The position numbers were made by a program, and so were the translations under genes. A DNA stretch of 64,000 nt from Minisyncoccota bacterium (GTDB taxonomy: Bacteria > Patescibacteriota > Minisyncoccia > JAHIHE01 > JAGLIN01). The notes under the pieces are model-generated. The model made no database searches. It worked only from the letters and a program-made list of their open reading frames with translations, and was not told the origin of the DNA. Within the stretch, counting starts at the first letter, position 1. Every line of letters starts with the position of its first letter. The stretch lies in NCBI GenBank assembly GCA_041661265.1, contig JBAZUT010000002.1, forward strand, positions 12,316 to 76,315. Direction: 5' to 3'. Of the stretch, positions 1 through 64,000 are shown in pieces.

Positions 1-2
1 AT

Positions 3-596
3 CAACCACCTCAACAATACAAAAATAAAAAATATTAAAATAGTTGCGTTGAGTGATGCATGATAATAAAGTGCCGTAAACAAGACCAAAAAAGACCAGA
101 AAAAAGCAACGTAATAATTCTTAAAACCTATATAATTCCTCGTCTTATTTTTAAAATATTCAGAATACATTATACCTGAAAATAGTAACAACAATCCAGC
201 ACTTGAAGAAACAACGTCATTGAAACTTATCAATATAGCCACTGTAACAATGATATAAAATATAATAATAGCTAAAAAATAATTACGATACTTACTTAAG
301 TGCATATTTCTGTTTGGATTTGAAATGTTATCGCTCTCATATTCTTTAATTCGATTATAGAAATATACAGTTTGTGCAATGAGATAAACAGATGTAATAA
401 ATTTAATATCAAAATAAAAGTTGTTTAACATCATAACAGATGCAACAATTCCTACAGCCCCCAACGACAACAAATGCCCGCCATAAACAAATTCGTCACG
501 AAAAAACCTCGAAACATTGATCGTTTTCATTTCTTTAATGCTTACAATAAAAAAACCCAAACAAATTGAGTTAAATAAAACACGGTTTCCGAACAT
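3..596 (-). CDS. Integral membrane protein, N-terminal ~198 codons (gene runs off the window start); possible UbiA-like prenyltransferase
   Basis: Hand translation of the minus strand from the ATG at 594-596 gives an uninterrupted reading frame to the window edge (MFGNRVLFNSICLGFFIVSIKEM...). The sequence is rich in hydrophobic TM segments. It is absent from the ORF track, probably because no stop codon lies inside the window. It has a weak N-x3-E-x3-D motif resembling the UbiA Asp-rich motif. Confidence 0.4.
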   Translation of the reverse strand, partial: MFGNRVLFNSICLGFFIVSIKEMKTINVSRFFRDEFVYGGHLLSLGAVGIVASVMMLNNFYFDIKFITSVYLIAQTVYFYNRIKEYESDNISNPNRNMHLSKYRNYFLAIIIFYIIVTVAILISFNDVVSSSAGLLLLFSGIMYSEYFKNKTRNYIGFKNYYVAFFWSFLVLFTALYYHASLNATILIFFIFVLLRWL

Positions 597-900
597 CGTT
601 TAAAGATACTCGAATCCTATAATAATTATTGGTTATTTTTTCTGTTTTTAGCATAATTGCGCTTGATTTTGGATCAAATCGTTCTTTTTGTTTTAACTCT
701 ACCATTATAACACAAAATCACGAAAAACAAAATAATTTGATGCTCAGTCGAGGTTCAGTCTCCTTACCCGAGGCCTGACCTTGATTTTAGCTCATTGCAG
801 ATTTAACAAAACAAACTGAAGCTCAAACGCGAACATACTGTGATACATCAATATGTCACAGCGTTGAGTAATCGGAGATGAACCAATCCTATAGAAATCA

Positions 901-945
901 TCCTAAAGCTTCGTTTTAGGAATTTCCTAAAACGAAGCTTTAGGA
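901..945. repeat. Perfect 21-bp inverted repeat with 3-nt spacer (tcctaaagcttcgttttagga-att-tcctaaaacgaagctttagga)
   Basis: Read directly in the sequence. No adjacent T-run, so not an obvious intrinsic terminator. Confidence 0.7.
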
Positions 946-1093
946 ATGACTCGGCTGCAAACTCAGACTTTAATGTCTTTCATTTCGATATTATAGAATA
1001 GAATCGTGTAAAAAATGCTGTAATTTATCTGCCTAGAAGACATCCGACGTCTAAAAACATTAACAGAGCTCATCCGAGGTCTCACCTCGACAA

Positions 1094-2824
1094 TTATTGA
1101 GATATATCAAGATATAATATATCGCATGATTTTCTGCCGCAATTTTCTTTGCACTTGGGAACAAGCAGATCTTTTGACATTCCGGTTTCACATGCATTTT
1201 CACAATAATCAGCTTGCTTTTCACAATCTTTCTCCTGTCTTTCTTGATATTGTTTCGCATAGTTTTCAATGTCATCGGAATGTTTCATCAAAGCCATTTC
1301 CGCTTTCATTTTTGAATAATTGAACGATCTCCAATCATTGTGTTTGTTTGCGTCTTCGATCAATTTTACGATCGGCCTATATTCACATTCGGATTTGCCA
1401 TAAGGCGGATATTTGCAGATGTGATTGAAATTAAAATTATATCTTCCATATAGGCTTATGGCGATTTCCTGCTTTGCCTCCTCCTTTGCAGCTGAGTCGA
1501 ATATCTTCACGATCTCAGGGATCGCATCTTGCGATAATGAAGTGATATAATTATAATCGACTTCTTTGCCCAGATCCAATCTCGCCACATTTGTTTTTGC
1601 GATAAACGAATCGGGATTGAGGATGTTGATAAACAGCCACAACCCTGCGGTTATCCAAAACATGCTATGATAAACAAACGCGCGCTTTTTTTCGAAAAAT
1701 ACCCTGGCGAGGAAGACTAGAAAAAGACATAAAATCCAAAACAGAAACATGATGACGATAAACCTCGGAAACGTCAGGCCATACCCGTCGACATAAAGTG
1801 CAAAACGCCTATATGCAGAAAATATGATTATCAGAATTTCAGAAACTATGACGGTCTCGGAGATCTTGAAGACCTTGATCTGCTTTGCGCTTTCCCTCTT
1901 CGCCGATCTTTCCAATGCATAGATCATCAAAAAGGAAACGGCCGAAACCAGAACGAGCTCGAAAAAACCTTTTCTTGCATAACTGGAATATGTGATCGTT
2001 TCGGTCAATCCCCAGACATAATCCCTGCCTCCGAAAAGATAAAAGAACTGGAAAATGATAAAAGCCAGAAAAAGCGCCTCCACAAGCGTCAGCACTGTCA
2101 GAGATTCAATAAAGCCCAGAGTCCTGTTTTCTTTTTCCTCCGCAGACAAGCTCTCGCTTTTTTCACCTGTGGCTATTCTCGCAAATACTCCTGCGAAAAA
2201 ACACGCTGCGACAAAAACAATAAGCAAGTGGAGAATTGACGTCAGATCAAGATCCACCCGTCCTATTTTCGACATATATGCCTGGATCACCGCATCAGAA
2301 GAATAAAGCAGCCATCCCAATATGACGAGGAACGGGATTGCGATCACGATGCCGCGAAAAATCCCAAAAAAACGGTTCGATCCGCGTTTGTTCTCTTTGT
2401 TCATGAATAGGAAATTCTTGGCAACATATTTTTCCGCTGCAACAAACGATCCCAGGATAGAAAACAACGGAAACAAAATATAATCCAATAATTTGAAATT
2501 ACTGAACCCGCTTTTGAAAAATATCGCAAACAGCAGAGAAAAGAGATAAAGAACTGCGGCAACATCAAAAAGAATCAAAAATCCGCTCAATCTCGAAATT
2601 ATTGCGAAAGAAAACAGTATAATAAAGCTTACGATCAGTATCCGGTTCATTTCCGGCTTTATCTTGAATTCGAAAACCAGGACCAACAAGGAAAAGATCA
2701 CTGCCAGATTGAAAATAAAGAATGCTATCCCGCTCGTTTTTTTAAATAACAGATAATCTGTGAGAATCCCCAAAGCTAAAGCAAGGATCGCGATGAGAAC
2801 AGCTTTGTATTTTTCGCTTGGCAT
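1094..2824 (-). CDS. Polytopic integral membrane protein (576 aa) with C-terminal Cys-rich soluble domain; function unknown
   Basis: Long ORF with many hydrophobic helices in the N-terminal 400 aa. The C-terminal ~120 aa is cysteine-rich (CKYPPYGKSECEY...CEKQADYCENACETG...CKENCGRKSC). Confidence 0.6.
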   Translation of the reverse strand: MPSEKYKAVLIAILALALGILTDYLLFKKTSGIAFFIFNLAVIFSLLVLVFEFKIKPEMNRILIVSFIILFSFAIISRLSGFLILFDVAAVLYLFSLLFAIFFKSGFSNFKLLDYILFPLFSILGSFVAAEKYVAKNFLFMNKENKRGSNRFFGIFRGIVIAIPFLVILGWLLYSSDAVIQAYMSKIGRVDLDLTSILHLLIVFVAACFFAGVFARIATGEKSESLSAEEKENRTLGFIESLTVLTLVEALFLAFIIFQFFYLFGGRDYVWGLTETITYSSYARKGFFELVLVSAVSFLMIYALERSAKRESAKQIKVFKISETVIVSEILIIIFSAYRRFALYVDGYGLTFPRFIVIMFLFWILCLFLVFLARVFFEKKRAFVYHSMFWITAGLWLFINILNPDSFIAKTNVARLDLGKEVDYNYITSLSQDAIPEIVKIFDSAAKEEAKQEIAISLYGRYNFNFNHICKYPPYGKSECEYRPIVKLIEDANKHNDWRSFNYSKMKAEMALMKHSDDIENYAKQYQERQEKDCEKQADYCENACETGMSKDLLVPKCKENCGRKSCDILYLDISQ

Positions 2825-2940
2825 ATGATTATCGTTATAAGTTAAACCCGTGTATTACATTCTAGCACAAGACGCACATTTCTCAAGTAAGTTGCCGCTG
2901 ACAGCCCGCCTCGATCTCTGCGTCATATGGTCATCAGCAT

Positions 2941-2975
2941 AAAAACACCCTATCCGTGGACAGGGTGTTTTTATA
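2941..2975 (-). terminator. Rho-independent terminator downstream of rpsG (bidirectional hairpin with flanking A- and T-runs)
   Basis: aaaaaCACCCTatccgtggacAGGGTGttttt lies 18 bp after the rpsG stop. A GC-rich stem is followed by a T-run on the minus strand. Confidence 0.6.
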
Positions 2976-2992
2976 ATATTCCGAAATTGATA

Positions 2993-3460
2993 TTATGCAA
3001 AGTGTGCAAATGCTCTGTTCGCTTCGGCCATCTTCTGCACATCGTCTCTTTTCTTCATTGCAGAACCTGTGCCGTTCATGATCTCAAGCATTTCTTCGGC
3101 GATCTTTTTTGCCATAGGCTTTCCTTTTCTTGCATCGGCCGCGGTCACGATCCATCTGAATGCGAGCTGGATCCTTCTGTCTCCCCTGACTTCCATCGGA
3201 ACCTGATATGTTGCGCCTCCGATCCTTTTCGATTTCACTTCAAGTATCGGAGCGACTTTGTTGATCGCGCTCTCAAATGTCTCAAGGGGTTCTTTTTTCG
3301 TCTTTTCCTTGATCGCTTCAAGGCATCCATAGACCACCCTTGTGGCAATGCTCTTTTTGCCTTCTTTGGTGATATAGTTGATGAGCCTGGAGACCAGCAT
3401 GCTGTTATATTTTGAATCAGGCCTTATGCCTCTGTCTATTCTTTTTTTTCTTCGTCCCAT
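2993..3460 (-). CDS. rpsG: 30S ribosomal protein S7
   Basis: 155-aa ORF with the typical S7 sequence (MGRRKKRIDRGIRPDSKYNS...VPMEVRGDRR...). It follows rpsL as in the str operon. Confidence 0.95.
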   Translation of the reverse strand: MGRRKKRIDRGIRPDSKYNSMLVSRLINYITKEGKKSIATRVVYGCLEAIKEKTKKEPLETFESAINKVAPILEVKSKRIGGATYQVPMEVRGDRRIQLAFRWIVTAADARKGKPMAKKIAEEMLEIMNGTGSAMKKRDDVQKMAEANRAFAHFA

Positions 3461-3490
3461 AGTTTTTAAAGTTTAGAAATTGATTTTAAA

Positions 3491-3910
3491 TTATTGTTTG
3501 GGCTTCTTCATGCCGTACTTGCTTCTTTCCTGTCTTCTTCCTTCAACGCCGGTCGCATCCAGAACGCCTCGGACGATGTGATATCTCACGCCCGGAAGAT
3601 CTTTCACTCTTCCGCCCCTGATCACAACCACAGAGTGTTCCTGGAGGGTGTGTCCGATTCCCGGAATGTAGGCGGTAACCTCGACGCCATTCGTAAGCTT
3701 AACCCTTGCGATCTTTCGGAGGGCCGAATTCGGTTTCTTCGGGGTCATTGTTCCAACCTTCACGCAAACGCCTCGTTTGAAAGGATTGCCTTTCTTGCTG
3801 ATCGAAGGTTTGTTCTGTATATAATTAAAATTCTTCTGTAGCGCCGGAGTCTTTGATTTTCTGCGCACTTTCTTCCTCGGATGCCTAATCAATTGTTGTA
3901 TTGTTGACAT
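3491..3910 (-). CDS. rpsL: 30S ribosomal protein S12
   Basis: 139-aa ORF with the hallmark S12 sequence (...[58 protein letters not shown]...). Confidence 0.95.
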
Positions 3911-4102
3911 TTGATCTTGAATTAAATTTATTTAAGCTTATCCCAAAAATCGATTTTAAGTCAGAATGGATTTTCCGGATAGGTTCCGCATAAAGCATTT
4001 AAAATAACACAAAAGCAATATCGCTTTGTGGTATATTTGCCAAATTATGCTGTAATTACTACAGAATCAGCTTACCAAAGAATACCGATTATGTCAAGAA
4101 TC

Positions 4103-4762
4103 CTATGAACTCAGAATTACGAATAGAAGATCATGGCTTCCGGTGACAAACGCAAACAAATAAACCAACATGGGGACCACGATATAGTCAAACCCGAACA
4201 AGATGAAGGCGAAGAGAAGCAGCACATAATTTCTCTCCAGAAACTCCCTCACTTCATGCATTGAATATGGCATCAAATGAAAAAGTATTTTCGAACCGTC
4301 AAGAGGAGGGATGGGCATGAGATTAAAAAGCGCGAGAAGAATGTTATAGAGCACTATCACGCCGAAAAGCATCACGAACTTGTCATTGACCGCCGCGCCT
4401 TGAAGCAGGAATATCTTTATCACTATCCCGAAAATGAGGGCGATCAGAAGATTCGAACCGGGCCCCGCAAGCCCCACCAGCGCCGGACCGTTTTTCTGGT
4501 CTTTCAGGTTGTATGGATTATATGGAACCGGCTTCGCCCACCCCACCATAAAGCCCGTAGTGGCAAGAAGCAAGATGGGAACAACGACCGAACCCATCGG
4601 ATCAAGATGCGCGAGCGGGTTCAGGGTGAGCCTGCCCATATATCTGGCAGTCGGATCCCCAAGTTTGTCCGCCATCCAGCCATGCGCATATTCATGGATC
4701 ACTGCGGAAAAAATAAGCACGATTATTGAAAATATCTGAAGAGTCTCATTCATACTTGCCAA
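4103..4762 (-). CDS. Site-2 protease family (peptidase M50) membrane metalloprotease
   Basis: HEYAHG (HExxH) motif lies in a TM helix. The NLMPIPPLDG motif is typical of M50 proteases. Multiple TM helices. Confidence 0.8.
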   Translation of the reverse strand: MASMNETLQIFSIIVLIFSAVIHEYAHGWMADKLGDPTARYMGRLTLNPLAHLDPMGSVVVPILLLATTGFMVGWAKPVPYNPYNLKDQKNGPALVGLAGPGSNLLIALIFGIVIKIFLLQGAAVNDKFVMLFGVIVLYNILLALFNLMPIPPLDGSKILFHLMPYSMHEVREFLERNYVLLLFAFILFGFDYIVVPMLVYLFAFVTGSHDLLFVILSS

Positions 4763-4822
4763 AATTAATTATTTAGTATAATATACATACGTTGTTAACA
4801 AACTATTTTAATTATCACCTAT

Positions 4823-5002
4823 ATGAGCAGAGCATGTCAAGTTTGCGGCCGGGGCACAAGATCCAGCCAGTCAAGAAGCCATTCGAATATCGCAACAAAG
4901 AGAAAGCAATTCATCAATGTCCAAAAAAGAAGCATCGATGGCGAAACGATCAAGATCTGCACGAAATGCCTGAAAACAAAGTCAAAGAACAAGCTGCAAT
5001 AA
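4823..5002 (+). CDS. rpmB: 50S ribosomal protein L28 (59 aa), missed by the ORF track (<60 aa)
   Basis: Hand translation gives MSRACQVCGRGTRSSQSRSHSNIATKRKQFINVQKRSIDGETIKICTKCLKTKSKNKLQ. The L28 signatures (M-S-x-x-C-x-x-C-G-K/R, SHSN, TKR) are present. The overlapping 83-aa ORF 4792..5043 is in the wrong frame. Confidence 0.8.
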   Translation: MSRACQVCGRGTRSSQSRSHSNIATKRKQFINVQKRSIDGETIKICTKCLKTKSKNKLQ

Positions 5003-5074
5003 ATATTTCGGTTTTAACATTGCATAAAAAACAGGTTGAATAGGCCTGCTTTTTTATTGACGACTTTATTGCCG

Positions 5075-5347
5075 CTATTTTTTGCCGAAATGTCTTTCAG
5101 CCTCATCCTCCATCTTCTCCAGACGCGTATAATAGTCCGGATATTCATTGAGATGAGCAAGCGCTATCTTCCCTGTCAGGACCGGGTCATCATCTGTGAC
5201 ATTGGTGCTCGGATCGACAAGGCCGTGTTCAAGCTCGACATCCATGCCCATTCTGAATTGCTCGACGTCGAACTTATCCCATTTTATCCCGATGGACCTC
5301 CCCACTCTTTCCGCCTCGTCAATAGAGAAATGTTTCTTCTCGCTCAT
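5075..5347 (-). CDS. Small acidic conserved hypothetical protein (90 aa)
   Basis: Intact ORF with a plausible start and a GMDVELEHG motif. No family recognised. Confidence 0.5.
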   Translation of the reverse strand: MSEKKHFSIDEAERVGRSIGIKWDKFDVEQFRMGMDVELEHGLVDPSTNVTDDDPVLTGKIALAHLNEYPDYYTRLEKMEDEAERHFGKK

Positions 5348-5484
5348 GATTTTGTATTAATTGCTAAATATTCTGAAATATGAACTGCATCAAGGCCTAT
5401 CATTCTATCTGCGGGCAGTTATATCTTCTAGTACAAAGCGACCGGCATATTAATTGCATCAAGTTGGATCATAGATATATCCCT

Positions 5485-5757
5485 TCACCCCGGCTGAAGG
5501 TCTTTTGCGTCTTTGACGTCCGATTCGGATTCAGAAGCATCCGGAATTGTTTCGATATATGAACTTGCATCGGTCGTGTTTCCATTTTCACCTCCCACAA
5601 TGACATCACTTGAGTCCGGATCATCATTTCTGCCATTTGTGATATCCACGCTCTCCGGCGACAACACGACATCCGTCTGCGTCATCCAAAAGCCTATGCA
5701 AACCGCAAAAGCGACCACAACCATAATAAAAACAAAAATGATCCTTTTTATCGACAT
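5485..5757 (-). CDS. Small membrane-anchored or secreted protein with acidic Ser/Asp-rich tail
   Basis: N-terminal hydrophobic helix (IIFVFIMVVVAFAVCIGFW) is followed by a low-complexity acidic region. Confidence 0.4.
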   Translation of the reverse strand: MSIKRIIFVFIMVVVAFAVCIGFWMTQTDVVLSPESVDITNGRNDDPDSSDVIVGGENGNTTDASSYIETIPDASESESDVKDAKDLQPG

Positions 5758-5795
5758 GCGTTTAATTAGTTTCTGTTGAAATGGTGGTATAATAT

Positions 5796-5836
5796 GTCAT
5801 TGCGAGGATCCGTCAGCTGACGGAGACGAAGCAATC
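5796..5836. repeat. Hairpin repeat, subfamily GTCATTGCGAG...GAAGCAATC with internal palindrome gatccgtcagctgacggag
   Basis: Seen in the sequence. The conserved ends are shared with the copy at 17724..17766. Confidence 0.7.
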
Positions 5837-6039
5837 CCAAAACCAAGCCAAAAAAACTGTATAATAAAATATAATTTGAATAGTATAGGGATTGCCACGG
5901 TTCTACTGAGCATCGCAATACCCGAAATCGCTACTATTTCATCGGGAACTAATTATGATCAGTGAACGCTTATAATCCCTTATGTATATTATATCACGCT
6001 TTCCGGTTTATTATTAATATCGATATCCACCGGCAATTC

Positions 6040-6185
6040 CTCTCTTGCCCTCCCCACGTATGCGGGGAGAGGGGCAAGGCGTGCGTCAATTTGCATTGAA
6101 TCTGTAGGGGCTGAAAATTTTCAGCTCCTATATATAGATTCCCCTCTTGAGAGGGGTGGGGGGTGGGGGGTGTGTGAATTATATA
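6040..6185. repeat. Cluster of GC-rich palindromes (REP-like), immediately 3' of the IS200/RayT-like transposase gene
   Basis: The palindromes include cccctctccccgcatacgtggggagggc, gctgaaaattttcagc and tcccctcttgagagggg followed by gggggtgggggg-tgtgtg. The last motif recurs at 16928-16966 and, interrupted, at 15488-15510. Confidence 0.55.
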
Positions 6186-6301
6186 TATCAGACAATTACA
6201 TATATCACTATCATAATTCATATTATCATAGTGCTCGAATTGTCTTACCTCAAAATAAAAAGAGGAATAATTATCTTTTAAAACGGGGTAAAGTCTTAAC
6301 A

Positions 6302-7237
6302 TTACACATTCCTGCAATAGTGTTCGATCTTCTCTAGCAATCTTTTAATATCCTTATCTTTTTGAGCCTCTTTGTTTAATCTACTAACCATCACGGCAAC
6401 AGCAGAGTAAGAAGGGCTTCCCAGAATCTCCCCTATCTCCTTAAGTCTTAGAGATGAATAACGCTTAAGCGCATAGGCAGTAAGTTTCTTCCTCATTTTT
6501 GTGTCCTGCGTAAGTTTTTCAAGATAATATTGCAATTCATTAAGTGAGAGCTGCTTTTGCGCTTTGGCAAGGCTTGGAATCTCGTGGTCTTTCTTTCCTC
6601 TAAGATAAGTCTCTTGGATATGGGAAATAAATTTGGAAGTTCCTAGGATAAATCCCTGGTAAGATTCTTTTTCCGGTGTCCACTCCTGGGCTAGGCCCTG
6701 CAGAGTAAAATGCTTAAATGATTTAATGGCCTTGGCTGAAGATTTATCAAATTGGGATAAAAGCCATTTGTTGTTTAAAAATTCAGGAACCTTCGCCTTC
6801 TTAATAAAGGACGCATAACTGGACCATCGATAACTTTCAGGCTTTTCCACTATTTTAGCCCTGACTGGATTTAGATGGATATATCTGGAAAGCTCCAAAG
6901 AGTAGCTATCCTTATCAACCACAACGGCTTTATACCGCCCCTGCATTAAGGGGCCCGCTCTATGATATCTATGATTGAAGGTTTGTGTATAAATACCATT
7001 TATTTGCCTCATGATCTTTGAAAGATTTGCGTAGGGGGTTTCCGCATACAAATGATAATGGTTAGGCATGAGGCAATAGCTATGGACAATTAAGCCATAT
7101 TTTAGATGCATTTGATCCAACAGGGAAAGAAAATACTGATAATCTTTTGGAGATTTAAAAATTTCCCGACGTTCCAGTCCTCGGTTGATTATGTGATAAA
7201 ATGCTCCTGGATATTCTATTCTAAGTGGTCTTGACAT
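6302..7237 (-). CDS. IS200/IS605-family HUH (Y1) transposase, RayT-like, with extended C-terminal HTH-like domain (311 aa)
   Basis: HUH motif MPNHYHLY and the conserved N-terminal YHIINRG are present. The protein is about twice the length of canonical IS200 TnpA. Its C-terminus (LKEIGEILGSPSYSAVAVMVSRL) resembles a DnaA-C/sigma-like HTH. Confidence 0.75.
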   Translation of the reverse strand: MSRPLRIEYPGAFYHIINRGLERREIFKSPKDYQYFLSLLDQMHLKYGLIVHSYCLMPNHYHLYAETPYANLSKIMRQINGIYTQTFNHRYHRAGPLMQGRYKAVVVDKDSYSLELSRYIHLNPVRAKIVEKPESYRWSSYASFIKKAKVPEFLNNKWLLSQFDKSSAKAIKSFKHFTLQGLAQEWTPEKESYQGFILGTSKFISHIQETYLRGKKDHEIPSLAKAQKQLSLNELQYYLEKLTQDTKMRKKLTAYALKRYSSLRLKEIGEILGSPSYSAVAVMVSRLNKEAQKDKDIKRLLEKIEHYCRNV

Positions 7238-7329
7238 ATTTCAATCTTAACAAATATCTTGTCGAATGTTAAGACTTGACCCCGTGAGTACTATTTTCTA
7301 CAGAGCATACCTGACACCTTTTCTTTCGC

Positions 7330-7382
7330 CTGAAACGGACAAAAGATTCCCATTGTCATCATAAGCATAATTTGCTGAACCG
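7330..7382. repeat. ~53-bp fragment nearly identical to an internal YD-repeat-coding segment of the rhs gene (9110-9165)
   Basis: cctgaaAcggAcaaaagattcccattgtcatcataagcAtaatttgctgaacc matches the intragenic sequence at 9110-9165 with 3 mismatches. Confidence 0.65.
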
Positions 7383-7499
7383 AAGTGCCGTCAACACTTA
7401 ACTATTCGCCTATTCCCTCCACCGGCGGGCAGGCGCGCGAATTAGAGATGGGTGTCTTGTTCAATGTCTCTGACTTGAACCAACCTGAGTCAATATGGT

Positions 7500-7931
7500 T
7501 TATTTAGAACACAAATATTTCGCATTCACTTCTTCCAAATCTTTAAGTAATTGGTCAAAGTTTATATCTAACTTTTTCTTTTCTAATTTTTTTCTGACAT
7601 CAAGAACAGCCTGTTTTGTAGTGTCGGCCAAAAGCTGTTTTTTCTGCTGATCCGACAAAGCAAGAAAATCTTCAGCCTTAACCCTAACGACCACACCGAT
7701 ATCGTTATTTTTTTTTGAATAATTTAAAACTTCTGGTTTAATTTCCTCATATTTACGAAATTTTCCAGAAATCCTATACCTAATGAGCAAAAGCTCTAAT
7801 CCCTTGCCATAATGCTTATTTCTTATATATTTTTTAATATATATATTTTTATATTCATCTATATACTTATCAAATATATTTCCAATTTCTGGACCCCATG
7901 TTTCAATAAAATATCCGATCATATTTAGCAA
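7500..7931 (-). CDS. Putative immunity protein for the upstream RHS C-terminal toxin tip (143 aa)
   Basis: Small ORF starting 9 bp after the rhs stop on the same strand, the canonical toxin-immunity position. The assignment rests on position only and no family was recognised. Confidence 0.5.
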   Translation of the reverse strand: MLNMIGYFIETWGPEIGNIFDKYIDEYKNIYIKKYIRNKHYGKGLELLLIRYRISGKFRKYEEIKPEVLNYSKKNNDIGVVVRVKAEDFLALSDQQKKQLLADTTKQAVLDVRKKLEKKKLDINFDQLLKDLEEVNAKYLCSK

Positions 7932-7939
7932 ATTAATAT

Positions 7940-10900
7940 TTAATGATTATTTTTTTGAAGTGGACCTCTTGGATTGTTTTTAATTATACTTGCCTCTTTT
8001 TGATACATTTCACGCCTACTTCCACTCCCTAAAACCTTCATGCTCTTATCTTCCATAAATTTATTCGTATATCTTTTTAAGGGATCTTCTTTTGAAGTTA
8101 TTCCGTACTTTAAATGACTCCCTTTGTTATCAAACAGCTCATACAGAAAAGTATTTTTAGGACTATCCAAACTGTTCCCATGGATCTTTTTAGTTTGACC
8201 TACAAATGTTTTTCCTATGTCATCCATTTTGCCAATAATTGGTTTTGAGATATTTGCAACCTCATCAACATTTTTCACCGCCTTCAATCCCAAAATCGGT
8301 ACGCCAGGAATTGCTGTTCCAGCAGCATCCATGGCAATATCACTGCGAAGATTATCCATACCTTGCACACCTTGAGATAGTTGAGCATCTCCTGCATTGA
8401 TTAACCTTTGATTATTCATTGCAGTACCGATACCGATGTTTACCGCACCTGCAGCTGCAACCATCATTCTTTCGCCATATCGGACAGTATCATAATAAGT
8501 CGTTGCCGCATCAATCACTGTGTCCCAGAATTGTCCGCTTTCATCGATATTTACGAGAGGATTATTCCTTGCGTAAGCATAGCTGTTCCAGCTTTGAGGA
8601 TCAACAAGCTGAATTTTGAGTTGAGATAAATTCAAGAATGCTGGATCTTGTGACACAAACTTCCCAATCCTCCCATTGTAATACCTCGCATTCATGTAAG
8701 AAAGCCCGGTGTCGGTATCATATTCATGGCCTGCATACTTTCGTTGTTCGTTGAATGAGCTTGCTTTCTCATCCAGACGTATATCGCCATAGGGATAATA
8801 ATCCATCGATTCTTCCACTGTTCCGCTGCTGTTTGTGACAATGTTTGAGCCTGTGAGATGATCCGTGGAAACTGAATAGACTTGTGCGCTTGCTCCTGTC
8901 CCTTTAATTGTAGCAACAAGCTGTCCTCCTGCAAAGACATGCTTGGTCGGCGTGCCGTCGGTGTTGTAATACCTGCTCGGATAAACCGTTGTGCTAGAGC
9001 CTGTTGCATATTTCACTCTCTGACCGGAAGCATCATATCCATACGTTACAGTCGTGGCTCCAACCACCGATTGCGTTATGCGGTTGCTATAGTCCCAAGT
9101 GTTGGTTAATCCGCCTGAAGCGGTCAAAAGATTCCCATTGTCATCATAAGCGTAATTTGCTGAACCCATGGAAGTAACAGCGTGAGGATTCGCTTTCCCC
9201 GTTTGAGAATAAGCATAATTTCCTTGGTCGGATTTGTTCGTGATGTTTCCAATGGCGTCATAAACATAGGTTTCCGTATAATTCTGGCTGCCGGAAGCCC
9301 CCGGTGAATTATATAAATCAAGAATCTCCTGGGAAGACAGGGTCCGGTTATAGATCCGCACCTCGTCCAGTTTCCCGTCGATATTGTTTCCGCTTCCGGG
9401 AACGATCGCGCCCATTCTCATCGGAGCGGTATTGTCATAAGTTGAAGTGGCATTGCCTCCGTAAGTTCCGGAAACTTCCTGGCCGTTTACATACAAACTT
9501 ACGTCGTTCAGGCCGCGCACGACTGCGGCGATGTGATACCAGGAACCGGTTGAAATCACTCCTCCGACGGAATCTTTTCCGGCAAGATTTGTACCATCGG
9601 CAAAAAATCCTCTCAGCGCGCCGTTGGGAAGGATCATCATGGCATAGGCCATCGTTTCCCAGCTTGTGTTCCACTTGCCAATAATGCCCCTGTTGCCGCT
9701 TAACGAATCTGGATTCACCCAGGCGCTCATGGTAATGGGTAGTGAAGGACTGAGGCTCAAAGAGTCGGAAACAATGATCTCATCATCTCCTCCGTCCAGA
9801 TCAAGCGCGTTGCCGGAAATCCCCGAAACCCAATTGGCATTCGTCATTCCGCCGGAAAGAGTGCCACTGTTTCCGTTTCCACTGGAATCACTCGCGACCT
9901 GGCCGGAACTTTCGTTGAAATTCCAGTAACCGGCGATACCGACATCACTTTGCGTGACACCTGTGGCGGTTGCAGAAAGCAATCGATTCAAGGAGTCATA
10001 GATGTAATCCGTGGTTTTCTTGGAATTCGTGGCGGAATTGTCGACAATTCTGGTAATGTTACCGTTCGCGTCATAAGCATACGCAAGGTCTTGTCCATGA
10101 CCTCCGCCTGCGATCGTCGTGACTTTCGAACTTAAGCGATAGAGCTTCATTGCATCATAGGTGTTCGTCGTGGAAACGCCGTTAGCATAAGTTTGAGTTG
10201 TGACTTTGCCCAATGGCGAATAATCGTAATTTGTTACCAGATCGGTGAAATTCGAGGACACAGATCCGCTCGGTTTCTGATAGAGCGCGAGAATTTCCGC
10301 ATCGGTCAGGACTTTGTTATATACCCTCGCTTCGTCTATTTTTCCATTGAAATAATCCTGGTAGTAGTTGCTCGTTCCGACAAGGGTTTTCACGGCCGGA
10401 TTATTTAAAGTGACATTATATATTCTGGATTGGATCAATACGCCGTTTGCATACAGCTTGTGTTCCTTGGTCGCATCATTGAATACGCCGACAAGGTGAG
10501 TCCAGGTTGATGTTGATAAAACATCATACGCCACAACATAATTCCCTCCACTTCCTCCATTAATAAAGAACGCGACATCATTACTGCCTTTCCACATGCT
10601 GTATTGGATTCCGGAAGGAGAATACCGGCTGATGACGTGTCCGCCGGATGTCAGCTCTGCGGGATTGATCCAAACCGAGACCGTTATCCCCTGGCCTGCG
10701 GGAACGTTTTCCATAATTCCCATATCAATCCTTTCATTTATTCCGTCAAAATTTAGAGCTGTTCCATTCACACCCTGCACCCAGTCGGAGCTCTCCATGT
10801 TTTCCAATGTCCCATTGTGGCCGCTTCCACTTGAATCACCCGCGGAGATTCCTGTTCCTTCATTGAAATTCCAAAAGCCGACGAGATCCGTGTTTGAAGG

Positions 10901-13900
10901 AAGTCCGGAACTTCCACTCTCCTTTGTTGAAACTTTTTCCAAAAGTCCGGCGGAATTATACTCATACTTGGTTTGTGAGCTGTCAGGATTTGTGAGGATA
11001 GTCTCGTTGCCCTGCCGGTCATATTCATACTCTGTGCGATAATTCGTCGAATCTATGGTTTTGGTTTCGGTCTTGATAAGTCCCAAAGGATCATATTCTT
11101 TCGTTTCACTGGAAGCGGAATTTATTACGGAGCACAATCGCCCCTTCCCGCCAATGCATGTGTCATACACATATGTCACTTCCATTCCGGTTTGCCCGGT
11201 GTAGTCTTCGGAAGTTTGGCGATTCAATGCGTCATAAACGTAATTGACGACCTGACCTTTCGGATCGGTCTTTGAGATCAGGTTGCCATTAGCGTCATAG
11301 GAATAACCATATGTTCCGAATGTCGGATCTGCCGGTGCGTGCAGATCTTCGGCGGAAAGCCTTCCTCCAAATGCGTCATAGGTGAAATTCCTGACGTTTC
11401 CAAGAGCATCAGTGATATTGAGCAGATTTCCTAATTTATCATAGGAATAATTGGTGGCATAGACATTGGCGCCATTATGTTCATCGACTCTAATCAGATT
11501 TCCATAAGCGTCTTTATAGAGCGTCTTTAGTGTTCCTTTGGCATCAGTCGTAGTGACTTTCCAATCGTCATAGGCACTCGTGATCGTTCCCACCGCATTC
11601 GTGGTGGAAGTCATTCTTTCAAGAGGATCGTAAACATAGGTCGAATAAAGCGCATTATCCGTTGTGGCAGAAGTTCTGGCCAAGCCAGTTGAAAAATACA
11701 GCAAGGATTCTTTTTGCAGAAGTCCTCTGTTGTTATATACCAAATCGCTTACCGAATACATATTGGCGCTTTCCGCTTCTTTTCTGGTTTGAATAACTCT
11801 TCCCAAACCGTCGAAATAGGAATAGGAATCAATACCATTGGTGGCGTCCAGATAATCCGTTTTTTTAATGCTTATTGTATTTGGCGTATCGGTATAAATA
11901 TATGAAGATTTCGTAACAAGCGTTGCAGGCACAGCTAGATCCGGTTGTTTTTCCTCGAGTACCCTGTCCAATCCGTCATATACAGTTTGGAAAACATACC
12001 CGTTCTGATCCGTCACTTGCTTGGGCTTTCCGAGGGAATAATCATGGGTGTATTGCGTGATCTGATTCAACGGATTCGTCACGCTCTCGGGATAGAGATT
12101 GTATGAATCATAGATATAACTTGTTGCGTTGTCCCTGGCGTCAGTTTCGGAAGTCACAAGGCCATAACTGTTATATGATTTTTGGGTGTTGATATAATTC
12201 GTACCGCTCTTCCACTTTTCTTCTTTGGTTTGATTTCCCTTGTTCACGCTTCCAAGGGCAAGAGTATCATAGTAATATTTCGACTCACTGACTTTATTCG
12301 CGCTTTGATCTGTTGTTATGTTCTGAGATGGAAGGCCAAAAATATTCAAGCTTGCGTTTGAAGCGTAGGAAATTGTTGTCATGAGCTTGTCCGTTCCCAC
12401 ATCCGTGAAAGTCCCGTCATCCGACCCCGTCACTTCTCCCCACTGCGTTTTGGTTGTGAGATTGCCGTTGATATCATCATAAGAAAATGTTTCCGCTTTA
12501 TCCCTATGGCTGGCATTGCCGTCAAAACTCGAATCGATTTTTTGCGTAAGCTTCACGAAATTCCTTCCTCCGCCGAGGTCATAGCTTTCCCATTTATTTA
12601 TCGTTTTGGAATAGATATTTCCGGCACTATCAGAAACTTCAGACCTATATGATCTTCCTATTTTGGAATAATTATCCAAATACTCACCTTGCGCTGAATT
12701 GGTCGCATCGCCCTGATGAAAATGCGTTGAGATTTTGTTTCCTGCGCCGTCAGTCTCTACAACTTTCGAAAAGCCTGAGAACTTGCGATCGAATGGATTT
12801 GCAGAGTCAAAGTAATATTTCCCGCCTTCATAGGAATATGTTTTTGAGAATGAATTTCCCAATCCGTCGTTGTTCGTGATCTGATAAACCGTATCGACAT
12901 TCAATGGAAGATTGGGATTAAGAAGATTATTGCCTGCGTCTTTGTATTGCGCGGATGGTTTATATGCAACATCCGTCAATCCGCCTTTAACATTAATAAT
13001 TCTTTTTGCAATTCCAATTTTTCCAATAGTATTATTCAGATAGATCATTGAAGAATAAGTTTCGGGGCTAGAAGTTTCTCTTTTTCCATAAATAAGATCC
13101 GAAAGTCCGTCACCATTCAGATCGGCGATGCGAGTGCCCGTGTCGAGATAATTCCTTCCATCGCTAAAATCCAACGACACCCAGATCGGCTTTTCCACCC
13201 ATCCGCTTCCGCTATTCATAAAGACTCTATGCAAGCCGTAATAGTCTAGAGACTGCATTAGATCGTTATAGCCGTCTCCATTAACATCGGCAACTCTCAC
13301 ACCGAGATCATCGACTCTCCCCCCATAGTTTTCGCCGTAAAAAAGAGTTGGCGGTGTATAATTAGTATCAATAGACCATCCCCCGTTTCCGTCATTGATA
13401 AATGCCCTTTGGTAAACGGTTGGAGAACTATAAAAAGAATAAGATTGCATGATGTCCTCCAAGCCGTCTCCGTTTATATCGACAAATACAACCCCCTGTT
13501 TCGTGTCAATCGGAAGAGTCCAATTCGTATCTTGAGACCAGCCTGAAGCACTATTCAGATAAATCATTGAGGAATAAGTCTCTGGATCGGATGTTTCTCT
13601 TTTTCCATATACAAGATCGGAAAGTCCGTCGCCGTTTAAATCGGCGATTCGGGAACCGGTATCTGAGCCGGTTTTGCCGTCGCTGAATTCAAGCGGAACC
13701 CAACCAGCCTGCACCATCCATCCGTTGCCGTTATTAATATATATTGTGCGCGGGCCATTATTGCCCATCGATTGAATAAGATCCATGAGTCCGTCGCCGT
13801 TCACATCAATCGGACGAACGCCTTGATCTTTAACGGCACCAAACTCATCATGAAAAAATGGAATGGGTGTCAGATTATTATTTTGAACCCAGCCGCCATT

Positions 13901-15301
13901 GCTATTATTAATAAATGCCCTTTTGAGCGTTCCCGTATTACTGCTGTAATAAGATTGCAAAATATCGGGAAAACCGTCGCCGTTTAAATCGGCAATTATT
14001 ATTCCTTCCCGAGTATCGACCGGAAGTGACCAAGAATAATCTCTGGTCCAGCCGTCAGTTCCGGTTCGATATTCGAAACTCGTTGCAGGAAGCGTCACGA
14101 CATTGCTACTTTCGTCCTGCCCTGATTCAGTAATTGAATAAAGCGTTGACCTTACAGTATTATCGCCCGTTGTATAAGCTAAAGCATATTTTTTTACCCA
14201 TATCCCGTTCGCTTTCGCCTGGATCTCATTAATCCTGTAGCTGGTTTTAACTTGGAATCCTGAAACGTAGCTTGTATTGGCATCGCTTCTTGTTTCCCTT
14301 ATGAATTCCACAGTGAAAATTCCGTCCGTTGCACCGTTTCCGGTGTAAATTATTCTTGAAGGATAAATTTGCCCCGCATCTTTGAAATATTCATAACGAA
14401 TGTAGTTATCATTCAGATCCCGCACCTCTTCGAGCATCCATTTGTAGACTTTCGCTGAATCATTGGGATTATCTTGTCTGGAGTTTGCATTCAATCCGAA
14501 CTTATATTTTGTTCCGGATTTATCGGTTACAGTCCAAGTGTTATTTGAAAACTCATACTTTAGGAAATCTCCATTTTCAATCTTCGCACTGTATTGCGTT
14601 CCACTTATGAAAACAAGTTCTCCTGAAATAGATGAGCTAAAATAGTTTTCCGTGTAAAGTTTATCCGTACCTTTTTTGTTGATTCTTTCAATATATGAGA
14701 TGTCGACACTCCATCCATAGCCCATTATATTATCATTACTTGCGTTCTGGCTATTATAGGAAAGGCCTAAGCTAGGCTGTATTCCATTTCTTCCAGGAGG
14801 CGTTTCAATGGAGTAGCTATATACAAGAGCCCCTGTTGCGGCATCTGATTCCGGAGTACTTACCCTTGTCTTTGAATTATTGTTATAATTTGAAGCGCCA
14901 TTATCATTCCCAGGATCGGACGGGTTGGAAGCGCTTTGAGCTCCAGTAAGACCGTCACCCGGCTTTTCCTTGTCTTTTGTTTTATCGGAATTATTATCAT
15001 TCGTTTTGTCTTTTGATTGAGCATTTTCAGGACTTGCAAGATCAATGATTTTAGAATCCTCCGAGAAAGAAGCCGTTTCGCCAGCACTTTCGGAACCGAA
15101 AAATGCCTCCACGGGGACACTATTTTCTATTGGATCGGCGGACGTATTATCCAATGGCACAGATTCAGAGACCGCTTGCGCGTTTGCATGAATCGATAAA
15201 ACTGGCGCAAAAGAAGAGAAGATAAACAAAAAAGCCAACGAAATAACCGCTGACTTCTTTGTCCAACTTCTTAGGCTTTTCTGCAATTTGTTGGAACGCA
15301 T
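7940..15301 (-). CDS. Giant RHS/YD-repeat protein (2453 aa): signal peptide, SpvB-like domain, FG-GAP/VCBS repeats, RHS repeats with two LamG-like insertions, RHS core, variable C-terminal toxin tip
   Basis: - N-terminal signal peptide.
- SpvB-like segment GIQPSLGLSYNSQ...GYGWSVDISY.
- Repeated DxNGDGxxDL FG-GAP motifs.
- Dozens of YD repeats (YxYDxxGNL).
- Two concanavalin/LamG-like segments (WNFNEGTG...RVYN, WNFNESSG...RIYN).
- Core end RYYNGRIGKFVSQDP...NSYAYARNNPLVNID.
- ~280 aa of unrelated C-terminal sequence. Confidence 0.9.
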   Translation of the reverse strand: MRSNKLQKSLRSWTKKSAVISLAFLFIFSSFAPVLSIHANAQAVSESVPLDNTSADPIENSVPVEAFFGSESAGETASFSEDSKIIDLASPENAQSKDKTNDNNSDKTKDKEKPGDGLTGAQSASNPSDPGNDNGASNYNNNSKTRVSTPESDAATGALVYSYSIETPPGRNGIQPSLGLSYNSQNASNDNIMGYGWSVDISYIERINKKGTDKLYTENYFSSSISGELVFISGTQYSAKIENGDFLKYEFSNNTWTVTDKSGTKYKFGLNANSRQDNPNDSAKVYKWMLEEVRDLNDNYIRYEYFKDAGQIYPSRIIYTGNGATDGIFTVEFIRETRSDANTSYVSGFQVKTSYRINEIQAKANGIWVKKYALAYTTGDNTVRSTLYSITESGQDESSNVVTLPATSFEYRTGTDGWTRDYSWSLPVDTREGIIIADLNGDGFPDILQSYYSSNTGTLKRAFINNSNGGWVQNNNLTPIPFFHDEFGAVKDQGVRPIDVNGDGLMDLIQSMGNNGPRTIYINNGNGWMVQAGWVPLEFSDGKTGSDTGSRIADLNGDGLSDLVYGKRETSDPETYSSMIYLNSASGWSQDTNWTLPIDTKQGVVFVDINGDGLEDIMQSYSFYSSPTVYQRAFINDGNGGWSIDTNYTPPTLFYGENYGGRVDDLGVRVADVNGDGYNDLMQSLDYYGLHRVFMNSGSGWVEKPIWVSLDFSDGRNYLDTGTRIADLNGDGLSDLIYGKRETSSPETYSSMIYLNNTIGKIGIAKRIINVKGGLTDVAYKPSAQYKDAGNNLLNPNLPLNVDTVYQITNNDGLGNSFSKTYSYEGGKYYFDSANPFDRKFSGFSKVVETDGAGNKISTHFHQGDATNSAQGEYLDNYSKIGRSYRSEVSDSAGNIYSKTINKWESYDLGGGRNFVKLTQKIDSSFDGNASHRDKAETFSYDDINGNLTTKTQWGEVTGSDDGTFTDVGTDKLMTTISYASNASLNIFGLPSQNITTDQSANKVSESKYYYDTLALGSVNKGNQTKEEKWKSGTNYINTQKSYNSYGLVTSETDARDNATSYIYDSYNLYPESVTNPLNQITQYTHDYSLGKPKQVTDQNGYVFQTVYDGLDRVLEEKQPDLAVPATLVTKSSYIYTDTPNTISIKKTDYLDATNGIDSYSYFDGLGRVIQTRKEAESANMYSVSDLVYNNRGLLQKESLLYFSTGLARTSATTDNALYSTYVYDPLERMTSTTNAVGTITSAYDDWKVTTTDAKGTLKTLYKDAYGNLIRVDEHNGANVYATNYSYDKLGNLLNITDALGNVRNFTYDAFGGRLSAEDLHAPADPTFGTYGYSYDANGNLISKTDPKGQVVNYVYDALNRQTSEDYTGQTGMEVTYVYDTCIGGKGRLCSVINSASSETKEYDPLGLIKTETKTIDSTNYRTEYEYDRQGNETILTNPDSSQTKYEYNSAGLLEKVSTKESGSSGLPSNTDLVGFWNFNEGTGISAGDSSGSGHNGTLENMESSDWVQGVNGTALNFDGINERIDMGIMENVPAGQGITVSVWINPAELTSGGHVISRYSPSGIQYSMWKGSNDVAFFINGGSGGNYVVAYDVLSTSTWTHLVGVFNDATKEHKLYANGVLIQSRIYNVTLNNPAVKTLVGTSNYYQDYFNGKIDEARVYNKVLTDAEILALYQKPSGSVSSNFTDLVTNYDYSPLGKVTTQTYANGVSTTNTYDAMKLYRLSSKVTTIAGGGHGQDLAYAYDANGNITRIVDNSATNSKKTTDYIYDSLNRLLSATATGVTQSDVGIAGYWNFNESSGQVASDSSGNGNSGTLSGGMTNANWVSGISGNALDLDGGDDEIIVSDSLSLSPSLPITMSAWVNPDSLSGNRGIIGKWNTSWETMAYAMMILPNGALRGFFADGTNLAGKDSVGGVISTGSWYHIAAVVRGLNDVSLYVNGQEVSGTYGGNATSTYDNTAPMRMGAIVPGSGNNIDGKLDEVRIYNRTLSSQEILDLYNSPGASGSQNYTETYVYDAIGNITNKSDQGNYAYSQTGKANPHAVTSMGSANYAYDDNGNLLTASGGLTNTWDYSNRITQSVVGATTVTYGYDASGQRVKYATGSSTTVYPSRYYNTDGTPTKHVFAGGQLVATIKGTGASAQVYSVSTDHLTGSNIVTNSSGTVEESMDYYPYGDIRLDEKASSFNEQRKYAGHEYDTDTGLSYMNARYYNGRIGKFVSQDPAFLNLSQLKIQLVDPQSWNSYAYARNNPLVNIDESGQFWDTVIDAATTYYDTVRYGERMMVAAAGAVNIGIGTAMNNQRLINAGDAQLSQGVQGMDNLRSDIAMDAAGTAIPGVPILGLKAVKNVDEVANISKPIIGKMDDIGKTFVGQTKKIHGNSLDSPKNTFLYELFDNKGSHLKYGITSKEDPLKRYTNKFMEDKSMKVLGSGSRREMYQKEASIIKNNPRGPLQKNNH

Positions 15302-15335
15302 TTTAGTGAAGGTTAATTAATAAATTAGGAATTGC

Positions 15336-15371
15336 GAGATTGCTTCTCCGCCCAGGGCGGATCGCAATGAC
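15336..15371. repeat. 36-bp hairpin repeat GAGATTGCTTCTCCGCCC(A/T)GGGCGGATCGCAATGAC (copy 1 of 3)
   Basis: Near-identical copies at 18074..18109 and 18281..18316. It contains the palindrome ccgccc-w-gggcgg and the terminal inverted repeats attgcga/tcgcaat. It produces the spurious peptide VIAIRPGRRSNL in two overlapping ORFs. Confidence 0.8.
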
Positions 15372-15516
15372 ATAAACGCATTTCCTATTAATTTTAAAAG
15401 TTCCCTCCCTACTTTTGATGAATTGTAGCAAGCCAATACTGATTGTCAATTGAAACATGAAAGATGTGTGGATAACTCTTCGCCGCTTCACACACCCCTG
15501 AATCCCCCCCTGATAA

Positions 15517-16741
15517 GCACGGCTGTATCACCCTATCAATTAACCCCATTTTGTGCTATTCTTAAGGTAATATTTATCAATTAAATAATATTACTCTATG
15601 AAAAACATAAAATCTAAAAAGAAAAATTTGTATGAACTATTGAATCAATTAGATGATTATCGAAGAAAACAAGGAAGGATGCACGAATTGAGATTTGCGC
15701 TTGTCTTAGCGATTATGTCCATCATGAGCGGTTTCTCCAGCTTGCGAGCAATGGGTGATTTTATCAAAAAAAATAAGAAGGAACTGATAAAAATATTTAA
15801 ACCGAAAAAAGACAGACTGCCGACATACTTAACGATTAATCGTGTTTTGCAAAATGTTGATTTTAATAAATTTACTCAAATCTTTCAAAAATGGGCTATC
15901 GGTTATGTAAAAATAGAAGATAACGAATGGGTATCGATTGATGGAAAAGCTATTGGCGGAACCGCAGACTGCTTGCAAGACAACAAACAAAAATTTATCA
16001 GTTTAGTGTCAGTATTTTTAAGCAAGAAAAAACAAGTGCTTCAAGCCGGTAAAATCGATAACGGGAAAGAAAGCGAGATACCGAAAGTCAGAGAGTTAAT
16101 TAAAATTTTAGATCTAGAAGGAGCTGTACTCACTATGGATGCTTTGCATTGCCAGAAAGAAACCGTGCAGGCAATCATCAAAAGCAATAATAATTATTGC
16201 ATAGGCGTAAAAGGAAATCAAAAGAAATTATACGAACAATTAAAAAAAACACAAAAACCGGCAAACCGATAAACACCGACAGAATAAAGGAAAAAAGCCG
16301 AAACAGAATGGAATTAAGGGTGGCGAATGTTTACAATAATCTTAACGGAATTAATTCAGGATGGATAGGATTGCAAAGCATTGTTAAAGTGAAAAGAACG
16401 ATCAGGTTTACAGGAGGGAAAAACAAAGATAAGGTTTTTAAAGAAATAGCTTATTTCATTTCCAGTCTGCCGTCTAACACCAAAGCTGGAACATTTAATC
16501 AAGGAATAAGGAGTCATTGGTCGATTGAAAATTCACTGCACTACATCAAAGATAAAACTTTCAGAGAAGACAGCTCCCGCATCAGAACAAAAAACGCTCC
16601 GGCAAATCTTTCACTTATTAGAAATATAGCGATTAATATTTTTAGAGAAAACAACTACTCGAATATCGCTCAAGCGATCAGGTTAATTTCAAATGATATA
16701 TCTAAAATGTTTGAGCTGATAGAAGGGTGACACAGCCGTGC
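15517..16741 (+). mobile_element. ISAs1-family insertion sequence (~1.2 kb) with 17-bp terminal inverted repeats GCACGGCTGT(A/G)TCACCC
   Basis: The inverted repeats lie at 15517-15533 and 16725-16741. The internal DDE transposase has ISAs1/H-repeat-associated-protein N- and C-terminal signatures. The element appears to interrupt a copy of the cacacacccc...cccctct-agagggga palindromic element. Confidence 0.7.
15598..16730 (+). pseudogene. ISAs1-family transposase split into two overlapping ORFs (15598..16272 and 16197..16730) by a frameshift at an A8 tract
   Basis: The N-terminal part (LDDYRRKQGRMHEL...SGFSSLRAMGDF...PTYLTINRVL) and the C-terminal part (HWSIENSLHYIKDKTFREDSSRIRTKNAPANLSLIRNIAINIF) match the ISAs1 transposase organisation. 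The frames switch around ttaaaaaaaacac (16245-16257). Confidence 0.7.
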
Positions 16742-16966
16742 CCTCTAGAGGGGATTTACATTGTATGTCATTCCTGCCCTGATATACATCAGGATAAACT
16801 CCAGCAGGGATCCAGAATGACAAAATACATGGATACCCGCGTTCGCGAGTATGACAAGATACATGGATTCCGTGTCCATCACAAAACCACAGAGCACTTT
16901 CAAGCATTATTGAGGTTCAACCTCGATAAAAACACACCCCTCATTCCCCTCTCAAGAGGGGACTTT
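16742..16966. repeat. Block of short palindromic repeats 3' of the IS
   Basis: - ccctctagaggg
- gtcattcctgcc-[cctgatatacatcagg]-ataaactccagcagggatccagaatgac
- the 28-mer ggatacccgcgttcgcgagtatgacaag (also at 19825-19852)
- acacacccctcattcccctctcaagagggga. Confidence 0.65.
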
Positions 16967-17570
16967 TAGCCTCTGCTGTTTTTTTCTTTTTCCAGAAATA
17001 TACGGCCAAAAAGACCAGCGAAAGGACAATCAGAACATCCAATCCGTTGAAAACTGCGATGATGTTCTTCCAATGCGGACCGAGCCAGAATCCGACATAG
17101 GCAAGAGCAAAACACCATGGGATCGATCCCACAAAACTGAAAATAATCAATTTCTTCACGTCATATTTTCCCATTCCCGCAGGAAGCGATATGAAAGTCC
17201 TGACAACAGGAAGAAGCCTTGAGAAAAACACCGCCCTGTCTCCATATTTGCGAAACCACTCCTCCGCGATCTCGAGATGATGATGATTCATGAAAATATA
17301 TTTTCCATATCTGTCTATGAACGGCCGGCCTCCCCACAGCCCGACATAATAGGAAACAACCGAGCCCGCCATACACCCCGCCGCACCCACAATGCTTATT
17401 AAAACCAGATCGAATATCCCCTGATAGGCAAGATATCCCGAAAAAGTCATGATCACTTCGCTCGGGATCGGAATCGCTGCACTTTCCAGGGCCATGAGAA
17501 TAAAGACTCCCGCATATCCTACAGCTGAAATAAAAGCTTCTACATAAGTTGAAACGAATTCGGCGATCAT
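16941..17570 (-). CDS. DedA/SNARE-associated (VTT domain) membrane protein
   Basis: 209 aa with a typical DedA core (MALESAAIPIPSEVIMTFSGYLA...GRPFIDRYGKY...FFSRLLPVVRTFISLPAGM). Confidence 0.8.
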   Translation of the reverse strand: MIAEFVSTYVEAFISAVGYAGVFILMALESAAIPIPSEVIMTFSGYLAYQGIFDLVLISIVGAAGCMAGSVVSYYVGLWGGRPFIDRYGKYIFMNHHHLEIAEEWFRKYGDRAVFFSRLLPVVRTFISLPAGMGKYDVKKLIIFSFVGSIPWCFALAYVGFWLGPHWKNIIAVFNGLDVLIVLSLVFLAVYFWKKKKTAEAKSPLLRGE

Positions 17571-17723
17571 GAAAAATATATTAATAGTAAAGTATAAATT
17601 AAAACATATTTGGCAATTGTAAACTATTTTCTAGAGATAAAATAATATTTCGCAATTTTCAATTTCTAATTTCTAATTTTTATTTAATGATTAATTATTA
17701 ATTTCTAGACTTTATTAATTATT

Positions 17724-17766
17724 GTCATTGCGAGAAAGCTTGTACTCAAGCTGACGAAGCAATCTC
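17724..17766. repeat. Hairpin repeat GTCATTGCGAG...GCTGACGAAGCAATCTC (same subfamily as 5796..5836)
   Basis: Seen in the sequence. It lies between the 3' end of GIY-YIG gene 1 and a run of aatttctaattt repeats. Confidence 0.7.
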
Positions 17767-17770
17767 TATG

Positions 17771-18058
17771 TTATTCCAGAGGCAAATCTCTAAACTCAGG
17801 ATTCATATTTTTAATCAAATTTATTTTCTTCTTTCTTGAGCCGCCTTTAATCTGCTTTTCTCTTGCGATGGCGTCATTTATATTATTATAGATCTCATAA
17901 TAAACCAGCTTAGTAATATTGTATCTACTCGTAAATCCCTTGATCGTTTTATTCTTATGTTCATAGACTCTTCTGGCCAGGTTGTTGGTAACACCCGTAT
18001 ATAGAACTGTATTAAATTTATTCGTCATTATATAAAGATAATATTGATTTGTTTTCAT
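17771..18058 (-). CDS. GIY-YIG nuclease-domain mini-protein (96 aa)
   Basis: MKTNQYYLYIMTNKFNTVLYTGVTNNLARRVYEHK matches the GIY-YIG fold (YxxYIM...YTGxTxNLxxRxxEH). The ORF-track start at 18229 reads through a 36-bp repeat (VIAIRPGRRSNL) and is rejected. The start was re-placed at the internal ATG at 18058. Confidence 0.75.
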   Translation of the reverse strand: MKTNQYYLYIMTNKFNTVLYTGVTNNLARRVYEHKNKTIKGFTSRYNITKLVYYEIYNNINDAIAREKQIKGGSRKKKINLIKNMNPEFRDLPLE

Positions 18059-18073
18059 AAAATAACAACTGAA

Positions 18074-18109
18074 GAGATTGCTTCTCCGCCCTGGGCGGAT
18101 CGCAATGAC
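18074..18109. repeat. 36-bp hairpin repeat GAGATTGCTTCTCCGCCCTGGGCGGATCGCAATGAC (copy 2)
   Basis: Identical to the copy at 18281..18316. One mismatch versus 15336..15371. Confidence 0.8.
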
Positions 18110-18280
18110 AGAGACGTGATAATCCGTATCACATGGAATAGATTGTCCACTTTCGACGGATCTGCCGGAGACATGACTTCCCTGCGTGCTGCCTCGCAAT
18201 GACAGAGTCTCGTCTGAGAATTGGCTCATTCAAAATTTAATAGAAATTAGAAATTGAAAATTAGAAATTTAAATAAAGTC

Positions 18281-18316
18281 GAGATTGCTTCTCCGCCCTG
18301 GGCGGATCGCAATGAC
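18281..18316. repeat. 36-bp hairpin repeat GAGATTGCTTCTCCGCCCTGGGCGGATCGCAATGAC (copy 3)
   Basis: Seen in the sequence. It is preceded by gaaattagaaattgaaaattagaaattt, which is inverted relative to aattttcaatttctaatttctaattt at 17655-17680. Confidence 0.8.
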
Positions 18317-18327
18317 AAACTGCGATA

Positions 18328-19581
18328 TTATTTCTGTCTATACGTTACTCGATAAACCACCCCCGCCCTATCGTCGGAAATATACAAAGTTCCGCCCGGA
18401 AGCGCGAGAATATCAACCGGACGTCCGAGCGCCCCATCGCTTGTCAGCCACCCTGCCATAAAGTCTTCTTCGCCAAGATACTTTCCATCCTTATCAAGCT
18501 TATATCTTACGATCTTATATCCCGCCGGAGTGCTCCGATTCCACGATCCGTGATATGCGACCAGAAGGTTATACCACATATCTTCGGGCCAGCCTTCCTC
18601 GGGAATATAGGCGAGCCCCAGCGGAGCGGAGTGCGCCGGAATGTCTATATATGATGGAGTCTCAAAAGGCTCCATGCATGGATTCCGGATATAGGTGTTC
18701 TTGTCGAAATCCGCGTCATGTATATTTTTTCCATAGCAAATAGGCCATCCGTAATTCTTGCCGTCTTCGATTATATTTATCTCATCCGGAGGAAGATCAT
18801 CTCCAAGAAAGTCCCTTCCCATTTCTGTCGCCCAAATTTTTCCGTTCACCGGATGAATTGCCATGAATACTGAATTACGAAGCCCGGTCGCAAAATCCTT
18901 GAGATCTTTTGTCCCCAGGTCATAAACCAATATTTTCGCCCGGTCCGCATTCTTTTCGACGCAGACATCGCACGAAGAACCGACGGATATCAGAAGCTTA
19001 TTCTCGTCGGGACTCGGCATGAACATGATCGTGCGGGTGATGTGCCGGCCGTCCGCGGGCAGATCAACGATCTTTTTCACGTTCGTCGCCGTCAAATTCG
19101 CTTTGTCGAAATCAAACTCTGAAACTTTGTCCGTCTCGGCAATATACATCTTGCATTTTTCATCTCCCCCTTCCGCCGCCTCGCACTTGAAAGCAAATCC
19201 ATGGGGATCGTTCAGATTTTCCGCAACGACACGATTCTCCTCCGCAACGCCGTCATTATTACCGTCGATCAGCGCGTATATCTTTCCCTTGCCCGGGACG
19301 CTGACAAAAAGCGATCCTCCCGGCGCGAATTGAAGCACTCTCGGGTCCCCAAGGTCTTTGGCATAGACCGATACGATTGATCCGTCTTTTATGGACAGGG
19401 GTTTCTTTCCCTCCTTTATGATATCAACGATATTCTCAGAAGGTCTTTTGACGATCGGCCAGACTCCGCTGAAATTTATCCATAGGAAAATTACGACATA
19501 CGACAAAACCACGACCAGAATAATGATCACCAAATACTTGATTGTCTTTCTGTTTATAATTTTCAGTTGGATTGGATCCAT
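18328..19581 (-). CDS. PQQ-dependent soluble sugar (glucose/sorbosone) dehydrogenase-like beta-propeller protein, membrane-anchored
   Basis: N-terminal TM helix. Motifs (HGFAF, GRPVDILALPGGTLYISDD, WPEDMW) are typical of the sGDH/YliI family. Confidence 0.6.
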   Translation of the reverse strand: MDPIQLKIINRKTIKYLVIIILVVVLSYVVIFLWINFSGVWPIVKRPSENIVDIIKEGKKPLSIKDGSIVSVYAKDLGDPRVLQFAPGGSLFVSVPGKGKIYALIDGNNDGVAEENRVVAENLNDPHGFAFKCEAAEGGDEKCKMYIAETDKVSEFDFDKANLTATNVKKIVDLPADGRHITRTIMFMPSPDENKLLISVGSSCDVCVEKNADRAKILVYDLGTKDLKDFATGLRNSVFMAIHPVNGKIWATEMGRDFLGDDLPPDEINIIEDGKNYGWPICYGKNIHDADFDKNTYIRNPCMEPFETPSYIDIPAHSAPLGLAYIPEEGWPEDMWYNLLVAYHGSWNRSTPAGYKIVRYKLDKDGKYLGEEDFMAGWLTSDGALGRPVDILALPGGTLYISDDRAGVVYRVTYRQK

Positions 19582-19673
19582 TGTCTCAATTTAATAAATT
19601 ATTTCATCCTGCTATTCGCCTGAAGCCCGCATGTCACAGGATAAACTCCAGCAGGAATCCAGAGCAGCAACGC

Positions 19674-19716
19674 TGTCATCCCTGACTTGCCTGTCCGCCT
19701 TTGGAGGAATCAGGGA
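19674..19716. repeat. 43-bp palindromic element gtcatccctgacttgcctgtccgcctttggaggaatcagggat (direct-repeat partner at 20204..20246)
   Basis: The two near-identical same-orientation copies bracket GIY-YIG gene 2 together with ~480 bp of hairpin-rich DNA. Confidence 0.75.
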
Positions 19717-19896
19717 TCCAGGGCCGTATTCTCGATTCCTGGATTCCGGCTCTTTGGCCGGAATGACTCGTGTTTGTCATTCCCGTGAAAACGGGAATCC
19801 AGGTTTCGTATTTAATCCAAGTTCTGGATACCCGCGTTCGCGAGTATGACAAGGTGGATAGATTCCGGCTCTTCGGCCGGAATAACACTTCTTGCA

Positions 19897-20187
19897 TCAT
19901 TCTAATAAATTCCGATATAGATCTTTCCATTCAGGATTTGACTTCTCGATCAATTCTATCTTCCATTTTCTTTTCCATTTCTTAAGAAGCTTTTCTCTTT
20001 CAATAGCACTTCCTATATCAATTGCATCTTCGTAATATACAAGATTATGAACAGAATATCTTTTTGTAAATCCATCTATTAAATTATTTTTGTGCTCGGA
20101 AATCCTTCGTATCAGATCATTCGTTATACCGATATACAAAGTTCCATTTCTTTTACTTGCAAGAATATAAATAAAATAACGTTTCAT
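19897..20187 (-). CDS. GIY-YIG nuclease-domain mini-protein (96 aa), paralog of 17771..18058
   Basis: MKRYFIYILASKRNGTLYIGITNDLIRRISEHK is the GIY-YIG motif. The ORF-track start at 20208 lies inside the 43-bp repeat, so the start was re-placed at the ATG at 20187. Confidence 0.7.
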   Translation of the reverse strand: MKRYFIYILASKRNGTLYIGITNDLIRRISEHKNNLIDGFTKRYSVHNLVYYEDAIDIGSAIEREKLLKKWKRKWKIELIEKSNPEWKDLYRNLLE

Positions 20188-20203
20188 GAATGTTTTTTTA
20201 TAT

Positions 20204-20246
20204 GTCATCCCTGACTTGCCTGTCCGCCTTTGGAGGAATCAGGGAC
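20204..20246. repeat. 43-bp palindromic element, second copy (tgtcatccctgacttgcctgtccgcctttggaggaatcagggac)
   Basis: Seen in the sequence. It is followed by further hairpins (attccgtgtcaagcacggaatgac and gtcattcctgccccgtatcagatacggg...ggaatgaca). Confidence 0.75.
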
Positions 20247-20403
20247 CCGCTCGATTCATGGATTCCGTGTCAAGCACGGAATGACAAAATAAACAAATAC
20301 CCTTTACTAGTAAGTGCAACATATCAGATTTGTCATTCCTGCCCCGTATCAGATACGGGATAAACTCCAGCAGGAATCCGGAATGACAAGATGCATGAAT
20401 GGA

Positions 20404-20844
20404 TCAAGATTCCCGACTCTCGCTCCTCCAAAATATTTTCTTATCCTTCAACCACTCCGCAACCGCTTTCTTCAACGATACCGGCAGAACTTTTTTCCCA
20501 GCGAATTCATCAAGGGAAAGCAGCTCGAACTCCAGATGATCTTCTCTGCTCTTGAACTCATACTGAAACACCTCGGCTTCGAAAACAAGATTTATTTCAT
20601 GATGTTCATATGAATCCCTGAAAATATTTTCCACCGCGCCAATGAATGCCGTTTTTCCGATCCTTGCTCCCAACTCTTCAAGGAATTCTCTCTTGAGAGC
20701 AATTTCCGTCCTCTCGCCTTTTTCAACATGCCCGCCCGGAAAAAAATAATGGCCTTTTTCCTTCGCCCTGCAAAGCAAGATCTTTCCGTTTTGGACAACG
20801 ACCGCCCTTGCGATCACTTCGAAATTTTCCGGATGTTCCGACAT
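20404..20844 (-). CDS. NUDIX hydrolase
   Basis: Nudix box GGHVEKGERTEIALKREFLEELG. Confidence 0.85.
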   Translation of the reverse strand: MSEHPENFEVIARAVVVQNGKILLCRAKEKGHYFFPGGHVEKGERTEIALKREFLEELGARIGKTAFIGAVENIFRDSYEHHEINLVFEAEVFQYEFKSREDHLEFELLSLDEFAGKKVLPVSLKKAVAEWLKDKKIFWRSESRES

Positions 20845-20845
20845 A

Positions 20846-21577
20846 TCATTTTAATTTATTTATTAGCTTTTCAAGATATTCTTTGGCCATAAGCTGTTCT
20901 TCTATGCTGTTTTCAAGTTCTATCGCCACAAAATCGGAAAAATACTTCCGCGGATAGTTCTTGAGGTAATCGAATTCAGATAGGTCTGCATATTCATGCG
21001 AATCATATCGGATGCTCAATCGGTCATATTTGCTTCCATCGTCGCTTCTAGTTTCTTTTTTAATTGCGCTCAAATGATTGCATCCGATACGGTATCTTTC
21101 CATAAGGTCTATATTATGCTTGTATTTCTCCTTGTACAATATCCTGTCGTTCTCAAGATGCGAGAAATCGACGCAGATCCCCGCGAACTTTTTGATCTCC
21201 TCTTCGTCCAAGGGATAATATATATTCTCGACATAGATCATCTGGGCATATTTGGAATAGTCAAATGCGAAAGGATATTCCCTGTTCGTATGCACATTGA
21301 ATACCCGGGTTTTGAATCTTTTTACAAGATATTCTATTTCCACAGGACCCATGTCACTCCTCAGGTGCACATATGGTATGCTTTTCACCGACGATCTCTC
21401 CAGTATCCCATAGACTTCCTTTCTTTTCACAGGATCAAGACACGTCGGAAAAAACGCAACCTCCTCAAGGGCTAGTCTGTTTATTTCGCCGATCTTATCC
21501 TTCCATTTCGATCCGGATATCGTCGTTATCGTGGGAAGCAGCTTCACAAGATGCCCGCTCCCTTCATTTTTTTTCAT
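20846..21577 (-). CDS. Hypothetical protein (243 aa)
   Basis: Intact ORF abutting the NUDIX gene with a 1-bp gap. No motif recognised. Confidence 0.5.
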   Translation of the reverse strand: MKKNEGSGHLVKLLPTITTISGSKWKDKIGEINRLALEEVAFFPTCLDPVKRKEVYGILERSSVKSIPYVHLRSDMGPVEIEYLVKRFKTRVFNVHTNREYPFAFDYSKYAQMIYVENIYYPLDEEEIKKFAGICVDFSHLENDRILYKEKYKHNIDLMERYRIGCNHLSAIKKETRSDDGSKYDRLSIRYDSHEYADLSEFDYLKNYPRKYFSDFVAIELENSIEEQLMAKEYLEKLINKLK

Positions 21578-22005
21578 TTGATATTTTCATTATTTTTAGG
21601 ACCGGCCTCAGCATTCCTGGCGATCACGCTCACACCGACCAAAAAAGAGATCACCGCGTATATGAATGCGAATATTTTCAATGTGAAAAGCCCCGAGACG
21701 TTGCTTAGGAAGAATATCGGATCAAGAACCGCCTTCGTCATCATCAGGGAACCGGCATTCATGCTCCCTCCTTGCGGTACAAAAAATATAAAATAGAATA
21801 TCAGCAGAGCGGGCAAAAGGAAAAACAGCACTGAAAACATTATAGCGACGATCCGAAGGAACAACGAATGATGCCCCGAATTCAAAAGACCTCTATACAT
21901 ATCCCCCTCCATGCGTATCGTTTGCATCGGATCAAAACTTCCGTTCGGGATCCCAAGTTCTTCGGGAGTAGGGATCTTTTCATCTTTGTTGATCTCTTCC
22001 GCCAT
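21574..22005 (-). CDS. Hypothetical membrane protein (143 aa)
   Basis: Two or three hydrophobic helices. Overlaps the downstream gene by 4 bp (operon-like). Confidence 0.5.
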   Translation of the reverse strand: MAEEINKDEKIPTPEELGIPNGSFDPMQTIRMEGDMYRGLLNSGHHSLFLRIVAIMFSVLFFLLPALLIFYFIFFVPQGGSMNAGSLMMTKAVLDPIFFLSNVSGLFTLKIFAFIYAVISFLVGVSVIARNAEAGPKNNENIK

Positions 22006-22009
22006 AATT

Positions 22010-22438
22010 TTAATTCCTTAAAAGGCTTATTCCCAGACCCGAGATCTTGCTTCCGGCATATATCAGAATGAAAATGAATATGGACCAGCTCGAAAGATTC
22101 ATCAGTTTCGGGATCAGGTCCGCCGGAACCAATTTATCAAATTGCTCGCTTATGCTGTTTTGGACCATGGCCTGAGTTTGAGCTTGCTGCTGCGCCTGAA
22201 GATCCTTCAGCTGGGCCGGACTGAGATTCTGCAATTTTGACGGATCGATAGTTTCGATCTTGGAAGAATCCGCCGCCGCATTTTGCGCCTTCTCTGAAAC
22301 TGCCGGAGTTGCAAATATCTCCGGGGCCTTCGTTTTTCCCGTGAAAACCGAGTATGAGGAATATATTCCCCAGAAGATCACAGCCAGCCCCAGGCCAAGA
22401 AGCGCCCATCCGGCTATTTTGTTTTGCGCTGAATCCAT
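22010..22438 (-). CDS. Hypothetical membrane protein with Gln/Ala-rich segment (142 aa)
   Basis: N- and C-terminal hydrophobic helices flank the low-complexity segment QAQQQAQTQAMVQ. Confidence 0.5.
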   Translation of the reverse strand: MDSAQNKIAGWALLGLGLAVIFWGIYSSYSVFTGKTKAPEIFATPAVSEKAQNAAADSSKIETIDPSKLQNLSPAQLKDLQAQQQAQTQAMVQNSISEQFDKLVPADLIPKLMNLSSWSIFIFILIYAGSKISGLGISLLRN

Positions 22439-22454
22439 ATTTTTATGTTAATAT

Positions 22455-23207
22455 TTAATCTTCATATTTTGAAGCTTCTTTTCTGTATCTGCAATAATCG
22501 CAATCCTCGCCGGCCTCCGGCAACGATCTTCCAACAAGACAGAGATGCGCGTCTGTTATTGCCTGTTCGATCCAATCTCCGCTACCGGTATATGGGATGA
22601 TCTTTATGTCGAATTCCAGTTTGGCATCAAAAGCCTCTTTATCCGCATCGCCGTTGCAATATACGAAATATCCCGTATCGGAAACCTTGAAACCGTTCTT
22701 TTTGAAAAGCCACTGATAGACCTCCATCTGGCGCTTATATCCGATCTGCCAGGGCGCATCCAGATTCACTTCCTCCGTTTTTGAAGTGGCCTTGTAGTCA
22801 ACGATGATAAGCTCTCCGTCCCGGTTCGCCCAGACATCGTCAACTCCTCCCGTGATCAGGAAATTCGTCGGCTTGTGATGATATTGGATCCCCCTTCGGA
22901 GCGAATCTCTCCATTCATCCATCTTTTCGTGCCGGAATGGGACCGCATCGATGCCGTATGCTTTCATAAGTGGATGCGCGGTTTGCTTTGCTCTGTGAAT
23001 GTCGAACTCCTTCTTCAGGAGCGAATCGACCGCCGAATTCAGGCTGAACGGGAATCCCGGAGGCTGAGCAACACCTAATCTCCGGTCAAGATAGAAACAC
23101 CTGGGACAATTCAAAAACAGATCGATCTTTGACCGGCTCAATCTGAACGGCTTGTCCGAATCCGGATCGAACGCGCCTTTTTTTCTTGGATTATAATATT
23201 TCGTCAT
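22455..23207 (-). CDS. PD-(D/E)XK nuclease with Cas4/RecB-like Cys cluster (250 aa)
   Basis: GGVDDVW...DGELIIVDYKAT fits a D...(D/E)xK active site. An N-terminal CPRC and a C-terminal C-x12-CDYC are consistent with the Cas4-type Fe-S arrangement. No CRISPR array or other cas genes are nearby. Confidence 0.6.
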   Translation of the reverse strand: MTKYYNPRKKGAFDPDSDKPFRLSRSKIDLFLNCPRCFYLDRRLGVAQPPGFPFSLNSAVDSLLKKEFDIHRAKQTAHPLMKAYGIDAVPFRHEKMDEWRDSLRRGIQYHHKPTNFLITGGVDDVWANRDGELIIVDYKATSKTEEVNLDAPWQIGYKRQMEVYQWLFKKNGFKVSDTGYFVYCNGDADKEAFDAKLEFDIKIIPYTGSGDWIEQAITDAHLCLVGRSLPEAGEDCDYCRYRKEASKYED

Positions 23208-23306
23208 AATAGTGCTGATTCGCTGGACTTGACCTTATTGAAATTATACCTTAAATGGTGATAAAATAAAAGTCGGCTAACTTATTAGCCGATATGGGTT
23301 TTGCTC

Positions 23307-23810
23307 TTATTTTTTGATCCAGGACTTCTTCATGATCTTTTCTTCGTGTCTCTGCTCGGATTCGATCTTCGGGAAAAATTCTCTCGCAACCTTGTCTCCA
23401 TAGATCGCTGCAAACATCTCCCTGACCACAGATTCGTTGTGGACATTGTAACCATCGGTTATCCACGCATTCTCATATAGAACGCCTTTCAATATTTCCC
23501 TGTCTTCTGCGACTCCGGAATCCTTGATCGGGATTTCCTCGATCTTATATTCCTCGCATATCACCTGTATGCCAAACGCTTTCCACATGAACGGTATCTT
23601 CGCGATGCCATACGATTCTATTGTCTCTTTGGTTTTCAATACTCTCACTATTTCTTTTTCGACAGTCATCGAAATGAATGGCTTGACGGACTCGATGACA
23701 CCCTCGATAAGAAAAGGGTTTCCTTCATAAACGACTTTCAGATTAAGCCTTTCCCCTTCTCTTTTACGAAGATCATCCATTCTTTCTTTCGAAAACGACC
23801 ATAGCGACAT
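23307..23810 (-). CDS. Hypothetical protein (167 aa)
   Basis: Intact ORF. No recognised motif. Confidence 0.45.
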   Translation of the reverse strand: MSLWSFSKERMDDLRKREGERLNLKVVYEGNPFLIEGVIESVKPFISMTVEKEIVRVLKTKETIESYGIAKIPFMWKAFGIQVICEEYKIEEIPIKDSGVAEDREILKGVLYENAWITDGYNVHNESVVREMFAAIYGDKVAREFFPKIESEQRHEEKIMKKSWIKK

Positions 23811-23918
23811 GTTTATCCCTCCGTTTTTACTGACTCAAATATAGCACAAACCTGAAAAATAAATCAAGGAGCTATTGATTTCCTGCCGGAAAAGAGTAGC
23901 ATTAATGAAGGTGATTAA

Positions 23919-24269
23919 ATGAGAAAAGGATATCTGAGCCTGATGGTCACCACAAGCATAATGCTCATGATAATATTGATCCGCACAATAAACAAAGCCG
24001 CATTGGAGGGAATATCCGTCTATATCGCATATTTGGCGGCGCTCTTGATCGCATTCATGGGCACAAAGATCAATAAAAAGAAAAAAATCGACGCGTCCGA
24101 CGGCAGAATAGCTGTTTTGTCCCTGAGCATGTTGCTCATGTCGTATATTGGCGCAACATACGCGCCATATCTCCTGGGATTTCCGGTCGCTTCCCTGTCC
24201 GCCGGCATAAACATAAAATATCTTGTGCACTCGCTCAAGAAAACAGTAAAAGAAAGTGAAGGCGATTAG
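23919..24269 (+). CDS. Small hypothetical membrane protein (116 aa)
   Basis: Three hydrophobic helices. Preferred over the overlapping antisense Cys/His-rich ORF 23835..24230. Confidence 0.4.
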   Translation: MRKGYLSLMVTTSIMLMIILIRTINKAALEGISVYIAYLAALLIAFMGTKINKKKKIDASDGRIAVLSLSMLLMSYIGATYAPYLLGFPVASLSAGINIKYLVHSLKKTVKESEGD

Positions 24270-24778
24270 CCTTTATTTTTTATTCCAGGAAGGAACATCG
24301 GAACTTCTTCCATATAGTCTTTATAATCCTTGCCAAACCTTTGAAGCAGAAACTTTTCTTCGATCTTCATCCAGCTCAAAAGAACTGCATCCATCCATAA
24401 TACACTGAGCAGGACAAAATAATCAGGATACAGGAAGAATACTCCCCATGAAAGAACGAGGTCAGCTGAATATATGGGATGCCGTACAGAAGAATATACT
24501 CCCGTCATTATCAGCTTCGTGATCCCGCTTACGCTTTTTGCAGCTTCTTTATGAACTCTTATCGCGCCCGTGAAAAAATATATCCAGTAAAACAGAGCCG
24601 GAACAAAGAAGATCTCTGTCATTTTGTTCTGAAATACGGGCTTTGATAGAATACTGCCGCCGTCCATGCCGTATTTTTTGAATAACACACTCAGGAACAT
24701 GATACCCGCGACAACGATCGCCCACATCAAAACAGGACTTGCCAGTTTTTGGGGATCAATTTTATATATCATTTTCAT
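24266..24778 (-). CDS. Isoprenylcysteine carboxyl methyltransferase (ICMT/Ste14)-family membrane methyltransferase
   Basis: Carries the RHPIY motif (SVRHPIYSADLV) and the downstream E...FG.DY..Y pattern in a multi-TM protein. Confidence 0.7.
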   Translation of the reverse strand: MKMIYKIDPQKLASPVLMWAIVVAGIMFLSVLFKKYGMDGGSILSKPVFQNKMTEIFFVPALFYWIYFFTGAIRVHKEAAKSVSGITKLIMTGVYSSVRHPIYSADLVLSWGVFFLYPDYFVLLSVLWMDAVLLSWMKIEEKFLLQRFGKDYKDYMEEVPMFLPGIKNKG

Positions 24779-25302
24779 ATGGCTGGTATTATGTATAAAA
24801 AAGCGGCTTTATTGCCGCCCTTCTTCCTTTGGATCTTCTCGGGTAATTTATTCAAAATTCCCTCGAAATCGAAAAAATCTTCATCGTCTATCATTTCCCT
24901 TTTGATCTCCAGAGGCCTCATCCGGTTCAGAGACTGCAGGTCTCCATTCGATCCGCTTTCGTTCTTCACCTCGATCAATTCGCGCTTCAGCTTGCAAAGC
25001 CTTATGGACCGATCCGTCTGGCCGGGAAACAGTATGATGAATTTTTTTCTGAACACAAGCCGTACATAATTTCCCTTGCCGGTCATCACAGGAGCCGTGC
25101 TATATCTCATCCCCTGAGATTCGAATTCTTTCGAGATGTCGCAAAGTTCATCCTCTATCGAGTAGCCTTTGCGCTCGTTGACGCTCGCCAGCAACTCGGA
25201 ATATTCCCTGTTCAGCTCCCGCATCGTTTCTTCCCGGAACAGATTTTGTATAATGTCCATTCCTCTTATCCTATCCTCGCTTCCGTTTATCCAATCATTC
25301 AT
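24775..25302 (-). CDS. Hypothetical protein (175 aa)
   Basis: Intact ORF overlapping the downstream gene by 4 bp. Confidence 0.45.
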   Translation of the reverse strand: MNDWINGSEDRIRGMDIIQNLFREETMRELNREYSELLASVNERKGYSIEDELCDISKEFESQGMRYSTAPVMTGKGNYVRLVFRKKFIILFPGQTDRSIRLCKLKRELIEVKNESGSNGDLQSLNRMRPLEIKREMIDDEDFFDFEGILNKLPEKIQRKKGGNKAAFLYIIPAI

Positions 25303-25381
25303 ATTTTTACTCCTCTTTCACAATGCTACACCCCGCATATTCTGAGTCAAAATATTTATCAACAGCCGTTTGGCCGACCGC

Positions 25382-26386
25382 TCACAAAAGCCACGAAGCA
25401 ACTGCGAAATAAATGACAACGCTCAAAGTATCCTGAATGATCGTTGCGATCGGACCGCTCGCATTGGCAGGATCGAATTTGAACTTTCCCAGCGAATATG
25501 GGATCACAAGTCCTGTAAAAAAAGATGAAAGTATAGCAACAAACAGAGCGATCCCGAGAACAACCCCCACCATCACATTGCCATACAGGATCAGGTTGAG
25601 CGCAAAAAGCGCCAAACTCGAAAGGACTGCGATCAAAAAAACCACCTTCAGATGTTTCAGAAAATATGAAAGAAAGTTGAAATTAGGCATTACGGCAAGA
25701 TCTCTGATTATGAATGCCTCCATCTGGGTTCCGACGGCATCGGCCATATAAACGATCAGAGGAATGAACGAAGCAAGTATGATATTCTTTTCGAGAGTAT
25801 CTTCAAAACCGGTGATTATCTTTGCCATAAGCACTCCGCCCAAAAGGCCGATAAAAAGCCACGGGAACCTGTGTTCAAAGGACCGGAAAACCGACAGATC
25901 GAATATATTGTCTATACCGACCTTCGATCTGTGGATACCGGCTATTTTCATGAAATCTTCCGTCGCCTCTCTGTGAACTATTGATGTTATCGCATCGTTG
26001 GAAACAACTCCCAAAAGATTATCATCCTTGTCCACAACCGGGATCGCCTTGATATTGTTCTTGAGTGCAAGATAAGCAACCCTTTCCTGGTGCGTATGGG
26101 GCCTCACGGTCACAAGCTCCGTCTTCATTATGTCTTTTACAAGCCTTTCTTTCGGTTGCCGGAAAATGTCCTTAATGCTCAACACGCCCCTTAGCTTTCT
26201 GTCTCTCCCGTCCACAACGTAAACATAGTTTATCGTTTCGAAATCCTTCATTTGCTTTTCCAAAAGCATTTCGACCTCCTTTACGGAAGAAGTGAGATTT
26301 ATGGTCGGGATCTTCGTTGTCATGATCCTGGCCGCAGAACTCGCCGTTATTTCATGATTGCCATTCCCATTTTTGCCTGTCCCCAT
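25382..26386 (-). CDS. mgtE: Magnesium transporter MgtE (CBS pair plus MgtE TM domain; short N-terminus)
   Basis: Tandem CBS domains are followed by a five-TM domain with the MgtE signature (MADAVGTQMEAFIIRDLA). Confidence 0.8.
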   Translation of the reverse strand: MGTGKNGNGNHEITASSAARIMTTKIPTINLTSSVKEVEMLLEKQMKDFETINYVYVVDGRDRKLRGVLSIKDIFRQPKERLVKDIMKTELVTVRPHTHQERVAYLALKNNIKAIPVVDKDDNLLGVVSNDAITSIVHREATEDFMKIAGIHRSKVGIDNIFDLSVFRSFEHRFPWLFIGLLGGVLMAKIITGFEDTLEKNIILASFIPLIVYMADAVGTQMEAFIIRDLAVMPNFNFLSYFLKHLKVVFLIAVLSSLALFALNLILYGNVMVGVVLGIALFVAILSSFFTGLVIPYSLGKFKFDPANASGPIATIIQDTLSVVIYFAVASWLL

Positions 26387-26619
26387 AGTTTTGAATAAAT
26401 ACTAATATATATGCTATTTTATTATACCAAATATATTTGCATTTTACCAAATAAAAAAAACAGCCTCAAAAAGCTGTTTTCAACTTTAATCCAAATCCAC
26501 CCCAACCCTCCTTTATCAAAGGAGGGAGCTGAATTCCGTAATCAATACTATCTGCCTTTAGCTTCACATTTTGAATTCCAGTTGCAAGTTTTAAATTATC
26601 AGTTATACGTTTTGGGTTG

Positions 26620-26700
26620 TTGTCGGTTTGGGCGGGAATTTTGGAGAATTGGGAGAGAATCGAGGAGAAATTGGAGAGAGCGGAGAGATTGATAAAACCT
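26620..26700. repeat. ~80-bp GGAGAG-rich repeat (ggtttgggcgggaattttggRgaattgggagag...ggagagattgataa), copy 1
   Basis: ~85% identical to 28385..28460. Each copy is preceded by a tgcaagtttt/tacaag...gtttca motif and a tgtcgg tRNA-3'-end-like segment. Confidence 0.7.
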
Positions 26701-26789
26701 TTTCTTGCAGCAATTCCATGAATTCTGTCAAAATTAGAAAAAACAGCATTCACATATGCTGTTTAATCACACAACATTAACCACTCACA

Positions 26790-27332
26790 TCAACTAACAA
26801 AACATTTAAATAACGATTCTATATTATACCAAGATCCAATAAATATCCAATAAGATAAAAATGTAAGATAAGGTGAAAATATAAAAATAAACTTATCAGA
26901 TAAAGATATTTTAAGCATCGAAAACAAGAATATAGAGATACCAGCTATTATTAGCGAGGCATAAAATGAAAAGAGAATAAAAATAAATGGCGTGACAAGT
27001 GCAAGAATCATTGCCATTGCAAGCATTAATCTTTCACGATTACCCATTCTTCCTATTTCAAATAGATACATTATAACAACGGCAATTAGAGATACAACTA
27101 TCAAAGCAAAAACAGCATTGAATAAAGAATCATAAAACTTCATTCCCATAGGTAATTGCACTATTTCGTTACATTTGCTTGAATCTCCAGTTTTATCAAA
27201 TTCCTGTATTAAATTGGAATTATTTCTACCAACATCGCTTCTGTTATAATTTTCTATAAATGCAAATAATAGAATACTTGTCAGAAGCGATAGCAGTACC
27301 AGCCCGATAGCTATTAATTTAATCTTTTTCAT
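26790..27332 (-). CDS. Hypothetical polytopic membrane protein (180 aa)
   Basis: Four or five hydrophobic helices in an AT-rich region. Confidence 0.5.
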   Translation of the reverse strand: MKKIKLIAIGLVLLSLLTSILLFAFIENYNRSDVGRNNSNLIQEFDKTGDSSKCNEIVQLPMGMKFYDSLFNAVFALIVVSLIAVVIMYLFEIGRMGNRERLMLAMAMILALVTPFIFILFSFYASLIIAGISIFLFSMLKISLSDKFIFIFSPYLTFLSYWIFIGSWYNIESLFKCFVS

Positions 27333-27428
27333 TGTTATTAAATATTATGACAATTTAATTATATTCGAATAGATCTTGAACAAATAAATTTTAGAGAAAA
27401 GAGTTTTTTGGCTCTTTTCTCTTTTCAT

Positions 27429-27887
27429 TTACATTATATTATAAGGCACCTCCCAGAACTTCAGATCTTTGTAGAAATATTCGATATCTACTTTTGATTT
27501 GCCCCATTTGGCATGCATCAGAATTTCCATTCTGACTGACTGATAAGTCCTTTGTTTATACCACTCGGGCGCATTCATTACAGAATATGCCATATCGTCC
27601 AAAAGATATGTATTCCCTGCTGCTATACTTTTTCGACCCTCATCGGTATAATAAAATCTTACTCCGAACCCGCATGGCCCAGAATTATATTTCAGATCAT
27701 ATTCTACGTAATCGACATACTTTTGCATGCTCGATGCAATTTCGCTATGTTCATAACGAACTGCGGTGTGTTCGCATGATGTTCCCTTGCTTACTGTATA
27801 GTATGTCTTTGCCTCAACTGGCATCACTGCCATTGCAATCATTACGAAGAGCAATATTGCTATTATTCCCATTCTTTTTAAGTTCAT
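27429..27887 (-). CDS. Hypothetical secreted protein with signal peptide (152 aa)
   Basis: N-terminal MNLKRMGIIAILLFVMIAMAVMPVEA is followed by a soluble Tyr/Cys-containing domain. Confidence 0.5.
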   Translation of the reverse strand: MNLKRMGIIAILLFVMIAMAVMPVEAKTYYTVSKGTSCEHTAVRYEHSEIASSMQKYVDYVEYDLKYNSGPCGFGVRFYYTDEGRKSIAAGNTYLLDDMAYSVMNAPEWYKQRTYQSVRMEILMHAKWGKSKVDIEYFYKDLKFWEVPYNIM

Positions 27888-28384
27888 CTTATCACCTTTT
27901 GTTTGCTTTGTCCTTTCTTTCTGATTTATTTTATGATTTTTTGATACTTATCATTTTACTATCATTTTTGAGCTATCCGACCTGTGTTTTTGTTTTGTCT
28001 TCGTTTTTAATGTGCTTCATTTTGATTCCTCCCGTTCTCAGCTTGAACTTTATTGATCCAATCTGATAAAATGAATTATATATATATATATATGCTGTCA
28101 ATAGTTTTCCGGGTTTATTGCATAAAGGACAGTCCTTCGGCCAAGGACTGTCCTTTTTCTGCAAAATATGATCTTGTGCGAATGCTTTTTTAATCAACAC
28201 CTTTCAAAAAGCTTCCTTCACTTTGAAACTCCCAAGTATCAAAGTGATTTATCCAAATCAAAAAAACAGCTTTAGAAAAGCCATCTTCTTCATGCTTCAT
28301 GCTTCGTGCTACAAGCTCCATATTTCATGCTCCATGTTTCATGTGCGTGTCGGGGCGACGGGATACAGCTCCGAACAATTTCAG

Positions 28385-28460
28385 TGCGGTTTGGGCGGGA
28401 ATTTTGGGGAATTGGGAGAGGGTTGAGGGGAAGTTGGAGAGGGTGGAGAGATTGATAAGT
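28385..28460. repeat. ~80-bp GGAGAG-rich repeat, copy 2
   Basis: See 26620..26700. Confidence 0.7.
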
Positions 28461-28529
28461 AACAAGATGGAGAAAATAAAATAAAAAAGATAAGTAAAAC
28501 ATTACCTATCCCTGAATAAACACTCTGGT

Positions 28530-29066
28530 TTATTGCCTTGAAGACATCATTTGATGTCTTTTTGTTGTAATACAGCTTTTCCTTGAGCAAGAATCTCTCT
28601 CAGGATCATCTGTCTGAAAAGGTTCTCCACAGATACTGCATATTTTTGTAATTTTTTGTTTTCCTTCTGCCAATTTAACAAATTCAGCCATATGAATCAG
28701 TTGTTCTATATCATTATTTTTTTGAATTTGTTCTTTTGTATGTGCCTTTGTCCGCAACCTTCTATTTATTTCGTCTTGTCCGACTTTCCAGAGACATTGA
28801 CTGCAATGGAATACTTTCAGACCGCCTGAATGAGTATAACTGGTCGCTTTGGAGCCACATATCTCACAAGTTTTATCTTTTATCTCCGCCTCAAATTCCA
28901 GTGCTTCCTTTATTTCTTCTTTTGTCATCTCATGCATTTCATAATCTCTTTTTTTATAACTCCAGACTTCTTCGTATATTTTTCTATCCTTCAGCTTTAT
29001 CCCAGAAGAGATATCAACGATTTCTTCGTATTTACCTGTATTTTCGTCTTTTATGTAATTTGTCAT
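28530..29066 (-). CDS. Hypothetical zinc-ribbon protein (178 aa; CxxC...CxxC ×2)
   Basis: CEICGSK...HCSQC and CSICGE...CSRKSC cysteine pairs. Confidence 0.5.
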   Translation of the reverse strand: MTNYIKDENTGKYEEIVDISSGIKLKDRKIYEEVWSYKKRDYEMHEMTKEEIKEALEFEAEIKDKTCEICGSKATSYTHSGGLKVFHCSQCLWKVGQDEINRRLRTKAHTKEQIQKNNDIEQLIHMAEFVKLAEGKQKITKICSICGEPFQTDDPERDSCSRKSCITTKRHQMMSSRQ

Positions 29067-29324
29067 TTTATCCTCCTTTTATTCTATTTATTTTCTTCCT
29101 TGCGAAATAATTATAATAAATCATATTTATTACACTTGATCGGCAAGAAATATTTTTAAAGAACGATTTTCGACACGAATTATCATGACTGTACAATCTA
29201 GCAGCAATTATTGGCTTTGTCAAGGGCTTTATGCGAAAAATAAATGCGAAAAATAAAGCTCTAAATTCGTTCTCTGTACCAAAAATAACCTTTCAAATAA
29301 AAGGTTATCAATGCGGATGTATTT

Positions 29325-29420
29325 TTGTTTCATGCTACAAGTTCCATGTTTCACGTTGCGTAACTCAAGTTTTACGTTTTATGTTTCGTGTTTCATGTTA
29401 CAAGTTCCATGTTTCATAAT
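29325..29420. repeat. Two 28-bp direct repeats (tttcatgYtacaagttccatgtttcaYR) separated by a ~35-bp related spacer, followed by a tRNA-3'-end-like cttgtcggggcggcgaga
   Basis: Seen in the sequence. A related motif lies at 28296-28365 and next to the tRNA at 30076-30116. Confidence 0.65.
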
Positions 29421-30116
29421 CTTGTCGGGGCGGCGAGAATGTATTATGCATAATAAAAAAAACCGGAAATTGGTTTTTTCCAATCCGGTTTAATTAATAG
29501 GGAAACACCCTACCAAACTGCACCAACCGGCTATCAGCCAATTAGCAATTAGACCTATAATCAGGAAGGCAATAAAAAGCCAAAACAATTCCCAAAATGT
29601 GGGCATGGGGTAATAACCCACACCAGGTCTTGTATGAGGAGCTTCTTCGCGGCACCGACATTTACAATTATCCCTTGACATATCTACTCCTTCTTGTAAT
29701 TTGTGCTTTGATAATGCTATTTTCAAATTCGATCCAGTTTAGATTATTATCTCTATTTTCAATGAACTTCATTTTGATTCCCCCTCTTCTTAATAATCCT
29801 ATTAAGATTTTGTGTTTCAAATATACCACATTTCCGCTTTATGTCAATTACGGCAATTTTTATGAAACTCTATTTATTTTTCTAATTAAACTTATCCGCA
29901 AAGATAAAATGGTAATAGCATTCACAAAAAAACAGCCTTCAAAAGCCATTTTCTTATTGTCCCGTGTTTTACGTTTATTTTCGAATGTTGTAATTTTTCG
30001 ACAGTCGTCTGATATTTACAACAATAATATCCCATCACACGTCCCAATCCTCATCTCGGCAAGCTGATCTTGAATTCCTGTTACAAGTTTTAAGTTATAC
30101 GTTTTGAGTCTTTTCT

Positions 30117-30189
30117 GTCGGGGTGCCGAGATTCGAACTCGGAATCCCTTGGTCCCAAACCAAGTGCGATAGCCGTTACGCCACACCCC
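30117..30189 (-). tRNA. tRNA-Pro (anticodon TGG)
   Basis: Reverse complement CGGGGTGTGGCGTAACGGCTATCGCACTTGGTTTGGGACCAAGGGATTCCGAGTTCGAATCTCGGCACCCCGA folds as a cloverleaf. The acceptor stem CGGGGTG/CACCCCG is 7 bp. The anticodon loop TTTGGGA gives anticodon UGG. The T-loop is TTCGAAT. Confidence 0.85.
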
Positions 30190-30408
30190 GGGGTCATATA
30201 TTTATGTTAAGCAAGTACCTTCGGAACATTATCTGCAGTGTGATATAAGACATTACATCTATTTCTCAAATTTCCAATGTCTAATTTCAAATTTTTAATA
30301 AATGTCTAATGTTCTAATATCAAAATAATATTGAATCTCGCTTACCCATCAATTACTTTCTAATGATATATTAAAGCGAGAAAATGTCAATTATGAAAAG
30401 AGAAGGCA

Positions 30409-30687
30409 TTATTTGCCTTGCTCATTCAATTGAAACTCCTTTTCTTTCTGCTCGATCTCTCTGTCAAATTCCCTTAGCAAGGCCACTGAAAGATCAAGTT
30501 GAGCATCCGCCGCGACAAAAGCCGCAAGCAAAGCCGCACCGGCAAATGTATAAACCGCCGTTTTGTATACACCAGTGAAATAATTCAAACCTATCGCGGC
30601 CGCCACAAGCAGCAAAAATACGCACATCAATTTCTTCACCGTAGTTCTTGTTTCCTTTTCTTTCGCCTTATATTCCAGACTTATCAT
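30409..30687 (-). CDS. Small hypothetical membrane protein (92 aa)
   Basis: Two hydrophobic helices. Confidence 0.4.
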   Translation of the reverse strand: MISLEYKAKEKETRTTVKKLMCVFLLLVAAAIGLNYFTGVYKTAVYTFAGAALLAAFVAADAQLDLSVALLREFDREIEQKEKEFQLNEQGK

Positions 30688-30771
30688 GCAAACACCTCCG
30701 ATCTATATTTGCAACTTTATATTATACACAAAATACTGAAATTGTCAATGAAAAAAGACCGCCATGGCGGC

Positions 30772-31350
30772 CTAGCCTCGAAGGAGCATTTTGCCCTTCA
30801 TTCTCTCCATTGATACAGCTATTTCTTCCTCCATAAAACCCTCTTGCTTGAGTTTTTTTTCGATAGTTTCGATCCTGGGTTTCCTGCCTTTTTTTACGGC
30901 AGAATAAACTTTTAGAAGTCCTATGCATCTTCGGATCCTTGAGAGTTTTTCAAACTCTGCCGCGATACCGACAGCAGCGCCCGCCAAAAAAGGCTCCACT
31001 GATTCTTCTTTCACCAGCCTCCCGGCGATCTCTTCCATTCTTTCCCCTCTCGCAAGAGCTTCTCTGCACTTTCTGATCTGCATGTCTTGAGCATAGTTTA
31101 GCTTGCAATCGAAAAGATTGGACAGATCGCCCTTGAGCGTAAAAGGTATTTTCTTATGAAGATCGCTGAGGAACAGCTTTGTCGCGTTGCTTCCGAGAGA
31201 CAAAAATCTTTCGTCATCCAAATTCCTTAGAAGGTCCGAAAGAGAAAACTCCCTCCCTGACTTCCGAATAATATATTCAGAAGATCTTTTTATTGCGTGA
31301 TCCCAGTCGTCGCCCATGAATTCTTTTGATACCGTGATATTATTTTCCAT
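30772..31350 (-). CDS. Hypothetical protein (192 aa)
   Basis: Intact ORF. No recognised motif. Confidence 0.45.
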   Translation of the reverse strand: MENNITVSKEFMGDDWDHAIKRSSEYIIRKSGREFSLSDLLRNLDDERFLSLGSNATKLFLSDLHKKIPFTLKGDLSNLFDCKLNYAQDMQIRKCREALARGERMEEIAGRLVKEESVEPFLAGAAVGIAAEFEKLSRIRRCIGLLKVYSAVKKGRKPRIETIEKKLKQEGFMEEEIAVSMERMKGKMLLRG

Positions 31351-31496
31351 TTTCTATCTGCCTCCGATCTTTCCATGTCTTTTTGAATGATCATTCATTC
31401 TATATTTTATGTTAGCTTAATTTCCGCTGATGTCAATATTCCCCTTTTTTATGCCGATCATTTTACTATTAACATATAATGCTATAAAATACAGCT

Positions 31497-32024
31497 ATGG
31501 ACGACTATGTGAAATTAGCCAAGAATGCCATAGAAACACACATAAGAACCGGAAAGATAATTGAAGTGCCCAAGGGCCTGCCGGAAGAGTTTTATAATGT
31601 GCAAAAGGGAGTATTTGTCACGATATATACGAAAAAAGACAACGGAAAAGAACTGCGCGGCTGCATAGGCACCTTCCGGCCGACAAAAGACTGCGTTGCG
31701 CAAGAGATCATCGATAACGCCATTTCCTCGGCCATACACGACTACAGGTTCAGCCGGATATCCGCGGACGAACTTTCGGATCTTGAATATGAAATCAGTC
31801 TTCTAAACCCTCCGGAAGCGATCGACTCGACCAAACGCCTTGATCCGATTAAATATGGCGTGATTGTAAAAAGCAAAGACGGAAGGACAGGACTTCTTCT
31901 CCCGGATATAGACGGCGTCGAAACCCCCGAACATCAGATCTCCATCGCCTGCCAAAAAGCAGGAATTGATCCGGGATCAGAAAAGATACACTTATACAGA
32001 TTTACAGTTGAAAAACATAAATAG
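31497..32024 (+). CDS. AMMECR1-domain protein
   Basis: Hallmark RGCIGT motif (ELRGCIGTFRP). Length and the LLPDI motif are typical. Confidence 0.75.
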   Translation: MDDYVKLAKNAIETHIRTGKIIEVPKGLPEEFYNVQKGVFVTIYTKKDNGKELRGCIGTFRPTKDCVAQEIIDNAISSAIHDYRFSRISADELSDLEYEISLLNPPEAIDSTKRLDPIKYGVIVKSKDGRTGLLLPDIDGVETPEHQISIACQKAGIDPGSEKIHLYRFTVEKHK

Positions 32025-32029
32025 TAAAT

Positions 32030-32250
32030 TTGATATTGAATATTGGATATTAAATCTAGGACTTACGCGTTTGCTTCTTTTTGTCATTCTGAATGAAGCG
32101 AAGCGTAATGAAGAATCCCGTTGAATAGCAATATTCTTTTTAATGGACGAGATCCTTCGACTGCGCCCTGCTGGGCTTCGCTCAGGATGACATCAAACGC
32201 GTAAGTCCTAAAATCTTAATATTCAATTTCCAATATCCAATATTTTATAT
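32030..32250. repeat. MITE-like intergenic element with nested terminal inverted repeats
   Basis: - Outer repeats: attgaatattggatatt ... aatatccaatatt.
- Middle repeats: ggacttacgcgtttg ... caaacgcgtaagtcc.
- Inner repeats: gtcattctgaatgaagcgaagc ... gcttcgctcaggatgac. Confidence 0.7.
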
Positions 32251-32254
32251 TCGC

Positions 32255-34234
32255 ATGAAAGACAAAATTATAATCGCAGATGTCATTCCAGCCGCCAAAT
32301 TGCCGAAAGAAGTTTCGCAATTTTTTAGCTATGCGGTTCCCGCAGAGTTTGAAGGAAGGATCAAAAAAGGCTCGATCGTCAAAATACCCTTGCGCAAGAA
32401 AAATATCGCCGGGGTTGTTTTTGATCTTCACAAGAAAGATGCAACGGAGATAAAATATGCGTTAAAGGATATAAGCGGATTTTTCGAAGATTGCTCCGAG
32501 CTTCCGCCTCAGCTTATCGAGCTTTCGGAATATGTTTCATCATATTATCACTCGCCTATCAGCCTCATCATAAAAACGATACTTCCCGAAACCACGAAGA
32601 ACAAGTCCCGGAAAGATGTGCATCTGAACGGAAACGTGCACATAGATGGAATACCGGAGGATAAACTGAAAGGGATACCTTCCGATTTGAAATCCAAAAA
32701 CCTGCTGATCCATGATCAAGGCTCCGGACGGCATCGCCTGTACTTGGAGATCATAAGGAAGCTCAGGACGGAAAACGGACAAGCCCTTCTTCTGTTTCCT
32801 GAATATTTCGACATATATAATTTCTCTTCGTTCTATATAAACGCTCTTGGAAGGGAGAATGTTTCCATTCTCACAAGCGACATCACCGAAAATCTGTATT
32901 ATCAGGAATGGAAAAAGGTCATGGACGGCAAAGCGAAGCTCGTGATAGGAACGCGCCAGGCGGTTTTCGCGCCATTCAAAGACCTGCGCCTCGTGATCGC
33001 AGACAGCGAACACAGCTCAAGCTACAAGCAATGGGACATGAATCCGAGATACAATGCGACGAATGTTTGTGATAAGCTTTCCTCGATCTGGAACGCAACT
33101 CTCGTGCTTTCCTCCCCGTCGCCTTCAATCGAAACTTTTTATAAAACAAAGAATGGAAACCTTGCCGCAATAAATATCGCGGAAAATTCTCCTGAAAAAC
33201 AATACACTATCATCGACATGAAAATGGAACGTGAAAGAAAGAACTTTTCCGTTTTTTCGGAAAAATTGAAAGAGGATCTTTTGGACGCGATCTACAAGAG
33301 AAAACAGGCAGTGATATTCATACCGAAGTTGGGCCTTAATACGGTCACAAAATGCAAAGACTGCGAATATATGGCGCACTGCGAAGATTGCAAGACCCTT
33401 CTCTTGTCTTTCAAGGACAATCTCTATTGCTCGCACTGCAAGAAAAAATTCGACCTCATGAAGAAGTGCCCGAAATGCGGAGGTCAGAACATTTCATCTT
33501 TCGGCTATGCGATCGAAACGGTTGAAAAAGAGATCAGAAGCATGTTCTCGGATAAGAACATAAAGATATCCCGCCTCGACAGCACCACCGCGGAAAACAG
33601 ATCGCGGCAGAAAAAGATCTATGAAGATTTTACAGAGGGTAAGATCGAAATTCTCATCGGTACTCAAATGGCGATCAAGAATTGGAATCTTGAGAATCTC
33701 TCCCTTGTTGCGATCCTGTTTCCCGAGATCTTCTTCAATCAGCCGGACTTCAGATCGCGAGAAAGGTCCTTTCAATTCCTTTTGGGCCTGAAGAACGAAG
33801 CAAGCGCATCGCGCCAGATCGTCATCCAGACATTCAATAAGGAAAACGACGCATTCCTGACGCTAGAGGGCGATAACATTATGGATTTCTATGAAAAAGA
33901 ACTTCAATTCAGAAAAAGCGCATCGAAGATCGGATATCCCCCATTTTCAAGTCTTATAAAGCTCATATACAAAAATGAGGACAGGATCAGATGCAAAAAA
34001 GAAGCTTCGGAGCTTTTTGATTTGATCTATAAAAAAATAAACTCCGAAAAAGAGCTCAGCGATAATTTTGAAATCATCAGGCCTTATCCTGCGCAAAGCT
34101 TCAGAGAGCATGGCAAATTCAAATATTATATAGTGATAAAATGCGCTTCAGGCGACATCGCGAAAAGAGATATCGTTCTCAATGAAGTAAAAAAAGACTG
34201 GATCATTGATATTGATCCAGATAGCTTGCTATGA
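32255..34234 (+). CDS. priA: Primosomal protein N' (PriA)-like helicase with four CxxC zinc-binding motifs; divergent Walker A/B
   Basis: N-terminal 3'-DNA-binding-like segment, a helicase core and a CxxC...CxxC...CxxC...CxxC zinc-binding region. Walker A reads GSGRHR and Walker B reads DSEH, both non-canonical. Confidence 0.7.
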   Translation: MKDKIIIADVIPAAKLPKEVSQFFSYAVPAEFEGRIKKGSIVKIPLRKKNIAGVVFDLHKKDATEIKYALKDISGFFEDCSELPPQLIELSEYVSSYYHSPISLIIKTILPETTKNKSRKDVHLNGNVHIDGIPEDKLKGIPSDLKSKNLLIHDQGSGRHRLYLEIIRKLRTENGQALLLFPEYFDIYNFSSFYINALGRENVSILTSDITENLYYQEWKKVMDGKAKLVIGTRQAVFAPFKDLRLVIADSEHSSSYKQWDMNPRYNATNVCDKLSSIWNATLVLSSPSPSIETFYKTKNGNLAAINIAENSPEKQYTIIDMKMERERKNFSVFSEKLKEDLLDAIYKRKQAVIFIPKLGLNTVTKCKDCEYMAHCEDCKTLLLSFKDNLYCSHCKKKFDLMKKCPKCGGQNISSFGYAIETVEKEIRSMFSDKNIKISRLDSTTAENRSRQKKIYEDFTEGKIEILIGTQMAIKNWNLENLSLVAILFPEIFFNQPDFRSRERSFQFLLGLKNEASASRQIVIQTFNKENDAFLTLEGDNIMDFYEKELQFRKSASKIGYPPFSSLIKLIYKNEDRIRCKKEASELFDLIYKKINSEKELSDNFEIIRPYPAQSFREHGKFKYYIVIKCASGDIAKRDIVLNEVKKDWIIDIDPDSLL

Positions 34235-34386
34235 ATCGCGATGCGATTCCTTTTTATTTTTTATAAAAATTCCGATCGCAGACAATGCCAGCGCCGCTGC
34301 GATGAATTCATAAGGAAATGGATTCATCGTAAGCATCGATGCGGCAAAAAATGCCAGTGCCGTCAGATACAGCCTCTTCTTCAGCG

Positions 34387-35184
34387 TCATTGGCCGCCTT
34401 CCTGGCCGGGAATATTCAGATCCTGATTCGAAGCATAGTTCATATAAACGTGAACATGCGATTTCCTGACCCTGTCGCTTGTCCGAAGATTCGAAAGCAA
34501 TTCAAAATGCTTGTAAAATCTCTCATATCCTGGATAAAAAAAGAAGGTGTCCAAATATCTTACGATATTTTCTTTTTTTATGTTGAAATCTTTCATGAGA
34601 TCATTCGGAATTATCGGTTCATCGTTTTCTTTCAGTCTTGCTATTTTTCCAAGATCTACCCCTGAGACTGCGTCTCTTCCGCTGAATATCGAAACCATCG
34701 AGAACATATCGATTATATCGATCTTATAGCCATTCGTGAATTCCCGCTTGTTGTCCAATATCCAGTCGAGTTTTCTCAGCACTTCCATCGGAGTAAAATC
34801 GCCTGCGAAAACTTTGTTGTGGTTTTGATGCATGAAATTGGGCATTGAGATCACGAGATCGAAATCCATTTCGACCGAAACGCTTTTCAGCTTGTTTATT
34901 TGCGATTTATCACGCCCGTTCTTTATATAGATCTTCACTTGCGAAGACAAGGTTTGCGGAACGAAATGATGGCATCCTGTCCTTTCGAGGCTGATCCCGA
35001 CCTTTTGAAGCTTTTCGATATGCTTCAATGAAACGACATAGTACTTGATGTCTATATCATCCCTTTTTTCGACGTAATGTTCAATTTTTTCCGCCATTTC
35101 GGATCTGTTTCTGGAAACTATGATACACGCATAAAGGCGGTATCCATTTCTTGTAGAATTACCCTTTCCGTTTTCTTTCTTCAA
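34387..35184 (-). CDS. Hypothetical protein (265 aa)
   Basis: Intact ORF. No recognised motif. Confidence 0.45.
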   Translation of the reverse strand: MKKENGKGNSTRNGYRLYACIIVSRNRSEMAEKIEHYVEKRDDIDIKYYVVSLKHIEKLQKVGISLERTGCHHFVPQTLSSQVKIYIKNGRDKSQINKLKSVSVEMDFDLVISMPNFMHQNHNKVFAGDFTPMEVLRKLDWILDNKREFTNGYKIDIIDMFSMVSIFSGRDAVSGVDLGKIARLKENDEPIIPNDLMKDFNIKKENIVRYLDTFFFYPGYERFYKHFELLSNLRTSDRVRKSHVHVYMNYASNQDLNIPGQEGGQ

Positions 35185-35358
35185 GCAATTGCCTCCTTAA
35201 TGTATATTTTAAAAGAACAGGAAACATCCTCCTTGTTCTTTTGTTTTCTGATAATAAAAACTTTTTTGTTTTATGTTTATATTCTACCATTAGATATGAA
35301 AAAGTCAAAACCGGCCGGAAATATCCGGCCGGCGCTTTGCGAGTTTGCATGAAACGTT

Positions 35359-36462
35359 CTATCTTTCCCTTTTTCCCGCAATAAATTCTTCCAGCATCTC
35401 TCTGGCTTTCGCATCGGTGTATTGTTTGTAGGGAAATTTCATGAAATATGCACTGGCGGATTCCAGGACTCCGCCCACGCCCCTGTCCAATGCCAGCTTT
35501 GCGCACCTTATGGCATCAACAGCCACTCCGGTCGCGACAGACTTGTCTTCAACGTCCAGCTTCACATCAAGGAAGATCGGAACTTCTCCGAACGACCTTC
35601 CCTCGATCCTGATATTTGCGATCTTCCTGCTCTTCAGCCATGGCACATAATCGCTGGGGCCGATATGGATATTATCGTCTTCCAGCCTCTCCGACATCTG
35701 ACTCTGCACGGTCTCGGTTTTGCTGATCCTTTTGAACTTGAGCCTTGAATGTTCCAGCAGATTCAGGAAGTCGGTATTTCCTCCGAAGTTCAGCTGATAC
35801 ATTCTGTCCACTTTGCCTCCCCTTTCCTTGAAAAGATTCGCAAGCACTCTGCTAAGAATGGATGCGCCAAGCTGGCCCTTGTTGTCGTCTCCCATGATCG
35901 GAAGCCCCGCATCCTCGAATTTCTTGATCCAGCCGTCATCGGACGCTATGAATTCCGGAATAAAATTAATAAAAGCGCACTTGGCTTTTATGGCTGATTC
36001 CGCATAGAATCTTGATGCCTGAAAGCTTCCCACGGGAAGATAATTCAGGAGAATATCCACGTTGGCCTTTTTCAATTCCGACACTACATCGACATCTTTT
36101 TCTTTGGACACTTCAACCTTCGTTCCGAGATATTCGCCAATCCCGTCCAGCACGGGCGCTTTCTGCACCCTTATTCCCATCTCTTTGACATTCGCAATCC
36201 TGACGGTGTTTGTCGTATTCGGATCAAAGATGGCCCTGGACACATCCTTTCCGACCTTGTCCTTGTTTACGTCGAAAGCCGCCACGACCTTGATGTCGGA
36301 AATTTTATATCCGCCCAGATCAGGATGCATCAATCCGATATTTTTTTTCTTCTCTCTATAAAACTCAATGCCCTGAACGAGCATTGACGCGCAATTCCCC
36401 ACCCCGGCTATTGCGATCCTGATCTCTCTTTTGTCTTTCTGTTTTTTTGTTTTTGTTTTCAT
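35359..36462 (-). CDS. ino1: myo-Inositol-1-phosphate synthase (bacterial/archaeal short type)
   Basis: Rossmann N-terminus IAIAGVGNCASMLVQGIEFY. The length (367 aa) and central motifs fit the MIPS family. Confidence 0.75.
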   Translation of the reverse strand: MKTKTKKQKDKREIRIAIAGVGNCASMLVQGIEFYREKKKNIGLMHPDLGGYKISDIKVVAAFDVNKDKVGKDVSRAIFDPNTTNTVRIANVKEMGIRVQKAPVLDGIGEYLGTKVEVSKEKDVDVVSELKKANVDILLNYLPVGSFQASRFYAESAIKAKCAFINFIPEFIASDDGWIKKFEDAGLPIMGDDNKGQLGASILSRVLANLFKERGGKVDRMYQLNFGGNTDFLNLLEHSRLKFKRISKTETVQSQMSERLEDDNIHIGPSDYVPWLKSRKIANIRIEGRSFGEVPIFLDVKLDVEDKSVATGVAVDAIRCAKLALDRGVGGVLESASAYFMKFPYKQYTDAKAREMLEEFIAGKRER

Positions 36463-36974
36463 ATTATTTTATATAAAATATTGATTAGCCGCTGGAATAA
36501 TTATACATCAAAGTAATTTATGGAACAAACGGATCACTTATGCACAGCCAATTTCATAAAATGTATTGACTATATATTATTTTTCAGTAAAATGATGAAA
36601 GCACCTTAAATCGGCTTTACAAAATTAAAGCATTTTCGGTGTCAGAAAAGATACAAAAAGAGGAAATAACATGGCAAGAAATTTTACAGACGAAGAAGAA
36701 ACAGATAGACAAAAGAGAAACATATTTAGGTGTGCTCTATCGCACATCAGTGCGATCATTGTCGCGGCTGATGGTACGATGGGAGCTTTTATACACAAAG
36801 CATTCACTGGAAACAGTAATCCACCGCTGTATATTTCCTAAAGTGCGATATCTTTTCGGGAGGGGTCCAAAAAGACCTCCTCCTCAACTATTTTTTTTAT
36901 CAACGGCATGCGCTGTTTTTTTTGTTCGCCTTTGCCGGATAGTTCAGACATAAATACGGATGATATAAACAAAA

Positions 36975-37080
36975 GAAATAGCCCCGCAATGCCTCGGCTG
37001 AACAAGACGGGTTCGGGAAGAATTCCGCCGAGGCACCGCGAATGAACTCGCGGTGTTTCATTCATGAAAGAAATATTGCT
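36975..37080 (+). promoter_or_regulatory. Tandem hairpins upstream of the DsbD-like gene (possible leader or terminator structures)
   Basis: Hairpins gcctcggc...gccgaggc and caccgcga...tcgcggtg, then the palindrome tttcattcatgaaa. Another hairpin with a T-run (ggaggggtcc aaaaa gacctcctcc ...ttttttttatc) lies at 36862-36900. Confidence 0.3.
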
Positions 37081-37132
37081 TATTGATTGATAATAAGATA
37101 GTATTAAAAAGAACTAAATATATACACAAACT

Positions 37133-38353
37133 ATGAGAATCACGTCTTTATTATTCGCATTTCTGACCGTCTTCTCGCTTTTTATCGGAAACGGCGCCTC
37201 GGCCCAGCAAACCCCTGAGGCGCAAAAAACGCGGGTTGTATATTTTTATTCCGTCGATTGCCCGAAATGCCAGATCATAAAACCTTTCCTTGAGCAGGTC
37301 AAGAAAGATTATGCCGGCAGAATCGAGTTCCTTGAACATGACGTAAAGGAAAAAGAGGAATGCAGACAGCTTTTCTATAATTTCATACAAAAATATAACG
37401 TCCCGGATAAAGAAGCGGGAACCCCTATTGTTTTTGTCGGAAATAAATATTTCGCAGGACCTTCGGATATCGAAAATGGCCTTAATAACAAATTAGAGGA
37501 AGTGCTCAACAGTAAAGAAGATCTGCTTTTTGACTGCCATGAATTTCTGGACAAATGGCCGAATGTCCAGAAAATAGATTTTCTGGGCGGCGGCGGAGGC
37601 GGAGAAGTCTGCGGGATCGATTCTGAATTCTGCCCTATACAAAATAACGGCGCTCAGAAAAAAGTATCCCTGGCCATGATCGTCACGACCGCCGCAATAG
37701 ACTCGATCAATCCTTGCGCCATTGCCGTGCTTATTTTCTTGATTACCATTCTTGTCTCACTAAAAGCGACAAAAAAACGCATGGTCGTGATAGGTCTTTT
37801 CTATATAGGAGCAGTTTTTGTGACATACTATCTTGCGGGACTTGGAATAATGAGGATAATAACCCAGTTCAGCATTGCAAAAGAGATCGGTACTATTGCC
37901 GGATTGATCGTGCTCTTTGCAGGCTTTCTTGAAATAAAAGAAGGGCTGTTCCCCGCCGGAAAACAGCTCCTTCGCATTCCGGAAAACACAAAACCTATCT
38001 TCTCAAAGTTCCTGAAAAAAGGCACGATACCGTCAGTGATCATTGCCGGGATCCTGGTTTCGGCCTTCGAGCTGCCATGTACCGGCCAGGTCTATCTTGC
38101 GATCCTAAGCATGCTGAGCGGCGAAGAACTTCAGGCGCAAGGCTATTTCTATCTCTTTATCTATAATCTGATCTTCGTCCTCCCGCTCCTGGTCATCCTG
38201 CTTATTGCCGCCTGGGGTTTTGACATCAAAAAAATGGACAGCATGAGAAAGAACACCAGAATGCATATAAAACTTGCCATGGGAATTATCATGATAGTTT
38301 TGGGATTATTCCTGCTCTTCCAGGACAAGTTCTATTCCATGCTCGGGATATGA
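37133..38353 (+). CDS. Thiol:disulfide interchange protein, thioredoxin-like domain (CPKC) fused to CcdA/DsbD transmembrane domain
   Basis: Signal peptide and a thioredoxin-like domain with CPKC. The C-terminal 6-TM domain has the two conserved Cys (NPCAIAVL, ELPCTGQV) typical of CcdA/DsbD. Confidence 0.75.
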   Translation: MRITSLLFAFLTVFSLFIGNGASAQQTPEAQKTRVVYFYSVDCPKCQIIKPFLEQVKKDYAGRIEFLEHDVKEKEECRQLFYNFIQKYNVPDKEAGTPIVFVGNKYFAGPSDIENGLNNKLEEVLNSKEDLLFDCHEFLDKWPNVQKIDFLGGGGGGEVCGIDSEFCPIQNNGAQKKVSLAMIVTTAAIDSINPCAIAVLIFLITILVSLKATKKRMVVIGLFYIGAVFVTYYLAGLGIMRIITQFSIAKEIGTIAGLIVLFAGFLEIKEGLFPAGKQLLRIPENTKPIFSKFLKKGTIPSVIIAGILVSAFELPCTGQVYLAILSMLSGEELQAQGYFYLFIYNLIFVLPLLVILLIAAWGFDIKKMDSMRKNTRMHIKLAMGIIMIVLGLFLLFQDKFYSMLGI

Positions 38354-38366
38354 AAAAAAAGAGAAA

Positions 38367-38774
38367 TCAGCAGATCGCGTTTCTCTTCGGGTTCGTCCAT
38401 ATGGCGAAGTATGTGGTAATGATATACGACGCTGGAACTGCAAATAATATAGGCCATACTAACATCAAAACAGATGCAAAATCTCTCGCATAAAAAGCTG
38501 TCAGTATGCCTATAAGCGAAATTGCAAAAGTCATTGAGTTTATGGAATTCAATCCGCACAGACAGTGTTTCACAGCTGCAACGAATGTCTGTATAAGCAG
38601 AAACACAGTCGCGATAGCGAAAAACATCATTGCCATCGATATCGTTATCGTTTCAAAGCCCGCATTATATGCAAATCCGACAATAACATATGTTATTGCA
38701 AGCAGTATTGCAAAATATTTGGCCAGTCCATACTTCGATTCAAAAAACAATTTGATTTCTTGTATTTTACTCAT
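38367..38774 (-). CDS. Hypothetical membrane protein (135 aa)
   Basis: Four hydrophobic helices. Confidence 0.45.
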   Translation of the reverse strand: MSKIQEIKLFFESKYGLAKYFAILLAITYVIVGFAYNAGFETITISMAMMFFAIATVFLLIQTFVAAVKHCLCGLNSINSMTFAISLIGILTAFYARDFASVLMLVWPILFAVPASYIITTYFAIWTNPKRNAIC

Positions 38775-38867
38775 TTTATCCCTCTCTCGGATTCATATAC
38801 TAACCAAGCTGTATTTTAAGCTTAGCAAAACATAGTATCACATATTCACACAATTGTCAACAGATAA

Positions 38868-39278
38868 TTATTTTATGCATGCCGAGTGCGGAGAAAATCC
38901 CCCGCCCTCAGCCTCCTCTTTCGAAGAAAACCAGACTTTATTTTCTTCCTTTATTTTCAAGGCGGAGCTGCAGCTTGGAACGTGGAATATTTTGCTGTTT
39001 TTGCTTGCTACATAGGCCTTGACCTTGTTTTGGGACGATGTTACAGTACTATCCGGCTTGACGCTTTCCCCGGAAACAGCTGTCGCATTTTGCACTATTC
39101 CCGCATTGAACAGATCTTCACAATCAGCGCTTGGCTCTTCGACGGAAACTCCTCTCTCGCCGATACGATCCAACAAATAATAGTATCCCGAAAAGAATCC
39201 GAACATGAAAACCATCGCAAAACCGAACAATGAGATGATCGCTTCCCTGTTATTCTTGAAATATTCGGAGATGTCCAT
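38868..39278 (-). CDS. Membrane-anchored protein with C-terminal putative metal-binding HxPxC...C motif (136 aa)
   Basis: N-terminal TM helix. The C-terminus KIFHVPSCSSALKI...FSSKEEAEGGGFSPHSAC resembles small Ada-like zinc domains. Confidence 0.45.
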   Translation of the reverse strand: MDISEYFKNNREAIISLFGFAMVFMFGFFSGYYYLLDRIGERGVSVEEPSADCEDLFNAGIVQNATAVSGESVKPDSTVTSSQNKVKAYVASKNSKIFHVPSCSSALKIKEENKVWFSSKEEAEGGGFSPHSACIK

Positions 39279-39365
39279 ATTACCTGATTATTACATTTTT
39301 TATTTTTCGGCATCGTCATATCGCCGGATCGGCTTTGAGCAATATAACAATATAACAATCTATCT

Positions 39366-40610
39366 ATGAAATATATATTTTTCCTGGGGCGCATCGGGGA
39401 ACTTTCCTTTGCCGAAATTCATGCTATGTTTTTGAAATATCGGATCCCGTACAAGATCAGCCATCTTTCGAATAAGATACTTATAGCAGATGCGGAAAAT
39501 GCGATCAATGCGCCTGATATGCTCGTGCAGATGGGCGGAACCATCAAGATCTCGGAATATCTGGGAGAATTTGACGATTTTGAAGCTTCGATCGTTTCGA
39601 TAAGGTCCGTCATAGACGCCCTGTTCGAGACGAGAGCCGCCAAAAAGAATATAGGGTATAATATATATTTTAATGCAAGTGCCGAAAAAGATAAAGTTCG
39701 CGCTATAACGGACCGCATAAATGACCATTTTTCCGGCCTGAAGAAAGAGCTTGGCAAAGAATCAAGCATGCGCATAGTATATCCGGACAGAACCGGAGAA
39801 ATAAGCAGCGTCTCCATAATAAAAAATAAACTGCTGGCGAAAGGCGTGCTATTTGATCTCATATTCCTTCCCGATCGGGTCATACTGTCAAAAATTTCCG
39901 CCATACAGGATATCGAAAGCTATTCCCAGCGGGACTACAACCGGCCGAACCGCGACGCAAAAGTTGGAATGACTCCGCCGAAGCTCGCGCAGATCATGAT
40001 CAACCTTGCCGGGCTCAAAGACGGAGACACCGTCTATGATCCGTTCTGCGGAGTCGGAACGATCATGCAGGAAGCCCTCCTCAATGATTATCGCGCCATC
40101 GGCAGCGATGCGAATTCCGCGCAGGTCGAGAATTGCAAAAAGAATCTCGGCTGGATCTCAAAAAAGTATGTCCTCAAATATCCGGATTACAAGATCTTCC
40201 AGTCCGACAGCGCCCATGCTTATAAAAAGTTAAGGGAAAATTCCGTCAATGCGATAATCACCGAGACCACGCTTGGACCGATCTATAACAAAGCGCCTAA
40301 TAATCAGGAAATGAACCAGAATTTCAGGCAGATCGAAAAGATCTATCTCAGATTCTTCCAGAATTCAAAGATGATCCTTCGGAATAAGGCGAGAATCGTA
40401 TTTACGGTGCCGGCCTATCAGATAAAGCCTGATAAATATGTTCTGGCTCCATTTATTGACAATATTGAAAAAATAGGATATTCTATTGTAAGCCTTGCGG
40501 ATAAGAAGTTATTCTCCGCAAGTACAAGGATCACGGACAGAAATACCATCATTTACTCCAGGCCCGACCAGATCGTGGCCAGAGAAATAATCATGTTCGA
40601 AAAGAAATAA
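39366..40610 (+). CDS. SAM-dependent RNA methyltransferase, Trm11/RlmL (UPF0020)-like
   Basis: Methylase motif I VYDPFCGVGT, with a downstream IITETTLG catalytic-like motif. Confidence 0.65.
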   Translation: MKYIFFLGRIGELSFAEIHAMFLKYRIPYKISHLSNKILIADAENAINAPDMLVQMGGTIKISEYLGEFDDFEASIVSIRSVIDALFETRAAKKNIGYNIYFNASAEKDKVRAITDRINDHFSGLKKELGKESSMRIVYPDRTGEISSVSIIKNKLLAKGVLFDLIFLPDRVILSKISAIQDIESYSQRDYNRPNRDAKVGMTPPKLAQIMINLAGLKDGDTVYDPFCGVGTIMQEALLNDYRAIGSDANSAQVENCKKNLGWISKKYVLKYPDYKIFQSDSAHAYKKLRENSVNAIITETTLGPIYNKAPNNQEMNQNFRQIEKIYLRFFQNSKMILRNKARIVFTVPAYQIKPDKYVLAPFIDNIEKIGYSIVSLADKKLFSASTRITDRNTIIYSRPDQIVAREIIMFEKK

Positions 40611-40635
40611 CTGACATAATTATAATTTTTAAACC

Positions 40636-40938
40636 ATGGCACATAAGAAAGCGGGCGGTACAGCGTCCAACCTGAAAGACAGCAAGCCAAAGTATTTGGG
40701 CGTAAAGATATTCGGAAATCAGGCTGTAAAAAAAGGTAACATTATCATAAGACAAAGAGGTTTCAAATACAGGCCGGGAAAGGGTGTTCTGCACGGAAAA
40801 GACCACACTATCTTCGCCATAATGGACGGATTTGTGAAATTCACTGAAAAGAAGATCGTGAACTTTGATGGAAACAGAAAAAAGGTCAATTTCGTAAGCG
40901 TTGTGAAAGACAGAGTTTCCACGACCAACAAGAAATAG
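40636..40938 (+). CDS. rpmA: 50S ribosomal protein L27
   Basis: [24 protein letters not shown]...[23 protein letters not shown] is the canonical L27 sequence. Confidence 0.9.
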
Positions 40939-41084
40939 ATATTGCATCCTCAAGATAAAAACAGGACTTGGTCCTGTTTTTCGATGTCAAAATCAAAAAA
41001 ATAGTCTCGAACTTGAGGATCGAGACCTGTTTTATTTTCTGAACTAGAGCTTTTTCGCTTTATTTTTTTTCGGATTTTCAGAGA

Positions 41085-41681
41085 TCATTTGATTATCTCT
41101 TTTGCGACCTCTTGGTCGTATTTTTTCAGCTCCGCATCAAGAACCGCCTTTACCGAAGGATCGAATGTGTTGTTGTGATAGATCATCCTGGCGCCATCAA
41201 TGGTCTCCGACGCAATGATAATGGATGCGGCGAGAAATTTTCCCGCCTTTTCGATCCTCACGGATCTGTTGCTTATGATCTCTTCGAGCTCCGGCCTTTC
41301 CTTCAGCGAGCTCCATCTGACGACCATCCCTCCTTGATAAAGAGAATCTATCTGGGTGACGGCAACCATGGTAGTTCCGTGGGGATTGAATCCCAGTTGA
41401 TATTTGAAATCGTCCAGATAAAGCGCAATTACATATGCCAGCTCGGGCGGATAGCTCAGGAGAAGCATGGCAGTATCCACAAAATGCGCCGGATGATGAT
41501 CCTTGCTCAGCAGCCCCGTCATTGCCGCTATTCTCTTGGCCTCCGTTTCCTTCACGATCTTCAGCTGATTAGACTGTTCGCTGGCCCTGTGAACCGCCTT
41601 ATTTCTGAGCTCCAGGATTTTTTTGTTCAACGGCTCTTTTTTATTGCCGAATATCATATCTTTTATTCCCATTCTTTTCAC
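41085..41681 (-). CDS. Hypothetical protein (198 aa) downstream of the paralog array
   Basis: Intact ORF. No confident family assignment. Confidence 0.45.
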   Translation of the reverse strand: MKRMGIKDMIFGNKKEPLNKKILELRNKAVHRASEQSNQLKIVKETEAKRIAAMTGLLSKDHHPAHFVDTAMLLLSYPPELAYVIALYLDDFKYQLGFNPHGTTMVAVTQIDSLYQGGMVVRWSSLKERPELEEIISNRSVRIEKAGKFLAASIIIASETIDGARMIYHNNTFDPSVKAVLDAELKKYDQEVAKEIIK

Positions 41682-41753
41682 CTCTATTGTAAAGAACTTT
41701 TCTTCACTGAAAGTAAACTAGCATAATTTCCATAAAATATCAAACACGCGCGC

Positions 41754-41788
41754 ATAAAAAAATCCCGCTGAATTTTTCAGCAGGAATT
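41754..41788 (-). terminator. Rho-independent terminator ending the paralog-array transcription unit
   Basis: Minus strand aattCCTGCTGAAaaaTTCAGCGGGattttttt lies ~25 bp after the last array gene. Confidence 0.6.
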
Positions 41789-41809
41789 GTATGGTATATA
41801 TTTTCCACA

Positions 41810-42685
41810 CTAGCCGGATATCCACGTCATTCGAGGCCTTCGCGCGCCCTGTTCGTTTATTTTCCCATTATCTGACCCTCCGTTTTGAGTCAAAAATATT
41901 TGTCTTCCGCCTTTTTGTTTGCCTATTCCATATCCGTAGTGCGCCGGTTCAAAGAGTTCACTCTCCAATCTTCCGGATATTGTCAGACCGATAAAGAGCC
42001 TTCCGTCGCTCCCGATATATTGAGCGATCCCACACCCCTCAGGAGCAATAATGTTCATGCCTTTTGGCCCGGCCTTATCGCCCGTCGTCATTATCGTACA
42101 GCCTGCTTCCAGAAGCAGATCTTCAAAGCTTTTTGCTTCCTCTTTGCCCGACTCGTCACCGGCTGCGTCATTGTTCAATGCAGTTTCTTTACCACTGAGA
42201 CAGATTTCTCTTCCATTCATGAATATCCGGGTCTTTTCTTTGTCCGATCCATGGATCTCATTTTCATTTGAACCGGTTTCACCTTCGTCGTTTTCGCATT
42301 CTGTGCCCTTCTTTGTCCCCTTTTCTATCTCTTCCATTTTCCTTTCAGCCTTCTCAAGACTTGGTTTTTCTTGCCTTGAAAGCAGAACCTCCAAAACAGG
42401 CCACATGATCGAATCGATCTTGGGATATCCGTCAAGCTTGATGCTCCGGTCATTGTCCTCGCATCTTCCTGTGGCAAAGAGATATATCACCTTTCCCAGT
42501 TCATGCAATCCCTCTTCGAGGCTTGTTGCTGTTTCTCTGGATCCGAGATCGATCTCTTCAGTCAAAATATCCTGCTTCTGGAATATATAGTATTTTCCCT
42601 CTTCGGCTGCTTTTCCATACATCAAGAAAAGCCTCTCAAACGACTTTAGTAGCTCCTCGTCTTTCTCTTTTCCGATCTTTATCAT
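41810..42685 (-). CDS. Paralog-array member 10 (291 aa), type-B N-domain. C-terminus truncated or degenerate and lacks the family C-terminal NWYL(R/K)V domain
   Basis: The N-terminal 110 aa and leader are identical at DNA level to member 6 (45998..47272). It has an EGC(T) middle module. The sequence ends abruptly with GARRPRMTWISG. Confidence 0.7.
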   Translation of the reverse strand: MIKIGKEKDEELLKSFERLFLMYGKAAEEGKYYIFQKQDILTEEIDLGSRETATSLEEGLHELGKVIYLFATGRCEDNDRSIKLDGYPKIDSIMWPVLEVLLSRQEKPSLEKAERKMEEIEKGTKKGTECENDEGETGSNENEIHGSDKEKTRIFMNGREICLSGKETALNNDAAGDESGKEEAKSFEDLLLEAGCTIMTTGDKAGPKGMNIIAPEGCGIAQYIGSDGRLFIGLTISGRLESELFEPAHYGYGIGKQKGGRQIFLTQNGGSDNGKINEQGARRPRMTWISG

Positions 42686-42845
42686 ATCTTCGCTTCCTCC
42701 TTTTTCTTTGTGAGCATGATCAATACATTGATTTCAAGGTGCTTTCCTTTGAAGTCCCTCTCTGCCGTGCTGTTTATCTTAAACAGTATGGCGGAAAGAG
42801 AGGCAATGCCGGCTATTGTCGTTCAATAAGCGGGATTGCCGATGT
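42686..42845 (-). promoter_or_regulatory. Conserved array leader (copy 9): GGCAAT-loop-ATTGCC hairpin, CCTCTCTTTCCGCC...GGCAGAGAGGG hairpin, AAAGGAGGA RBS
   Basis: ~165-bp element repeated 9 times, immediately 5' of array genes. Confidence 0.55.
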
Positions 42846-43835
42846 TTAACTGATTACTAAGAACCAGCATTTTGACTTATCGCACACAGATACTATTCGT
42901 TTATCTTTTAGCTTTTCTTTCAGTTCACCTATGCCCTCTCCGCAAATATGTGATCCTTCCGGTGAGTACACCGTTTCTTTGTCATATTCATCTATAAACC
43001 CATTTTTCATAAGCGTTTCGCCACTTGAACAAAGCATATTCACAAGAGATGCTTCTGCATAATATTTCCAGCTGCAATGCTCGGAATCTATAGTTGCCAA
43101 TCCTTTGTTCAACCAAACAGACACCTCATCCAGATATTTTCCGGCATCTCTTCCGGCTATTTTTTTTCCTGTTTCAATATTAGACAAGATAACCGCATGG
43201 CCATAAACTACTTGGACCACTTTATATCCGAATTCTTTTAATGGAAATCGGGCATATGGCTTATCAGGGCTTCCTATGTGTATCTCGTCCCCGCCCTCCT
43301 TCGCCTTTGAGAATATATTTGTTCCTTCCGGAGCAAGAACGATCATGGATCCCGCTTCTATTCTCTTATTGGCGTCCTCTTCTCCTTCTTCCACTATATG
43401 CACAGTGCAGCCTTCGTCCAGCAGCAAGTCCTTCAAACTTTTTGCCTGTTTTATATTCTTGTCTGCGCCATCATGGACTTCTGTTATGCTCTTCTCAATT
43501 TCTTCAATGCTCGGAGCGTTTCCCTTCGAAAGCATTATCTGAAGTATCGGCCACATCATCGAATCGATCTTGGGATATCCGTCAAGCTTGATGCTCGGGT
43601 CGTTGTATTCCCAGATGCCGGTTGCGGCATAATAGATCACTCTTGCGAGTTCTCTCAGGCCTTCTTCCTCGCTTGATAGCGTTTCTCTTCCTTCAAGAGA
43701 TATGCCTTCCGCCACGATATCTTGGGGCAGGATCTTGTAATAGTTGCCTGCCTTGGCTCCTTTTTTGTACAGTTCAAGAAGCTCCCTCAGCGCTGCAAAA
43801 TAACCCTTATCTGTCTTTTCTTCGATCTTTATCAT
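42846..43835 (-). CDS. Paralog-array member 9 (329 aa), type-A N-domain (MIKIEEKTDKGYFAALRELLELYKKG...SIKLDGYPKIDSMMWP), EGC middle module, family C-terminal domain
   Basis: The N-domain is nearly identical to members 2, 4 and 5. The C-terminus reads ...GELKEKLKDKRIVSVCDKSKCWFLVIS. Confidence 0.75.
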   Translation of the reverse strand: MIKIEEKTDKGYFAALRELLELYKKGAKAGNYYKILPQDIVAEGISLEGRETLSSEEEGLRELARVIYYAATGIWEYNDPSIKLDGYPKIDSMMWPILQIMLSKGNAPSIEEIEKSITEVHDGADKNIKQAKSLKDLLLDEGCTVHIVEEGEEDANKRIEAGSMIVLAPEGTNIFSKAKEGGDEIHIGSPDKPYARFPLKEFGYKVVQVVYGHAVILSNIETGKKIAGRDAGKYLDEVSVWLNKGLATIDSEHCSWKYYAEASLVNMLCSSGETLMKNGFIDEYDKETVYSPEGSHICGEGIGELKEKLKDKRIVSVCDKSKCWFLVIS

Positions 43836-44003
43836 ATCTTCGCTTCCTCCTTTTTCCTTGTAAGCATGATCAATACATTGATTTCAAGGTGCTTTCCTTT
43901 GAAGTCCCTCTCTGCCATGCTGTTTATCTTAAACAGTATGGCGGAAAGAGAGGCAATCGGTCATCGTTTTTTTTCGATGGAATAATTGCCAAACATTTTA
44001 TTC
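43836..44003 (-). promoter_or_regulatory. Conserved array leader (copy 8); loop variant ggcaatcggtcatcgttttttttcgatggaataattgcc
   Basis: Identical to the leader at 52156..52323. Confidence 0.55.
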
Positions 44004-44861
44004 TTATTCGTAAACTTCTTTCAGGTACCACCTATTGGCGACTTTATCTTCTATAGATTCAATATCTCTATTGATGTTCTCCAACATAAATTTAAGCCTC
44101 TCTAATCCATGATTTTCTTTCGCTTTCTTATAGTTGAATTCTATTTTATCCAAACTCACTTTATGGATAAATCCCGCCTCGTCGCTTCCATGGTATATTG
44201 GAGTATTCATGTTAATCAGACATGTCGTCGGATCGAACAACCAGGTCCACTCACGAGAAAATATATAAGGCTCGCTTCCTTTTCGCGGCATTTTACTATT
44301 TCGATATTCGGTATTTATCCATTCAATTATTTCATTTATAAACCTTGCTCCATTTCTTATTTTTCTCCTTTCTTTTATTATTTCCGTCTCTACCTTTTCA
44401 ATTGTCGGCTTTTCTTCATTTGAAAGTAAGATTTTTAGCATTGGCCAGGAAATTGATTTTATCGGGATATAGCCATCTAGTTTAATACTGGGACAATTAT
44501 GTTCCCAATATCCGGTAATTTCAAAATATATCAGCTTTCCTAAGTTTTTTAATCCCTCCTCCACACTCTCTGCCCTATTTCTGCGCCGATAATTCGCAAT
44601 GGTCGAAATGAAATCTTCCGGTTTTCTTCTAAAATTGCTATGAAAAGGATCATCCGGCGAAAAAAGATACGCGGATTCCGGATCCCAATCGGCGCCATCA
44701 TATTTAGTTTTTTCTGCAAGATTAATCTTTTTCGTAAAAATATCTTCCCGCAAAAACAAAGGATATATCCCTTTTTCAGTTCCTTCACTAAACACTCTAA
44801 ATAGACTCTTCAATGCGACATGAATTCGCTCGTCATCTTTGTTTTCAATTTTCTTCACCAC
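44004..44861 (-). CDS. Paralog-array member 8 (285 aa), most divergent N-domain (with an inserted segment), different body
   Basis: Retains SIKLDGYIPIKSISWPMLKILLS and the tail NRWYLKEVYE. Confidence 0.65.
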   Translation of the reverse strand: MVKKIENKDDERIHVALKSLFRVFSEGTEKGIYPLFLREDIFTKKINLAEKTKYDGADWDPESAYLFSPDDPFHSNFRRKPEDFISTIANYRRRNRAESVEEGLKNLGKLIYFEITGYWEHNCPSIKLDGYIPIKSISWPMLKILLSNEEKPTIEKVETEIIKERRKIRNGARFINEIIEWINTEYRNSKMPRKGSEPYIFSREWTWLFDPTTCLINMNTPIYHGSDEAGFIHKVSLDKIEFNYKKAKENHGLERLKFMLENINRDIESIEDKVANRWYLKEVYE

Positions 44862-45016
44862 TGACTCCTCCTTCTTTTCAGATAAATATTCGCTATTTTG
44901 ATTTTAAGGTACTTTCCTATGAGTCCCTCGCTGTCATACTGTTCAGTCAAACAGTATGACGGAAAGAGAGGCAATTCCGTAAGTCTACTTTGCAACAAAC
45001 GGAATTGCCGATTTTT
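44862..45016 (-). promoter_or_regulatory. Conserved array leader (copy 7); perfect hairpin ggcaattccgt...acggaattgcc
   Basis: Seen in the sequence. Confidence 0.55.
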
Positions 45017-45823
45017 TTAGCACACTTTCAGATACCAAGACCCTGTATTATCCGTTATGGATATGGCCTTTTTGCCACTTAATTCGCTCTTCAGCTTTTC
45101 AAGGCCCATGATAAAACTTTTTGTATCGGTATATATCCAGAACCTGTTCCAGTCTTTCCCTATCTCCGCCACATCGCTTATGTCTATGAGTCCGTGCATT
45201 TGAAGAAAACCGATTCCGACTGAATTCCCCGGAAGCATCTTGAAAAGAGTATGATCTTCTTCCATGGACATCCAAACATATTTGCCCGACCCGAGTGACA
45301 CCGATTCTTCATAATGCTGCACAAGCCCTATAGCCGCCTGCAGAAGACTGTCGGCACCTGTCATGAAACAGCCTTTCTCGATCAGTAGATCCCATATGCT
45401 CTTTGTCTGCGTTCCGGTTATCTTCTCTACCGATACTTTTATGGGTGTACTTGTCACGCCATCCGCATCCTTGATCTTTTTTTCGATCTCTTTGATATCA
45501 GGCGGCTTGTCCTTCGAAAGCATCATCTCCAGAACAGGCCACATCATCGAATCGATCTTGGGATATCCGTCGAGCTTGATGCTCGGGTCATTGTATTCCC
45601 AGATGCCGGTTGCGGCATAATAGATCACTCTTGCGAGTTCTCTCAGGCCTTCTTCCTCGCTTGATAGCGTTTCTCTTCCTTCAAAAGATATGCCTTCCGC
45701 CATGATATCTTGGGGCAGGATCTTGTAATACATGCCTTCCTTGGCTCCTTTTTTGTACAGTTCAAGAAGCTCCCTCAGCGCTGCAAAATAACCCTTATCT
45801 GTCTTTTCTTCGATCTTTATCAT
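45017..45823 (-). CDS. Paralog-array member 7 (268 aa), type-A N-domain, body shared with member 1, C-terminal ...GKKAISITDNTGSWYLKVC
   Basis: Family N- and C-domains present. Confidence 0.75.
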   Translation of the reverse strand: MIKIEEKTDKGYFAALRELLELYKKGAKEGMYYKILPQDIMAEGISFEGRETLSSEEEGLRELARVIYYAATGIWEYNDPSIKLDGYPKIDSMMWPVLEMMLSKDKPPDIKEIEKKIKDADGVTSTPIKVSVEKITGTQTKSIWDLLIEKGCFMTGADSLLQAAIGLVQHYEESVSLGSGKYVWMSMEEDHTLFKMLPGNSVGIGFLQMHGLIDISDVAEIGKDWNRFWIYTDTKSFIMGLEKLKSELSGKKAISITDNTGSWYLKVC

Positions 45824-45997
45824 ATCTTCACTTCCTCCTTTTTCCTTGTAAGCATGATCAATACATTGATTTCAAGGTGCTTTCCTTTGAAGTCCCTCGC
45901 TGTCATGCTGTTTATCTTAAACAGCATGGCGGAAAGAGAGGCAATTCCGGCTATTGTCTTTCAATAAGCGGGATTGCCAAATATTATTTTCACTGGA
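45824..45997 (-). promoter_or_regulatory. Conserved array leader (copy 6)
   Basis: Seen in the sequence. Confidence 0.55.
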
Positions 45998-47272
45998 TCA
46001 GATTATCCGTACAGCCGTGCGAACGCCATATTTTTCATCAGTGTTTGACATCAGATGACTCACATGCATGTACACAAGACGGCTATTTTCGTGAAATCCC
46101 AAAGAATAAACGGAATCAGGCGAGTTTTTTCCGACAATACCCAAAATATATGGAGTATGCATACCGCCGATATGGGCATCTATCAATTCATTCGTGTTTT
46201 CCAGATGGATAATAGCAAGAGTGATCTGGTCCTCTGCGGATATTCCATCTTCTCCCTGATATGCGTCTGCCAAAAGAGATCCTAAATATCTCTTTGGACT
46301 CATCCCGCACTCAAGCTGCTTTCGTCCGCCAATAGTCTGACCGCCGCCCTTTGCCGGAAGGCACGCAAGATCCTCAACCAGAAGAACATTGAATGCGGAG
46401 CCGCTTGCCAATAACTCTTTTTTGGTTTTATTGGAACCGCCTCTTTGGCGATAGCTCACATTGCCATTCATATCCGCTTCTCTTTCAGTGCTCCAGATAA
46501 GAATCGGCTTTTCTGAATCAATATATAGTTTCCGGTTCTGTTCATCGTGATTTTGTTTGGCTCCGAACAATATTTCATTTGCGTCATGCCGCAGGATCAA
46601 TCTCCCGAATATCTCGACAAGATCGTTGAATTTCATGCCAAATGGAACGATCAGCAATTTGTTGAATCCCTGATCCCACTTAAACTTGAAAAAATCCCCG
46701 TTTTCTTTTATCATATCCGCTATTTCTTCAAATTCCGGGAAAGAGTATTCCTTTCCATCTATGCCCTTTATGCCCGATTCTCCGTTTGAGAGTATTCTGA
46801 TCACTCCCGTCTTTCGGAATATTTCCTTTTGGTTCTCATATTGCCGTTTCAGCTCTTCATAGCCGAACTCCGTAGTCTTTACAGACGTTTCTTCAGTTAT
46901 TCTCTTTTGCGTCAGCTCATTTAATATTTTTTCCGCTGCTTTAAGATTTGGAGATTCTCTCCTTGAAAGCAACAGTTCGAGTATCGGCCACATGATCGAA
47001 TCGATCTTGGGATATCCGTCAAGCTTGATGCTCCGGTCATTGTCCTCGCATCTTCCTGTGGCAAAGAGATATATCACCTTTCCCAGTTCATGCAATCCCT
47101 CTTCGAGGCTTGTTGCTGTTTCTCTGGATCCGAGATCGATCTCTTCAGTCAAAATATCCTGCTTCTGGAATATATAGTATTTTCCCTCTTCGGCTGCTTT
47201 TCCATACATCAAGAAAAGCCTCTCAAACGACTTTAGTAGCTCCTCGTCTTTCTCTTTTCCGATCTTTATCAT
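45998..47272 (-). CDS. Paralog-array member 6 (424 aa), type-B N-domain fused to a distinct ~300-aa C-terminal region, possibly enzymatic (Gly-rich LPAKGGGQTIGG, HIGGMHTPY)
   Basis: The N-domain and leader are identical to member 10. The rest is unrelated to the other members, and the family C-terminal tail is absent. Confidence 0.7.
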   Translation of the reverse strand: MIKIGKEKDEELLKSFERLFLMYGKAAEEGKYYIFQKQDILTEEIDLGSRETATSLEEGLHELGKVIYLFATGRCEDNDRSIKLDGYPKIDSIMWPILELLLSRRESPNLKAAEKILNELTQKRITEETSVKTTEFGYEELKRQYENQKEIFRKTGVIRILSNGESGIKGIDGKEYSFPEFEEIADMIKENGDFFKFKWDQGFNKLLIVPFGMKFNDLVEIFGRLILRHDANEILFGAKQNHDEQNRKLYIDSEKPILIWSTEREADMNGNVSYRQRGGSNKTKKELLASGSAFNVLLVEDLACLPAKGGGQTIGGRKQLECGMSPKRYLGSLLADAYQGEDGISAEDQITLAIIHLENTNELIDAHIGGMHTPYILGIVGKNSPDSVYSLGFHENSRLVYMHVSHLMSNTDEKYGVRTAVRII

Positions 47273-47436
47273 ATCTTCGCTTCCTCCTTTTTCTTTGTGA
47301 GCATGATCAATACATTGATTTCAAGGTGCTTTCCTTTGAAGTCCCTCTCTGCCGTGCTGTTTATCTTAAACAGTATGGCGGAAAGAGAGGCAATGCCGGC
47401 TGCATTATTTGCAGAACAAATTGCCTGATATGTAAT
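47273..47436 (-). promoter_or_regulatory. Conserved array leader (copy 5)
   Basis: Identical over its length to the leader at 42686..42845 except for the GGCAAT-hairpin loop. Confidence 0.55.
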
Positions 47437-48819
47437 TTACAGCACTCTTAGGAACCAGCCATTTTTTGATCCGTCATATACGGATTCTACGCGCCTGCCT
47501 TTCAGCTTTTCCCTTAATTCTCCTATTTTCTTTCCGGAAAAAGCGCTGACGCTCCATGTGAATAGCTCCGTCCATGGGACATGCACCCTGCTCTTCTTGT
47601 CCACCAATCCGGCCTCTTTGAACGGGTTGATATTCTTGACATCAAGATAAACCAAACCTTTTTTAGGATGATATTTCCAATGCAGCTGTTTAATATCTTC
47701 TGTCCAGATTATAATCTCCAGATCATCCAGAAATTTTCCAGCCTCTGTTCCTATCTGCATGTCGCGAGGCGCAATTCGTTTCAGATAGCATTTCTTCGAG
47801 CTTCCTGATCCGTTTGCACTATATCCATATTTTTTCGGCTCATATAGCTCTTCTCCGATCAGCTCTCCATATTTTTCCAGCGCTATCAATTGCCTGCCAT
47901 CACTGCCGACGTAATGAGCTATTCTGCATGCATTCGGTGCAATAACGATCAGATCGTCACCGTCCATTTCGATCTCACATCCCTCGCCAATAAGAAGATC
48001 TTCCAGCGATACTGCTTTTTTTTCTTCGACCTGTTTTTCGGTTACATCATTGGAATTGCCTGAATCTTTCTCGGCCTCGATTATCTTTGTCTCAATGTCC
48101 GGTTCAATTTTCCGCAAACGGATTTCATTTCCGCTTTCTCCGCTTATCTTATATCCATGCTGCATTAATGGATAGATGGCATATGTTTCATTGTCTGGTC
48201 TTGTAAATAAGATCTCATGCCCCGCATCTTTATACTGTCCGGACACTTTATTACCCACGGGTGGAACAACGATAACATCTGCCGCCCTTATATCCCGATG
48301 CGGATCTTCCTCTCCCGCTTTAACATTCGATAAAGTACAACCCTCTTGTAACAACAGGCATATAAGCCTTTCCGATTGTTCTTTGCCGGTTTCCTTAACA
48401 TTCAACGTCTCTGTGTCCTTCTTCTGTTCATCTTTGGTTTTGTTTTGACCGCCTTCTATTTGCCTGATCTCTGTCTCAACCATCTCAATACTTGGCATCG
48501 CTCCGCCTCTGGAAAGCATAATTTCGAGCACCGGCCAGAAGAACACTTTGATCGGCGGATATCCATCAAGCTTGATGCTCGGGTCGTTGTATTCCCAATT
48601 TCCGGTCATGGCATAATAGATAGCCTTTCCAAGTTCTCTCAGGCCTTCTTCCTCGCTTGATAGCGTTTCTCTTCCTTCAAGAGATATGCTTTCTGCCACG
48701 ATATCTTGGGGCAGGATCCTGTAATAGTTGCCTTCCTTGGCTCCTTTTTTGTACAGTTCAAGAAGCTCCCTCAGCGCTGCAAAATAACCCTTATCTGTCT
48801 TTTCATCGATCTTTATCAT
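47437..48819 (-). CDS. Paralog-array member 5 (460 aa), type-A N-domain, two tandem EGC middle modules, family C-terminal domain
   Basis: The middle module is duplicated (LLQEGCTLSNV... and LLIGEGCEIEMD...). The C-terminus reads ...GKKIGELREKLKGRRVESVYDGSKNGWFLRVL. Confidence 0.75.
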   Translation of the reverse strand: MIKIDEKTDKGYFAALRELLELYKKGAKEGNYYRILPQDIVAESISLEGRETLSSEEEGLRELGKAIYYAMTGNWEYNDPSIKLDGYPPIKVFFWPVLEIMLSRGGAMPSIEMVETEIRQIEGGQNKTKDEQKKDTETLNVKETGKEQSERLICLLLQEGCTLSNVKAGEEDPHRDIRAADVIVVPPVGNKVSGQYKDAGHEILFTRPDNETYAIYPLMQHGYKISGESGNEIRLRKIEPDIETKIIEAEKDSGNSNDVTEKQVEEKKAVSLEDLLIGEGCEIEMDGDDLIVIAPNACRIAHYVGSDGRQLIALEKYGELIGEELYEPKKYGYSANGSGSSKKCYLKRIAPRDMQIGTEAGKFLDDLEIIIWTEDIKQLHWKYHPKKGLVYLDVKNINPFKEAGLVDKKSRVHVPWTELFTWSVSAFSGKKIGELREKLKGRRVESVYDGSKNGWFLRVL

Positions 48820-48983
48820 ATCTTCACTTCCTCCTTTTTCTTTGTGAGCATGATCAATACATTGATTTCAAGGTGCTTTCCTTTGAAGCCCCTCTCTGCC
48901 ATGCTGTTTATCTTAAACAGTATGGCGGAAAGAGAGGCAATTCCGGCTATTGTCTTTCAATAAGCGGGATTGCCAAAATGTTT
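48820..48983 (-). promoter_or_regulatory. Conserved array leader (copy 4)
   Basis: Seen in the sequence. Confidence 0.55.
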
Positions 48984-49823
48984 TTATTCGCAAATCCTTA
49001 AATACCAGTTTTCCTCATTTTCATCATATACCGACACTATGCGCCTGCCATTCAATATTTTTTTCAAATCGTATATGTCACAGGATTTATCGGCGTTCGC
49101 CGGAAATGATATTTTTTCCGTCACATCGATAAACCCGCCATCCCTGAAAATATTCGCATCTCCTCTTGCATGCATGTCCACCAGACAACTTTTGACATCA
49201 TATGACCATTTCCAGTCAACTTCGTCCTTGAATCCTGTACGCTCTCGCATCCATGCAAAAACCTTGTCAAGAAATTCCCCGGCATCTCTTGTTTCTATAC
49301 TTGCATAGTGAAAGCACACAGGATATATCATCTTTCTGGCTTCCATCACCGTTTCTTCAAAAACACTTTCATCCAAACCGCCGAACATCAGGACAAGCTC
49401 TTTCAACAGCTGTTCTTTGTTCTTTTTTCCGCCTTCTGCCGTCTTTTCGCCCCTACCTTTTTTTTCCCCGGCCTCTTTTATTTTCTCTTCTATTCTGTCG
49501 ATGTCCGGAGCCTCTTGCCTGGACAGCATCATTTCCAGAACAGGCCACATCATCGAATCGATCTTGGGATATCCGTCGAGCTTGATGCTCCGGTCGTTGT
49601 CTTCGCAAATTCCGGTGACTGCGCGATAGGCGATCTTTCCCAATTCATGCAATCCGTCTTCAATGCTTGCTGCAGTTTGCCTGGATCCGGGATCGATCCT
49701 CTTCGCCACAAAATCTTCCGGTAAGAATTTATAATATTTCCCGTCTTTGGCTCCGTTTTTATACAACTCAAACAAATTCTTGAGCGATCTGAATATTTCA
49801 TCATCCGTCTTCTTTTCGGTCAT
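48984..49823 (-). CDS. Paralog-array member 4 (279 aa), divergent N-domain, family C-terminal domain. Translationally coupled to member 3 (18-bp gap, own RBS, no leader copy)
   Basis: MTEKKTDDEIFRSLKNLFELYKNG...SIKLDGYPKIDSMMWPVLEMMLS. The C-terminus reads ...GRRIVSVYDENEENWYLRICE. Confidence 0.7.
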   Translation of the reverse strand: MTEKKTDDEIFRSLKNLFELYKNGAKDGKYYKFLPEDFVAKRIDPGSRQTAASIEDGLHELGKIAYRAVTGICEDNDRSIKLDGYPKIDSMMWPVLEMMLSRQEAPDIDRIEEKIKEAGEKKGRGEKTAEGGKKNKEQLLKELVLMFGGLDESVFEETVMEARKMIYPVCFHYASIETRDAGEFLDKVFAWMRERTGFKDEVDWKWSYDVKSCLVDMHARGDANIFRDGGFIDVTEKISFPANADKSCDIYDLKKILNGRRIVSVYDENEENWYLRICE

Positions 49824-49841
49824 TATCCTGCCTCCTCAAAT

Positions 49842-50921
49842 TCATTCCTCGCATACTCGCAAATACCAATTGCCCCTTCTGTCCAGCACGGACAGAACTT
49901 TTTTTCCTTTCAGCTCCTCTTTTAACCCGTTCATACCATAGGCGAAGCCTTCTATCGAATAGTATGCCCTGCCTGTTACCGTCGTGATATTCTTGAATTC
50001 AACCGCTTCTTTTTCATCTATGAAACCGCCATTTTCGAATAATGCAACGCCTGCATGATCATTCGGTATCATTTTTATGAGATTCTTTTCTCTGTTGGAA
50101 GCCCATAATATCATGCCCGTCACATTATCAAATTTCAGTTCTCTCGCATATGCCTTCGCAAAATTTATCACTTCATCGATGAATTTTTCCGCATCTCTTT
50201 GGGCTGATCGGTCATGTCCGGCCTCAATCCTTCTCAGATGGACTTCGTTTCCGTGATATTTGTTTCTTATTTTGTAGCCGAATTCTTTTAACAGGTATTC
50301 ATAAAATATCCTATCCGGCCTTTCTATGCGGATCCTTACTCCATCATCTTTGCATAAAGCAAGTATTTTGCATCCTTCCGGCGCGATCACGATCAAGTCG
50401 CCCGCCTTGATGTCCTTGCTTGGATTCTTGCTTTCTTGCCTTAATGTCAGCACGGTACAGCCTATGTTGATCAATATACCCTTCAGGTCTTTTGTTTGCG
50501 CTATATTCGACCACTTTCCGGATATCTCAGCTTCGGATCCCCTTGCCCCCGTGTCAGCTTGAGCCGACCCGAATATTTCTTCGATCCTTCCGATGCTTGG
50601 CGCTTCTGCCTTTGAAAGCAGAACCTCAAGCGCGGGCCAAAAGAATATCTTGATAGGCGGATAGCCGTCTATCTTGATGCTTGGATCGTTGTGCTCCCAG
50701 GTACCGGTCGCATAAAAATAGATCGCTTTCCCAAGCTCTCTAAGCCCCTCTTCGGCGCTTGCTGCGGTTTTTCTGGATGCGAAAGAAATATTCTCTGCCA
50801 GAACATCATCCTGCAGAAATAAGTAATATCTTCCCTCCCCAGCTTCTCTCGCATACAGTTCAAAAAGTTTCTTGAACGATTTGAACAGTTCTTCGTCCGT
50901 TTTCTTTCCGATCTTCATCAT
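49842..50921 (-). CDS. Paralog-array member 3 (359 aa), divergent N-domain, EGC-type middle module, family C-terminal domain
   Basis: MMKIGKKTDEELFKSFKKLFELY...SIKIDGYPPIKIFFWPALEVLLS. The C-terminus reads ...GKKVLSVLDRRGNWYLRVCEE. Confidence 0.75.
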   Translation of the reverse strand: MMKIGKKTDEELFKSFKKLFELYAREAGEGRYYLFLQDDVLAENISFASRKTAASAEEGLRELGKAIYFYATGTWEHNDPSIKIDGYPPIKIFFWPALEVLLSKAEAPSIGRIEEIFGSAQADTGARGSEAEISGKWSNIAQTKDLKGILINIGCTVLTLRQESKNPSKDIKAGDLIVIAPEGCKILALCKDDGVRIRIERPDRIFYEYLLKEFGYKIRNKYHGNEVHLRRIEAGHDRSAQRDAEKFIDEVINFAKAYARELKFDNVTGMILWASNREKNLIKMIPNDHAGVALFENGGFIDEKEAVEFKNITTVTGRAYYSIEGFAYGMNGLKEELKGKKVLSVLDRRGNWYLRVCEE

Positions 50922-51081
50922 CTCTGTTTCCTCCTTCTTCTTCCATGAACAAAACTGATACTTTTGATTTCAAGGTGCTTTCCAAAAAGTCCCTCGCTGT
51001 CATGCTGTTTGGTTGAACAGTATGACGGAAAGAGAGGCAATACCGCTTGTTTTTTTCACAAAAGGGATTGCCGATATTTAT
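50922..51081 (-). promoter_or_regulatory. Conserved array leader (copy 3)
   Basis: Seen in the sequence. Confidence 0.55.
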
Positions 51082-52155
51082 TCAGCAAACTTTCAAAAAC
51101 CATCCATTATTCGATCCATCATATACAGATAATATGCGCTTGCCCCAAAGCTTTTCTTCCAATTCGCTGACGCTTTTTCCCGTATCTGAAAATAAGCCCC
51201 AGGAAACTATATTCAGCAAAGAAACTTTCACTCTTTCTTTTTTGTCAATGAATCCGGCTTCTGTCAGCCCCTTGGTGTCCTTAAACTCGATATATACCAA
51301 AGCTTTTTTGGCATTATATGTCCAATACAGGTCTCCTTTGAATCCCCGTTGCCCCCACAGAAATAATTCCAGATCATGCAGGAACTCTTTTGCGTCCCAA
51401 GTTTGAAGTTTGTGCAAACGGATCTCCTTTTCGTTGATCTCTTCTGATATTTCGTACTCGTCTCCTCCAACATAATATTCAACATTTGTCCCATTTGATC
51501 TAAAGATAATTATTCCAATCCCATGGATCGAAACCAATTTGAATATTTTTCCTCCGCTAGGAGCCAGCACGCTCAGGTCTTCCTCCGCATTGCTTCTTCT
51601 CGGATGATCTTTTCCTTTTATAGCATTTATCCGGCACCCTTCATTGGTCAAAAAATATGTCAAGGCATTATTCGGCACTTTTCTGGTTTTATTTTCAAGC
51701 ACCGGCTCGACTATTTTTTCCTCTTTGCCCGTTTCTCCGTCTATAACCTTCTCTGTTTCAACGGGAGCTATTTCGTCTTCTTTTGCGCCCTTTTCAATTT
51801 CTTTTATCTTTGCCTCGATATCATCAACGCCCTGTATTTTTGTTTTCGAAAAAATGATCTCCAGAACAGGCCACATCATCGAATCGATCTTGGGATATCC
51901 GTCGAGCTTGATGCTCCGGTCGTTGTATTCCCAGATGCCGGTTGCGGCATAATAGATCACTCTTGCGAGTTCTCTCAGGCCTTCTTCCTCGCTTGATAGC
52001 GTTTCTCTTCCTTCAAGAGATATGCCTTCCGCCACGATATCTTGGGGCAGGATCTTGTAATAGTTGCCTGCCTTGGCTCCTTTTTTGTACAGTTCAAGAA
52101 GCTCCCTCAGCGCTGCAAAATAACCCTTATCTGTCTTTTCTTCGATCTTTATCAT
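51082..52155 (-). CDS. Paralog-array member 2 (357 aa), type-A N-domain, EGC middle module, family C-terminal domain
   Basis: N-domain nearly identical to member 9. The C-terminus reads ...GKRILSVYDGSNNGWFLKVC. Confidence 0.75.
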   Translation of the reverse strand: MIKIEEKTDKGYFAALRELLELYKKGAKAGNYYKILPQDIVAEGISLEGRETLSSEEEGLRELARVIYYAATGIWEYNDRSIKLDGYPKIDSMMWPVLEIIFSKTKIQGVDDIEAKIKEIEKGAKEDEIAPVETEKVIDGETGKEEKIVEPVLENKTRKVPNNALTYFLTNEGCRINAIKGKDHPRRSNAEEDLSVLAPSGGKIFKLVSIHGIGIIIFRSNGTNVEYYVGGDEYEISEEINEKEIRLHKLQTWDAKEFLHDLELFLWGQRGFKGDLYWTYNAKKALVYIEFKDTKGLTEAGFIDKKERVKVSLLNIVSWGLFSDTGKSVSELEEKLWGKRILSVYDGSNNGWFLKVC

Positions 52156-52323
52156 ATCTTCGCTTCCTCCTTTTTCCTTGTAAGCATGATCAATACATTG
52201 ATTTCAAGGTGCTTTCCTTTGAAGTCCCTCTCTGCCATGCTGTTTATCTTAAACAGTATGGCGGAAAGAGAGGCAATCGGTCATCGTTTTTTTTCGATGG
52301 AATAATTGCCATTACATTGTTAT
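52156..52323 (-). promoter_or_regulatory. Conserved array leader (copy 2)
   Basis: Identical to 43836..44003. Confidence 0.55.
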
Positions 52324-53181
52324 TCACACCACTTTCAAATACCAGTTACCTTTTTTGTCCAATATGGACATGATCTTCTTTCCACTCAATTCGGTCTTCA
52401 GCTTTTCAAGCCCGTATATAAAGCTTTTTTTATCCGAATAAATGATGATCCTATCCCATTTTTCAATGATCTCCGGAATCTGGCTTTTCTCGATCAAGAA
52501 GCCTGTCTTTTCAAGCATCTCGATCAATCTGGCATTATCCGGGATCATTTTATAAAGAGTCCGGTCTTTCTGTGCCGATACCCATACCCACTTATAGATC
52601 CCGATTCCCAATGCTTCCTCGTGGGCATTTGCGTTTTTTATAACCAAGCCGAGTATCGCTCCGGAATCCATAACGGTGCAGCCCTGTACGAGCGACCGGT
52701 CGAATGAAATATCCGATCGGATGTCATTTATTTTTATTACGGGTATGCTTTCGACTTTCTTCTTGTCTTCTTCGATCTCGTTGATCTTCCTGTTGATCTC
52801 CTTGATCTTCCTGCCGATCTTTTCAATTTCAACTTTTTTGTCCTTCGAAAGCATCATCTCCAGAACCGGCCAGGTCATTGATTCGATCGGCGGATAGCCG
52901 TCGATCTTGATGCTCGGGTCGTTATATTCCCAAAACCCGGTAGCCGCGAAATAAACGGCTTTTCCCAATTGACTCAGTCCATCTTCAAGGCTCATCGCAG
53001 TTTCTCTGGATCCGGCATCAACCTTTTCCGCCAAAATATCATTTGGTAAAAAGATGTAATATTTCCCATTCTTGGCTCCTTTAACATATTTCTCAAAGAG
53101 ATTGCTCAGTCCCTTAAACAGATTGGCATCTTTTTTCTTTTCGATCTTCAACATCGCATATTCCTCCTCTGTCTTTTCCAA
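52324..53181 (-). CDS. Paralog-array member 1 (285 aa), divergent N-domain, body related to member 7, family C-terminal tail
   Basis: ...SIKIDGYPPIESMTWPVLEMMLS. The C-terminus reads ...GKKIMSILDKKGNWYLKVV. Confidence 0.75.
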   Translation of the reverse strand: MEKTEEEYAMLKIEKKKDANLFKGLSNLFEKYVKGAKNGKYYIFLPNDILAEKVDAGSRETAMSLEDGLSQLGKAVYFAATGFWEYNDPSIKIDGYPPIESMTWPVLEMMLSKDKKVEIEKIGRKIKEINRKINEIEEDKKKVESIPVIKINDIRSDISFDRSLVQGCTVMDSGAILGLVIKNANAHEEALGIGIYKWVWVSAQKDRTLYKMIPDNARLIEMLEKTGFLIEKSQIPEIIEKWDRIIIYSDKKSFIYGLEKLKTELSGKKIMSILDKKGNWYLKVV

Positions 53182-53354
53182 TAGTCTGAACTAGTATCTT
53201 CATTTCAAGGTGCTTTCCAAAAGTCCCTCGCTGTCATACTGTTCGCTCTGAACGGTCTGACGGAAAGAGAGGCAATGCCGGACGCCGCTTTCATGGCTGA
53301 CCGGAATTGCCGAAATGTTCTATATATTTTCTTTTTAAGCTCAGAATGAGCATT
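53182..53354 (-). promoter_or_regulatory. Conserved array leader (copy 1), between the AAA+ ATPase gene and the first array gene
   Basis: Contains the ggcaatgccggacgccgctttcatggctgaccggaattgcc hairpin variant. Confidence 0.55.
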
Positions 53355-55172
53355 TTATGTTTTCACTCCCGAGCCTGCACCATTCAACTCGGCTTCTGCA
53401 TCATTCAATATCTTCTCCCAATTCTCCGGCCGAAGATGCTTTGAGCTTCCTCTGATCGCAAGCACGATCTGCTTGTTTATTTCCTGCGGATCAAGGCTTC
53501 TTTCCCATTCCTCAATGGCCTGGTAAAGATTCGCTTCTCTTACGGAAGCGCCTCCTTCTCTGGCGGATATCCTATCCGCTTCAAGGACCATCCATTCCAC
53601 ATCCGCTCCGGTAACATATTTCTTTTCCACCAGCAGACGGGCAAATTTCGAAAAGTCCCTGATCTCGGTCGGGATCCCGTATCGTGCGAACATCACGCTG
53701 AATATGTTCGGATATTCGTTCTCGATCGGCAAACCGAACGGAATTATTTCATCGGATCTGCCTTTTCTCTTATAGGCCGGATCGACAAGATCGGGCCGGT
53801 TGGTGATCCTCACCCAGATAACCTTTCCTCTTATGTCAGGCCTGGAACAGAATTCGAATTTCTTCTGCCTCAGGCGGTTGGAAACTCCGGAATCGCCGTT
53901 ATAAGCGTCGCGGCCTCCTTCCGACTGGTCGGCTTCGTCCTCGACGACGATCACCGGCGCAAGGTCTTCCAGGCAGGCAAGTATCATCTGCATATACCTT
54001 TCGGACTCTCCGACATACATATTGCGTGGATTTTGTATCTCAACGAAATTGAATCCGCATTCAAATGCCCAGCACTCGAATAGGAAGGTCTTTCCGGTTC
54101 CCGGAGGACCCGCCGCAAGTATGCCCATCGGAACACGCCTCATCATCCCTGCCAGAATATTGTCATTCACTTCGCGAAGATACCTCTTGACGTTTTCTTT
54201 TCCGCCGAAATAATTGAATCCCCACTTGGGAATCTTAATTTTTACGCGGTCACCGAATTCTTTTTCAAGGATCGTCTTTTTTTCCTCCTTTATCAGGTCC
54301 AGGCTCAAAGGGACCTTGCTGTAGGAAGCTTGCTCATAAATGCCTTTGATCTGTTTTACGGACAAGCCCGACGTGCAGATGCCCAGCATTTGCGCGTTTA
54401 CATTGCTTTCCACATTTATCCTTTTTTGCCCGATAAGTTCCTGCCAAAGCTTGACTCTTTCCTCCATATTGGGTTTTGGGATCCGAATGGCGGGGATATC
54501 TGTCTGAGTGGACCTCAATGGTTCGGCCAGATCACCTATATTCGGCGTGATCAATATCATAGTGTTCCCTGTCGCGCCAACATCCCTGTCCTGAGCCAAT
54601 CGCTCCAAAGTTTCCACGACCAGACGGTCCTGAATGCTCTGATGAGCCGATGCGGCCGGAACCAGGTTGTGGGCGAAAGATATTATCACGACTTTTTTCA
54701 GGATATTTCCTGAAATATCAAGTTTTTCCGCCGTCTTCTTTTCGATCCTTGAAACCAGAAGATTGTCCCTCATGATCCTGGCAAGCAGCGGCAAAACGAT
54801 CTCCGGCGTCTTTCCTCCGATCAATTCGTCGATGGAAAGCTCATTCGCGGATCTTTGCTGCACTCCGATCGCCTTATTTTGCGCTGCGGTTGTCCGGGGC
54901 GCCATGCTTTGATCTTCGAGCAGATATTGCTGCCTGAATATTTTCTCCATATCTTCATTGGGAAATCGTATCCCTGTCGAAATGGAATAGAGAATAACCA
55001 TCCTCTGCCTGAAATATTCCTCTGCAAGCTCCTGATCCAGGGTGACATAGTCGCCCTTCATGTTCTTCTGAAAATCTCCTGTATTCCCCCATATAACAAG
55101 AAGGTTTGTTCCGAGAGCTAAATTTCTCATCAGCTCATCTTGCCACACCATAACATCATCTCCTTTTTGCAT
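53355..55172 (-). CDS. Classical-clade AAA+ ATPase (605 aa) with ~330-aa N-terminal domain of unknown function
   Basis: Walker A GPPGTGKT, Walker B VIVVEDEADQ, and a second region of homology ITNRPDLVDPAYKRKGRSD carrying Arg fingers. Confidence 0.85.
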   Translation of the reverse strand: MQKGDDVMVWQDELMRNLALGTNLLVIWGNTGDFQKNMKGDYVTLDQELAEEYFRQRMVILYSISTGIRFPNEDMEKIFRQQYLLEDQSMAPRTTAAQNKAIGVQQRSANELSIDELIGGKTPEIVLPLLARIMRDNLLVSRIEKKTAEKLDISGNILKKVVIISFAHNLVPAASAHQSIQDRLVVETLERLAQDRDVGATGNTMILITPNIGDLAEPLRSTQTDIPAIRIPKPNMEERVKLWQELIGQKRINVESNVNAQMLGICTSGLSVKQIKGIYEQASYSKVPLSLDLIKEEKKTILEKEFGDRVKIKIPKWGFNYFGGKENVKRYLREVNDNILAGMMRRVPMGILAAGPPGTGKTFLFECWAFECGFNFVEIQNPRNMYVGESERYMQMILACLEDLAPVIVVEDEADQSEGGRDAYNGDSGVSNRLRQKKFEFCSRPDIRGKVIWVRITNRPDLVDPAYKRKGRSDEIIPFGLPIENEYPNIFSVMFARYGIPTEIRDFSKFARLLVEKKYVTGADVEWMVLEADRISAREGGASVREANLYQAIEEWERSLDPQEINKQIVLAIRGSSKHLRPENWEKILNDAEAELNGAGSGVKT

Positions 55173-55190
55173 TTTTTTTCTTTCCTTCCA

Positions 55191-55322
55191 TTATCCGCAC
55201 ATCCCTTCATAGTTCACCTTCACTTCTATCCCGACTGCCTGCAAGATATCCCGCAGAAAATGAGAATCGTCATGAGAGCTGGCATTGATCTCTACGCGTC
55301 CTTCAAAAACACTGACGCTCAT
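55191..55322 (-). CDS. Tiny protein (43 aa), FEG...LQAVGIEV motif, paralog of the adjacent 69-aa gene (DUF2997-like?)
   Basis: The internal ATG at 55322 lies right after the stop of the upstream 69-aa gene. The ORF-track 85-aa version overlaps that gene in another frame, so its N-terminus is rejected. Confidence 0.35.
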   Translation of the reverse strand: MSVSVFEGRVEINASSHDDSHFLRDILQAVGIEVKVNYEGMCG

Positions 55323-55326
55323 AAAT

Positions 55327-55536
55327 TCACGCGCGGATCTTTTCTTTTCCGACGACAGGTTCTTTTTCTTTTTCTTTTCTTCTTCCGTTCTGGACATCTG
55401 TTTCAACTCCCATTTTTTCAAGCAATGACCTGATTTTAAGCTCTTCATAGTCGCACGTTTTGTTCGGAAATCCTTCGAAATCCATCTCGATCTTCCCGTC
55501 TTTTAGCCTGATAGCAACCTTTCTCATTTCATTCAC
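55327..55536 (-). CDS. Small protein (69 aa), DUF2997-like pattern (IRLKDGKIEMDFEGFPNKTCDYEELKIRSLLEKMGV)
   Basis: Overlaps the upstream 170-aa gene by 8 nt, suggesting translational coupling. The assignment to DUF2997 is from memory of that family's consensus. Confidence 0.45.
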   Translation of the reverse strand: MNEMRKVAIRLKDGKIEMDFEGFPNKTCDYEELKIRSLLEKMGVETDVQNGRRKEKEKEPVVGKEKIRA

Positions 55537-56041
55537 CAGCTTTCATCCCGACGACATTGAAGCTTTGTCTGCCGTCGCCTATCGAATATTTCTCAGTCGG
55601 TTCGATCCTGTATCCGAGAATTTCAAGAGCGGCTTTCGCGGCTTCGAGAAGATATGCATCCGTGAACATCTTCTTGAGGCGCATTATCTCTTCTTTCCAT
55701 TCGCTCCTGTATTCGTCAGCAGCGAACCGGACCACTCCGTTCTTCATTGTTATTCCCAAACCATTTGGAAGCTTTGAAGTTTTCAGCGCGCCGATGATCT
55801 TCTGACCGCCAAAGGACTTGGTTTCATTGCGGCCAAAGTCGCAAATATGGTCCGTGATCTCGACTCCCTGGCTTTCCAAGGTTTTGAAAGCGCCCTGTAT
55901 GCATTCCTCGATGACATCATCAAGCTCCAGATCTTCTATGATCTTTGCGAATTTGGGGTCTTTCAGCCGAAGCTCGTTCAGCATTTCATTCATGTTCTCC
56001 GTTGCGCTCAATTGAGCGTTCATCCATACGATCTTACTCAT
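55529..56041 (-). CDS. Hypothetical protein (170 aa) coupled to the DUF2997-like gene (possibly DUF1257-like partner)
   Basis: Intact ORF. Its C-terminal AAKAALEILGYRIEP weakly resembles DUF1257/Ycf35. Weak inference. Confidence 0.45.
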   Translation of the reverse strand: MSKIVWMNAQLSATENMNEMLNELRLKDPKFAKIIEDLELDDVIEECIQGAFKTLESQGVEITDHICDFGRNETKSFGGQKIIGALKTSKLPNGLGITMKNGVVRFAADEYRSEWKEEIMRLKKMFTDAYLLEAAKAALEILGYRIEPTEKYSIGDGRQSFNVVGMKAGE

Positions 56042-56361
56042 AAATCCTTCCTCCTGTAAACGTTCCTTGTTTGCCGGTTTTTAAAGTGCAATTTCGATTG
56101 CGCGATGTTTTGAATATCGCCTGATATGCCAATGGTGCTTGGCATGCGAAAAATTCCAGACTAAACCGGCTGTTTTTCGCTTTGTTAAAGTTAAACTTTA
56201 ACTAAACAAACTAGCATTATTTGAATAAATTGTCAATAATCGGCAGGACTGGCAATAAATGCTCGCCTTTTTTAAAATATCACAAGGCGATATCAGGGAA
56301 AACGAAAGATCGATAATGCCTGAAAACCGCTATTTTAATAAAAAAATCCCCTATTTCAGTT

Positions 56362-57729
56362 TTACTGCAATAGGGGCCTAAGTTCAACCTTATCTTCGGC
56401 TTTTTCGCCATAAGATGCGATCGCTATTTTAATCTTTAATTCACTTTCTAGAAAGTGTATATATTCAGCTTTTTTCACCGTTTGGTAGATCGGTCTGCAT
56501 AACTTGAGAAGTTCTGCGAGTTTGCCTTGGTGTTCGGAAGAGGTCTTTGCGGGAAAATTAATATTTTTTATCATTATTTTTCCACTTGTTTCTTCGAACT
56601 CGAAGTATTCCTGCAGCGATGCATCTTTTTTTCCGCAGTATTCATAGGCCTCGCACACCCTGATCTTTTCAAAATCAAGACGGTCAAGGTTTGTAAGTGC
56701 GACACAATTAATTTTTCCTGCTACCCTCAGAGCATACCTTGACGCCACCAGATCAAACCATCCGATGCGAAATTCACCCTGCCATTCATTTGTGATGTTA
56801 TGCGTGTCCGGTATCTTTCCGGTCAGCCATTTATTGTATGTTACAAACGGACCTGCGCCATGCCGGGTGCTATACGCCCGGATAACTCCGATCTTGACGA
56901 CCTTCCCTTGAAGTCCCATGGACCCGATCAGCTCTTCTGCATTGGCGAAAGTAGTGCACGAATGCGTTATGTGAGGATAGAATCCCCTTTTTTCATCAAG
57001 GAGAACTCCCTGCGCCCCTTCGAAGACGACACTTCCGGAAATTTCAGCTCCTTTTTTCTTGCCGATTTTCAGCGCTTTAGAAAAACTGGAGTAATACGAG
57101 GCTAGTCTTCCGACGTATTTTTCATCTTTCAGATTCCCCAGAAGCTCCTGCAGTTTTGAATTTTCCGGCTGCTCGGAAGCAATTTGCTCCGCAATATCTG
57201 TCTTCATGCGCCATAGAAAATCCAGCTTTGTCTGAAGTGTTTCCGGATCCGAAAGGTCCTTCGCCCGAAGAGCCATTTCTCCATAATTTCTTCCGTCCTT
57301 CACCGCCTCGCCGACTCCGAATCCGCAGCTTCCGTGTTTCTTATTGCCTCTTGAAATTTCCAGCATCTGATTGATAATGCCGTGAAATGGTGTCACTATG
57401 AGACAATCGGGATCGATCGAAACTAGCCACAAAGGACGTTTTACGCCTTTTTTCGCAAGTGAATTGGCTTCGTGTCCGAGCCGTACCGGATCAACCATCA
57501 CTTTATCGAAGAGATATGTACTTGCTCCTGAAAAAGTTCCTGATCCGTACTGCGCGAAACAATGAAGATATCCGTCGGAATTCACCACGTAATGCGCCGC
57601 TTGCGGCCCGCCATTATAACGGACAATTGATTTTATGTCATATCGTCTCGCAAGATAATCCACAATAGAACCCTTTCCTTCATCGCCGAAGCCCAAGCCC
57701 GCTACAATGAAGATCCTTTCTTCTTTCAT
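56362..57729 (-). CDS. Adenylosuccinate synthetase (PurA)-family enzyme, divergent
   Basis: GDEGKGS P-loop, GGPQAAH in place of GGHNAGH, and FEGAQG are present. Several other conserved PurA segments are strongly diverged. Confidence 0.7.
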   Translation of the reverse strand: MKEERIFIVAGLGFGDEGKGSIVDYLARRYDIKSIVRYNGGPQAAHYVVNSDGYLHCFAQYGSGTFSGASTYLFDKVMVDPVRLGHEANSLAKKGVKRPLWLVSIDPDCLIVTPFHGIINQMLEISRGNKKHGSCGFGVGEAVKDGRNYGEMALRAKDLSDPETLQTKLDFLWRMKTDIAEQIASEQPENSKLQELLGNLKDEKYVGRLASYYSSFSKALKIGKKKGAEISGSVVFEGAQGVLLDEKRGFYPHITHSCTTFANAEELIGSMGLQGKVVKIGVIRAYSTRHGAGPFVTYNKWLTGKIPDTHNITNEWQGEFRIGWFDLVASRYALRVAGKINCVALTNLDRLDFEKIRVCEAYEYCGKKDASLQEYFEFEETSGKIMIKNINFPAKTSSEHQGKLAELLKLCRPIYQTVKKAEYIHFLESELKIKIAIASYGEKAEDKVELRPLLQ

Positions 57730-57853
57730 ATCGCACCTCCGATTCGATCCGATATTCGATATATATTTTGTTCCTTATTCCATTCATCATTCCATAAAAA
57801 GTTATGCGGGGTTAAGCGCGAGCTCAACCCCGGCATGTTCTCATTTCAGTTCT

Positions 57854-59413
57854 TTATTGCAGTTTTGATGATTTGCTCTTTCTCTTTGTTCCTCCTCCGG
57901 GAACCAGCCGGTTTGAATCTATTTTCACAAGCTCCATACCCGTGCTCACCACGCCGGCAAGAGCCTTCCGGGTCTGGCTTCGTCTCAACTCTGTCTGGCC
58001 TCGTCCTTCCATATCCACGAGATACCCCTCGAGATCGACGTTTCCTTCCGCGATCGCAAGCGCACCCAGCATGACATCGACGATCCCTTTTGGATCTTCG
58101 CACATAAGGATGTTTTCCGCAGAGATCACATCGGCCCATTGAGCTTTTATAAGCTCATCGTTATAGCCCGCATACTTATCGGCGTCATTCTTCCTTTCTC
58201 TGGCCTTGCTCGGGTCAAAGTCGAATTCATGGACCTGGACATTGCTTGAAGAACCACTAAGCCCATCCGGAGTTCTTCCTTCAAAGTGCATGATGTCGTC
58301 GCCGACCTGCACCTCTACGCGAAATTCCGTTCCTTCAAGGCTCCGCTCATGAAAGGCGTAATTCTGGACATATATCTTATAATGTCCTTTCGGCGCCTTT
58401 CCCCTTGGCCATCTTACGTTTTCAACCGGCTTATCCGTATTGAAAGCGTCATTCTTATAGCCCTGAACGTTCATGTCCACATCAAGGAATCCTCCGCAAG
58501 GAGCCGGAGAATGGTTGTTCCGTTTGCAGTGCGAGCCATAAAAGATATGATGTCCGCATGGATCTATGATATGGATATCGAGGTCATTTCTCTTATTCCA
58601 GAGAAGTGATGCGCGTATATCCACATCGGCTGCATCATACATTCCGCCCGCTTCCTTGACCCGCTTTTCCATTTCCGCATCAATATCGGCCCTCCTCTCA
58701 TTCCACTTTTTCTGCGGGAATATGAGGAAAACATGATATTTTTGCTGCAGTTCCGCAAAGATCTGCTTCGAGTCGATATCCTCAGGCAGGTCATCTCCGA
58801 TCCATTTCTTCACCTGTTCCCTGGAAACTTTCGGATAGAATCCTTCGTCTCCCAGGAAGAACAGATAACCTTTCTTGCCTCGCTTGTTGGCATCCAGGAT
58901 CGTGTGTCGTGCGGCAAAATATGCCATTAGTTCATATGATTCCTGTCCTGTTCCGCCTCCGCCTTCTTCAAGCCATATCTTCGCCAGATTCTGATCAAGC
59001 CTGTTATCAGACTCAAACTGTCCGACCTGGATCGGCGCTTTATCGCAAGGGATCCCATTGGCCACGCTCGCATCGCCTACCGCTCCAAAACAGATCGTAG
59101 GATGAGAAACATAGTTCCTCATTATGGCCTGTCCGATGAACATCGGCAATTTTGCATATATGACCTTTGTGTCATCTCCTCGTGAACGCGTCACGTCAAA
59201 CGCCACGAATATCCCTGTAGTTTCGGGATGCTCGGGGCTGTCCCGGCATTCCCTGTTTTTCTTCTTTATATTCAGATCCTTATGGCATTCCCTTTTTGCA
59301 GGGTTCCGGGCAGCTTCGGAATCTCCGCCTTCATAACCCTCATAGGTGAACACCCTTCTTTCCGTAGATCTGGCTCTTTCGCCTACATCTCCGTTATAAT
59401 CTCCGCCTCCCAT
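57854..59413 (-). CDS. vWA (MIDAS: DVTRS ... T ... LGDEG) domain protein with C-terminal Cys/His-containing domain (519 aa)
   Basis: MIDAS-like pattern FVAFDVTRSRGDD...GGGGTGQESYELM...YLFFLGDEG. The C-terminal half is uncharacterised (DPCGHHIFYGSHC). The start overlaps the upstream kinase-like gene with a 4-bp gap. Confidence 0.55.
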   Translation of the reverse strand: MGGGDYNGDVGERARSTERRVFTYEGYEGGDSEAARNPAKRECHKDLNIKKKNRECRDSPEHPETTGIFVAFDVTRSRGDDTKVIYAKLPMFIGQAIMRNYVSHPTICFGAVGDASVANGIPCDKAPIQVGQFESDNRLDQNLAKIWLEEGGGGTGQESYELMAYFAARHTILDANKRGKKGYLFFLGDEGFYPKVSREQVKKWIGDDLPEDIDSKQIFAELQQKYHVFLIFPQKKWNERRADIDAEMEKRVKEAGGMYDAADVDIRASLLWNKRNDLDIHIIDPCGHHIFYGSHCKRNNHSPAPCGGFLDVDMNVQGYKNDAFNTDKPVENVRWPRGKAPKGHYKIYVQNYAFHERSLEGTEFRVEVQVGDDIMHFEGRTPDGLSGSSSNVQVHEFDFDPSKARERKNDADKYAGYNDELIKAQWADVISAENILMCEDPKGIVDVMLGALAIAEGNVDLEGYLVDMEGRGQTELRRSQTRKALAGVVSTGMELVKIDSNRLVPGGGTKRKSKSSKLQ

Positions 59414-59417
59414 ATTC

Positions 59418-60557
59418 TTACCTCCATTGTATTATTTTTTTCTTCATTTTCAATTCCTCAAATCTTTCCGATCCCCAGATCTTTTTCCGAAGATCTCTCA
59501 ATTGCGCATGCATTTCCCAGGCATCATTGGCCCTCTGAATGGGGCTTTCCATTACAAAGAACCTGATGAACCTCTGGAATCTCTCATCCACCGAGCCGGG
59601 CATGGTATTCGTCCTGATGTCTCCACCAAGCGCATATATCATGCATTTTCCGATGGAATAAAGATCAGATGACGGGGTAGGACGCTTTCCCTGTTTCACT
59701 TCCGGAGCGCTATAGTCTTCATCATAATATTTGAAGCTTTCTCCGGTATGGAAAGGATCTCGTGTCGCATAACTCCAGTCAACGATCATTACATTATCGT
59801 CTCGAGGACGCGACATTATGTGTGAAGGATTGATCTTGTTGTGAGTCCAATCCGTACTATGTGAATATCCGATAGCGCTTAGGGTCCTATCAAATATCCA
59901 CGCCACATGCCTCTGATGTATTCCGTTCTTATATTCCTCACGCATTGAGTAAAGATCGTATCCGTCGAAACTCTCCAGAATAAGGCCAGGTTTGTGATCA
60001 GTTGTTCTGAATTGGTCGATCAAAACCGGAAAATGCTTGCTTTGCTTGCTTCGTTGCGAATTAAGGAACTTTAATATCCTTACTTCGTTTTGCATCAAAA
60101 CATCATCGGCCGGATCTATGACCACCTTAAACTTGACGGGTATCGAAGCATTCTCACCTTTCACACAGATTCCTGAATAGATCAGCGAAATATCTCCTTC
60201 CGCCTCTTTCGGCAACTTCATATGATATTCACGATTCTGCCTCTTAAAGACAATTACTTCTTCTTCCGATGAGTCCTGTTCTGACGAACCGCCGTTTGCT
60301 TCCCGCTCGATCATTAGATCGGCTTCTTTCCGGAAAACGTTCAGCATCTTGAATGCTTCTTCTGCCATCTTGAAAACATTGTCGTTATATCTGAAATGGT
60401 CAGGAAAGACGAACTTCGTCTTTTCTACATAGATTTCCCTGACTTTTTTCAGACGGACGGCGACATCTTCGCCTGACAAATTTCCGAAAATATCTTCCGG
60501 AGACTTTGCACGTTGAAGTTCCGCATGTATAGCCTTCAATTCTTCCTCTTTGTTCAT
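59418..60557 (-). CDS. Eukaryotic-type Ser/Thr protein-kinase-fold protein with degenerate catalytic loop (predicted pseudokinase or atypical kinase)
   Basis: - Gly-rich-loop-like IYSGICVKG.
- Beta3 lysine VKFKV.
- APE motif (YSAPEV).
- Subdomain IX DLYSIGKCMIYALGG.
- HRDLKPxN is replaced by HNKINPSH and DFG by DWS. Confidence 0.6.
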   Translation of the reverse strand: MNKEEELKAIHAELQRAKSPEDIFGNLSGEDVAVRLKKVREIYVEKTKFVFPDHFRYNDNVFKMAEEAFKMLNVFRKEADLMIEREANGGSSEQDSSEEEVIVFKRQNREYHMKLPKEAEGDISLIYSGICVKGENASIPVKFKVVIDPADDVLMQNEVRILKFLNSQRSKQSKHFPVLIDQFRTTDHKPGLILESFDGYDLYSMREEYKNGIHQRHVAWIFDRTLSAIGYSHSTDWTHNKINPSHIMSRPRDDNVMIVDWSYATRDPFHTGESFKYYDEDYSAPEVKQGKRPTPSSDLYSIGKCMIYALGGDIRTNTMPGSVDERFQRFIRFFVMESPIQRANDAWEMHAQLRDLRKKIWGSERFEELKMKKKIIQWR

Positions 60558-60796
60558 TTTTTCACCTCTTCAACATTATTCATTTCTCTGATCCTTACAG
60601 AGCATATCTTTCTTTCTGTCACATCATTCTATACACCTCGAGTTGTTAAAGTACGTTCCTCAGGATAACATTGATCTTCGCTATCCTGCTGAAAGGCAAT
60701 CACGTTTACATTGATTATCTTTCAGCAATCAACGAGATCATAGATTGAAAAATATTTGGCGGAACAGTTCGTTCTGCTCCGCCGCCTGTTTGTTTC

Positions 60797-61453
60797 CTAA
60801 GCTTTTTTTCTTCTGTATAATTTATGTTCTTTTATATATTCGATCACTCTCGGATCAACCAGCCCGTCAATCGGCCTATCTTCCGAAACGAGCCGCCGTA
60901 TCAGAGTCCCCGAACCGACAAGACCCTCGATCTCGATCACCTCGGAATGCGGAGGCAAGTCGTCCGGCTTCGCTTCATATCCCGGTCTCATAATGATCAA
61001 AAAATTCAGATTGTTCCATATTTCCGGCCCCTTGTTCCAAGCGGCCTGAATTTCGGAATTATTCCTGCATCCTCCGGCTATCAGATCCTCGCCGATGAGA
61101 TGCCAGATCTCGGCATTGGGATGAAGTTCCTGATATTTTTCCTGAACAAGATATGTCGGCGTAAATATATTATTTTCCAGATCATCGAGATCAAGCCTGA
61201 CCCTGGGAATATTCTCAAACGCTATCTTCGCCATTTCCATCCTGTCATGGATCGAGGTCTCATTCGTTGTCGATTTGTCCTCGCGGAAACCGCATGGGAT
61301 CACATAGACAAAATCAAATAATTTTGTAAGTTCCATCGCGATTATCTGGTGCGGTATATGCGGAGGATTCATGCTTCCTCCGACGATCACCACCCTTTCT
61401 TTTCCTTTGCGTCTATACAATTCATTCACCTCTTTAATACACGATAAAATCAC
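60797..61453 (-). CDS. Nicotinate/nicotinamide mononucleotide adenylyltransferase (NadD/NMNAT)-family nucleotidyltransferase
   Basis: GGSMNPPHIPH matches the (H/T)xGH cytidylyltransferase-fold motif GGSFNPxHxxH. Length 218 aa. Confidence 0.7.
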   Translation of the reverse strand: MILSCIKEVNELYRRKGKERVVIVGGSMNPPHIPHQIIAMELTKLFDFVYVIPCGFREDKSTTNETSIHDRMEMAKIAFENIPRVRLDLDDLENNIFTPTYLVQEKYQELHPNAEIWHLIGEDLIAGGCRNNSEIQAAWNKGPEIWNNLNFLIIMRPGYEAKPDDLPPHSEVIEIEGLVGSGTLIRRLVSEDRPIDGLVDPRVIEYIKEHKLYRRKKA

Positions 61454-61647
61454 CTTTTAAAAGAACTTTTTTCTTCATTGCGCTTCCGACAATATCCGTT
61501 TAATGAATATTGACCTTCAAATATAGGACTTCTATCCTATATTGTCAAGCTCAAAAACGTCATCAGACACCCCTATTCCAAACCCCTGAAATAATGTGCT
61601 TTCATGGCTGATCCGGCCAATGAACATTTAAAAAAATCCGCTTGTTT

Positions 61648-62568
61648 TTAAGCAGGATTATTGTTTGTTCTGTTTTGATATTGTCTCATCACTGAAATAG
61701 CTCTTTCGAATATTGCCATCCTCGAGCTCAGACCGTCGCTCAGCATGAACGATCTGAAACCGATCGATTCAAGATAGCGAAGGCTCAAAAGGTCTTGCAT
61801 GGAAACTGTTTCGCTTCTTTCCAAAGAGGTCAGAATGCGGGACGCGGCTATCGCATCGGGATCGCTTTTGATGACAAGATCAAGTGCATCGAAAATTTCG
61901 GTCTTATCATCCCCGATGTTTATATATCCGTCATCAGACGCAAAGATCAATCTGACATTCCGCTTCAGTGCGGGATATTCCCTCCTGACGAATTCCAGGC
62001 CCTTCTGGGATTCTATTTTCAGATAGATCTCGGCCTTCGGATCGAGAGCCAGGACATCCGAAATATCGGACATCTCTTCGACAAAAGAAAGCATGTATTT
62101 ATGCACTCCAAGCTCCGCTGCCGCATTGATATATTCAACATCTTCCGGCGTCAGATATTCGAATATCTTCAGATTATTGCCATGTATGTTCACGGCCTGC
62201 CCTTCCCCAAGAGCTTCTCTCGGGTCCGGATCCACATAGATCACTTTTCCGGAGATGATCCTTATTTCCGACTCGTCGCCTCCCCGGAATATGATCTTTG
62301 CGGGAAGGTCCACACTGAACTCATGATTTAGTTCGATGTTCCCGAATGGAGGAATGGTCCACTTGGCAACGCGCAGCTGCCGTCCTTTCACATCGATAAA
62401 CAATGTCCTGTCGCCGATGATCGACAACACGGCCTCGATCGCTTCCTTTGCGCTTTTATATTGATTCTTTGCTCCGATATTCAACCTGACCCCATCCACA
62501 AGATCATCGCTCAAAACTCTTTCAACGAGATCCTCTTTATAGAGAGCCGGTAACGTTACTATTAGCAT
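61648..62568 (-). CDS. Pyruvate-kinase-like TIM-barrel (A-domain only, 306 aa)
   Basis: Aligns by eye to PK (MLIVTLP~KIVCTIGP, RLNIGAK~RLNFSHG, FIDVKG~LLDTKG, KIESQKGLE~KIENEEGV, ASDDGYINIGDD~AADGLMVARGDLG). It lacks the PK B-domain and C-terminal domain. Confidence 0.55.
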   Translation of the reverse strand: MLIVTLPALYKEDLVERVLSDDLVDGVRLNIGAKNQYKSAKEAIEAVLSIIGDRTLFIDVKGRQLRVAKWTIPPFGNIELNHEFSVDLPAKIIFRGGDESEIRIISGKVIYVDPDPREALGEGQAVNIHGNNLKIFEYLTPEDVEYINAAAELGVHKYMLSFVEEMSDISDVLALDPKAEIYLKIESQKGLEFVRREYPALKRNVRLIFASDDGYINIGDDKTEIFDALDLVIKSDPDAIAASRILTSLERSETVSMQDLLSLRYLESIGFRSFMLSDGLSSRMAIFERAISVMRQYQNRTNNNPA

Positions 62569-62701
62569 ATCATCACCTCACAAAATTTTTCAATGTTCAC
62601 TTTCAAAGCTGATTCCCGCTTTGACAGATAATAATATATAAGTTCAATGCGGATGTCAAATATGCCGAGCCCGGACTTCCATTGACAGATATGCAAAAAG
62701 T

Positions 62702-62968
62702 ATGTTAGATTTCGCGTCATGGAGGAATGAGATGCAATATCTTATACAAACACTGAATTCGCTCTATGGATTGAAAATAGAAAAAGGCAAATTCACCATA
62801 GGCAAACTGATGAAGATAAACGAATCTCCGGCTGTTGACGTCGGAGACACCAAACAGGGAGACGAAATGGTCTTCGATCCGCACGGATGCATCAGCATCT
62901 TCAATAAAGGAGAATTCCAGCTTAGGACGAGCCCCGTAATAAACATGAATTTAGTTCAAACAAAATAA
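62702..62968 (+). CDS. Hypothetical protein (88 aa)
   Basis: ORF on the opposite strand, followed by a hairpin-plus-T-run element. Confidence 0.35.
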   Translation: MLDFASWRNEMQYLIQTLNSLYGLKIEKGKFTIGKLMKINESPAVDVGDTKQGDEMVFDPHGCISIFNKGEFQLRTSPVINMNLVQTK

Positions 62969-62997
62969 AGCGCCGGCAAACGGCACTTTTTTTAAAT
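62965..62997. terminator. Terminator-like repeat ataaagcgccgRcaaacggcactttttttaaat (copy 1; copy 2 at 63733..63764)
   Basis: Two near-identical 33-bp elements, each a short GC hairpin followed by T7. They flank the 63070..63669 gene. Confidence 0.5.
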
Positions 62998-63069
62998 TCA
63001 CGAGGTCCTTTTTTTCGATACGATCCAGGGTCAAACAATGCCATAAAAAAATAAGGAAAGTTCATTTCC

Positions 63070-63669
63070 TTACTGCGAAGCGGATGCTTCCTTTATTCTC
63101 GCTTTATAGATGTGCCATTTAGCAAATACAAAGATAATTATTCCAAATGCCGCCAATGTTTCTATCGATGTCACAAGCGCAGGCTTCAAGGTCTCAATTA
63201 CGACAGAGAATGCTATCCCCATGATTGCCAGCAAGGGAACTTCTCTTAATATTTTTTCAGAAACCTTCCTTCCCCGGATCTCAAGCACAGCAGGTACGAG
63301 CGCGATCAAGCTTATGGCGATCATGATTTGCTGCATTGAAGAAATATTTATTTCCCGATTGGCTATTATCTTCACAATATAGACCACCAGCAATATTACC
63401 GGAATCTCAATAGCCAGGTCGCTGCGCAGATTTGATAGGGGTATTTTTACACGCTGACTTCTGGAAATAAATTTTTTCTCCAGTCGTTCAAATTCACTCT
63501 TACCCTGAAGAGATGCGGGCAGTGCTCCGTGTCTTTTCTGAAAACACGTTCTCAGAACCTCTTTGTTATACTTCTCAATGAAAGTTTCCCTGCCTGCAAA
63601 CCATAACCCTATAACCGTAATAATTGCTATGGCTGCCAGTATATATCCGATCATATAAACTACCTCCAT
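63070..63669 (-). CDS. Hypothetical membrane protein (199 aa)
   Basis: Four or five hydrophobic helices. Confidence 0.5.
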   Translation of the reverse strand: MEVVYMIGYILAAIAIITVIGLWFAGRETFIEKYNKEVLRTCFQKRHGALPASLQGKSEFERLEKKFISRSQRVKIPLSNLRSDLAIEIPVILLVVYIVKIIANREINISSMQQIMIAISLIALVPAVLEIRGRKVSEKILREVPLLAIMGIAFSVVIETLKPALVTSIETLAAFGIIIFVFAKWHIYKARIKEASASQ

Positions 63670-63732
63670 TGTTTATATACCATATTTATTACATAATGTC
63701 AAGATTTCAAGACCCAAAGCAACATCACAAAA

Positions 63733-63764
63733 TAAAGCGCCGACAAACGGCACTTTTTTTAAAT
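63733..63764. terminator. Terminator-like repeat (copy 2)
   Basis: See 62965..62997. Confidence 0.5.
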
Positions 63765-63813
63765 ATAGTCCGGCATCCCCAACCCGCCGGCATACACTAT
63801 GACATCCATCAAA

Positions 63814-63996
63814 CTATTGATCTCTTTTCTTCAATGCTTCCTCGACCTTGTTCTTATAAGCCTCGTCTATCTTTTTCCTCTGCTCATCAAGCTTTCTCTC
63901 ATTGATCCTTTCCAAAAGGCCTTCAAAAAGCTCGTTCTGCCTTTTGAAAAGCGCATCCATTTTTTTTATGAATCCATCAAACGCCTTTTTTGCCAA
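63814..63996 (-). CDS. Charged coiled-coil-like protein, C-terminal part (gene likely extends beyond the window end)
   Basis: The ORF begins at an ATG 4 nt from the window edge, so the true start may lie outside. Confidence 0.3.
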   Translation of the reverse strand: MAKKAFDGFIKKMDALFKRQNELFEGLLERINERKLDEQRKKIDEAYKNKVEEALKKRDQ

Positions 63997-64000
63997 ATTT

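Follow-up and report, generated by a model that had tools for sequence, protein, structure and literature searches.

The window, by which we mean the whole 64-kb stretch of DNA analyzed, carries on its reverse strand a giant rhs gene followed by a small downstream gene; mobile-element genes, one of them a broken IS, flank the two (Table 1). The rhs gene is one unbroken ORF of 2453 codons for amino acids, recorded as "RHS repeat-associated protein" by JGI and as "LamG-like jellyroll fold domain-containing protein" by NCBI (MFA6096302.1, from a Candidatus Paceibacterota MAG). The NCBI model begins at L50, so that the predicted signal peptide is left out. The signal peptide was called by reading the sequence by eye together with its hydropathy, on the basis of a basic N-terminus, a hydrophobic core, and an HANA↓QA site.

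Table 1. Features of the rhs locus and its flanks (positions in the window; aa numbering of the 2453-aa product)
Feature	Position	Strand	Details
Y1/REP-associated tyrosine transposase-like gene	6302..7237	-	flanking; DnaA C-terminal-like HTH
rhs scar	7327..7381	-	55-nt duplicate of rhs nt 9112-9166 (94.5% identity); encodes GSANYAYDDNGNLL
Immunity gene (predicted)	7503..7922	-	140 aa from ATG; Imm44-like; starts 17 nt past rhs stop
rhs gene	7940..15301	-	2453 aa
Toxin domain	7943..8185	-	aa 2373-2453; IHGNS...LYEL...LKYGITS...RY...DK...GSRREM..KE...NP; GIY-YIG/URI fold (predicted), Tox-URI2-like
Pre-toxin linker	8186..8530	-	aa 2258-2372; two Gly/Ala-rich hydrophobic stretches (hydropathy)
Rhs-associated core (aspartyl autoprotease plug, predicted)	8531..8800	-	aa 2168-2257; TIGR03696
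YD/RHS-repeat shell	8801..12604	-	aa ~900-2167, broken by two LamG modules; RHS_repeat, TIGR01643, YD motif positions
LamG insertion 2	9308..9946	-	aa ~1786-1998; Pfam core aa 1836-1993, PF13385, E 6.3e-27
LamG insertion 1	10277..10894	-	aa ~1470-1675; Pfam core aa 1532-1670, PF13385 (Laminin_G_3), E 6.8e-26
TcdB_toxin_midN	12728..13144	-	aa 720-858; PF12256, E 5.9e-21
FG-GAP beta-propeller region	13022..14041	-	aa ~421-760; Pfam FG-GAP + FG-GAP_3
SpvB / TcB N-terminal domain	14579..14842	-	best stretch aa 154-241; PF03534, E 6.6e-15
Sec signal peptide (predicted)	15179..15301	-	aa 1-41; MRSNKLQKSLRSWTKK + hydrophobic core + HANA↓QA
Broken IS	15598..16969	+	flanking; DDE_Tnp_1_assoc + DDE_Tnp_1 over three ORFs

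Domain matches of the rhs product in Pfam and NCBIfam had E values of 1e-15 to 1e-51 overall. When the SpvB segment was searched alone, PF03534 was matched at E 4.5e-17. FG-GAP and FG-GAP_3 were matched over five stretches (E about 1e-16), and this region proved to be an internal tandem duplication, with aa 421-587 sharing 57% identity with aa 591-760 (self-BLAST E 8.7e-65). The domain scan of the 2453-aa protein gave no match to TcdB_toxin_midC. In the shell, RHS_repeat (PF05593) was matched over seven stretches (E 1.6e-35), and TIGR01643 was matched as well. The two LamG modules share 28% identity (self-BLAST E 4.6e-16), and the RHS repeat resumes at aa ~1694, past the first of them. YD motifs were present upstream of, between, and downstream of both modules, indicating that these are true insertions in the shell. 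An initial annotation of this DNA had described a 2453-aa secreted TcB/TcC-like fusion with two LamG modules inside the YD-repeat shell; the ORF, the SpvB, FG-GAP, and midN matches, the YD shell, the readable (predicted) Sec signal, and the two PF13385 matches flanked by YD motifs on all sides agree with this description.

The same annotation regarded the terminus of the Rhs core as divergent, and this view did not hold. TIGR03696 (Rhs_assc_core) covers the core at full model length (1-76/76) with 65-71 bits against a cut-off of 32.5, and the predicted catalytic residues R2206, D2219 (in SQDP), and D2253 (in NIDESGQ) are all kept. The core end of the closest relatives reads ARYYN(G/S)xxG(R/K)F(I/V)SQDPxF...NNPLxxxDPxGx, and because SQDPxF is common to them, the DPAF that had seemed unusual is the norm of the clade. 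The last core motif is DESGQ where the clade has DPxG; the exchange of Pro for Glu is the sole change, with Asp and Gly kept, and the Pro is also absent from other members of the toxin family (IDKDG and YDLDG). Since Glu replaces the usual Pro of the autoproteolysis motif, self-cleavage of the rhs product is not guaranteed.

A comparison with related rhs loci, which the initial annotation had proposed, revealed alternative tips on the same core junction: in 30 loci, similarity ended at core aa ~2257 and the tips beyond it were unrelated, among them a Peptidase_M15 tip and an alpha/beta-hydrolase-like tip. The closest Rhs cores were found mostly in CPR lineages (Doudnabacteria, Saccharibacteria, Nomurabacteria, Peregrinibacteria, and Parcubacteria). 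The tip proper comprises aa 2258-2453 (196 aa), made up of a 115-aa linker and an 81-aa toxin domain; the final ~280 aa had been taken as the tip, and a variable C-terminal tip does exist, but 90 aa of that stretch are Rhs core. A second joint lies at the linker end. The second half of the linker (MNNQRL...GVPILGLKAV) is common to two metagenome contigs bearing other toxins, with about 85% DNA identity over ~150 nt followed by divergence. When the linker was checked for similarity to established pre-toxin domains (for example, PT-TG), neither it nor the linkers of relatives had a Pfam match. The GC content was 0.443 for the rhs body, against an atypical 0.325 for the toxin domain and 0.29 for the downstream gene.

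A word-indexed homologue search with the whole 196-aa tip returned 5 matches, so that the tip looked almost unique. An exhaustive profile search with the toxin domain returned 997 clusters (50% identity) at E<=1e-3, 412 of them at E<=1e-10. Members of this family are carried by RHS, PT-HINT, and LysM proteins, and the domain invariably lies at the C-terminus, where a median of 6.5 aa follow it. Neither Pfam nor NCBIfam has a model for the family. For the tip itself, curated families gave no statistically significant sequence match, and there was no match in Pfam (E<=10), NCBIfam, PADLOC, or PDB sequences. Forty-six sequences were aligned over a 94-aa segment starting at aa 2359 (2358 is added to obtain whole-protein positions). 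N17, Y28, L30, K39, G41, G68, R70, and E77 were invariant and R51 was near-invariant. The domain opens with an invariant HGNS motif to which nothing in known GIY-YIG enzymes corresponds, and a literature search on "HGNS" found nothing relevant. An intein-like Asn-cleavage site at HGN↓S was rejected, as the HINT domain of the PT-HINT relatives already ends in VHN↓C 2-5 aa upstream.

The AF2 model of the toxin domain (pLDDT 87.7) has a beta-beta-alpha-alpha-beta-alpha topology. Among the top 50 matches of a Foldseek search against viral structures, those with names were overwhelmingly GIY-YIG or intron/homing endonucleases, with probabilities mostly of 0.9-1.00, TM scores of 0.43-0.60, and a best E of 1.3e-3. 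Against the PDB, the GIY-YIG domain of UvrC (1yd6) was the only whole-domain match (TM 0.42-0.48), and no match was significant (best E 0.5). Because the Foldseek E values are modest, it is the agreement among the matches that carries the fold call. The published signature of Tox-URI2 is "Y, KxG, [EQ]" (Zhang et al. 2012, PMC3482391), to which the invariant Y28, K39-x-G41, and E77 of the 46 sequences correspond. PF15653 (Tox-URI2) was matched by 9/46 members, with a best E of 0.01 and below the 20-bit cut-off; one member aligned in register with PF15653 positions 2-39 at 13.8 bits. The family consensus aligned in register with PF01541 positions 3-34 (E 0.043, 14.6 bits against a cut-off of 22.6). 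Of the GIY-YIG residues, the first Tyr, the Arg, and the Glu are present, and the second Tyr is a Lys (K39). In an hhalign comparison of the toxin profile with the GIY-YIG protein that the window itself encodes, Y/KxG/R fell on GIY/YxG/R, at a probability of only 4%. These results fit a predicted GIY-YIG/URI-fold, Tox-URI2-like nuclease, so that the tip is classifiable at the fold level. The earlier statement that the tip matches no nameable toxin family therefore stands insofar as no curated model names it, but it falls short in view of the predicted fold, the Y/KxG/E signature, and the Imm44-like neighbor.

The downstream gene had been listed as a 143-aa gene in the immunity position. The ORF is there; counted from TTG at 7931 it has 143 aa, and counted from ATG at 7922 it has 140 aa, the likelier form and the one in public databases. 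Its product matched Imm44 (PF15571) with 16.6 bits (E 0.0099) against a cut-off of 25. Homologues bear a precomputed PF15571 label, although three of them gave no Imm44 match in a direct scan. Imm44 is listed as a partner of Tox-URI1, Tox-URI2, and Tox-ParBL1 (PMC3482391). In all eight distinct loci checked, a relative of the immunity protein was encoded directly after a relative of the toxin. Four of these carry homologues at 38-66% identity, and the other four (Arthrobacter, Corallococcus, Streptosporangiaceae, and one further locus) carry a distant immunity clade that aligned with the window's own clade at an hhalign probability of 89% (E 2e-6). The AF2 model of the immunity protein (beta-alpha-beta3-alpha3, pLDDT 74.5) had no significant Foldseek match in the PDB. 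Thus, of the two Foldseek searches that had been suggested, that with the toxin model led to GIY-YIG endonucleases among viral structures and that with the immunity model gave no significant PDB match. As judged from its sequence, the downstream product is predicted to be an Imm44-like cognate immunity protein, below the Pfam cut-off. The tip did not turn out to be a non-toxin domain, nor the downstream ORF a housekeeping gene.

Around the pair, the window contains IS, transposase, and housekeeping genes. Within its 64 kb, we found no TcA translocator gene, no other ORF longer than 659 aa, and no T6SS or T7SS delivery partner. Six-frame HMM scans detected no further toxin, immunity, or orphan cassette in the window apart from the 55-nt rhs copy, which is the scar of a displaced rhs 3' end.

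The locus probably encodes an Rhs polymorphic toxin that is exported by Sec, belongs to the fused TcB/TcC ("BC cocoon") type, and ends in a nuclease tip of the GIY-YIG (URI) fold, together with its cognate, Imm44-like immunity protein. The structural prototypes of such cocoons are the Photorhabdus and Yersinia TcB-TcC complexes. By analogy with structural work on Tc toxins and Rhs proteins, the SpvB domain, the FG-GAP propeller, midN, and the YD repeats would form a closed shell holding the C-terminal 196 aa unfolded inside, and the Rhs core would plug this shell and cut itself at about G2256/Q2257 by means of R2206, D2219, and D2253. More tentatively, the two LamG jelly-rolls may protrude from the shell and bind glycans of the target surface, perhaps substituting for the receptor-binding TcA partner that the window lacks. 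The Gly-rich hydrophobic linker might then aid the freed tip across the target membrane, where the 81-aa nuclease could cut target DNA with a site formed by Y2386, K2397-x-G2399, R2409, and E2435, while the co-transcribed 140-aa immunity protein might shield the producer. The tip and the immunity gene probably make up a cassette that is exchanged horizontally and is joined to rhs at the linker end; the differing tips of related cores, the second joint, the GC content of the toxin and immunity gene, and the downstream scar support this.

Alternatively, the same machine could be aimed at the host bacterium of the Paceibacterota cell, as a means of parasitism, predation, or the scavenging of DNA instead of kin competition, with immunity for self-protection only. 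CPR bacteria rely on host cells for nucleotides, and a nuclease delivered into the host would fit this dependence. The origin of the contig from a Candidatus Paceibacterota MAG, the occurrence of the closest Rhs cores mostly in other CPR lineages, the Peptidase_M15 cell-wall hydrolase tip of one CPR relative, and the LamG modules, which could bind host-surface glycans, also point in this direction. However, the organization as a cassette, the close linkage to an immunity gene, the exchange of tips, and the orphan arrays are classical marks of rivalry among related strains (PMC3482391). Free-living Actinobacteria and Myxococcota also have this toxin-immunity pair, and nothing in the sequence names a target. 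We therefore hold an attack on the host to be possible but rather unlikely.

A second alternative concerns the activity of the tip, which could be GIY-YIG-like in fold but act as an RNase or as a non-catalytic binding module and not as a DNase; this can be considered because the canonical second Tyr is missing. The Lys at the YIG Tyr, the sub-threshold similarity to GIY-YIG and Tox-URI2 families, and the invariant HGNS, which suggests a modified active site, are consistent with it. We nevertheless find it improbable, since Y, R, and E, which vary little or not at all among the 46 diverse members, take the places that the catalytic Tyr, the Arg, and the metal-binding Glu have in GIY-YIG enzymes, the KxG variant is the published hallmark of the Tox-URI2 nuclease clade (PMC3482391), and the presence of an immunity protein dedicated to the tip implies that the tip is toxic inside cells. 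Least probable of all is that the locus is a decaying island whose Pro-to-Glu exchange (DESGQ at the usual place of DPxG) blocks self-cleavage so that the toxin is never freed, as the broken IS, the Y1 transposase-like gene, and the downstream rhs scar might suggest, because a 7.4-kb ORF without stop or frameshift indicates selection, the predicted catalytic Arg, both Asp, and the conserved Gly are retained, the Pro is dispensed with elsewhere in the family, and an intact immunity gene follows in tight coupling.

The Sec-exported nuclease-tipped cocoon, as preferred here, resembles several known systems. One is the TcdB/TcaC class of Rhs/YD-repeat polymorphic toxins, in which TcB and TcC are fused into a "BC" cocoon (Zhang et al. 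2012, PMC3482391). The window protein shares with this class the series of SpvB, FG-GAP propeller, TcdB_toxin_midN, RHS repeats, Rhs core, and variable tip, as well as the core Arg/Asp/Asp; it differs in having no TcA in the window, two LamG modules in the shell, no TcdB_toxin_midC match, and DESG in place of DPxG. An immunity gene lies at this locus, whereas insecticidal Tc toxins have none. As in Tox-URI2 (PF15653), the toxin domain has about 80 aa, stands at the C-terminus of RHS and PT-HINT proteins, and is characterized by Y/KxG/E, a predicted GIY-YIG fold, and an Imm44 partner. In contrast to Tox-URI2, its family is sub-threshold in Pfam and has the extra invariant N-terminal HGNS...SP motif, and many members end in PGPLNxEPWAG (NPRGPLQKNNH in the window's subclade). 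The immunity protein likewise resembles Imm44 (PF15571) in its length of about 140 aa, its predicted alpha+beta composition, and its position directly after a URI-type toxin, but it forms a subfamily of its own, whose distant sister clade is found in Actinobacteria and Myxococcota, and has no solved or matching structure.

Bacillus subtilis WapA, an Rhs-type toxin of monoderm bacteria, is exported by Sec and associated with the cell wall. The window protein is similar to WapA in its predicted signal-peptide export without a dedicated injection apparatus, its YD repeats, its nuclease-type tip, and its immunity gene; WapA, however, lacks the SpvB/FG-GAP/midN module, and its tips are tRNases and not GIY-YIG nucleases. 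A giant secreted Rhs/YD polymorphic toxin with a neighboring immunity gene was noted before in the CPR, in a Saccharibacteria genome (Starr et al. 2018, PMC6031116). Compared by its description, that toxin is also a secreted CPR Rhs/YD protein of ~2,500 aa with carbohydrate-binding-type modules and an adjacent immunity gene, although these modules are PA14 and galactose-binding domains instead of LamG. The locus in the window is a normal, intact Rhs cocoon toxin, a weapon of an already known type, and leaves the understanding of the Rhs mechanism unchallenged. Despite their very small cells, CPR bacteria retain Rhs weapons of full size whose tips can be exchanged, which bears on epibiont competition or host exploitation. 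With regard to annotation, a tip that public records call "hypothetical" receives the working name of URI/GIY-YIG nuclease, and about a thousand related clusters outside Pfam/NCBIfam, along with their immunity partners, can be named likewise.

A bolder and speculative reading, which we regard as a minority possibility, is that the HGNS-Y-KxG-R-E domain represents a distinct, undescribed, and unmodelled clade of GIY-YIG toxins, with about 1,000 clusters (50% identity) in CPR, Actinobacteria, Myxococcota, and perhaps archaea as well. The active site may be reshaped by the invariant N-terminal HGNS arm, with His/Asn replacing the lost second Tyr, and one immunity superfamily alone would have evolved along with the clade. 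In Paceibacterota and CPR lineages related to them, the domain would be borne by a TcA-less, LamG-decorated Rhs cocoon, maybe directed against the host bacterium. If this is true, the LamG-decorated Rhs cocoon is a candidate effector of the epibiont lifestyle.

The tip of the rhs product, the part following the Rhs core, was 196 aa long (aa 2258–2453), shorter than the ~280 aa of the initial annotation, and sequence searches of Pfam, NCBIfam, PADLOC, and PDB gave no hit for it. A first homologue search returned five proteins that divided the tip into two parts. P0003 and P0004 had only the linker segment MNNQRL...GVPILGLKAV in common with it, with unrelated C-termini afterwards, and P0001, P0002, and P0005 had only the last ~80 aa, which in P0005 were preceded by a PT-HINT domain. 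P0003 and P0004 came from two contigs of one metagenome, and in both the shared linker is exactly where the contig starts. Over ~150 nt the DNA was ~85% identical to the window, beyond which it diverged completely, and the downstream genes were unlike each other (DUF7660 and DUF2283). The shared linker followed by divergent C-termini indicates two exchange points for tips, one at the core end, as is classical, and another at the linker end. The atypical base composition of the cassette agrees with this arrangement: GC falls from 0.443 (gene body) through 0.417 (linker) to 0.325 (toxin) and 0.29 (immunity gene).

For the toxin domain, an exhaustive search of 1.84 billion representative proteins with a profile built from four sequences yielded 997 clusters at E ≤ 1e-3, of which 412 reached E ≤ 1e-10. 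The domain lay essentially always at the extreme C-terminus (median of 6.5 residues beyond it), in RHS, PT-HINT, and LysM proteins and also in short orphan cassettes in toxin arrays. No Pfam domain covered the toxin region in any of nine long carriers. All 120 listed database relatives were unnamed or "hypothetical protein"; none carried a PF15653 label, and five carried PT-HINT (PF07591). In the 46-sequence alignment, numbered along a 94-aa query segment starting at aa 2359 (adding 2358 gives the whole-protein position), N17, Y28, L30, K39, G41, G68, R70, and E77 were invariant, and H15, G16, S18, S21, R51, Y52, and K60 were nearly so.

Tox-URI2 (PF15653) was the family with matches from the largest number of these 46 members (nine, best E 0.01, below threshold). 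The family consensus matched GIY-YIG (PF01541) at positions 3–34 (E 0.043) and one member matched PF15653 at positions 2–39, both below threshold and in a common register. The AF2 model generated from the 46-sequence alignment had a pLDDT of 87.7 (93–97 in the core) and the topology beta-beta-alpha-alpha-beta-alpha. Among its best 50 matches to predicted viral structures, the great majority of the named ones were GIY-YIG, intron-associated or Seg-like homing endonucleases (mostly with probabilities of 0.9–1.00, TM 0.43–0.60, despite disorder in the first 24 query residues), and the UvrC GIY-YIG domain (1yd6) was the only PDB match spanning the whole domain. With fold class and conserved residues established, we concluded from alignment and modeling that the tip is a predicted GIY-YIG/URI-fold nuclease, with Tox-URI2 as its nearest ally, outside the current Pfam model. 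The earlier statement that the tip matches no nameable toxin family held for the databases searched, but fold and residues point to GIY-YIG/URI. Tox-URI2 carriers include RHS and HINT proteins, and their immunity proteins include Imm44 (Zhang et al., PMC3482391). The same authors give Y, KxG, and [EQ] as the Tox-URI2 signature, which Y28, K39-x-G41, and E77 of the alignment fit. The present toxin also resembles this family in its RHS/HINT carriers and Imm44-type partner but falls below the Pfam threshold. Its HGNS...SP motif lies outside the region aligned to the GIY-YIG and Tox-URI2 models, forms a low-confidence coil in the AF2 model, and is without a known counterpart among GIY-YIG enzymes. 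A conventional cellular GIY-YIG protein, encoded 2.5 kb upstream of rhs (17771–18229, minus strand; PF01541 E 3e-15), served for internal comparison; hhalign placed the toxin Y, KxG, and R on its GIY, YxG, and R with low probability, and the two are unrelated at the sequence level.

An ORF was present in the immunity position, as annotated initially, 17 nt beyond the rhs stop codon; from the more likely start, the ATG at 7922, it encodes 140 aa rather than 143. The protein was identical to a database entry annotated as hypothetical only and scored 16.6 bits against Imm44, below the cut-off of 25. Three database homologues (57–66% identity) carried precomputed PF15571 labels, and our own scan gave no Imm44 match for them. 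Linkage to the toxin is stronger evidence for an immunity role than this score. The gene for each of the three homologues immediately followed a tip carrying this toxin domain; one of these tips was preceded by a canonical Rhs end, NNNPLKYTDPDGE. P0001 was followed by a homologue 38% identical to the window's. More distant relatives of the toxin, in Arthrobacter, Corallococcus, Streptosporangiaceae, and locus L005, were each followed by a 129–140-aa protein; these four belong to a single family (E 1e-11 to 1e-22), which hhalign aligned with the window's immunity family (probability 89%, E 2e-6). The AF2 model of the immunity protein was alpha+beta (pLDDT 74.5) and had no match in PDB. In a JGI metagenome locus (3300057024, 1214–3645, minus strand), orphan toxin P0001 and its immunity gene were followed by two tandem phage-integrase-family genes, suggesting that the toxin–immunity cassette can move together with a recombinase module.

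A class of Rhs toxins that combine URI-fold tips with Imm44 partners has been described (PMC3482391), and one CPR genome was already noted to encode a giant secreted Rhs toxin plus an immunity gene (PMC6031116). What is new here is modest: the assignment, at fold level, of a large toxin clade covered by no database model, its HGNS motif, a second joint for exchange where the linker ends, and the pairing of this clade with a single immunity superfamily across phyla.

The carrier gene, from a Candidatus Paceibacterota MAG, was one open reading frame (15301 to 7940, minus strand) of 2453 aa, and Pfam and NCBIfam models assigned it the SpvB, FG-GAP, and RHS-repeat architecture proposed initially. 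YD motifs and an RHS repeat occurred on either side of the LamG pair and in the stretch separating its members, indicating that both are real shell insertions, as had also been proposed; the two LamG-plus-repeat units were 28% identical. The FG-GAP block was a tandem duplication (aa 421–587 versus aa 591–760, 57% identity). Read by eye, the N-terminus is a predicted Sec signal peptide, with a basic stretch, a hydrophobic core, and then HANA|QA. JGI names the product "RHS repeat-associated protein" (2453-aa model, ATG at 15301), and NCBI "LamG-like jellyroll fold domain-containing protein" (MFA6096302.1, 2404 aa). The predicted signal peptide is missing from the NCBI model because its start is Leu50 (15154–15301, minus strand); the JGI start, which keeps it, is more plausible.

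Features of the rhs protein and its surroundings
Feature	Position	Strand	Evidence or description
SpvB	aa 154–241		Pfam/NCBIfam
FG-GAP-type	five stretches		Pfam/NCBIfam
TcdB_toxin_midN	aa 720–858		Pfam/NCBIfam
RHS-repeat	seven stretches		Pfam/NCBIfam
Laminin_G_3, first copy	aa 1532–1670		E ~1e-26
Laminin_G_3, second copy	aa 1836–1993		E ~1e-26
Rhs-associated core	aa 2168–2257		TIGR03696 1–76/76, full-length
HGNS motif	window 8040–8185, aa 2374–2377	−	invariant HGNS...SP, start of toxin domain
Broken DDE insertion sequence	15598–16969	+	three consecutive short ORFs, DDE_Tnp_1_assoc and DDE_Tnp_1 pieces
Y1/REP-associated transposase-like gene	6302–7237	−	311 aa, downstream of rhs
55-nt rhs copy	7327–7381	−	94.5% identity to rhs nt 9112–9166, encodes GSANYAYDDNGNLL

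The core terminus, initially described as divergent, proved intact: TIGR03696 matched it end to end at 65–71 bits (cut-off 32.5 bits). Scanning core and linker against one genome per species gave 30 related rhs loci, with the nearest core on a Methanoperedens-labelled contig (64% identity), followed by Doudnabacteria (58%) and Saccharibacteria (51%), and others in Nomurabacteria, Peregrinibacteria, and Parcubacteria. The relatives' consensus is ARYYN(G/S)xxG(R/K)F(I/V)SQDPxF ... NNPLxxxDPxGx, and the window reads ARYYNGRIGKFVSQDPAF ... NNPLVNIDESGQF. Since the relatives share SQDPxF, "DPAF" is normal for the clade, leaving a single residue change, DPxG to DESG; the Pro is also absent in other carriers of the same toxin (IDKDG, YDLDG). 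R2206, D2219, and D2253 occupy the aspartyl autoprotease positions known from published TcC/Rhs work. The nearest core (NZ_FZMP01000168.1, Candidatus Methanoperedens nitroreducens, match 6001–6624) lies in an ORF of >2300 aa on an archaeon-assigned contig, which could reflect a bacteria-to-archaea transfer or mis-binning of the contig.

The analysis directly supports the domain architecture, the intact core, the fold class and conserved residues of the tip, the toxin–immunity linkage, the exchange of tips, and the atypical composition of the cassette. By analogy with published family work, the protein would be exported via Sec, form a closed TcB/TcC-like shell around the tip, and cleave itself near aa 2257 through the aspartyl autoprotease. 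No ORF elsewhere in the 64-kb window exceeded 659 aa, indicating that it contains no TcA-type partner. More speculatively, the LamG modules might act as external adhesins in place of TcA receptor binding, the Gly-rich hydrophobic linker might aid membrane passage, the toxin substrate might be DNA, and the target may be sister strains or a host bacterium.

Six-frame scans of the window found no further toxin or immunity copies. The 55-nt rhs copy falls in the gap separating the immunity and transposase-like genes; its frame ends 12 codons on, and it resembles a scar left by an older rhs 3′ end that was displaced. In the transposase-like protein, an N-terminal IS200/Y1 (REP-associated tyrosine transposase-like) domain is joined to a C-terminal part similar to the DNA-binding domain of DnaA, a fusion that is unusual for a RAYT. 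The DDE element lies immediately upstream of where the rhs promoter would be and is an insertion sequence that is frameshifted or broken. Further away (41810–53181, minus strand), ten evenly spaced ORFs of 268–460 aa lie on the same strand; neither of the two scanned had a Pfam match, and the ten may represent a family of paralogues or an array of surface-protein genes.

Follow-up and report, generated by a model that had tools for sequence, protein, structure and literature searches.

The unfoldases of the Cdc48/p97/VAT type are served by families of cofactors that have one docking domain in common (UBX, SHP or PUB). In type VIIb secretion (T7SS), EssB consists of a pseudokinase with the complete two-lobe fold, one transmembrane (TM) helix and an extracellular domain; its partner is EssC, which belongs to the FtsK/SpoIIIE ATPases and not to the classical AAA+ group, and the pair is encoded together with further T7SS genes. 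A kinase C-lobe standing by itself is found in the KIND proteins, all of which are, to our knowledge, eukaryotic. KIND is a protein-binding, C-lobe-only module, and that of SPIRE binds the FSI peptide of formin (PMC11231147). In the conflict systems with effector-associated domains the core is of the STAND or MoxR-vWA type, the adaptor is present on both core and effector, and the effectors are recognisable enzymes or pore-formers (Kaur, Burroughs, Iyer and Aravind, 2020; PMC7159879).

The AAA+ cassette

The locus is on the minus strand of the window (the whole stretch of 64,000 nucleotides that was analysed; source lineage Patescibacteria, Paceibacterota) and contains a gene for a classical-clade AAA+ ATPase (53355-55172) and ten tandem paralogs (41810-53154). 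Because all genes are on the minus strand, the ATPase is upstream of the paralogs in the direction of transcription. A previous sequence-only reading had listed these eleven co-directional genes, and all of them exist.

In the ATPase (605 aa; PF00004, 1.6e-21) a degenerate P-loop-like N-terminal region precedes a single classical-clade AAA module that is active (residues 351-480). Among solved structures VAT/Cdc48 D2 come closest (6e-48), which bears out the clade to which the protein had been assigned. With the AAA+ proteins of related cassettes it shares 47-69% identity; in PADLOC it gave only weak IetA-type matches. As read from the sequence, Walker A (GPPGTGKT), Walker B (VVEDEAD), the pore loop (MYVG) and the arginine fingers (R-x-G-R) are intact. 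Since the pore loop is preserved, the enzyme can probably thread polypeptides.

Three small genes, also on the minus strand, complete the cassette. Protein A (170 aa; 55529..56041), the first in the conserved order, has orthologs of 165-174 aa at the equivalent position in the related loci L001 (63% identity in the alignment), L007, L008, L011, L012 and L013, and Pfam and PDB sequence searches with it were without match. Protein B (66 aa; 55327..55527, from translation) is missing from the list of open reading frames because of its overlap with A and C; orthologs of 67-70 aa are present in all related loci, the one in L007 matching DUF2997 weakly and below the cut-off (E = 0.056). Protein C (43 aa from an internal ATG, 55191..55322; the reading frame reaches 55448) is by alignment a paralog of B and ends in E-G-M-C-G; its orthologs in L001, L007, L008 and L011 all have the C-terminus E-[GS]-[MW]-C-G.

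The family of the partner proteins, as we call the products of the paralogs and their homologs, is rare, with 51 representatives among 1.84 billion proteins, and the organism-named homologs are all from Patescibacteria. In 7/7 long contigs examined (L001, L007, L008, L011, L012, L013 and one JGI contig, all of them metagenome contigs of uncultured organisms) the partner gene is directly behind the same cassette of A (~170 aa), B, usually C (~65 aa each) and AAA+. The linkage with the ATPase, the co-occurrence of which with the N-terminal domain of the partner had been left for other genomes to decide, was thus kept in every related locus that could be read, and no housekeeping enzyme family was matched. 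Distant lineages have one partner copy, possibly two, often membrane-anchored, and their cassettes have housekeeping genes (ftsA/ftsZ, priA-def-fmt, murC) as neighbours, not defence islands. The locus with its ten copies is an expanded version of a rare, conserved five-gene cassette (A, B/C, AAA+, partner), which until now has been undescribed.

Ten partners with a kinase C-lobe

The N-terminal ~115 aa of the partner form a protein-kinase C-lobe that stands alone and is catalytically dead. This N-domain spans helices alphaE to alphaI without an N-lobe and retains a short activation-segment-like stretch, with R50, T52, S55 and E57 invariant. An HMM run against the six-frame translation of the window found it in exactly ten copies (E 1e-50 to 1e-61), one in each of the ten members, and nowhere else; it is absent from the NTPase and from proteins A, B and C. 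Across the family it is joined to different C-termini (of the TM type, of a soluble "WWL" type, of the type seen in the array, or the module fused in m6) and behaves, as had been supposed of the termini, as a shared adaptor-like module. A second, C-terminal domain is present in 8/10 members (m1-m5 and m7-m9; E 1e-26 to 1e-37), in m1 and m7 in a divergent version; in m6 and m10 not even remnants of it were found. Neither terminal domain was given a name by Pfam, NCBIfam or PADLOC (a single PHROG match was sub-threshold), in agreement with the sequence-only reading, which recognised no named family.

The members are, in the order of transcription and all on the minus strand, m1 (276 aa; 52324-53154), made of N-domain and divergent C-domain; m2 (357 aa; 51082-52155), in which a linker and one Mid module separate the two domains; m3 (359 aa; 49842-50921), with one Mid module and an insert-bearing C-domain; m4 (279 aa; 48984-49823), with a helical hairpin before the C-domain; m5 (460 aa; 47437-48819), with two Mid modules before the C-domain; m6 (424 aa; 45998-47272); m7 (268 aa; 45017-45823; NCBI WC788_01775 of a Candidatus Paceibacterota MAG), composed like m1; m8 (285 aa; 44004-44861), the N-domain of which has an internal 42-aa insert and is followed by the C-domain; m9 (329 aa; 42846-43835), with one Mid module before the C-domain, the member chosen for structure modelling; and m10 (291 aa; 41810-42685), with a long acidic linker and one Mid module behind the N-domain. 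For m1 a start at TTG 53181 was rejected, the ATG at 53154 being backed by a Shine-Dalgarno sequence and by the ortholog in the sister strain L003. Orthologs in L003 are 86% (m1), 77% (m2) and 89% (m3, over the available 200 aa) identical.

The Mid module, noted previously as a Cys module, is a discrete, beta-rich unit of ~93 aa. That the middle regions are made up of one or two such modules or of unrelated inserts was correct (0-2 copies or other inserts); to call them hypervariable was an overstatement, as the modules are shuffled and the paralogs conserved between strains. The separate C-terminal region described for member 6 is an unrelated module of ~310 aa, to which the N-domain is fused. 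Free-standing and with a coiled-coil N-terminus, this module occurs in 28 other proteins, none of them with a recorded Pfam domain; the only example listed with an organism name is from Gottesmanbacteria. One free-standing homolog adjoins an MmeI-type R-M gene. A hydropathy scan predicted no TM segments in the array members, and the N-termini are hydrophilic, as expected for the cytoplasmic proteins without signal peptides that had been predicted. In none of them was an effector, toxin or enzymatic domain recognisable.

A ~165-nt intergenic unit defined by alignment (for example 52156..52323, minus strand) precedes m1, m2, m3, m5, m6, m7, m8, m9 and m10. It consists, in this order, of a terminator-like hairpin GGCAAT...ATTGCC with variable interior, a second, 20-bp hairpin, a TTGAAA box and the Shine-Dalgarno sequence AAGGAGG. 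Its core motif ATTGCCTCTCTTTCCGYCAKRC has 9 exact occurrences, confined to these units (0 expected). The nine copies of hairpin 2 (53224-53270, 52225-52271, 50990-51035, 48889-48935, 47342-47388, 45893-45939, 44924-44969, 43905-43951 and 42755-42801) are conserved and 90% paired, with compensatory change at 6 pairs, a result that 0/500 shuffles matched. The gene for m4 starts 18 nt after m3 with no intergenic element between the two, and in L001 an m4-type gene is also 18 nt behind its neighbour. The array ends, 25 nt behind the gene for m10, with a strong intrinsic terminator (41763..41785, minus strand; 10-bp stem, then T7). In this Paceibacterota lineage the unit of terminator hairpin, conserved hairpin, promoter-like box, Shine-Dalgarno sequence and partner gene gave rise by tandem duplication to ten copies; these diverged by domain shuffling, which left them with 0-2 Mid modules, the shared C-domain or the foreign 310-aa module.

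Two tracts on the minus strand are perfectly duplicated within the array. The upstream region and first 238 nt of m2 (394 nt; 51918..52311) are 100% identical to 43598-43991 (m9), and those of m6 with its first 287 nt (416 nt; 46986..47401) to 42399-42814 (m10); outside the 394-nt tract the identity falls sharply to ~40-58%. Between orthologs of the two strains dS is, in contrast, 0.35-0.54. Gene conversion homogenises promoter and N-domain between paralogs. A uniform N-domain is the outcome expected if every paralog has to fit the same partner; tandem repeats can, however, bring about gene conversion by themselves, with no need for selection. Each paralog is under purifying selection: dN/dS for orthologs in the sister strain is 0.08-0.33 in all regions, and the diversifying selection suspected in the middle left no sign.

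Adaptors, clients or effectors

We tentatively propose that the paralogs serve the unfoldase as interchangeable adaptors. The C-lobe would be a protein-protein docking module, by analogy with animal KIND, and would tether every partner to one machine, either the hexameric AAA+ protein or proteins A, B and C, while the variable C-terminal parts would give this machine different targets or locations: the single-copy homologs of the TM type may anchor it to the membrane and the array members direct it to soluble targets. If so, one unfoldase would be shared by many adaptors with a common docking domain, much as Cdc48/p97 is by its interchangeable cofactors. In favour of this reading are the conserved linkage, the rarity of the family, the variety of C-termini behind one N-domain, the concerted evolution of that domain, the purifying selection and the precedent of KIND. 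We infer the interaction of partner and ATPase from synteny. With the C-domain conserved in 8/10 members, the variable part is small for target recognition, and target binding is a guess, since neither the C-domain nor the Mid module could be assigned a fold or function.

The same data also fit partners that are substrates and not adaptors. Families of secretion-ATPase cargo have a conserved N-terminal domain, a variable remainder and a dedicated ATPase gene immediately upstream, which is what the array resembles; the AAA+ protein, with a pore loop that probably allows threading, might capture its clients by their C-lobe tag for unfolding, activation, export or degradation, and the expanded set of this presumed epibiont, which is expected to need a host, could be cargo for the host cell. 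We nevertheless consider such a role of the array rather unlikely: secretion-system genes adjoin none of the seven cassettes, the type most common among the homologs has 3-4 TM helices and, being integral to the membrane, would be improbable cargo, toxin or enzyme domains are not recognisable, dN/dS is low and the C-terminal domain, instead of being polymorphic, is conserved. An NTPase-coupled conflict or defence system, in which the adaptor domain recruits a diversified array of effectors, was the analogy drawn originally. It would account for an NTPase followed by paralogs with a common terminal domain, recombination between members could create variants, and just upstream there are vWA-like and PurA/PurZ-like genes and, at 4 kb, a kinase-like gene (best PADLOC matches MkoA and PD-T4-6 kinases); the R-M neighbour of the m6-type module points in the same direction. 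This analogy is not supported, however, and has become improbable. No array member was matched in PADLOC, effector domains were not found, the NTPase and proteins A, B and C lack the adaptor domain on which the homotypic logic of such systems is based (PMC7159879), the orthologs are under purifying selection, phage and viral collections held nothing similar, and the cassettes of six other lineages come with one or two partners among housekeeping genes and lack the nearby kinase, vWA and PurA genes.

The kinase-fold origin of the N-domain, its activation-segment-like stretch with the four invariant residues and the kinase-like gene nearby would also agree with decoys or scaffolds in Ser/Thr-kinase signalling that dock on a Hanks-type kinase or are its phosphorylation targets, in complexes remodelled by the AAA+ protein. 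We regard this as very improbable, because the neighbouring protein, in which HNK replaces HRD and H the catalytic-loop Asn, is itself probably inactive, because its gene is missing from the six other loci and because nothing links phosphorylation to the cassette. Hardly to be expected is an array that serves chiefly as recombination substrate, its identical 5' segments letting cassettes be swapped, deleted or duplicated so that populations vary in the variants present or expressed, a reading that can be combined with any functional one. The perfect direct repeats between non-adjacent members with their sharp boundaries are in its favour, as is the variation of array content between lineages (in L001 the m4-type gene is directly behind the m1-type gene). 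But the order m1-m2-m3 is kept in L003, two fragments of another sample, L002 and L004, match the window collinearly at 100% identity, no recombinase or invertase adjoins, and there are no silent cassettes, since no member is without a promoter-like box and a Shine-Dalgarno sequence of its own.

Comparison with described systems

Like the conflict systems, the locus has an NTPase gene followed by genes with a common adaptor-like terminal domain on variable parts, but a STAND or MoxR-vWA core, an adaptor on both sides and recognisable effectors are none of them found here. The commonest distant homologs, with a kinase-fold cytoplasmic N-domain, TM helices and a C-terminal domain, encoded beside an ATPase gene, may be likened to EssB/YukC, an analogy prompted by PMC13037476 and PMC9436818; T7SS genes are absent from the loci.

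With KIND the N-domain shares the stand-alone kinase C-lobe, without N-lobe or catalytic residues and N-terminal in multidomain proteins. The two differ in that no relation is seen at the sequence level (Pfam without match at E <= 1) and in that KIND has cytoskeletal proteins as partners and the N-domain presumably an AAA+ cassette. Since the known KIND proteins are eukaryotic and the named homologs of the N-domain are from Patescibacteria, the latter presumably arose independently.

From the Cdc48/p97/VAT machines the locus differs in its putative docking domain, which has no relation to UBX or the like, in an ATPase whose only active AAA module follows a degenerate one, in three small cassette proteins without counterpart and in an interaction that only synteny suggests. 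Common to both are a classical-clade ATPase, here nearest to VAT/Cdc48 D2, and the principle of one ATPase with many partners, each of a constant and a variable part.

The ten-gene array and its concerted evolution

The ORF list of the window contains, all on the minus strand, a 605-aa protein (53355-55172) and ten further ORFs reaching to 41810; the ATPase gene therefore comes first in the direction of transcription. Together with a protein alignment (A1) and HMM counts, this confirmed the sequence-only reading that ten co-directional paralogs, here called m1 to m10, lie 3′ of an AAA+ ATPase gene. Alignment A1 revealed an N-terminal domain of about 115 aa common to the ten paralogs, in which 28 columns are invariant (among them R50, E57, G59, L60, Y68, T72, G73, S81-I82-K83, D85-G86-Y87 and W95-P96), and a C-terminal block ending GKRIxSVxDxxxNWYLKV common to array members. 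Local HMMs run against the six-frame translation picked out ten N-domains (E 1e-50 to 1e-61), eight C-domains (m1-m5 and m7-m9) and no further copy or fragment of either in the window; the N-domain had rightly been assigned to every member and the C-domain to most. The start of m1 is the ATG at 53154, with GAGGAGG 8 nt upstream, and its ortholog in a sister strain (L003) begins at the equivalent Met.

Between and beside these domains the members differ. m5 has two copies of a beta-rich Mid module of about 93 aa, and m2, m3, m9 and m10 have one each; in m4 the place of the module is taken by a helical hairpin, and m8 has a 42-aa insertion within the N-domain. The earlier description of m10 as truncated and of m6 as carrying a distinct C-terminal region of about 300 aa held: m10 is without a C-domain and stops 25 nt 5′ of a strong terminator, and in m6 the N-domain is followed by an unrelated region of 310 aa (45998-46930, minus strand). 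The latter represents an uncharacterised family of free-standing proteins (P0052-P0079; 330-450 aa, typically about 360-390) that have a coiled-coil N-terminus, end in GVRSAVRV and are recorded without any Pfam domain; the only homolog with an organism name is from Gottesmanbacteria. One free-standing homolog adjoins an MmeI-type R-M gene (L005 is the locus listed for the family). The database entries for m7 and m6, WC788_01775 and WC788_01780, are hypothetical proteins from a Candidatus Paceibacterota MAG, encoded on a 249,682-bp contig.

No transmembrane segment was predicted in any array member and the N-termini are hydrophilic, as expected of the cytoplasmic location proposed before. Searches of Pfam, NCBIfam and PADLOC with the ten members gave no match, which agrees with the terminal domains not having been recognised as a named family, and PHROGs gave one sub-threshold match (m1, acetyltransferase, E 0.0059). 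PDB sequence searches with profiles of the N-domain, the C-domain and protein A, the ~170-aa product of a gene upstream of the ATPase gene, returned nothing significant. The C-domain, modelled alone, matched no fold, and for the Mid module Foldseek gave nothing beyond weak matches of high rmsd to ribosomal protein uL6. From these library and fold searches it follows that no array member has a recognisable enzymatic, toxin or pore-forming domain.

The sister-strain contig, which is 3 kb long and comes from another metagenome, has orthologs of m1 (86% identity), m2 (77%) and m3 (89%), arranged as in the window; two further loci (L002 and L004) are fragments 100% identical to the window and stem from the same organism. 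For the orthologs of L003 the dN/dS ratios (Nei-Gojobori) were 0.08-0.28 in the N-domain, 0.27-0.33 in the middle and 0.11-0.19 in the C-domain, at an overall dS of 0.25-0.62 by the same method. These low ratios indicate that each paralog is under purifying selection. The picture of a hypervariable middle built of Cys-containing modules thus stood in part: the modules and unrelated inserts are real, but diversifying selection, for which a test had been proposed, was not borne out by the computed ratios.

The 5′ ends of the genes have a different history. m2 and m9 share 394 identical nucleotides (−156 to +238 from the start codon) and m6 and m10 share 416 (−129 to +287), and m2, m5, m7 and m9 are 93-100% identical across the same 5′ span; beyond the identical tracts identity falls sharply to about 40-58%. 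Since dS relative to the sister strain is about 0.35-0.5 in the 5′ region, the 394- and 416-nt tracts must be due to recent gene conversion or recombination. The array has expanded in tandem to ten genes, its promoters and N-domains have evolved in concert, and many C-terminal parts have come to sit on one N-domain. Concerted evolution is seen here in a clean form in a tandem array of bacterial genes, in which a regulatory region and a domain with a putative role in docking are homogenised and the payloads remain distinct.

The regulatory region is a unit of about 165 nt that precedes nine of the ten array genes (intergenic alignment A2), the exception being m4, which begins 18 nt after m3. 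It opens with a GGCAAT...ATTGCC stem around a variable inner hairpin, followed by UCUCUUUCC, and looks terminator-like; then come a conserved 20-bp hairpin (hairpin 2), a GCACCTTGAAATC box and the Shine-Dalgarno sequence AAGGAGG. The core motif of the unit occurs exactly nine times in the window (0 expected), and the nine copies of hairpin 2 lie within 42755-53270 (e.g., 52225-52271). Over 12 distinct copies (window, L001, L003 and L009) hairpin 2 is 90% paired with six compensatory pairs, a result reached by none of 500 shuffles, with slid controls giving at most two. An antisense RNA was considered and dropped, because with the outer stem counted the sense (gene) strand pairs better (89.8 vs. 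82.6%). In an alternative structure predicted by RNAalifold the 5′ arm of hairpin 2 (UCUCUUUCC) could pair with the downstream Shine-Dalgarno sequence. Rfam contains no credible family for the element. Hairpin 2 could be either an RNA element or a protein-binding palindrome. At three distant loci (L007, L008 and L011) a strong hairpin, a second hairpin, a TTGAAA/TTTACA box and a Shine-Dalgarno sequence are found between the AAA+ gene and its partner gene.

The AAA+ ATPase, its cassette and the surrounding genes

The assignment of the ATPase to the classical clade was upheld. The protein matches PF00004 at 1.6e-21, and its best relatives of solved structure are VAT and the D2 domain of Cdc48 (VAT at 6e-48); its translation contains GPPGTGKT, VVEDEAD, the pore loop NMYVGE and the arginine-finger region KRKGRSD, and the protein shows the features of a classical-clade unfoldase: Walker A and B, a pore-loop aromatic residue, a second region of homology with arginine fingers and an AAA lid. 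Matches to the CDC48 and PAN subfamilies of NCBIfam stayed under the full-length cut-offs. Distant orthologs (L007 5476-7827, L008 2136-4520, L011 7484-9856) have an N-terminal extension of about 190 aa with SH3-like repeats, which is missing in the window. A possible homology of this extension with the C-terminal repeats of two proteins from the family search (P0016 and P0044) came down to one weak local match and was not used.

An exhaustive HMMER search of 1.84 billion cluster representatives with the N-domain yielded 51 proteins at E ≤ 0.001, of which nine are from the genome of the window, about ten are close relatives of the same architecture and the rest are distant (25-30% identity); P0048, a repetitive Ig-like protein, was discarded as a false positive. 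In most of the distant members the N-domain is followed by 3-4 predicted transmembrane helices and a tail of about 200 aa, in a smaller group by a soluble tail of about 230 aa. The only distant member with an organism name is from a 'Patescibacteria group bacterium'. A word-indexed protein search of low recall found three N-domain proteins and no C-domain protein, missing also the window's own, and pattern scans of the GTDB species-representative genomes with close and distant N-domain alignments, likewise a low-recall method, found no relative; a 36-sequence N-domain alignment was too diverse for such scanning.

Seven longer contigs (10-112 kb; L001, L007, L008, L011, L012, L013 and one JGI contig), all metagenome assemblies of uncultured organisms like the rest of the linkage and family evidence, were read for gene order. 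In all seven the N-domain gene lies directly 3′ of an AAA+ gene (555-835 aa), upstream of which are a gene for a 165-174-aa protein (protein A) and one or two genes for proteins of 60-70 aa (proteins B and C, which are paralogs of each other); the co-occurrence of N-domain and ATPase asked about earlier was thus seen at every locus read. In local BLAST comparisons the AAA+ proteins are 47-69% identical to that of the window, the A proteins 35-63% and the small proteins 30-68%. In the window protein B is encoded at 55327-55527 and protein C at 55191-55322, both on the minus strand. The last residues of protein C are E-[GS]-[MW]-C-G in the five lineages aligned (window, L001, L007, L008 and L011), and its fixed Cys-Gly end suggests a functional C-terminus, e.g., a processing, conjugation or metal site. 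A suspected resemblance of A, B and C to DUF1257/DUF2997 was not substantiated: DUF1257 gave no match, and DUF2997 one below threshold (protein B of L007, 13.8 bits vs. a cut-off of 24.1).

The cassette is thus conserved, and the homologs that carry an organism name, a few proteins on which the taxonomic range rests, are all from Patescibacteria. A single partner gene is present in the distant lineages, although the JGI contig possibly has two, and at least two are present in close relatives (L001 and L009); L010 shows a further copy on the contig of L001, at a distance of 8.6 kb. The neighbours are housekeeping genes (ftsA-ftsZ, priA-def-fmt, murC, lgt, ahcY) that differ between loci. On one metagenome contig (L008) the cassette is followed, at a distance of 2 kb, by a gene (7678-10251) for an 857-aa protein that has Vault_3 and major-vault-protein shoulder domains.

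The window also encodes PriA, MgtE, a tRNA-Pro, a 2453-aa Tc/RHS toxin and a protein that by eye we take to be ribosomal protein L27, which together indicate a bacterial chromosome rather than a phage. A phage origin was rejected on the further ground that viral-contig and phage collections gave no match to the N-domain, m2, protein A or the AAA+ protein, despite PHROG matches to the AAA+ module. The toxin (7940-15301, minus strand), from a small-genome Patescibacteria MAG, has SpvB, TcdB middle/N, FG-GAP, RHS-repeat and two LamG domains; a link to the array, 27 kb away, was rejected as there is neither a common domain nor synteny. A 311-aa ORF with an IS200-like Y1 transposase domain lies at 6302-7237 (minus strand).

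Upstream of the cassette the window has kinase-like, vWA-like and PurA-like genes that do not belong to the conserved set (all coordinates minus strand). The 379-aa kinase-like protein (59418-60557), whose gene is not beside the cassette in other lineages, reads HNKINPSH for HRDLKPEN in the catalytic loop and DWS for DFG, and is therefore likely to be a pseudokinase too; by eye its first ~100 aa resemble a J-domain, and its best PADLOC matches are the MkoA and PD-T4-6 kinases. The 519-aa protein encoded at 57854-59413 matches phrog_2971 (5e-47), phrog_1735 (4e-25) and, faintly, DUF2135, and has no Pfam assignment; by eye its N-terminal half (DVTRS) is vWA-like and its C-terminal half a beta-sandwich. 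Between these genes and the cassette, a divergent adenylosuccinate-synthetase homolog (56362-57729; Pfam 6e-70, 207 bits vs. the NCBIfam equivalog cut-off of 402) matches the phage PurZ-type phrog_1211 at 2e-67. Upstream of the kinase-like gene are a nicotinamide-nucleotide adenylyltransferase-like gene, recognised by eye (60797-61453; GGSMNPPHIPH), and one (61648-62568) whose 306-aa product faintly matches the pyruvate-kinase barrel.

The N-domain as a derivative of the kinase C-lobe

Structure prediction and Foldseek, proposed earlier as a check, were run on m9. The AlphaFold2 model, computed from 22 family sequences, has a mean pLDDT of 85, with blocks over residues 11-120 scoring 83-94, and its highest-probability matches are kinases (GAK 0.93, PLK4 0.84). 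Since the kinase alignments span 112-123 residues and the model is all-helical over residues 9-129, the matching part is the N-domain; the C-domain modelled alone did not match a kinase. The N-domain has the architecture of a protein kinase-like (Hanks-type) C-lobe, with alphaE, a catalytic-loop region and alphaF to alphaI, the conserved part being only 115 aa long and the alphaE-equivalent helix spanning H9-28 of the model. Pfam Pkinase did not match the N-domain. When profiles of the N-domain and of the kinase-like protein, whose gene lies 4 kb upstream, were compared, the match was not significant (E 0.54), yet EEGLRELARVIYYAATG was aligned to the alphaF helix SSDLYSIGKCMIYALGG of that protein.

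The N-domain begins at residue 1 and therefore has no N-lobe; the Gly-rich loop, the VAIK lysine and the alphaC glutamate are absent, and no coding sequence lies upstream of it. Neither an HRDxKxxN catalytic loop nor a DFG motif was found; by a motif mapping made by eye and from the hhalign register, the array has NYYKILPQD and SLEG at the equivalent places, and distant members have YPIFPPEKI. In this mapping xALRELLELYKKGAKAG would correspond to alphaE, NYYKILPQDIVA would stand in place of HRDLKPENIL, ISLEG would replace the DFG strand and SxEEGL the APE motif, and WPxLxxxLS would start alphaH; none of the catalytic residues Asp, Lys and Asn would then be left. Lacking both the N-lobe and the catalytic residues, the N-domain is a non-catalytic module derived from the kinase C-lobe.

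The only C-lobe-only, non-catalytic kinase derivative described to our knowledge is the eukaryotic KIND domain (SPIRE, PTPN13, very-KIND). The N-domain is like KIND in both respects and differs from it in sequence: the KIND profile did not match the N-domain, nor did any Pfam family at E ≤ 1 match any of the ten members. KIND functions in protein binding (PMC11231147, PMC2064798). Searches of open-access papers and preprints turned up no account of a C-lobe-only kinase domain in bacteria, nor of this cassette. If the origin of the N-domain was independent, as we propose, the domain would be a convergent counterpart of animal KIND, and the kinase C-lobe would be reusable as a binding module in bacteria too.

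Possible functions and known systems

We tentatively favour a reading by analogy with Cdc48/p97, in which cofactors serve one unfoldase. The C-lobe domain would be the handle that joins the array proteins to the machine encoded upstream, and the ten paralogs would be interchangeable adaptors giving one unfoldase different targets or locations, which we hold to be possible, if short of probable. The facts that support such adaptors would also fit if the array proteins were substrates or cargo of the AAA+ ATPase; with membrane-integral homologs and no secretion genes this seems unlikely. The strict synteny names concrete partner candidates for the N-domain, i.e., the AAA+ ATPase and proteins A, B and C.

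The sequence-only reading had likened the pairing of an NTPase with a paralog array to conflict systems. The defining feature of NTPase systems with effector-associated domains is that the same adaptor domain is present on the core or NTPase and on the adjacent effector (PMC7159879); here homotypic adaptor pairing and recognisable effectors are both absent. The NTPase has no adaptor domain, the N-domain HMM finding only the ten array genes in the six frames of the window and the exhaustive family search no protein of AAA length; Pfam, NCBIfam and PADLOC show no effector domains (nucleases, peptidases, TIR, pore-formers), and no array member has a match in the defence libraries. As the paralogs are moreover under purifying selection in a housekeeping context, the likeness fails and a conflict system is quite improbable. 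A role of the array proteins as decoys in kinase signalling is very improbable, since the neighbouring kinase-like protein has HNK for HRD, is without the catalytic-loop Asn and is absent from the other loci. Least probable of all is that the array serves recombination-driven variation, which could be superimposed on any of the other readings.

Patescibacteria are ultra-small and thought to depend on a host cell. That their tiny genomes spend about 14 kb on the cassette and ten paralogs implies strong selection. On a bolder version of the adaptor reading, about which we are rather doubtful, the cassette would be a previously unknown Patescibacteria machine, in which a Cdc48-like unfoldase uses an independently recruited kinase-fold remnant as its universal docking handle and the ten-gene array supplies programmable retargeting handles; targets could include the host-cell interface, and protein C, whose terminal Cys-Gly is invariant, might serve as a tag to be conjugated or processed. 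The cassette provides an entry point to cell biology that is otherwise opaque in uncultured bacteria of the candidate phyla, and it cautions that an NTPase with a paralog array should not be called a defence system without evidence from effectors or context.

A likeness to polymorphic cassettes, also drawn earlier, did not hold. In polymorphic toxin/immunity arrays an N-terminal trafficking region is conserved, the toxin tip at the C-terminus is polymorphic and each toxin gene is followed by its cognate immunity gene. Here the extreme C-terminus is the conserved part and toxin domains are absent; nor are there small interleaved genes of the immunity type, because the intergenic regions are regulatory repeats. 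Taken singly, the parts are of kinds already known, a classical AAA+ ATPase with a modular partner family and a kinase-fold derivative in non-catalytic use; the cassette as a whole has a real chance of being a machine of a new type.

Follow-up and report, generated by a model that had tools for sequence, protein, structure and literature searches.

The window, by which we mean the whole stretch of 64,000 nucleotides analysed here, belongs to the MAG of a tiny, uncultured Candidatus Paceibacterota (CPR) bacterium and carries on its minus strand a tandem array of ten co-oriented paralogues, m1 to m10 (53181-41810; Table 1). The unit plan of these genes comprises a structured leader of ~110 nt, an N-domain of ~105 codons, and a divergent body. 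Each of the ten members is a complete ORF that has its own start codon preceded by a GGAGG Shine-Dalgarno sequence and encodes the N-domain in full, and no ORFs were found between the members, where the spacers of 155 to 174 nt are taken up by the leader RNA. The tight junction of m3 and m4 recurs in L003, a contig of a related metagenome. The N-termini of the members read MIKIEEKTDKGYF... and are charged and hydrophilic; they are predicted to run directly into a helix rather than to act as signal peptides, and judged from N-terminal sequence and structure model, there is neither a signal peptide nor a lipobox that would speak for surface exposure.

Table 1. Members of the array, leader RNAs, exact identity tracts, and neighbouring features (positions in the window)
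Feature	Position	Strand	Remarks
Three small conserved genes upstream of ATPase	55191..56041	-	A 55529-56041 (170 aa), B 55327-55536 (69 aa), C within 55191-55448 (<=85 aa)
AAA+ (CDC48/PAN-like) ATPase	53355..55172	-	directly upstream of array; linkage kept in distant relatives
Leader RNA before m1	53201..53311	-	90.9 bits; hairpin 1, hairpin 2, and GCACCTTGAAA box
m1	52324..53181	-	first member; N-domain and Y domain; ORF as listed, likely start MLKIEKK at 53154
Leader RNA before m2	52200..52310	-	106.6 bits
m2	51082..52155	-	type-A 5' module; N-domain, linker, X module, and Y domain; = NCBI MFA6096343.1
Leader RNA before m3	50966..51072	-	113.1 bits
m3	49842..50921	-	N-domain, X, and Y; orthologues in L001, L003, L002
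m4	48984..49823	-	N-domain and Y; sole member without leader; 18-nt gap after m3
Leader RNA before m5	48864..48974	-	109.1 bits
m5	47437..48819	-	type-A 5' module with diverged 3' third; N-domain, two X modules, and Y
Leader RNA before m6	47317..47425	-	107 bits
m6	45998..47272	-	type-B 5' module fused to body of different CPR protein family
Leader RNA before m7	45868..45978	-	107.2 bits
m7	45017..45823	-	type-A 5' module; closest body that of m1 (41.5% aa); junctions confirmed by independent contig L004
Leader RNA before m8	44900..45009	-	112.4 bits
m8	44004..44861	-	divergent; ~45-aa insertion in N-domain, distinct body
Leader RNA before m9	43880..43990	-	106.6 bits
m9	42846..43835	-	type-A 5' module; closest body that of m3 (36% aa)
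Leader RNA before m10	42730..42840	-	104.3 bits
m10	41810..42685	-	last member; type-B 5' module; X module only, without Y domain
Intrinsic terminator	41763..41785	-	canonical; 10-bp stem and T7; closes array after m10
416-bp exact tract, m10 copy	42399..42814	-	129 nt of leader and codons 1-96; maximal exact match
416-bp exact tract, m6 copy	46986..47401	-	= 42399-42814 base for base
394-bp exact tract, m9 copy	43598..43991	-	156 nt of leader and codons 1-79; = 51918-52311
394-bp exact tract, m2 copy	51918..52311	-	= 43598-43991
67-bp exact tract in m4	49534..49600	-	common to m2; pair ~72% identical over N module
67-bp exact tract in m2	51860..51926	-	common to m4

The leader, a structured and conserved element that shows covariation, lies on the 5' side of the genes, also precedes single-copy members of the family, and is absent after m10. 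Its hairpin 1 combines a conserved base (GGCAAT/ATTGCC) with a variable apex, and a comparison of the leader with the Rfam 15 covariance models gave only a chance match to SCARNA7 far below the gathering score. The array appears to form one transcription unit that ends in a single terminator. With 51 cluster representatives in 1.84 billion, the gene family is rare, and in every case it is linked to both an AAA+ ATPase and the leader RNA; related arrays elsewhere were found only on contigs of 2 to 3 kb. Neither the family nor any of the bodies has a match in Pfam, NCBIfam, or PADLOC, and the body family of m6 elsewhere carries a different N-terminus and occurs near RM, AbiEii, and T4SS genes. 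Pfam scans of 30 further window ORFs of at least 150 aa flanking the array (all but five of those of 150 to 180 aa) revealed no integrase or recombinase, and the only transposase-like ORFs in the neighbourhood are >25 kb away.

The N-domain, as predicted in a structure model (pLDDT 85.9), may have the fold of a kinase C-lobe, with kinase domains making up all of the top 50 Foldseek matches in the PDB (E 0.6-2.2, query TM-score 0.35-0.60). Sequence and catalytic motifs speak against a protein kinase: the N-domain does not match the Pkinase profile at E<=1, its hhalign probabilities against the neighbouring kinase are 1.5% and 0.1%, no kinase is among the matches of its profile in PDB sequences, and neither an HRD nor a DFG motif is present in an alignment of 50 family members. 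With only ~105 aa, the domain also has no N-lobe.

Two pairs of non-adjacent members share long exact tracts, with 4.6 kb between the members that share 416 bp (m6 and m10) and 8.3 kb between those that share 394 bp (m2 and m9). This identity takes in all synonymous sites over ~400 bp, although “100%” may be a slight overstatement given that graph assemblers may erase small differences between near-identical repeats. The preliminary description had already placed an identical block of >400 bp in m10 and m6, and the block exists, but its second coordinates were off by 3 to 4 nt: 42400-42815 and 46990-47405 match at 119/416 bases, and shifting the second block by -3 raises this to 415/416. That the block covers the leader holds, while its extension over the first ~110 codons does not hold for the exact part (codons 1 to 96) and applies only to a near-identity of 96.7% over 459 nt that reaches about codon 108. 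Similarly, the leader copies 43836..44003 and 52156..52323 are not identical as proposed (159/168 bases match), but the exact identity of m9 and m2 runs 238 nt into the coding region and thus beyond what had been claimed for the leader. In a Sawyer-type permutation test (Sawyer/GENECONV logic) on 229 polymorphic sites, the uninterrupted runs span 212 sites for m6-m10 and 192 sites for m2-m9 (pairwise and global p<0.0005). Several other member pairs reach pairwise p<=0.002 in a null that assumes exchangeable sites, an assumption that the conserved leader violates for these weaker pairs. A chance origin of the long identical runs is excluded. Differences between paralogues are clustered at the tract edges (permutation p<0.0005), and the tracts end at no single fixed site but where paralogue homology decays.

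Beyond these tracts, the N modules fall into groups of very high nucleotide identity (m2-m7 96%, m2-m9 96%, m7-m9 95%, and m6-m10 97%; type-A values measured over codons 1 to 105). The near-identity of the type-A N-domain and leader among m9, m7, m5, and m2 was correctly recognised before, with leaders 94-100% identical to one another and m5 standing somewhat apart (86-88% to m2, m7, and m9 over codons 1 to 105), whereas m1, m3, m4, and m8 reach no more than 65-76% identity with other members in the N module. The bodies behind near-identical 5' modules show 25-40% amino acid identity or are unrelated. BLASTP at E<=1e-3 detects no match between the bodies of m2 and m7 or between those of m6 and m10, in agreement with the earlier view of the latter pair, and those of m2 and m9 show 25% identity. 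The closest bodies are those of m1-m7 (41.5% aa), m3-m9 (36%), and m2-m5 (31.5%), so that N-module groups (m2, m5, m7, m9 and m6, m10) and body groups (m1, m7; m3, m9; m2, m5) are segmentally incongruent. Alignment reveals further mosaicism, as type-B genes bear a type-A leader up to the start codon, where the type changes, m10 has a hairpin 1 of the m5/m7 type, the final third of m5 departs from type A, and an exact patch of 67 bp in m4 comes from m2.

Orthologues from the related metagenome (L001 and L003) show a different pattern, with a flat identity of 83-91% (9-17% difference) across leader, N module, and body, so that the 5' module is under no special nucleotide constraint. Over the N module, nucleotide identity to L001 is 87% for m2, 89% for m1 (83% aa in the body), and 91% for m3, and m4 is 87% identical to its L003 orthologue. 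The bodies of m2 (75% aa) and m3 (84-86% aa) are conserved between genomes, indicating that body diversity is old. N modules are therefore more similar between paralogues (95-97%) than between orthologues (87-91%), which is the standard definition of concerted evolution in passages of PMC6053082 and PMC2720389, and part of PMC8223754 describes prokaryotic gene conversion as a homogeniser.

Recent non-reciprocal homologous recombination between non-adjacent members is the best explanation of these observations. With paralogous modules closer than orthologous ones, divergent bodies, and differences clustered at tract edges, the long identical blocks are very probably tracts of recent intrachromosomal gene conversion that reflect concerted evolution of the shared 5' module. 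Because all ORFs are complete, no recombinase is among the scanned neighbours, and breakpoints lie where homology ends, the pattern amounts to concerted evolution of that module and not to programmed cassette exchange. Of the preliminary reading as recent gene conversion or cassette exchange, the former is borne out by the tracts and the orthologue test, while the latter lacks a silent-cassette layout, a recombinase, and a fixed site. The idea of recombination-driven diversification is not upheld, since it is the 5' module that has been homogenised and the diversity of the bodies is old and kept between genomes.

Mechanistically, we infer that RecA-type non-reciprocal repair could copy the 5' module of one member over that of another, with the conserved leader and N-domain coding sequence supplying the homology for strand invasion. 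The tracts of ~400 bp end on their upstream side within or ahead of leader hairpin 1 and on their downstream side short of the low-complexity linker behind the N-domain. Repeated events have probably homogenised the two groups, type A (m2, m5, m7, m9) and type B (m6, m10), and given both one leader while leaving the old bodies untouched. Type A probably derives from the m2 lineage, as the type-A copies are all roughly as far (85-87%) from the m2 orthologue of L001. Homogeneity may matter because every member would have to fit one shared partner or control, putatively the ATPase module and the leader RNA.

Repeat collapse, bubble-popping, or a chimeric path during assembly might instead have created the blocks or the joins of modules and bodies, and this caveat of the preliminary description is legitimate. 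The exact repeats of 394-416 bp are longer than short reads and k-mers, related arrays are known only from the short contigs mentioned above, and a second, independent assembly of this strain falls apart at or close to the long repeats (L004 stops 86 nt inside the m2/m9 repeat and L006 within the m5 leader). Consequently, the module-to-body links of m5, m6, m9, and m10, and that of m2 in this strain, rest on one contig of 249.7 kb. However, L004 (99.96%) reproduces 46220-43906 of the window and L006 (100%) reproduces 51748-48827, so that the runs from m6 body through m7 and m8 to the m9 leader and from m2 body through m3 and m4 to the m5 leader are confirmed by independent short-read assembly and the repeated modules themselves recur at 99.96-100%. 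Over 5.2 kb, 1 nt separates the two assemblies of the strain, at a position outside the repeats, and independent contigs cross the m7 5' module with its 14-17 private differences. L001, from another sample, is colinear with 53400-50321 and shows the same order of ATPase end, m1, m2 5' module joined to the m2 body, and m3, so that the orthologous m2 link exists there as well. Assemblers would hardly invent the many shorter non-identical tracts, and a mis-join would alter the pairing of modules and bodies but not the existence of near-identical modules. Overall, we regard an assembly artefact as quite unlikely.

It is also unlikely that recently duplicated 5' modules gained new bodies by illegitimate recombination or domain shuffling. 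The m6 body comes from a separate CPR family with another N-terminus elsewhere, so the N-domain must have been fused to a foreign body at least once, and all tracts end near the domain boundary; for m6 and m10 alone, a converted 5' module would look the same as a duplicated one with a replaced body. Yet m5, m7, and m9 have genuine family bodies with X and Y modules (30-41% aa identity to those of m2, m1, and m3), which would demand several independent swaps for old family bodies, each with a slightly different breakpoint, and the differing 5' edges between events and the internal 67-bp patch of m4 fit conversion better than fusion. A site-specific or dedicated system that varies the expressed protein, integron-like at the hairpins or with pilS/vls-like donors, is very improbable. 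While the co-oriented array with conserved front and variable backs is compatible with it and hairpin 1 superficially resembles attC sites, ten complete ORFs with their own Shine-Dalgarno sequence and start leave no single expression site, the scanned neighbours include no integrase or recombinase, the tracts do not all stop at the same place, the hairpin lies 5' of the genes (single-copy ones included) and is missing after m10, its base is not an attC core, and the N-termini are hydrophilic and not signal peptides. Finally, we give practically no credence to selection alone, by which leader RNA structure and N-domain function would constrain every nucleotide of the 5' module. The leader is indeed conserved, structured, and covarying, and within the protein it is the N-domain that is conserved, but orthologous leaders and N modules in the window and L001/L003 differ by 9-16%, as much as bodies do, m1, m3, m4, and m8 are far from identical to the others in the N module, and the long tracts are identical even at synonymous sites.

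Compared to known systems, the array shares with integrons co-oriented ORFs split by imperfect hairpins with conserved base and variable apex, but it has no IntI among the scanned neighbours, all its would-be cassettes are paralogues, and the element sits 5' of the gene, also before single-copy relatives. We rejected an integron since the hairpin base does not read RYYYAAC/GTTRRRY and the element is present before m1 and absent after m10. In Neisseria pilE/pilS and Borrelia vlsE, variable stretches are transferred to a single expression site from partial cassettes that are silent and have no promoter. Gene conversion among clustered family members is common to them and the array, but in the array it is the conserved segment that is copied, and every member is a complete gene. 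Antigenic variation of the pilS/vls type was thus rejected, with one expression locus and silent truncated donors absent. The vlp, vsp, and vsa genes of Mycoplasma have a lipoprotein signal peptide as their conserved block and switch by promoter poly-A tracts or site-specific inversion. They resemble the array as tandem paralogues with a nearly identical 5' UTR and N-terminal coding block and divergent bodies, but the array has hydrophilic N-termini, neither homopolymer switches nor an invertase, and apparently one transcription unit. Polymorphic toxin loci (Rhs, CdiA-CT, LXG) likewise combine a conserved N-terminal part with very different C-terminal bodies, boundary recombination, and tandem modules. 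Unlike these loci, the array has leader RNA and no immunity genes between members, a full N-domain and start per member instead of 5'-truncated orphans, and a conserved part of only ~105 aa; no toxin domain was detected in the bodies with Pfam, NCBIfam, or PADLOC.

The mechanism of recombination is ordinary, while the gene family is rare, uncharacterised, and unstudied. Families under gene conversion include tufA/tufB, rRNA operons, and the PE/PPE genes of Mycobacterium. The array differs from them in that only the 5' module is homogenised, in two subgroups, in its CPR host, and in having no Pfam, NCBIfam, or PADLOC match. PE/PPE proteins carry a conserved N-terminal helical module of ~100 aa on variable C-terminal bodies, with the CDC48-like AAA+ ATPase EccA in the same system. 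The neighbours of the array revealed no type VII secretion genes, and the likeness to PE/PPE would lie in the ~100-aa N-terminal module on variable bodies and the CDC48-like AAA+ ATPase. With gene-conversion families in general, the array shares paralogues closer than orthologues, sharp-edged tracts of a few hundred bp, and non-reciprocal transfer among dispersed or tandem copies within one chromosome, and bacterial multigene families under concerted evolution by gene conversion are described in parts of PMC6053082, PMC8223754, and PMC12046097.

The ten co-oriented genes of the array, named m1 to m10 from the upstream end in agreement with the numbering of the preliminary description, share an N-terminal domain of about 105 residues (N-domain), after which a typical member continues with a charged linker, none to two "X" modules and a C-terminal "Y" domain terminating in ...SVYDxxxNWYLKVC. 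Three members depart from this layout: m6 has a quite different body, m10 ends after a single X module, and m8, which starts with GTG and has a body dissimilar to the other members, carries a ~45-residue insertion within its N-domain (KTKYDGADWDPESAYLF...). A spacer of 155 to 174 nt lies 5' of every member but m4, which follows m3 after 18 nt (49824-49841) without a leader element; this tight junction is kept in a related genome (metagenome contig L003, 1146-1166), so translation of m4 probably depends on coupling to that of m3. The canonical intrinsic terminator after m10 is the sole one of the array, with no terminator-like site of comparable stem and T-run between members, and a promoter scan of the leaders gave no consistent sigma-70-like site, which suggests one transcription unit running on from the upstream operon. 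Just past the terminator come an ORF of 198 aa that lacks annotation and a gene of DNA methyltransferase type (methyltransferase-like). The array proteins match NCBI entries (locus tags WC788_017xx-01800; MFA6096343.1, MFA6096339.1) of a MAG labelled "Candidatus Paceibacterota bacterium", on a contig of 249,682 bp.

Members m6 and m10 had been described as sharing more than 400 identical bp, and they do so over exactly 416 bp (42399-42814 and 46986-47401), though the second interval had been placed 3 to 4 nt off (119 of 416 bases match as originally placed, 415 of 416 once that block is shifted by -3). The exact part covers only 129 nt of leader and codons 1-96 instead of the leader plus about 110 codons, while near-identity (96.7% over 459 nt) reaches to about codon 108; the bodies are indeed unrelated, with no BLASTP match. 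A second exact tract of 394 bp joins m9 and m2 (43598-43991 and 51918-52311), but their leaders at 43836-44003 and 52156-52323, reported as identical, agree at 159 of 168 positions because the distal 12 nt differ. The near-identity of the type-A members holds, with N modules of m2, m7 and m9 at 95% to 96% and m5 at 86% to 88% to those three; the type-B pair m6 and m10 is 97% identical, and all remaining pairs 65% to 76%. From leader hairpin 2 to the start codon, m2, m5, m6, m7, m9 and m10 are nearly identical, and the types split at the ATG (N modules about 70% to 72% identical between types; 75% to 78% over the BLAST-aligned leader plus N-domain). The mosaic goes further: m10 has hairpin 1 of the m5/m7 type yet an m6-type coding part, the last third of the m5 N-domain departs from type A and resembles m3, and m4 carries a short type-A patch, with 67 bp exactly matching m2 (49534-49600 and 51860-51926) in a pair only ~72% identical over the N module. 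Tract ends vary between events and sit where paralogue homology decays, upstream where the leader element begins and downstream at the N-domain/linker boundary, as homology-dependent conversion predicts and site-specific recombination does not.

In a Sawyer-type permutation of the 229 polymorphic columns of the common 5' module (leader plus N-domain), the longest uninterrupted identical runs of 212 sites (m6-m10) and 192 sites (m2-m9) were reached in none of 2000 permutations, pairwise or global. Two related metagenome contigs provide orthologues: L001 (JGI 3300006224) is colinear with 53400-50321 at 86.8% and holds the end of the ATPase gene and m1', m2' and m3', and L003 (Logan SRR22387900) holds m3' and m4' at 86% identity. 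Identity between orthologues stays level from one end of the units to the other (leaders 84% to 91%, N modules 87% to 91%, bodies 83% to 90%), so the 5' module is under no unusual nucleotide constraint, yet the paralogous 5' modules within the near-identical type-A and type-B sets of the window are 95% to 100% identical. Passages of two papers present paralogues closer than orthologues as the standard signature of concerted evolution (PMC6053082, PMC2720389), and a passage of a third treats gene conversion as the accepted homogenising mechanism in prokaryotes (PMC8223754). Our literature search found no paper joining CPR with gene conversion and paralogues.

The identical segments had been attributed to gene conversion or cassette exchange, and permutation and paralogue/orthologue comparison support the former: it is highly probable that recent RecA-type gene conversion among members, seeded by leader and N-domain, homogenised the 5' module in two subgroups. 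The homogenisation itself is shown by statistics and comparison; how recombination proceeded, which member was the donor and why selection would favour the outcome are inferred. Conversion between array members would be seeded by the conserved leader and N-domain, and the benefit would be that every body continues to fit a single ATPase module and a single control based on the leader. Selection alone as the keeper of an identical 5' module has next to no likelihood, given that orthologous leaders and N modules diverge as much as bodies. Recent duplication with later body replacement would also leave near-identical modules on different bodies, and we regard it as unlikely; on amino-acid comparison, the bodies attached to near-identical modules are ancient (m2-m9 25%, m2-m5 31%, m2-m7 no detectable match; orthologous bodies 75% for m2 and 84% to 86% for m3). 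Nearest relatives by body (m1-m7, m3-m9, m2-m5) are incongruent with the module groups. The m2 orthologue in L001 is about equally far from every type-A copy (85% to 87%), and we infer an origin of type A in the m2 lineage and its spread once the two genomes had separated.

Cassette exchange and recombination-driven diversification, as proposed in the preliminary description, found no support, and integron, shufflon and antigenic-variation readings were rejected on the same grounds of complete ORFs, no neighbouring recombinase and variable tract ends. Programmed switching, which a conserved 5' module joined to different bodies might bring to mind, is very improbable: all ten members are full ORFs with their own GGAGG and start codon, Pfam scans of 30 further window ORFs on the two sides of the array gave no recombinase near it (the closest ORFs of transposase type, one IS200-like and one DDE, are >25 kb off), and tract ends differ between events. 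An assembly artefact behind the identical blocks or the module-body joins seems quite improbable; the joins across the m5, m6, m9 and m10 modules depend on the single long contig. A mis-join would alter which body follows which module, and near-identical modules would remain. Two contigs of an independent assembly of the same strain (JGI Ga0172379) reproduce window 46220-43906 (L004; one mismatch, at 46169 within the m6 body) and 51748-48827 (L006; exact), confirming the stretch from the m6 body through m7 and m8 to the m9 leader, that from the m2 body through m3 and m4 to the m5 leader, and the private differences of m7. These contigs, 2 to 3 kb each, end in or near the long repeated 5' modules, so the repeats are real and defeat short-read assembly, and related arrays elsewhere are known from 2 to 3 kb contigs only. 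As exact ~400-bp repeats break short-read assemblies, such arrays are probably under-represented in public MAG catalogues.

The spacers form a conserved structured element of hairpin 1 (base GGCAAT/ATTGCC, with a variable, self-complementary apex), hairpin 2 of about 20 bp and a near-invariant GCACCTTGAAA box holding CCTT that could pair with the Shine-Dalgarno AAGG. Most copies have a further small hairpin, ATCAATGTATTGAT, between box and Shine-Dalgarno, its place being taken by other palindromes in m1, m3 and m8. In an alignment of 15 leaders drawn from five sources, 93.9% of the cells are paired (compared to 46% to 52% with slid partners), and nine pairs show double-sided changes, with the observed values reached in 0 of 500 shuffles. 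With a covariance model, the window yields exactly nine copies, each of them inside the array, and beyond its training set the model matches upstream of distant family members (47.5 bits in L012; 33 bits in L009, L010 and L011). No Rfam family matches the leader, which stands before N-domain genes of several lineages and may be a translational control or RNA-processing element.

Among 1.84 billion clusters, a profile search finds the N-domain in the representatives of only 51, and in each of these it forms the N-terminus. Pfam, NCBIfam and PADLOC gave nothing meaningful for any of the ten array proteins, and there was no match of ten distant family members in Pfam, no relative in a genome-contig scan with the N-domain alignment and no match in a homology search with alignment A4; two metagenome-scan hits (L007, L008) were treated as spurious, since each spans 25 residues and the strand concerned has no ORF there. 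Tandem arrays also occur in L013, L015 and L016, contigs with distant members, and the modules there are not homogenised, so that conversion looks sporadic and not built into the system. A full-length AlphaFold model of m2 (10-sequence alignment; pLDDT 67.7) gave nothing significant by Foldseek against the PDB (ribosomal and PCNA noise). The N-domain model from 35 sequences (codons 1-105, e.g., 51841-52155) is confident (pLDDT 85.9, pTM 0.78), and its top 50 PDB matches are all protein-kinase domains at non-significant E of 0.6 to 2.2. Sequence profiles lend no support to kinase homology: hhalign comparison with the kinase encoded nearby yielded probabilities of 1.5% and 0.1%, and no kinase was recovered when PDB sequences were searched by profile. 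The catalytic motifs of kinases are absent. Distant members resemble a degenerate kinase C-lobe (FPPEKIEI..., LGVTLYHLATGESE...). The fold search thus points, weakly, to a kinase-C-lobe-like docking module, an idea kept as no more than a lead.

Wherever context is available, a CDC48/PAN-like AAA+ ATPase is encoded upstream of the N-domain genes, and ahead of it come three small conserved genes (A, B and C; about 170, 68 and 66 to 85 aa), the third product ending ...EGMCG or ...WCG. Orthologues of this module occur in L009/L010, L012 and L015; N-domain genes follow the ATPase directly in the window, L009/L010 and L015, and in L012 merely share its contig. None of the three small proteins matches Pfam or NCBIfam. 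The idea that A and B are DUF1257/DUF2997-like was not confirmed by Pfam at E<=10 or NCBIfam, and a literature search gave only passing mentions of these domains. An operon upstream of the module includes a real Ser/Thr kinase, in the same operon as the array; no kinase was seen beside the module in L009. Elsewhere the window encodes a Tc-toxin/Rhs-like protein of 2453 aa, large for a CPR genome and flanked by transposase ORFs.

Coordinates of the array, its leaders and neighbouring features
Feature	Source	Coordinates	Strand	Remark
Array m1-m10	window	41810-53181	-	ten ORFs
m6	window	45998-47272	-	body 45998-46900
m8	window	44004-44861	-	N-domain insertion within 44400-44861
m10	window	41810-42685	-
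Leaders of m1, m2, m3	window	53201-53311, 52200-52310, 50966-51072	-	covariance model
Leaders of m5, m6, m7	window	48864-48974, 47317-47425, 45868-45978	-	covariance model
Leaders of m8, m9, m10	window	44900-45009, 43880-43990, 42730-42840	-	covariance model
Leader	L012	490-595
Leader	L009	5318-5421
Leaders	L013	90-187, 1001-1096
Leaders	L016	57-163, 1956-2055
Intrinsic terminator	window	41785-41763		after m10
DNA methyltransferase-like gene	window	39366-40610	+
198-aa ORF	window	41085-41681	-	unannotated
Small genes plus ATPase	window	53355-56041	-
Small genes plus ATPase	L009	1829-5294
Small genes plus ATPase	L012	9383-11758
Small genes plus ATPase	L015	1-1233
AAA+ ATPase	window	53355-55172	-	CDC48/PAN-like
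Small gene A	window	55529-56041	-
Small gene B	window	55327-55536	-
Small gene C	window	within 55191-55448	-
Upstream operon	window	56362-62568	-
Adenylosuccinate synthetase	window	56362-57729	-	PurA-like, well below NCBIfam cut-offs
519-aa protein	window	57854-59413	-	without assigned family
Ser/Thr kinase	window	59418-60557	-	PD-T4-6/MkoA-like PADLOC matches
Adenylyltransferase	window	60797-61453	-	NadD-like
Pyruvate-kinase barrel-like protein	window	61648-62568	-
2453-aa protein	window	7940-15301	-	SpvB, TcdB-midN, FG-GAP, RHS-repeat, Laminin_G_3 domains
IS200-like transposase ORF	window	6302-7237
DDE transposase ORF	window	15598-16272

The body of m6 is one of a distinct protein family (~360 aa) that is uncharacterised and counts 28 homologues besides m6, apparently mostly from CPR-type metagenomes (one annotated Candidatus Gottesmanbacteria). 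All eight that were read lack the N-domain, and the six full-length ones start with a different N-terminus that is possibly a coiled-coil; at least one array member thus arose by fusion of an N-domain to a foreign body. Of two homologues with context (contigs L017 and L019 cover this family), one lies near an MmeI-like RM gene, the other near AbiEii and a T4SS coupling protein.

Tentatively, the array could be the part that has expanded and recombines within a hitherto undescribed system, known to date only from CPR-like metagenomic lineages, though we consider this wider picture rather doubtful. Its parts would be the ATPase, the three small proteins, one to ten proteins with a catalytically dead, kinase-C-lobe-like docking module of ~105 aa as common front end, and a new leader RNA per N-domain gene, with two covarying hairpins and a CCUU box that could pair with the Shine-Dalgarno. 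By holding docking module and leader constant, conversion would let a repertoire of unrelated bodies work with a single ATPase and a single regulator, including one body taken over from a family that occurs in defence or mobile contexts; in an episymbiont with a presumed small genome, this repertoire might serve host interaction or defence. Genomes of Candidatus Paceibacterota are generally small, and 11.4 kb of one family is therefore probably a sizeable investment.

Part of the homogenised unit is a leader RNA, conserved and structured, that Rfam lacks; together with the rare unannotated family and the ATPase linkage it makes a concrete, testable, uncharacterised system. These three elements are more interesting than the conversion itself: gene conversion homogenising part of a tandem family is textbook, and the array is a clean, well-controlled example of this known principle rather than of a new one.
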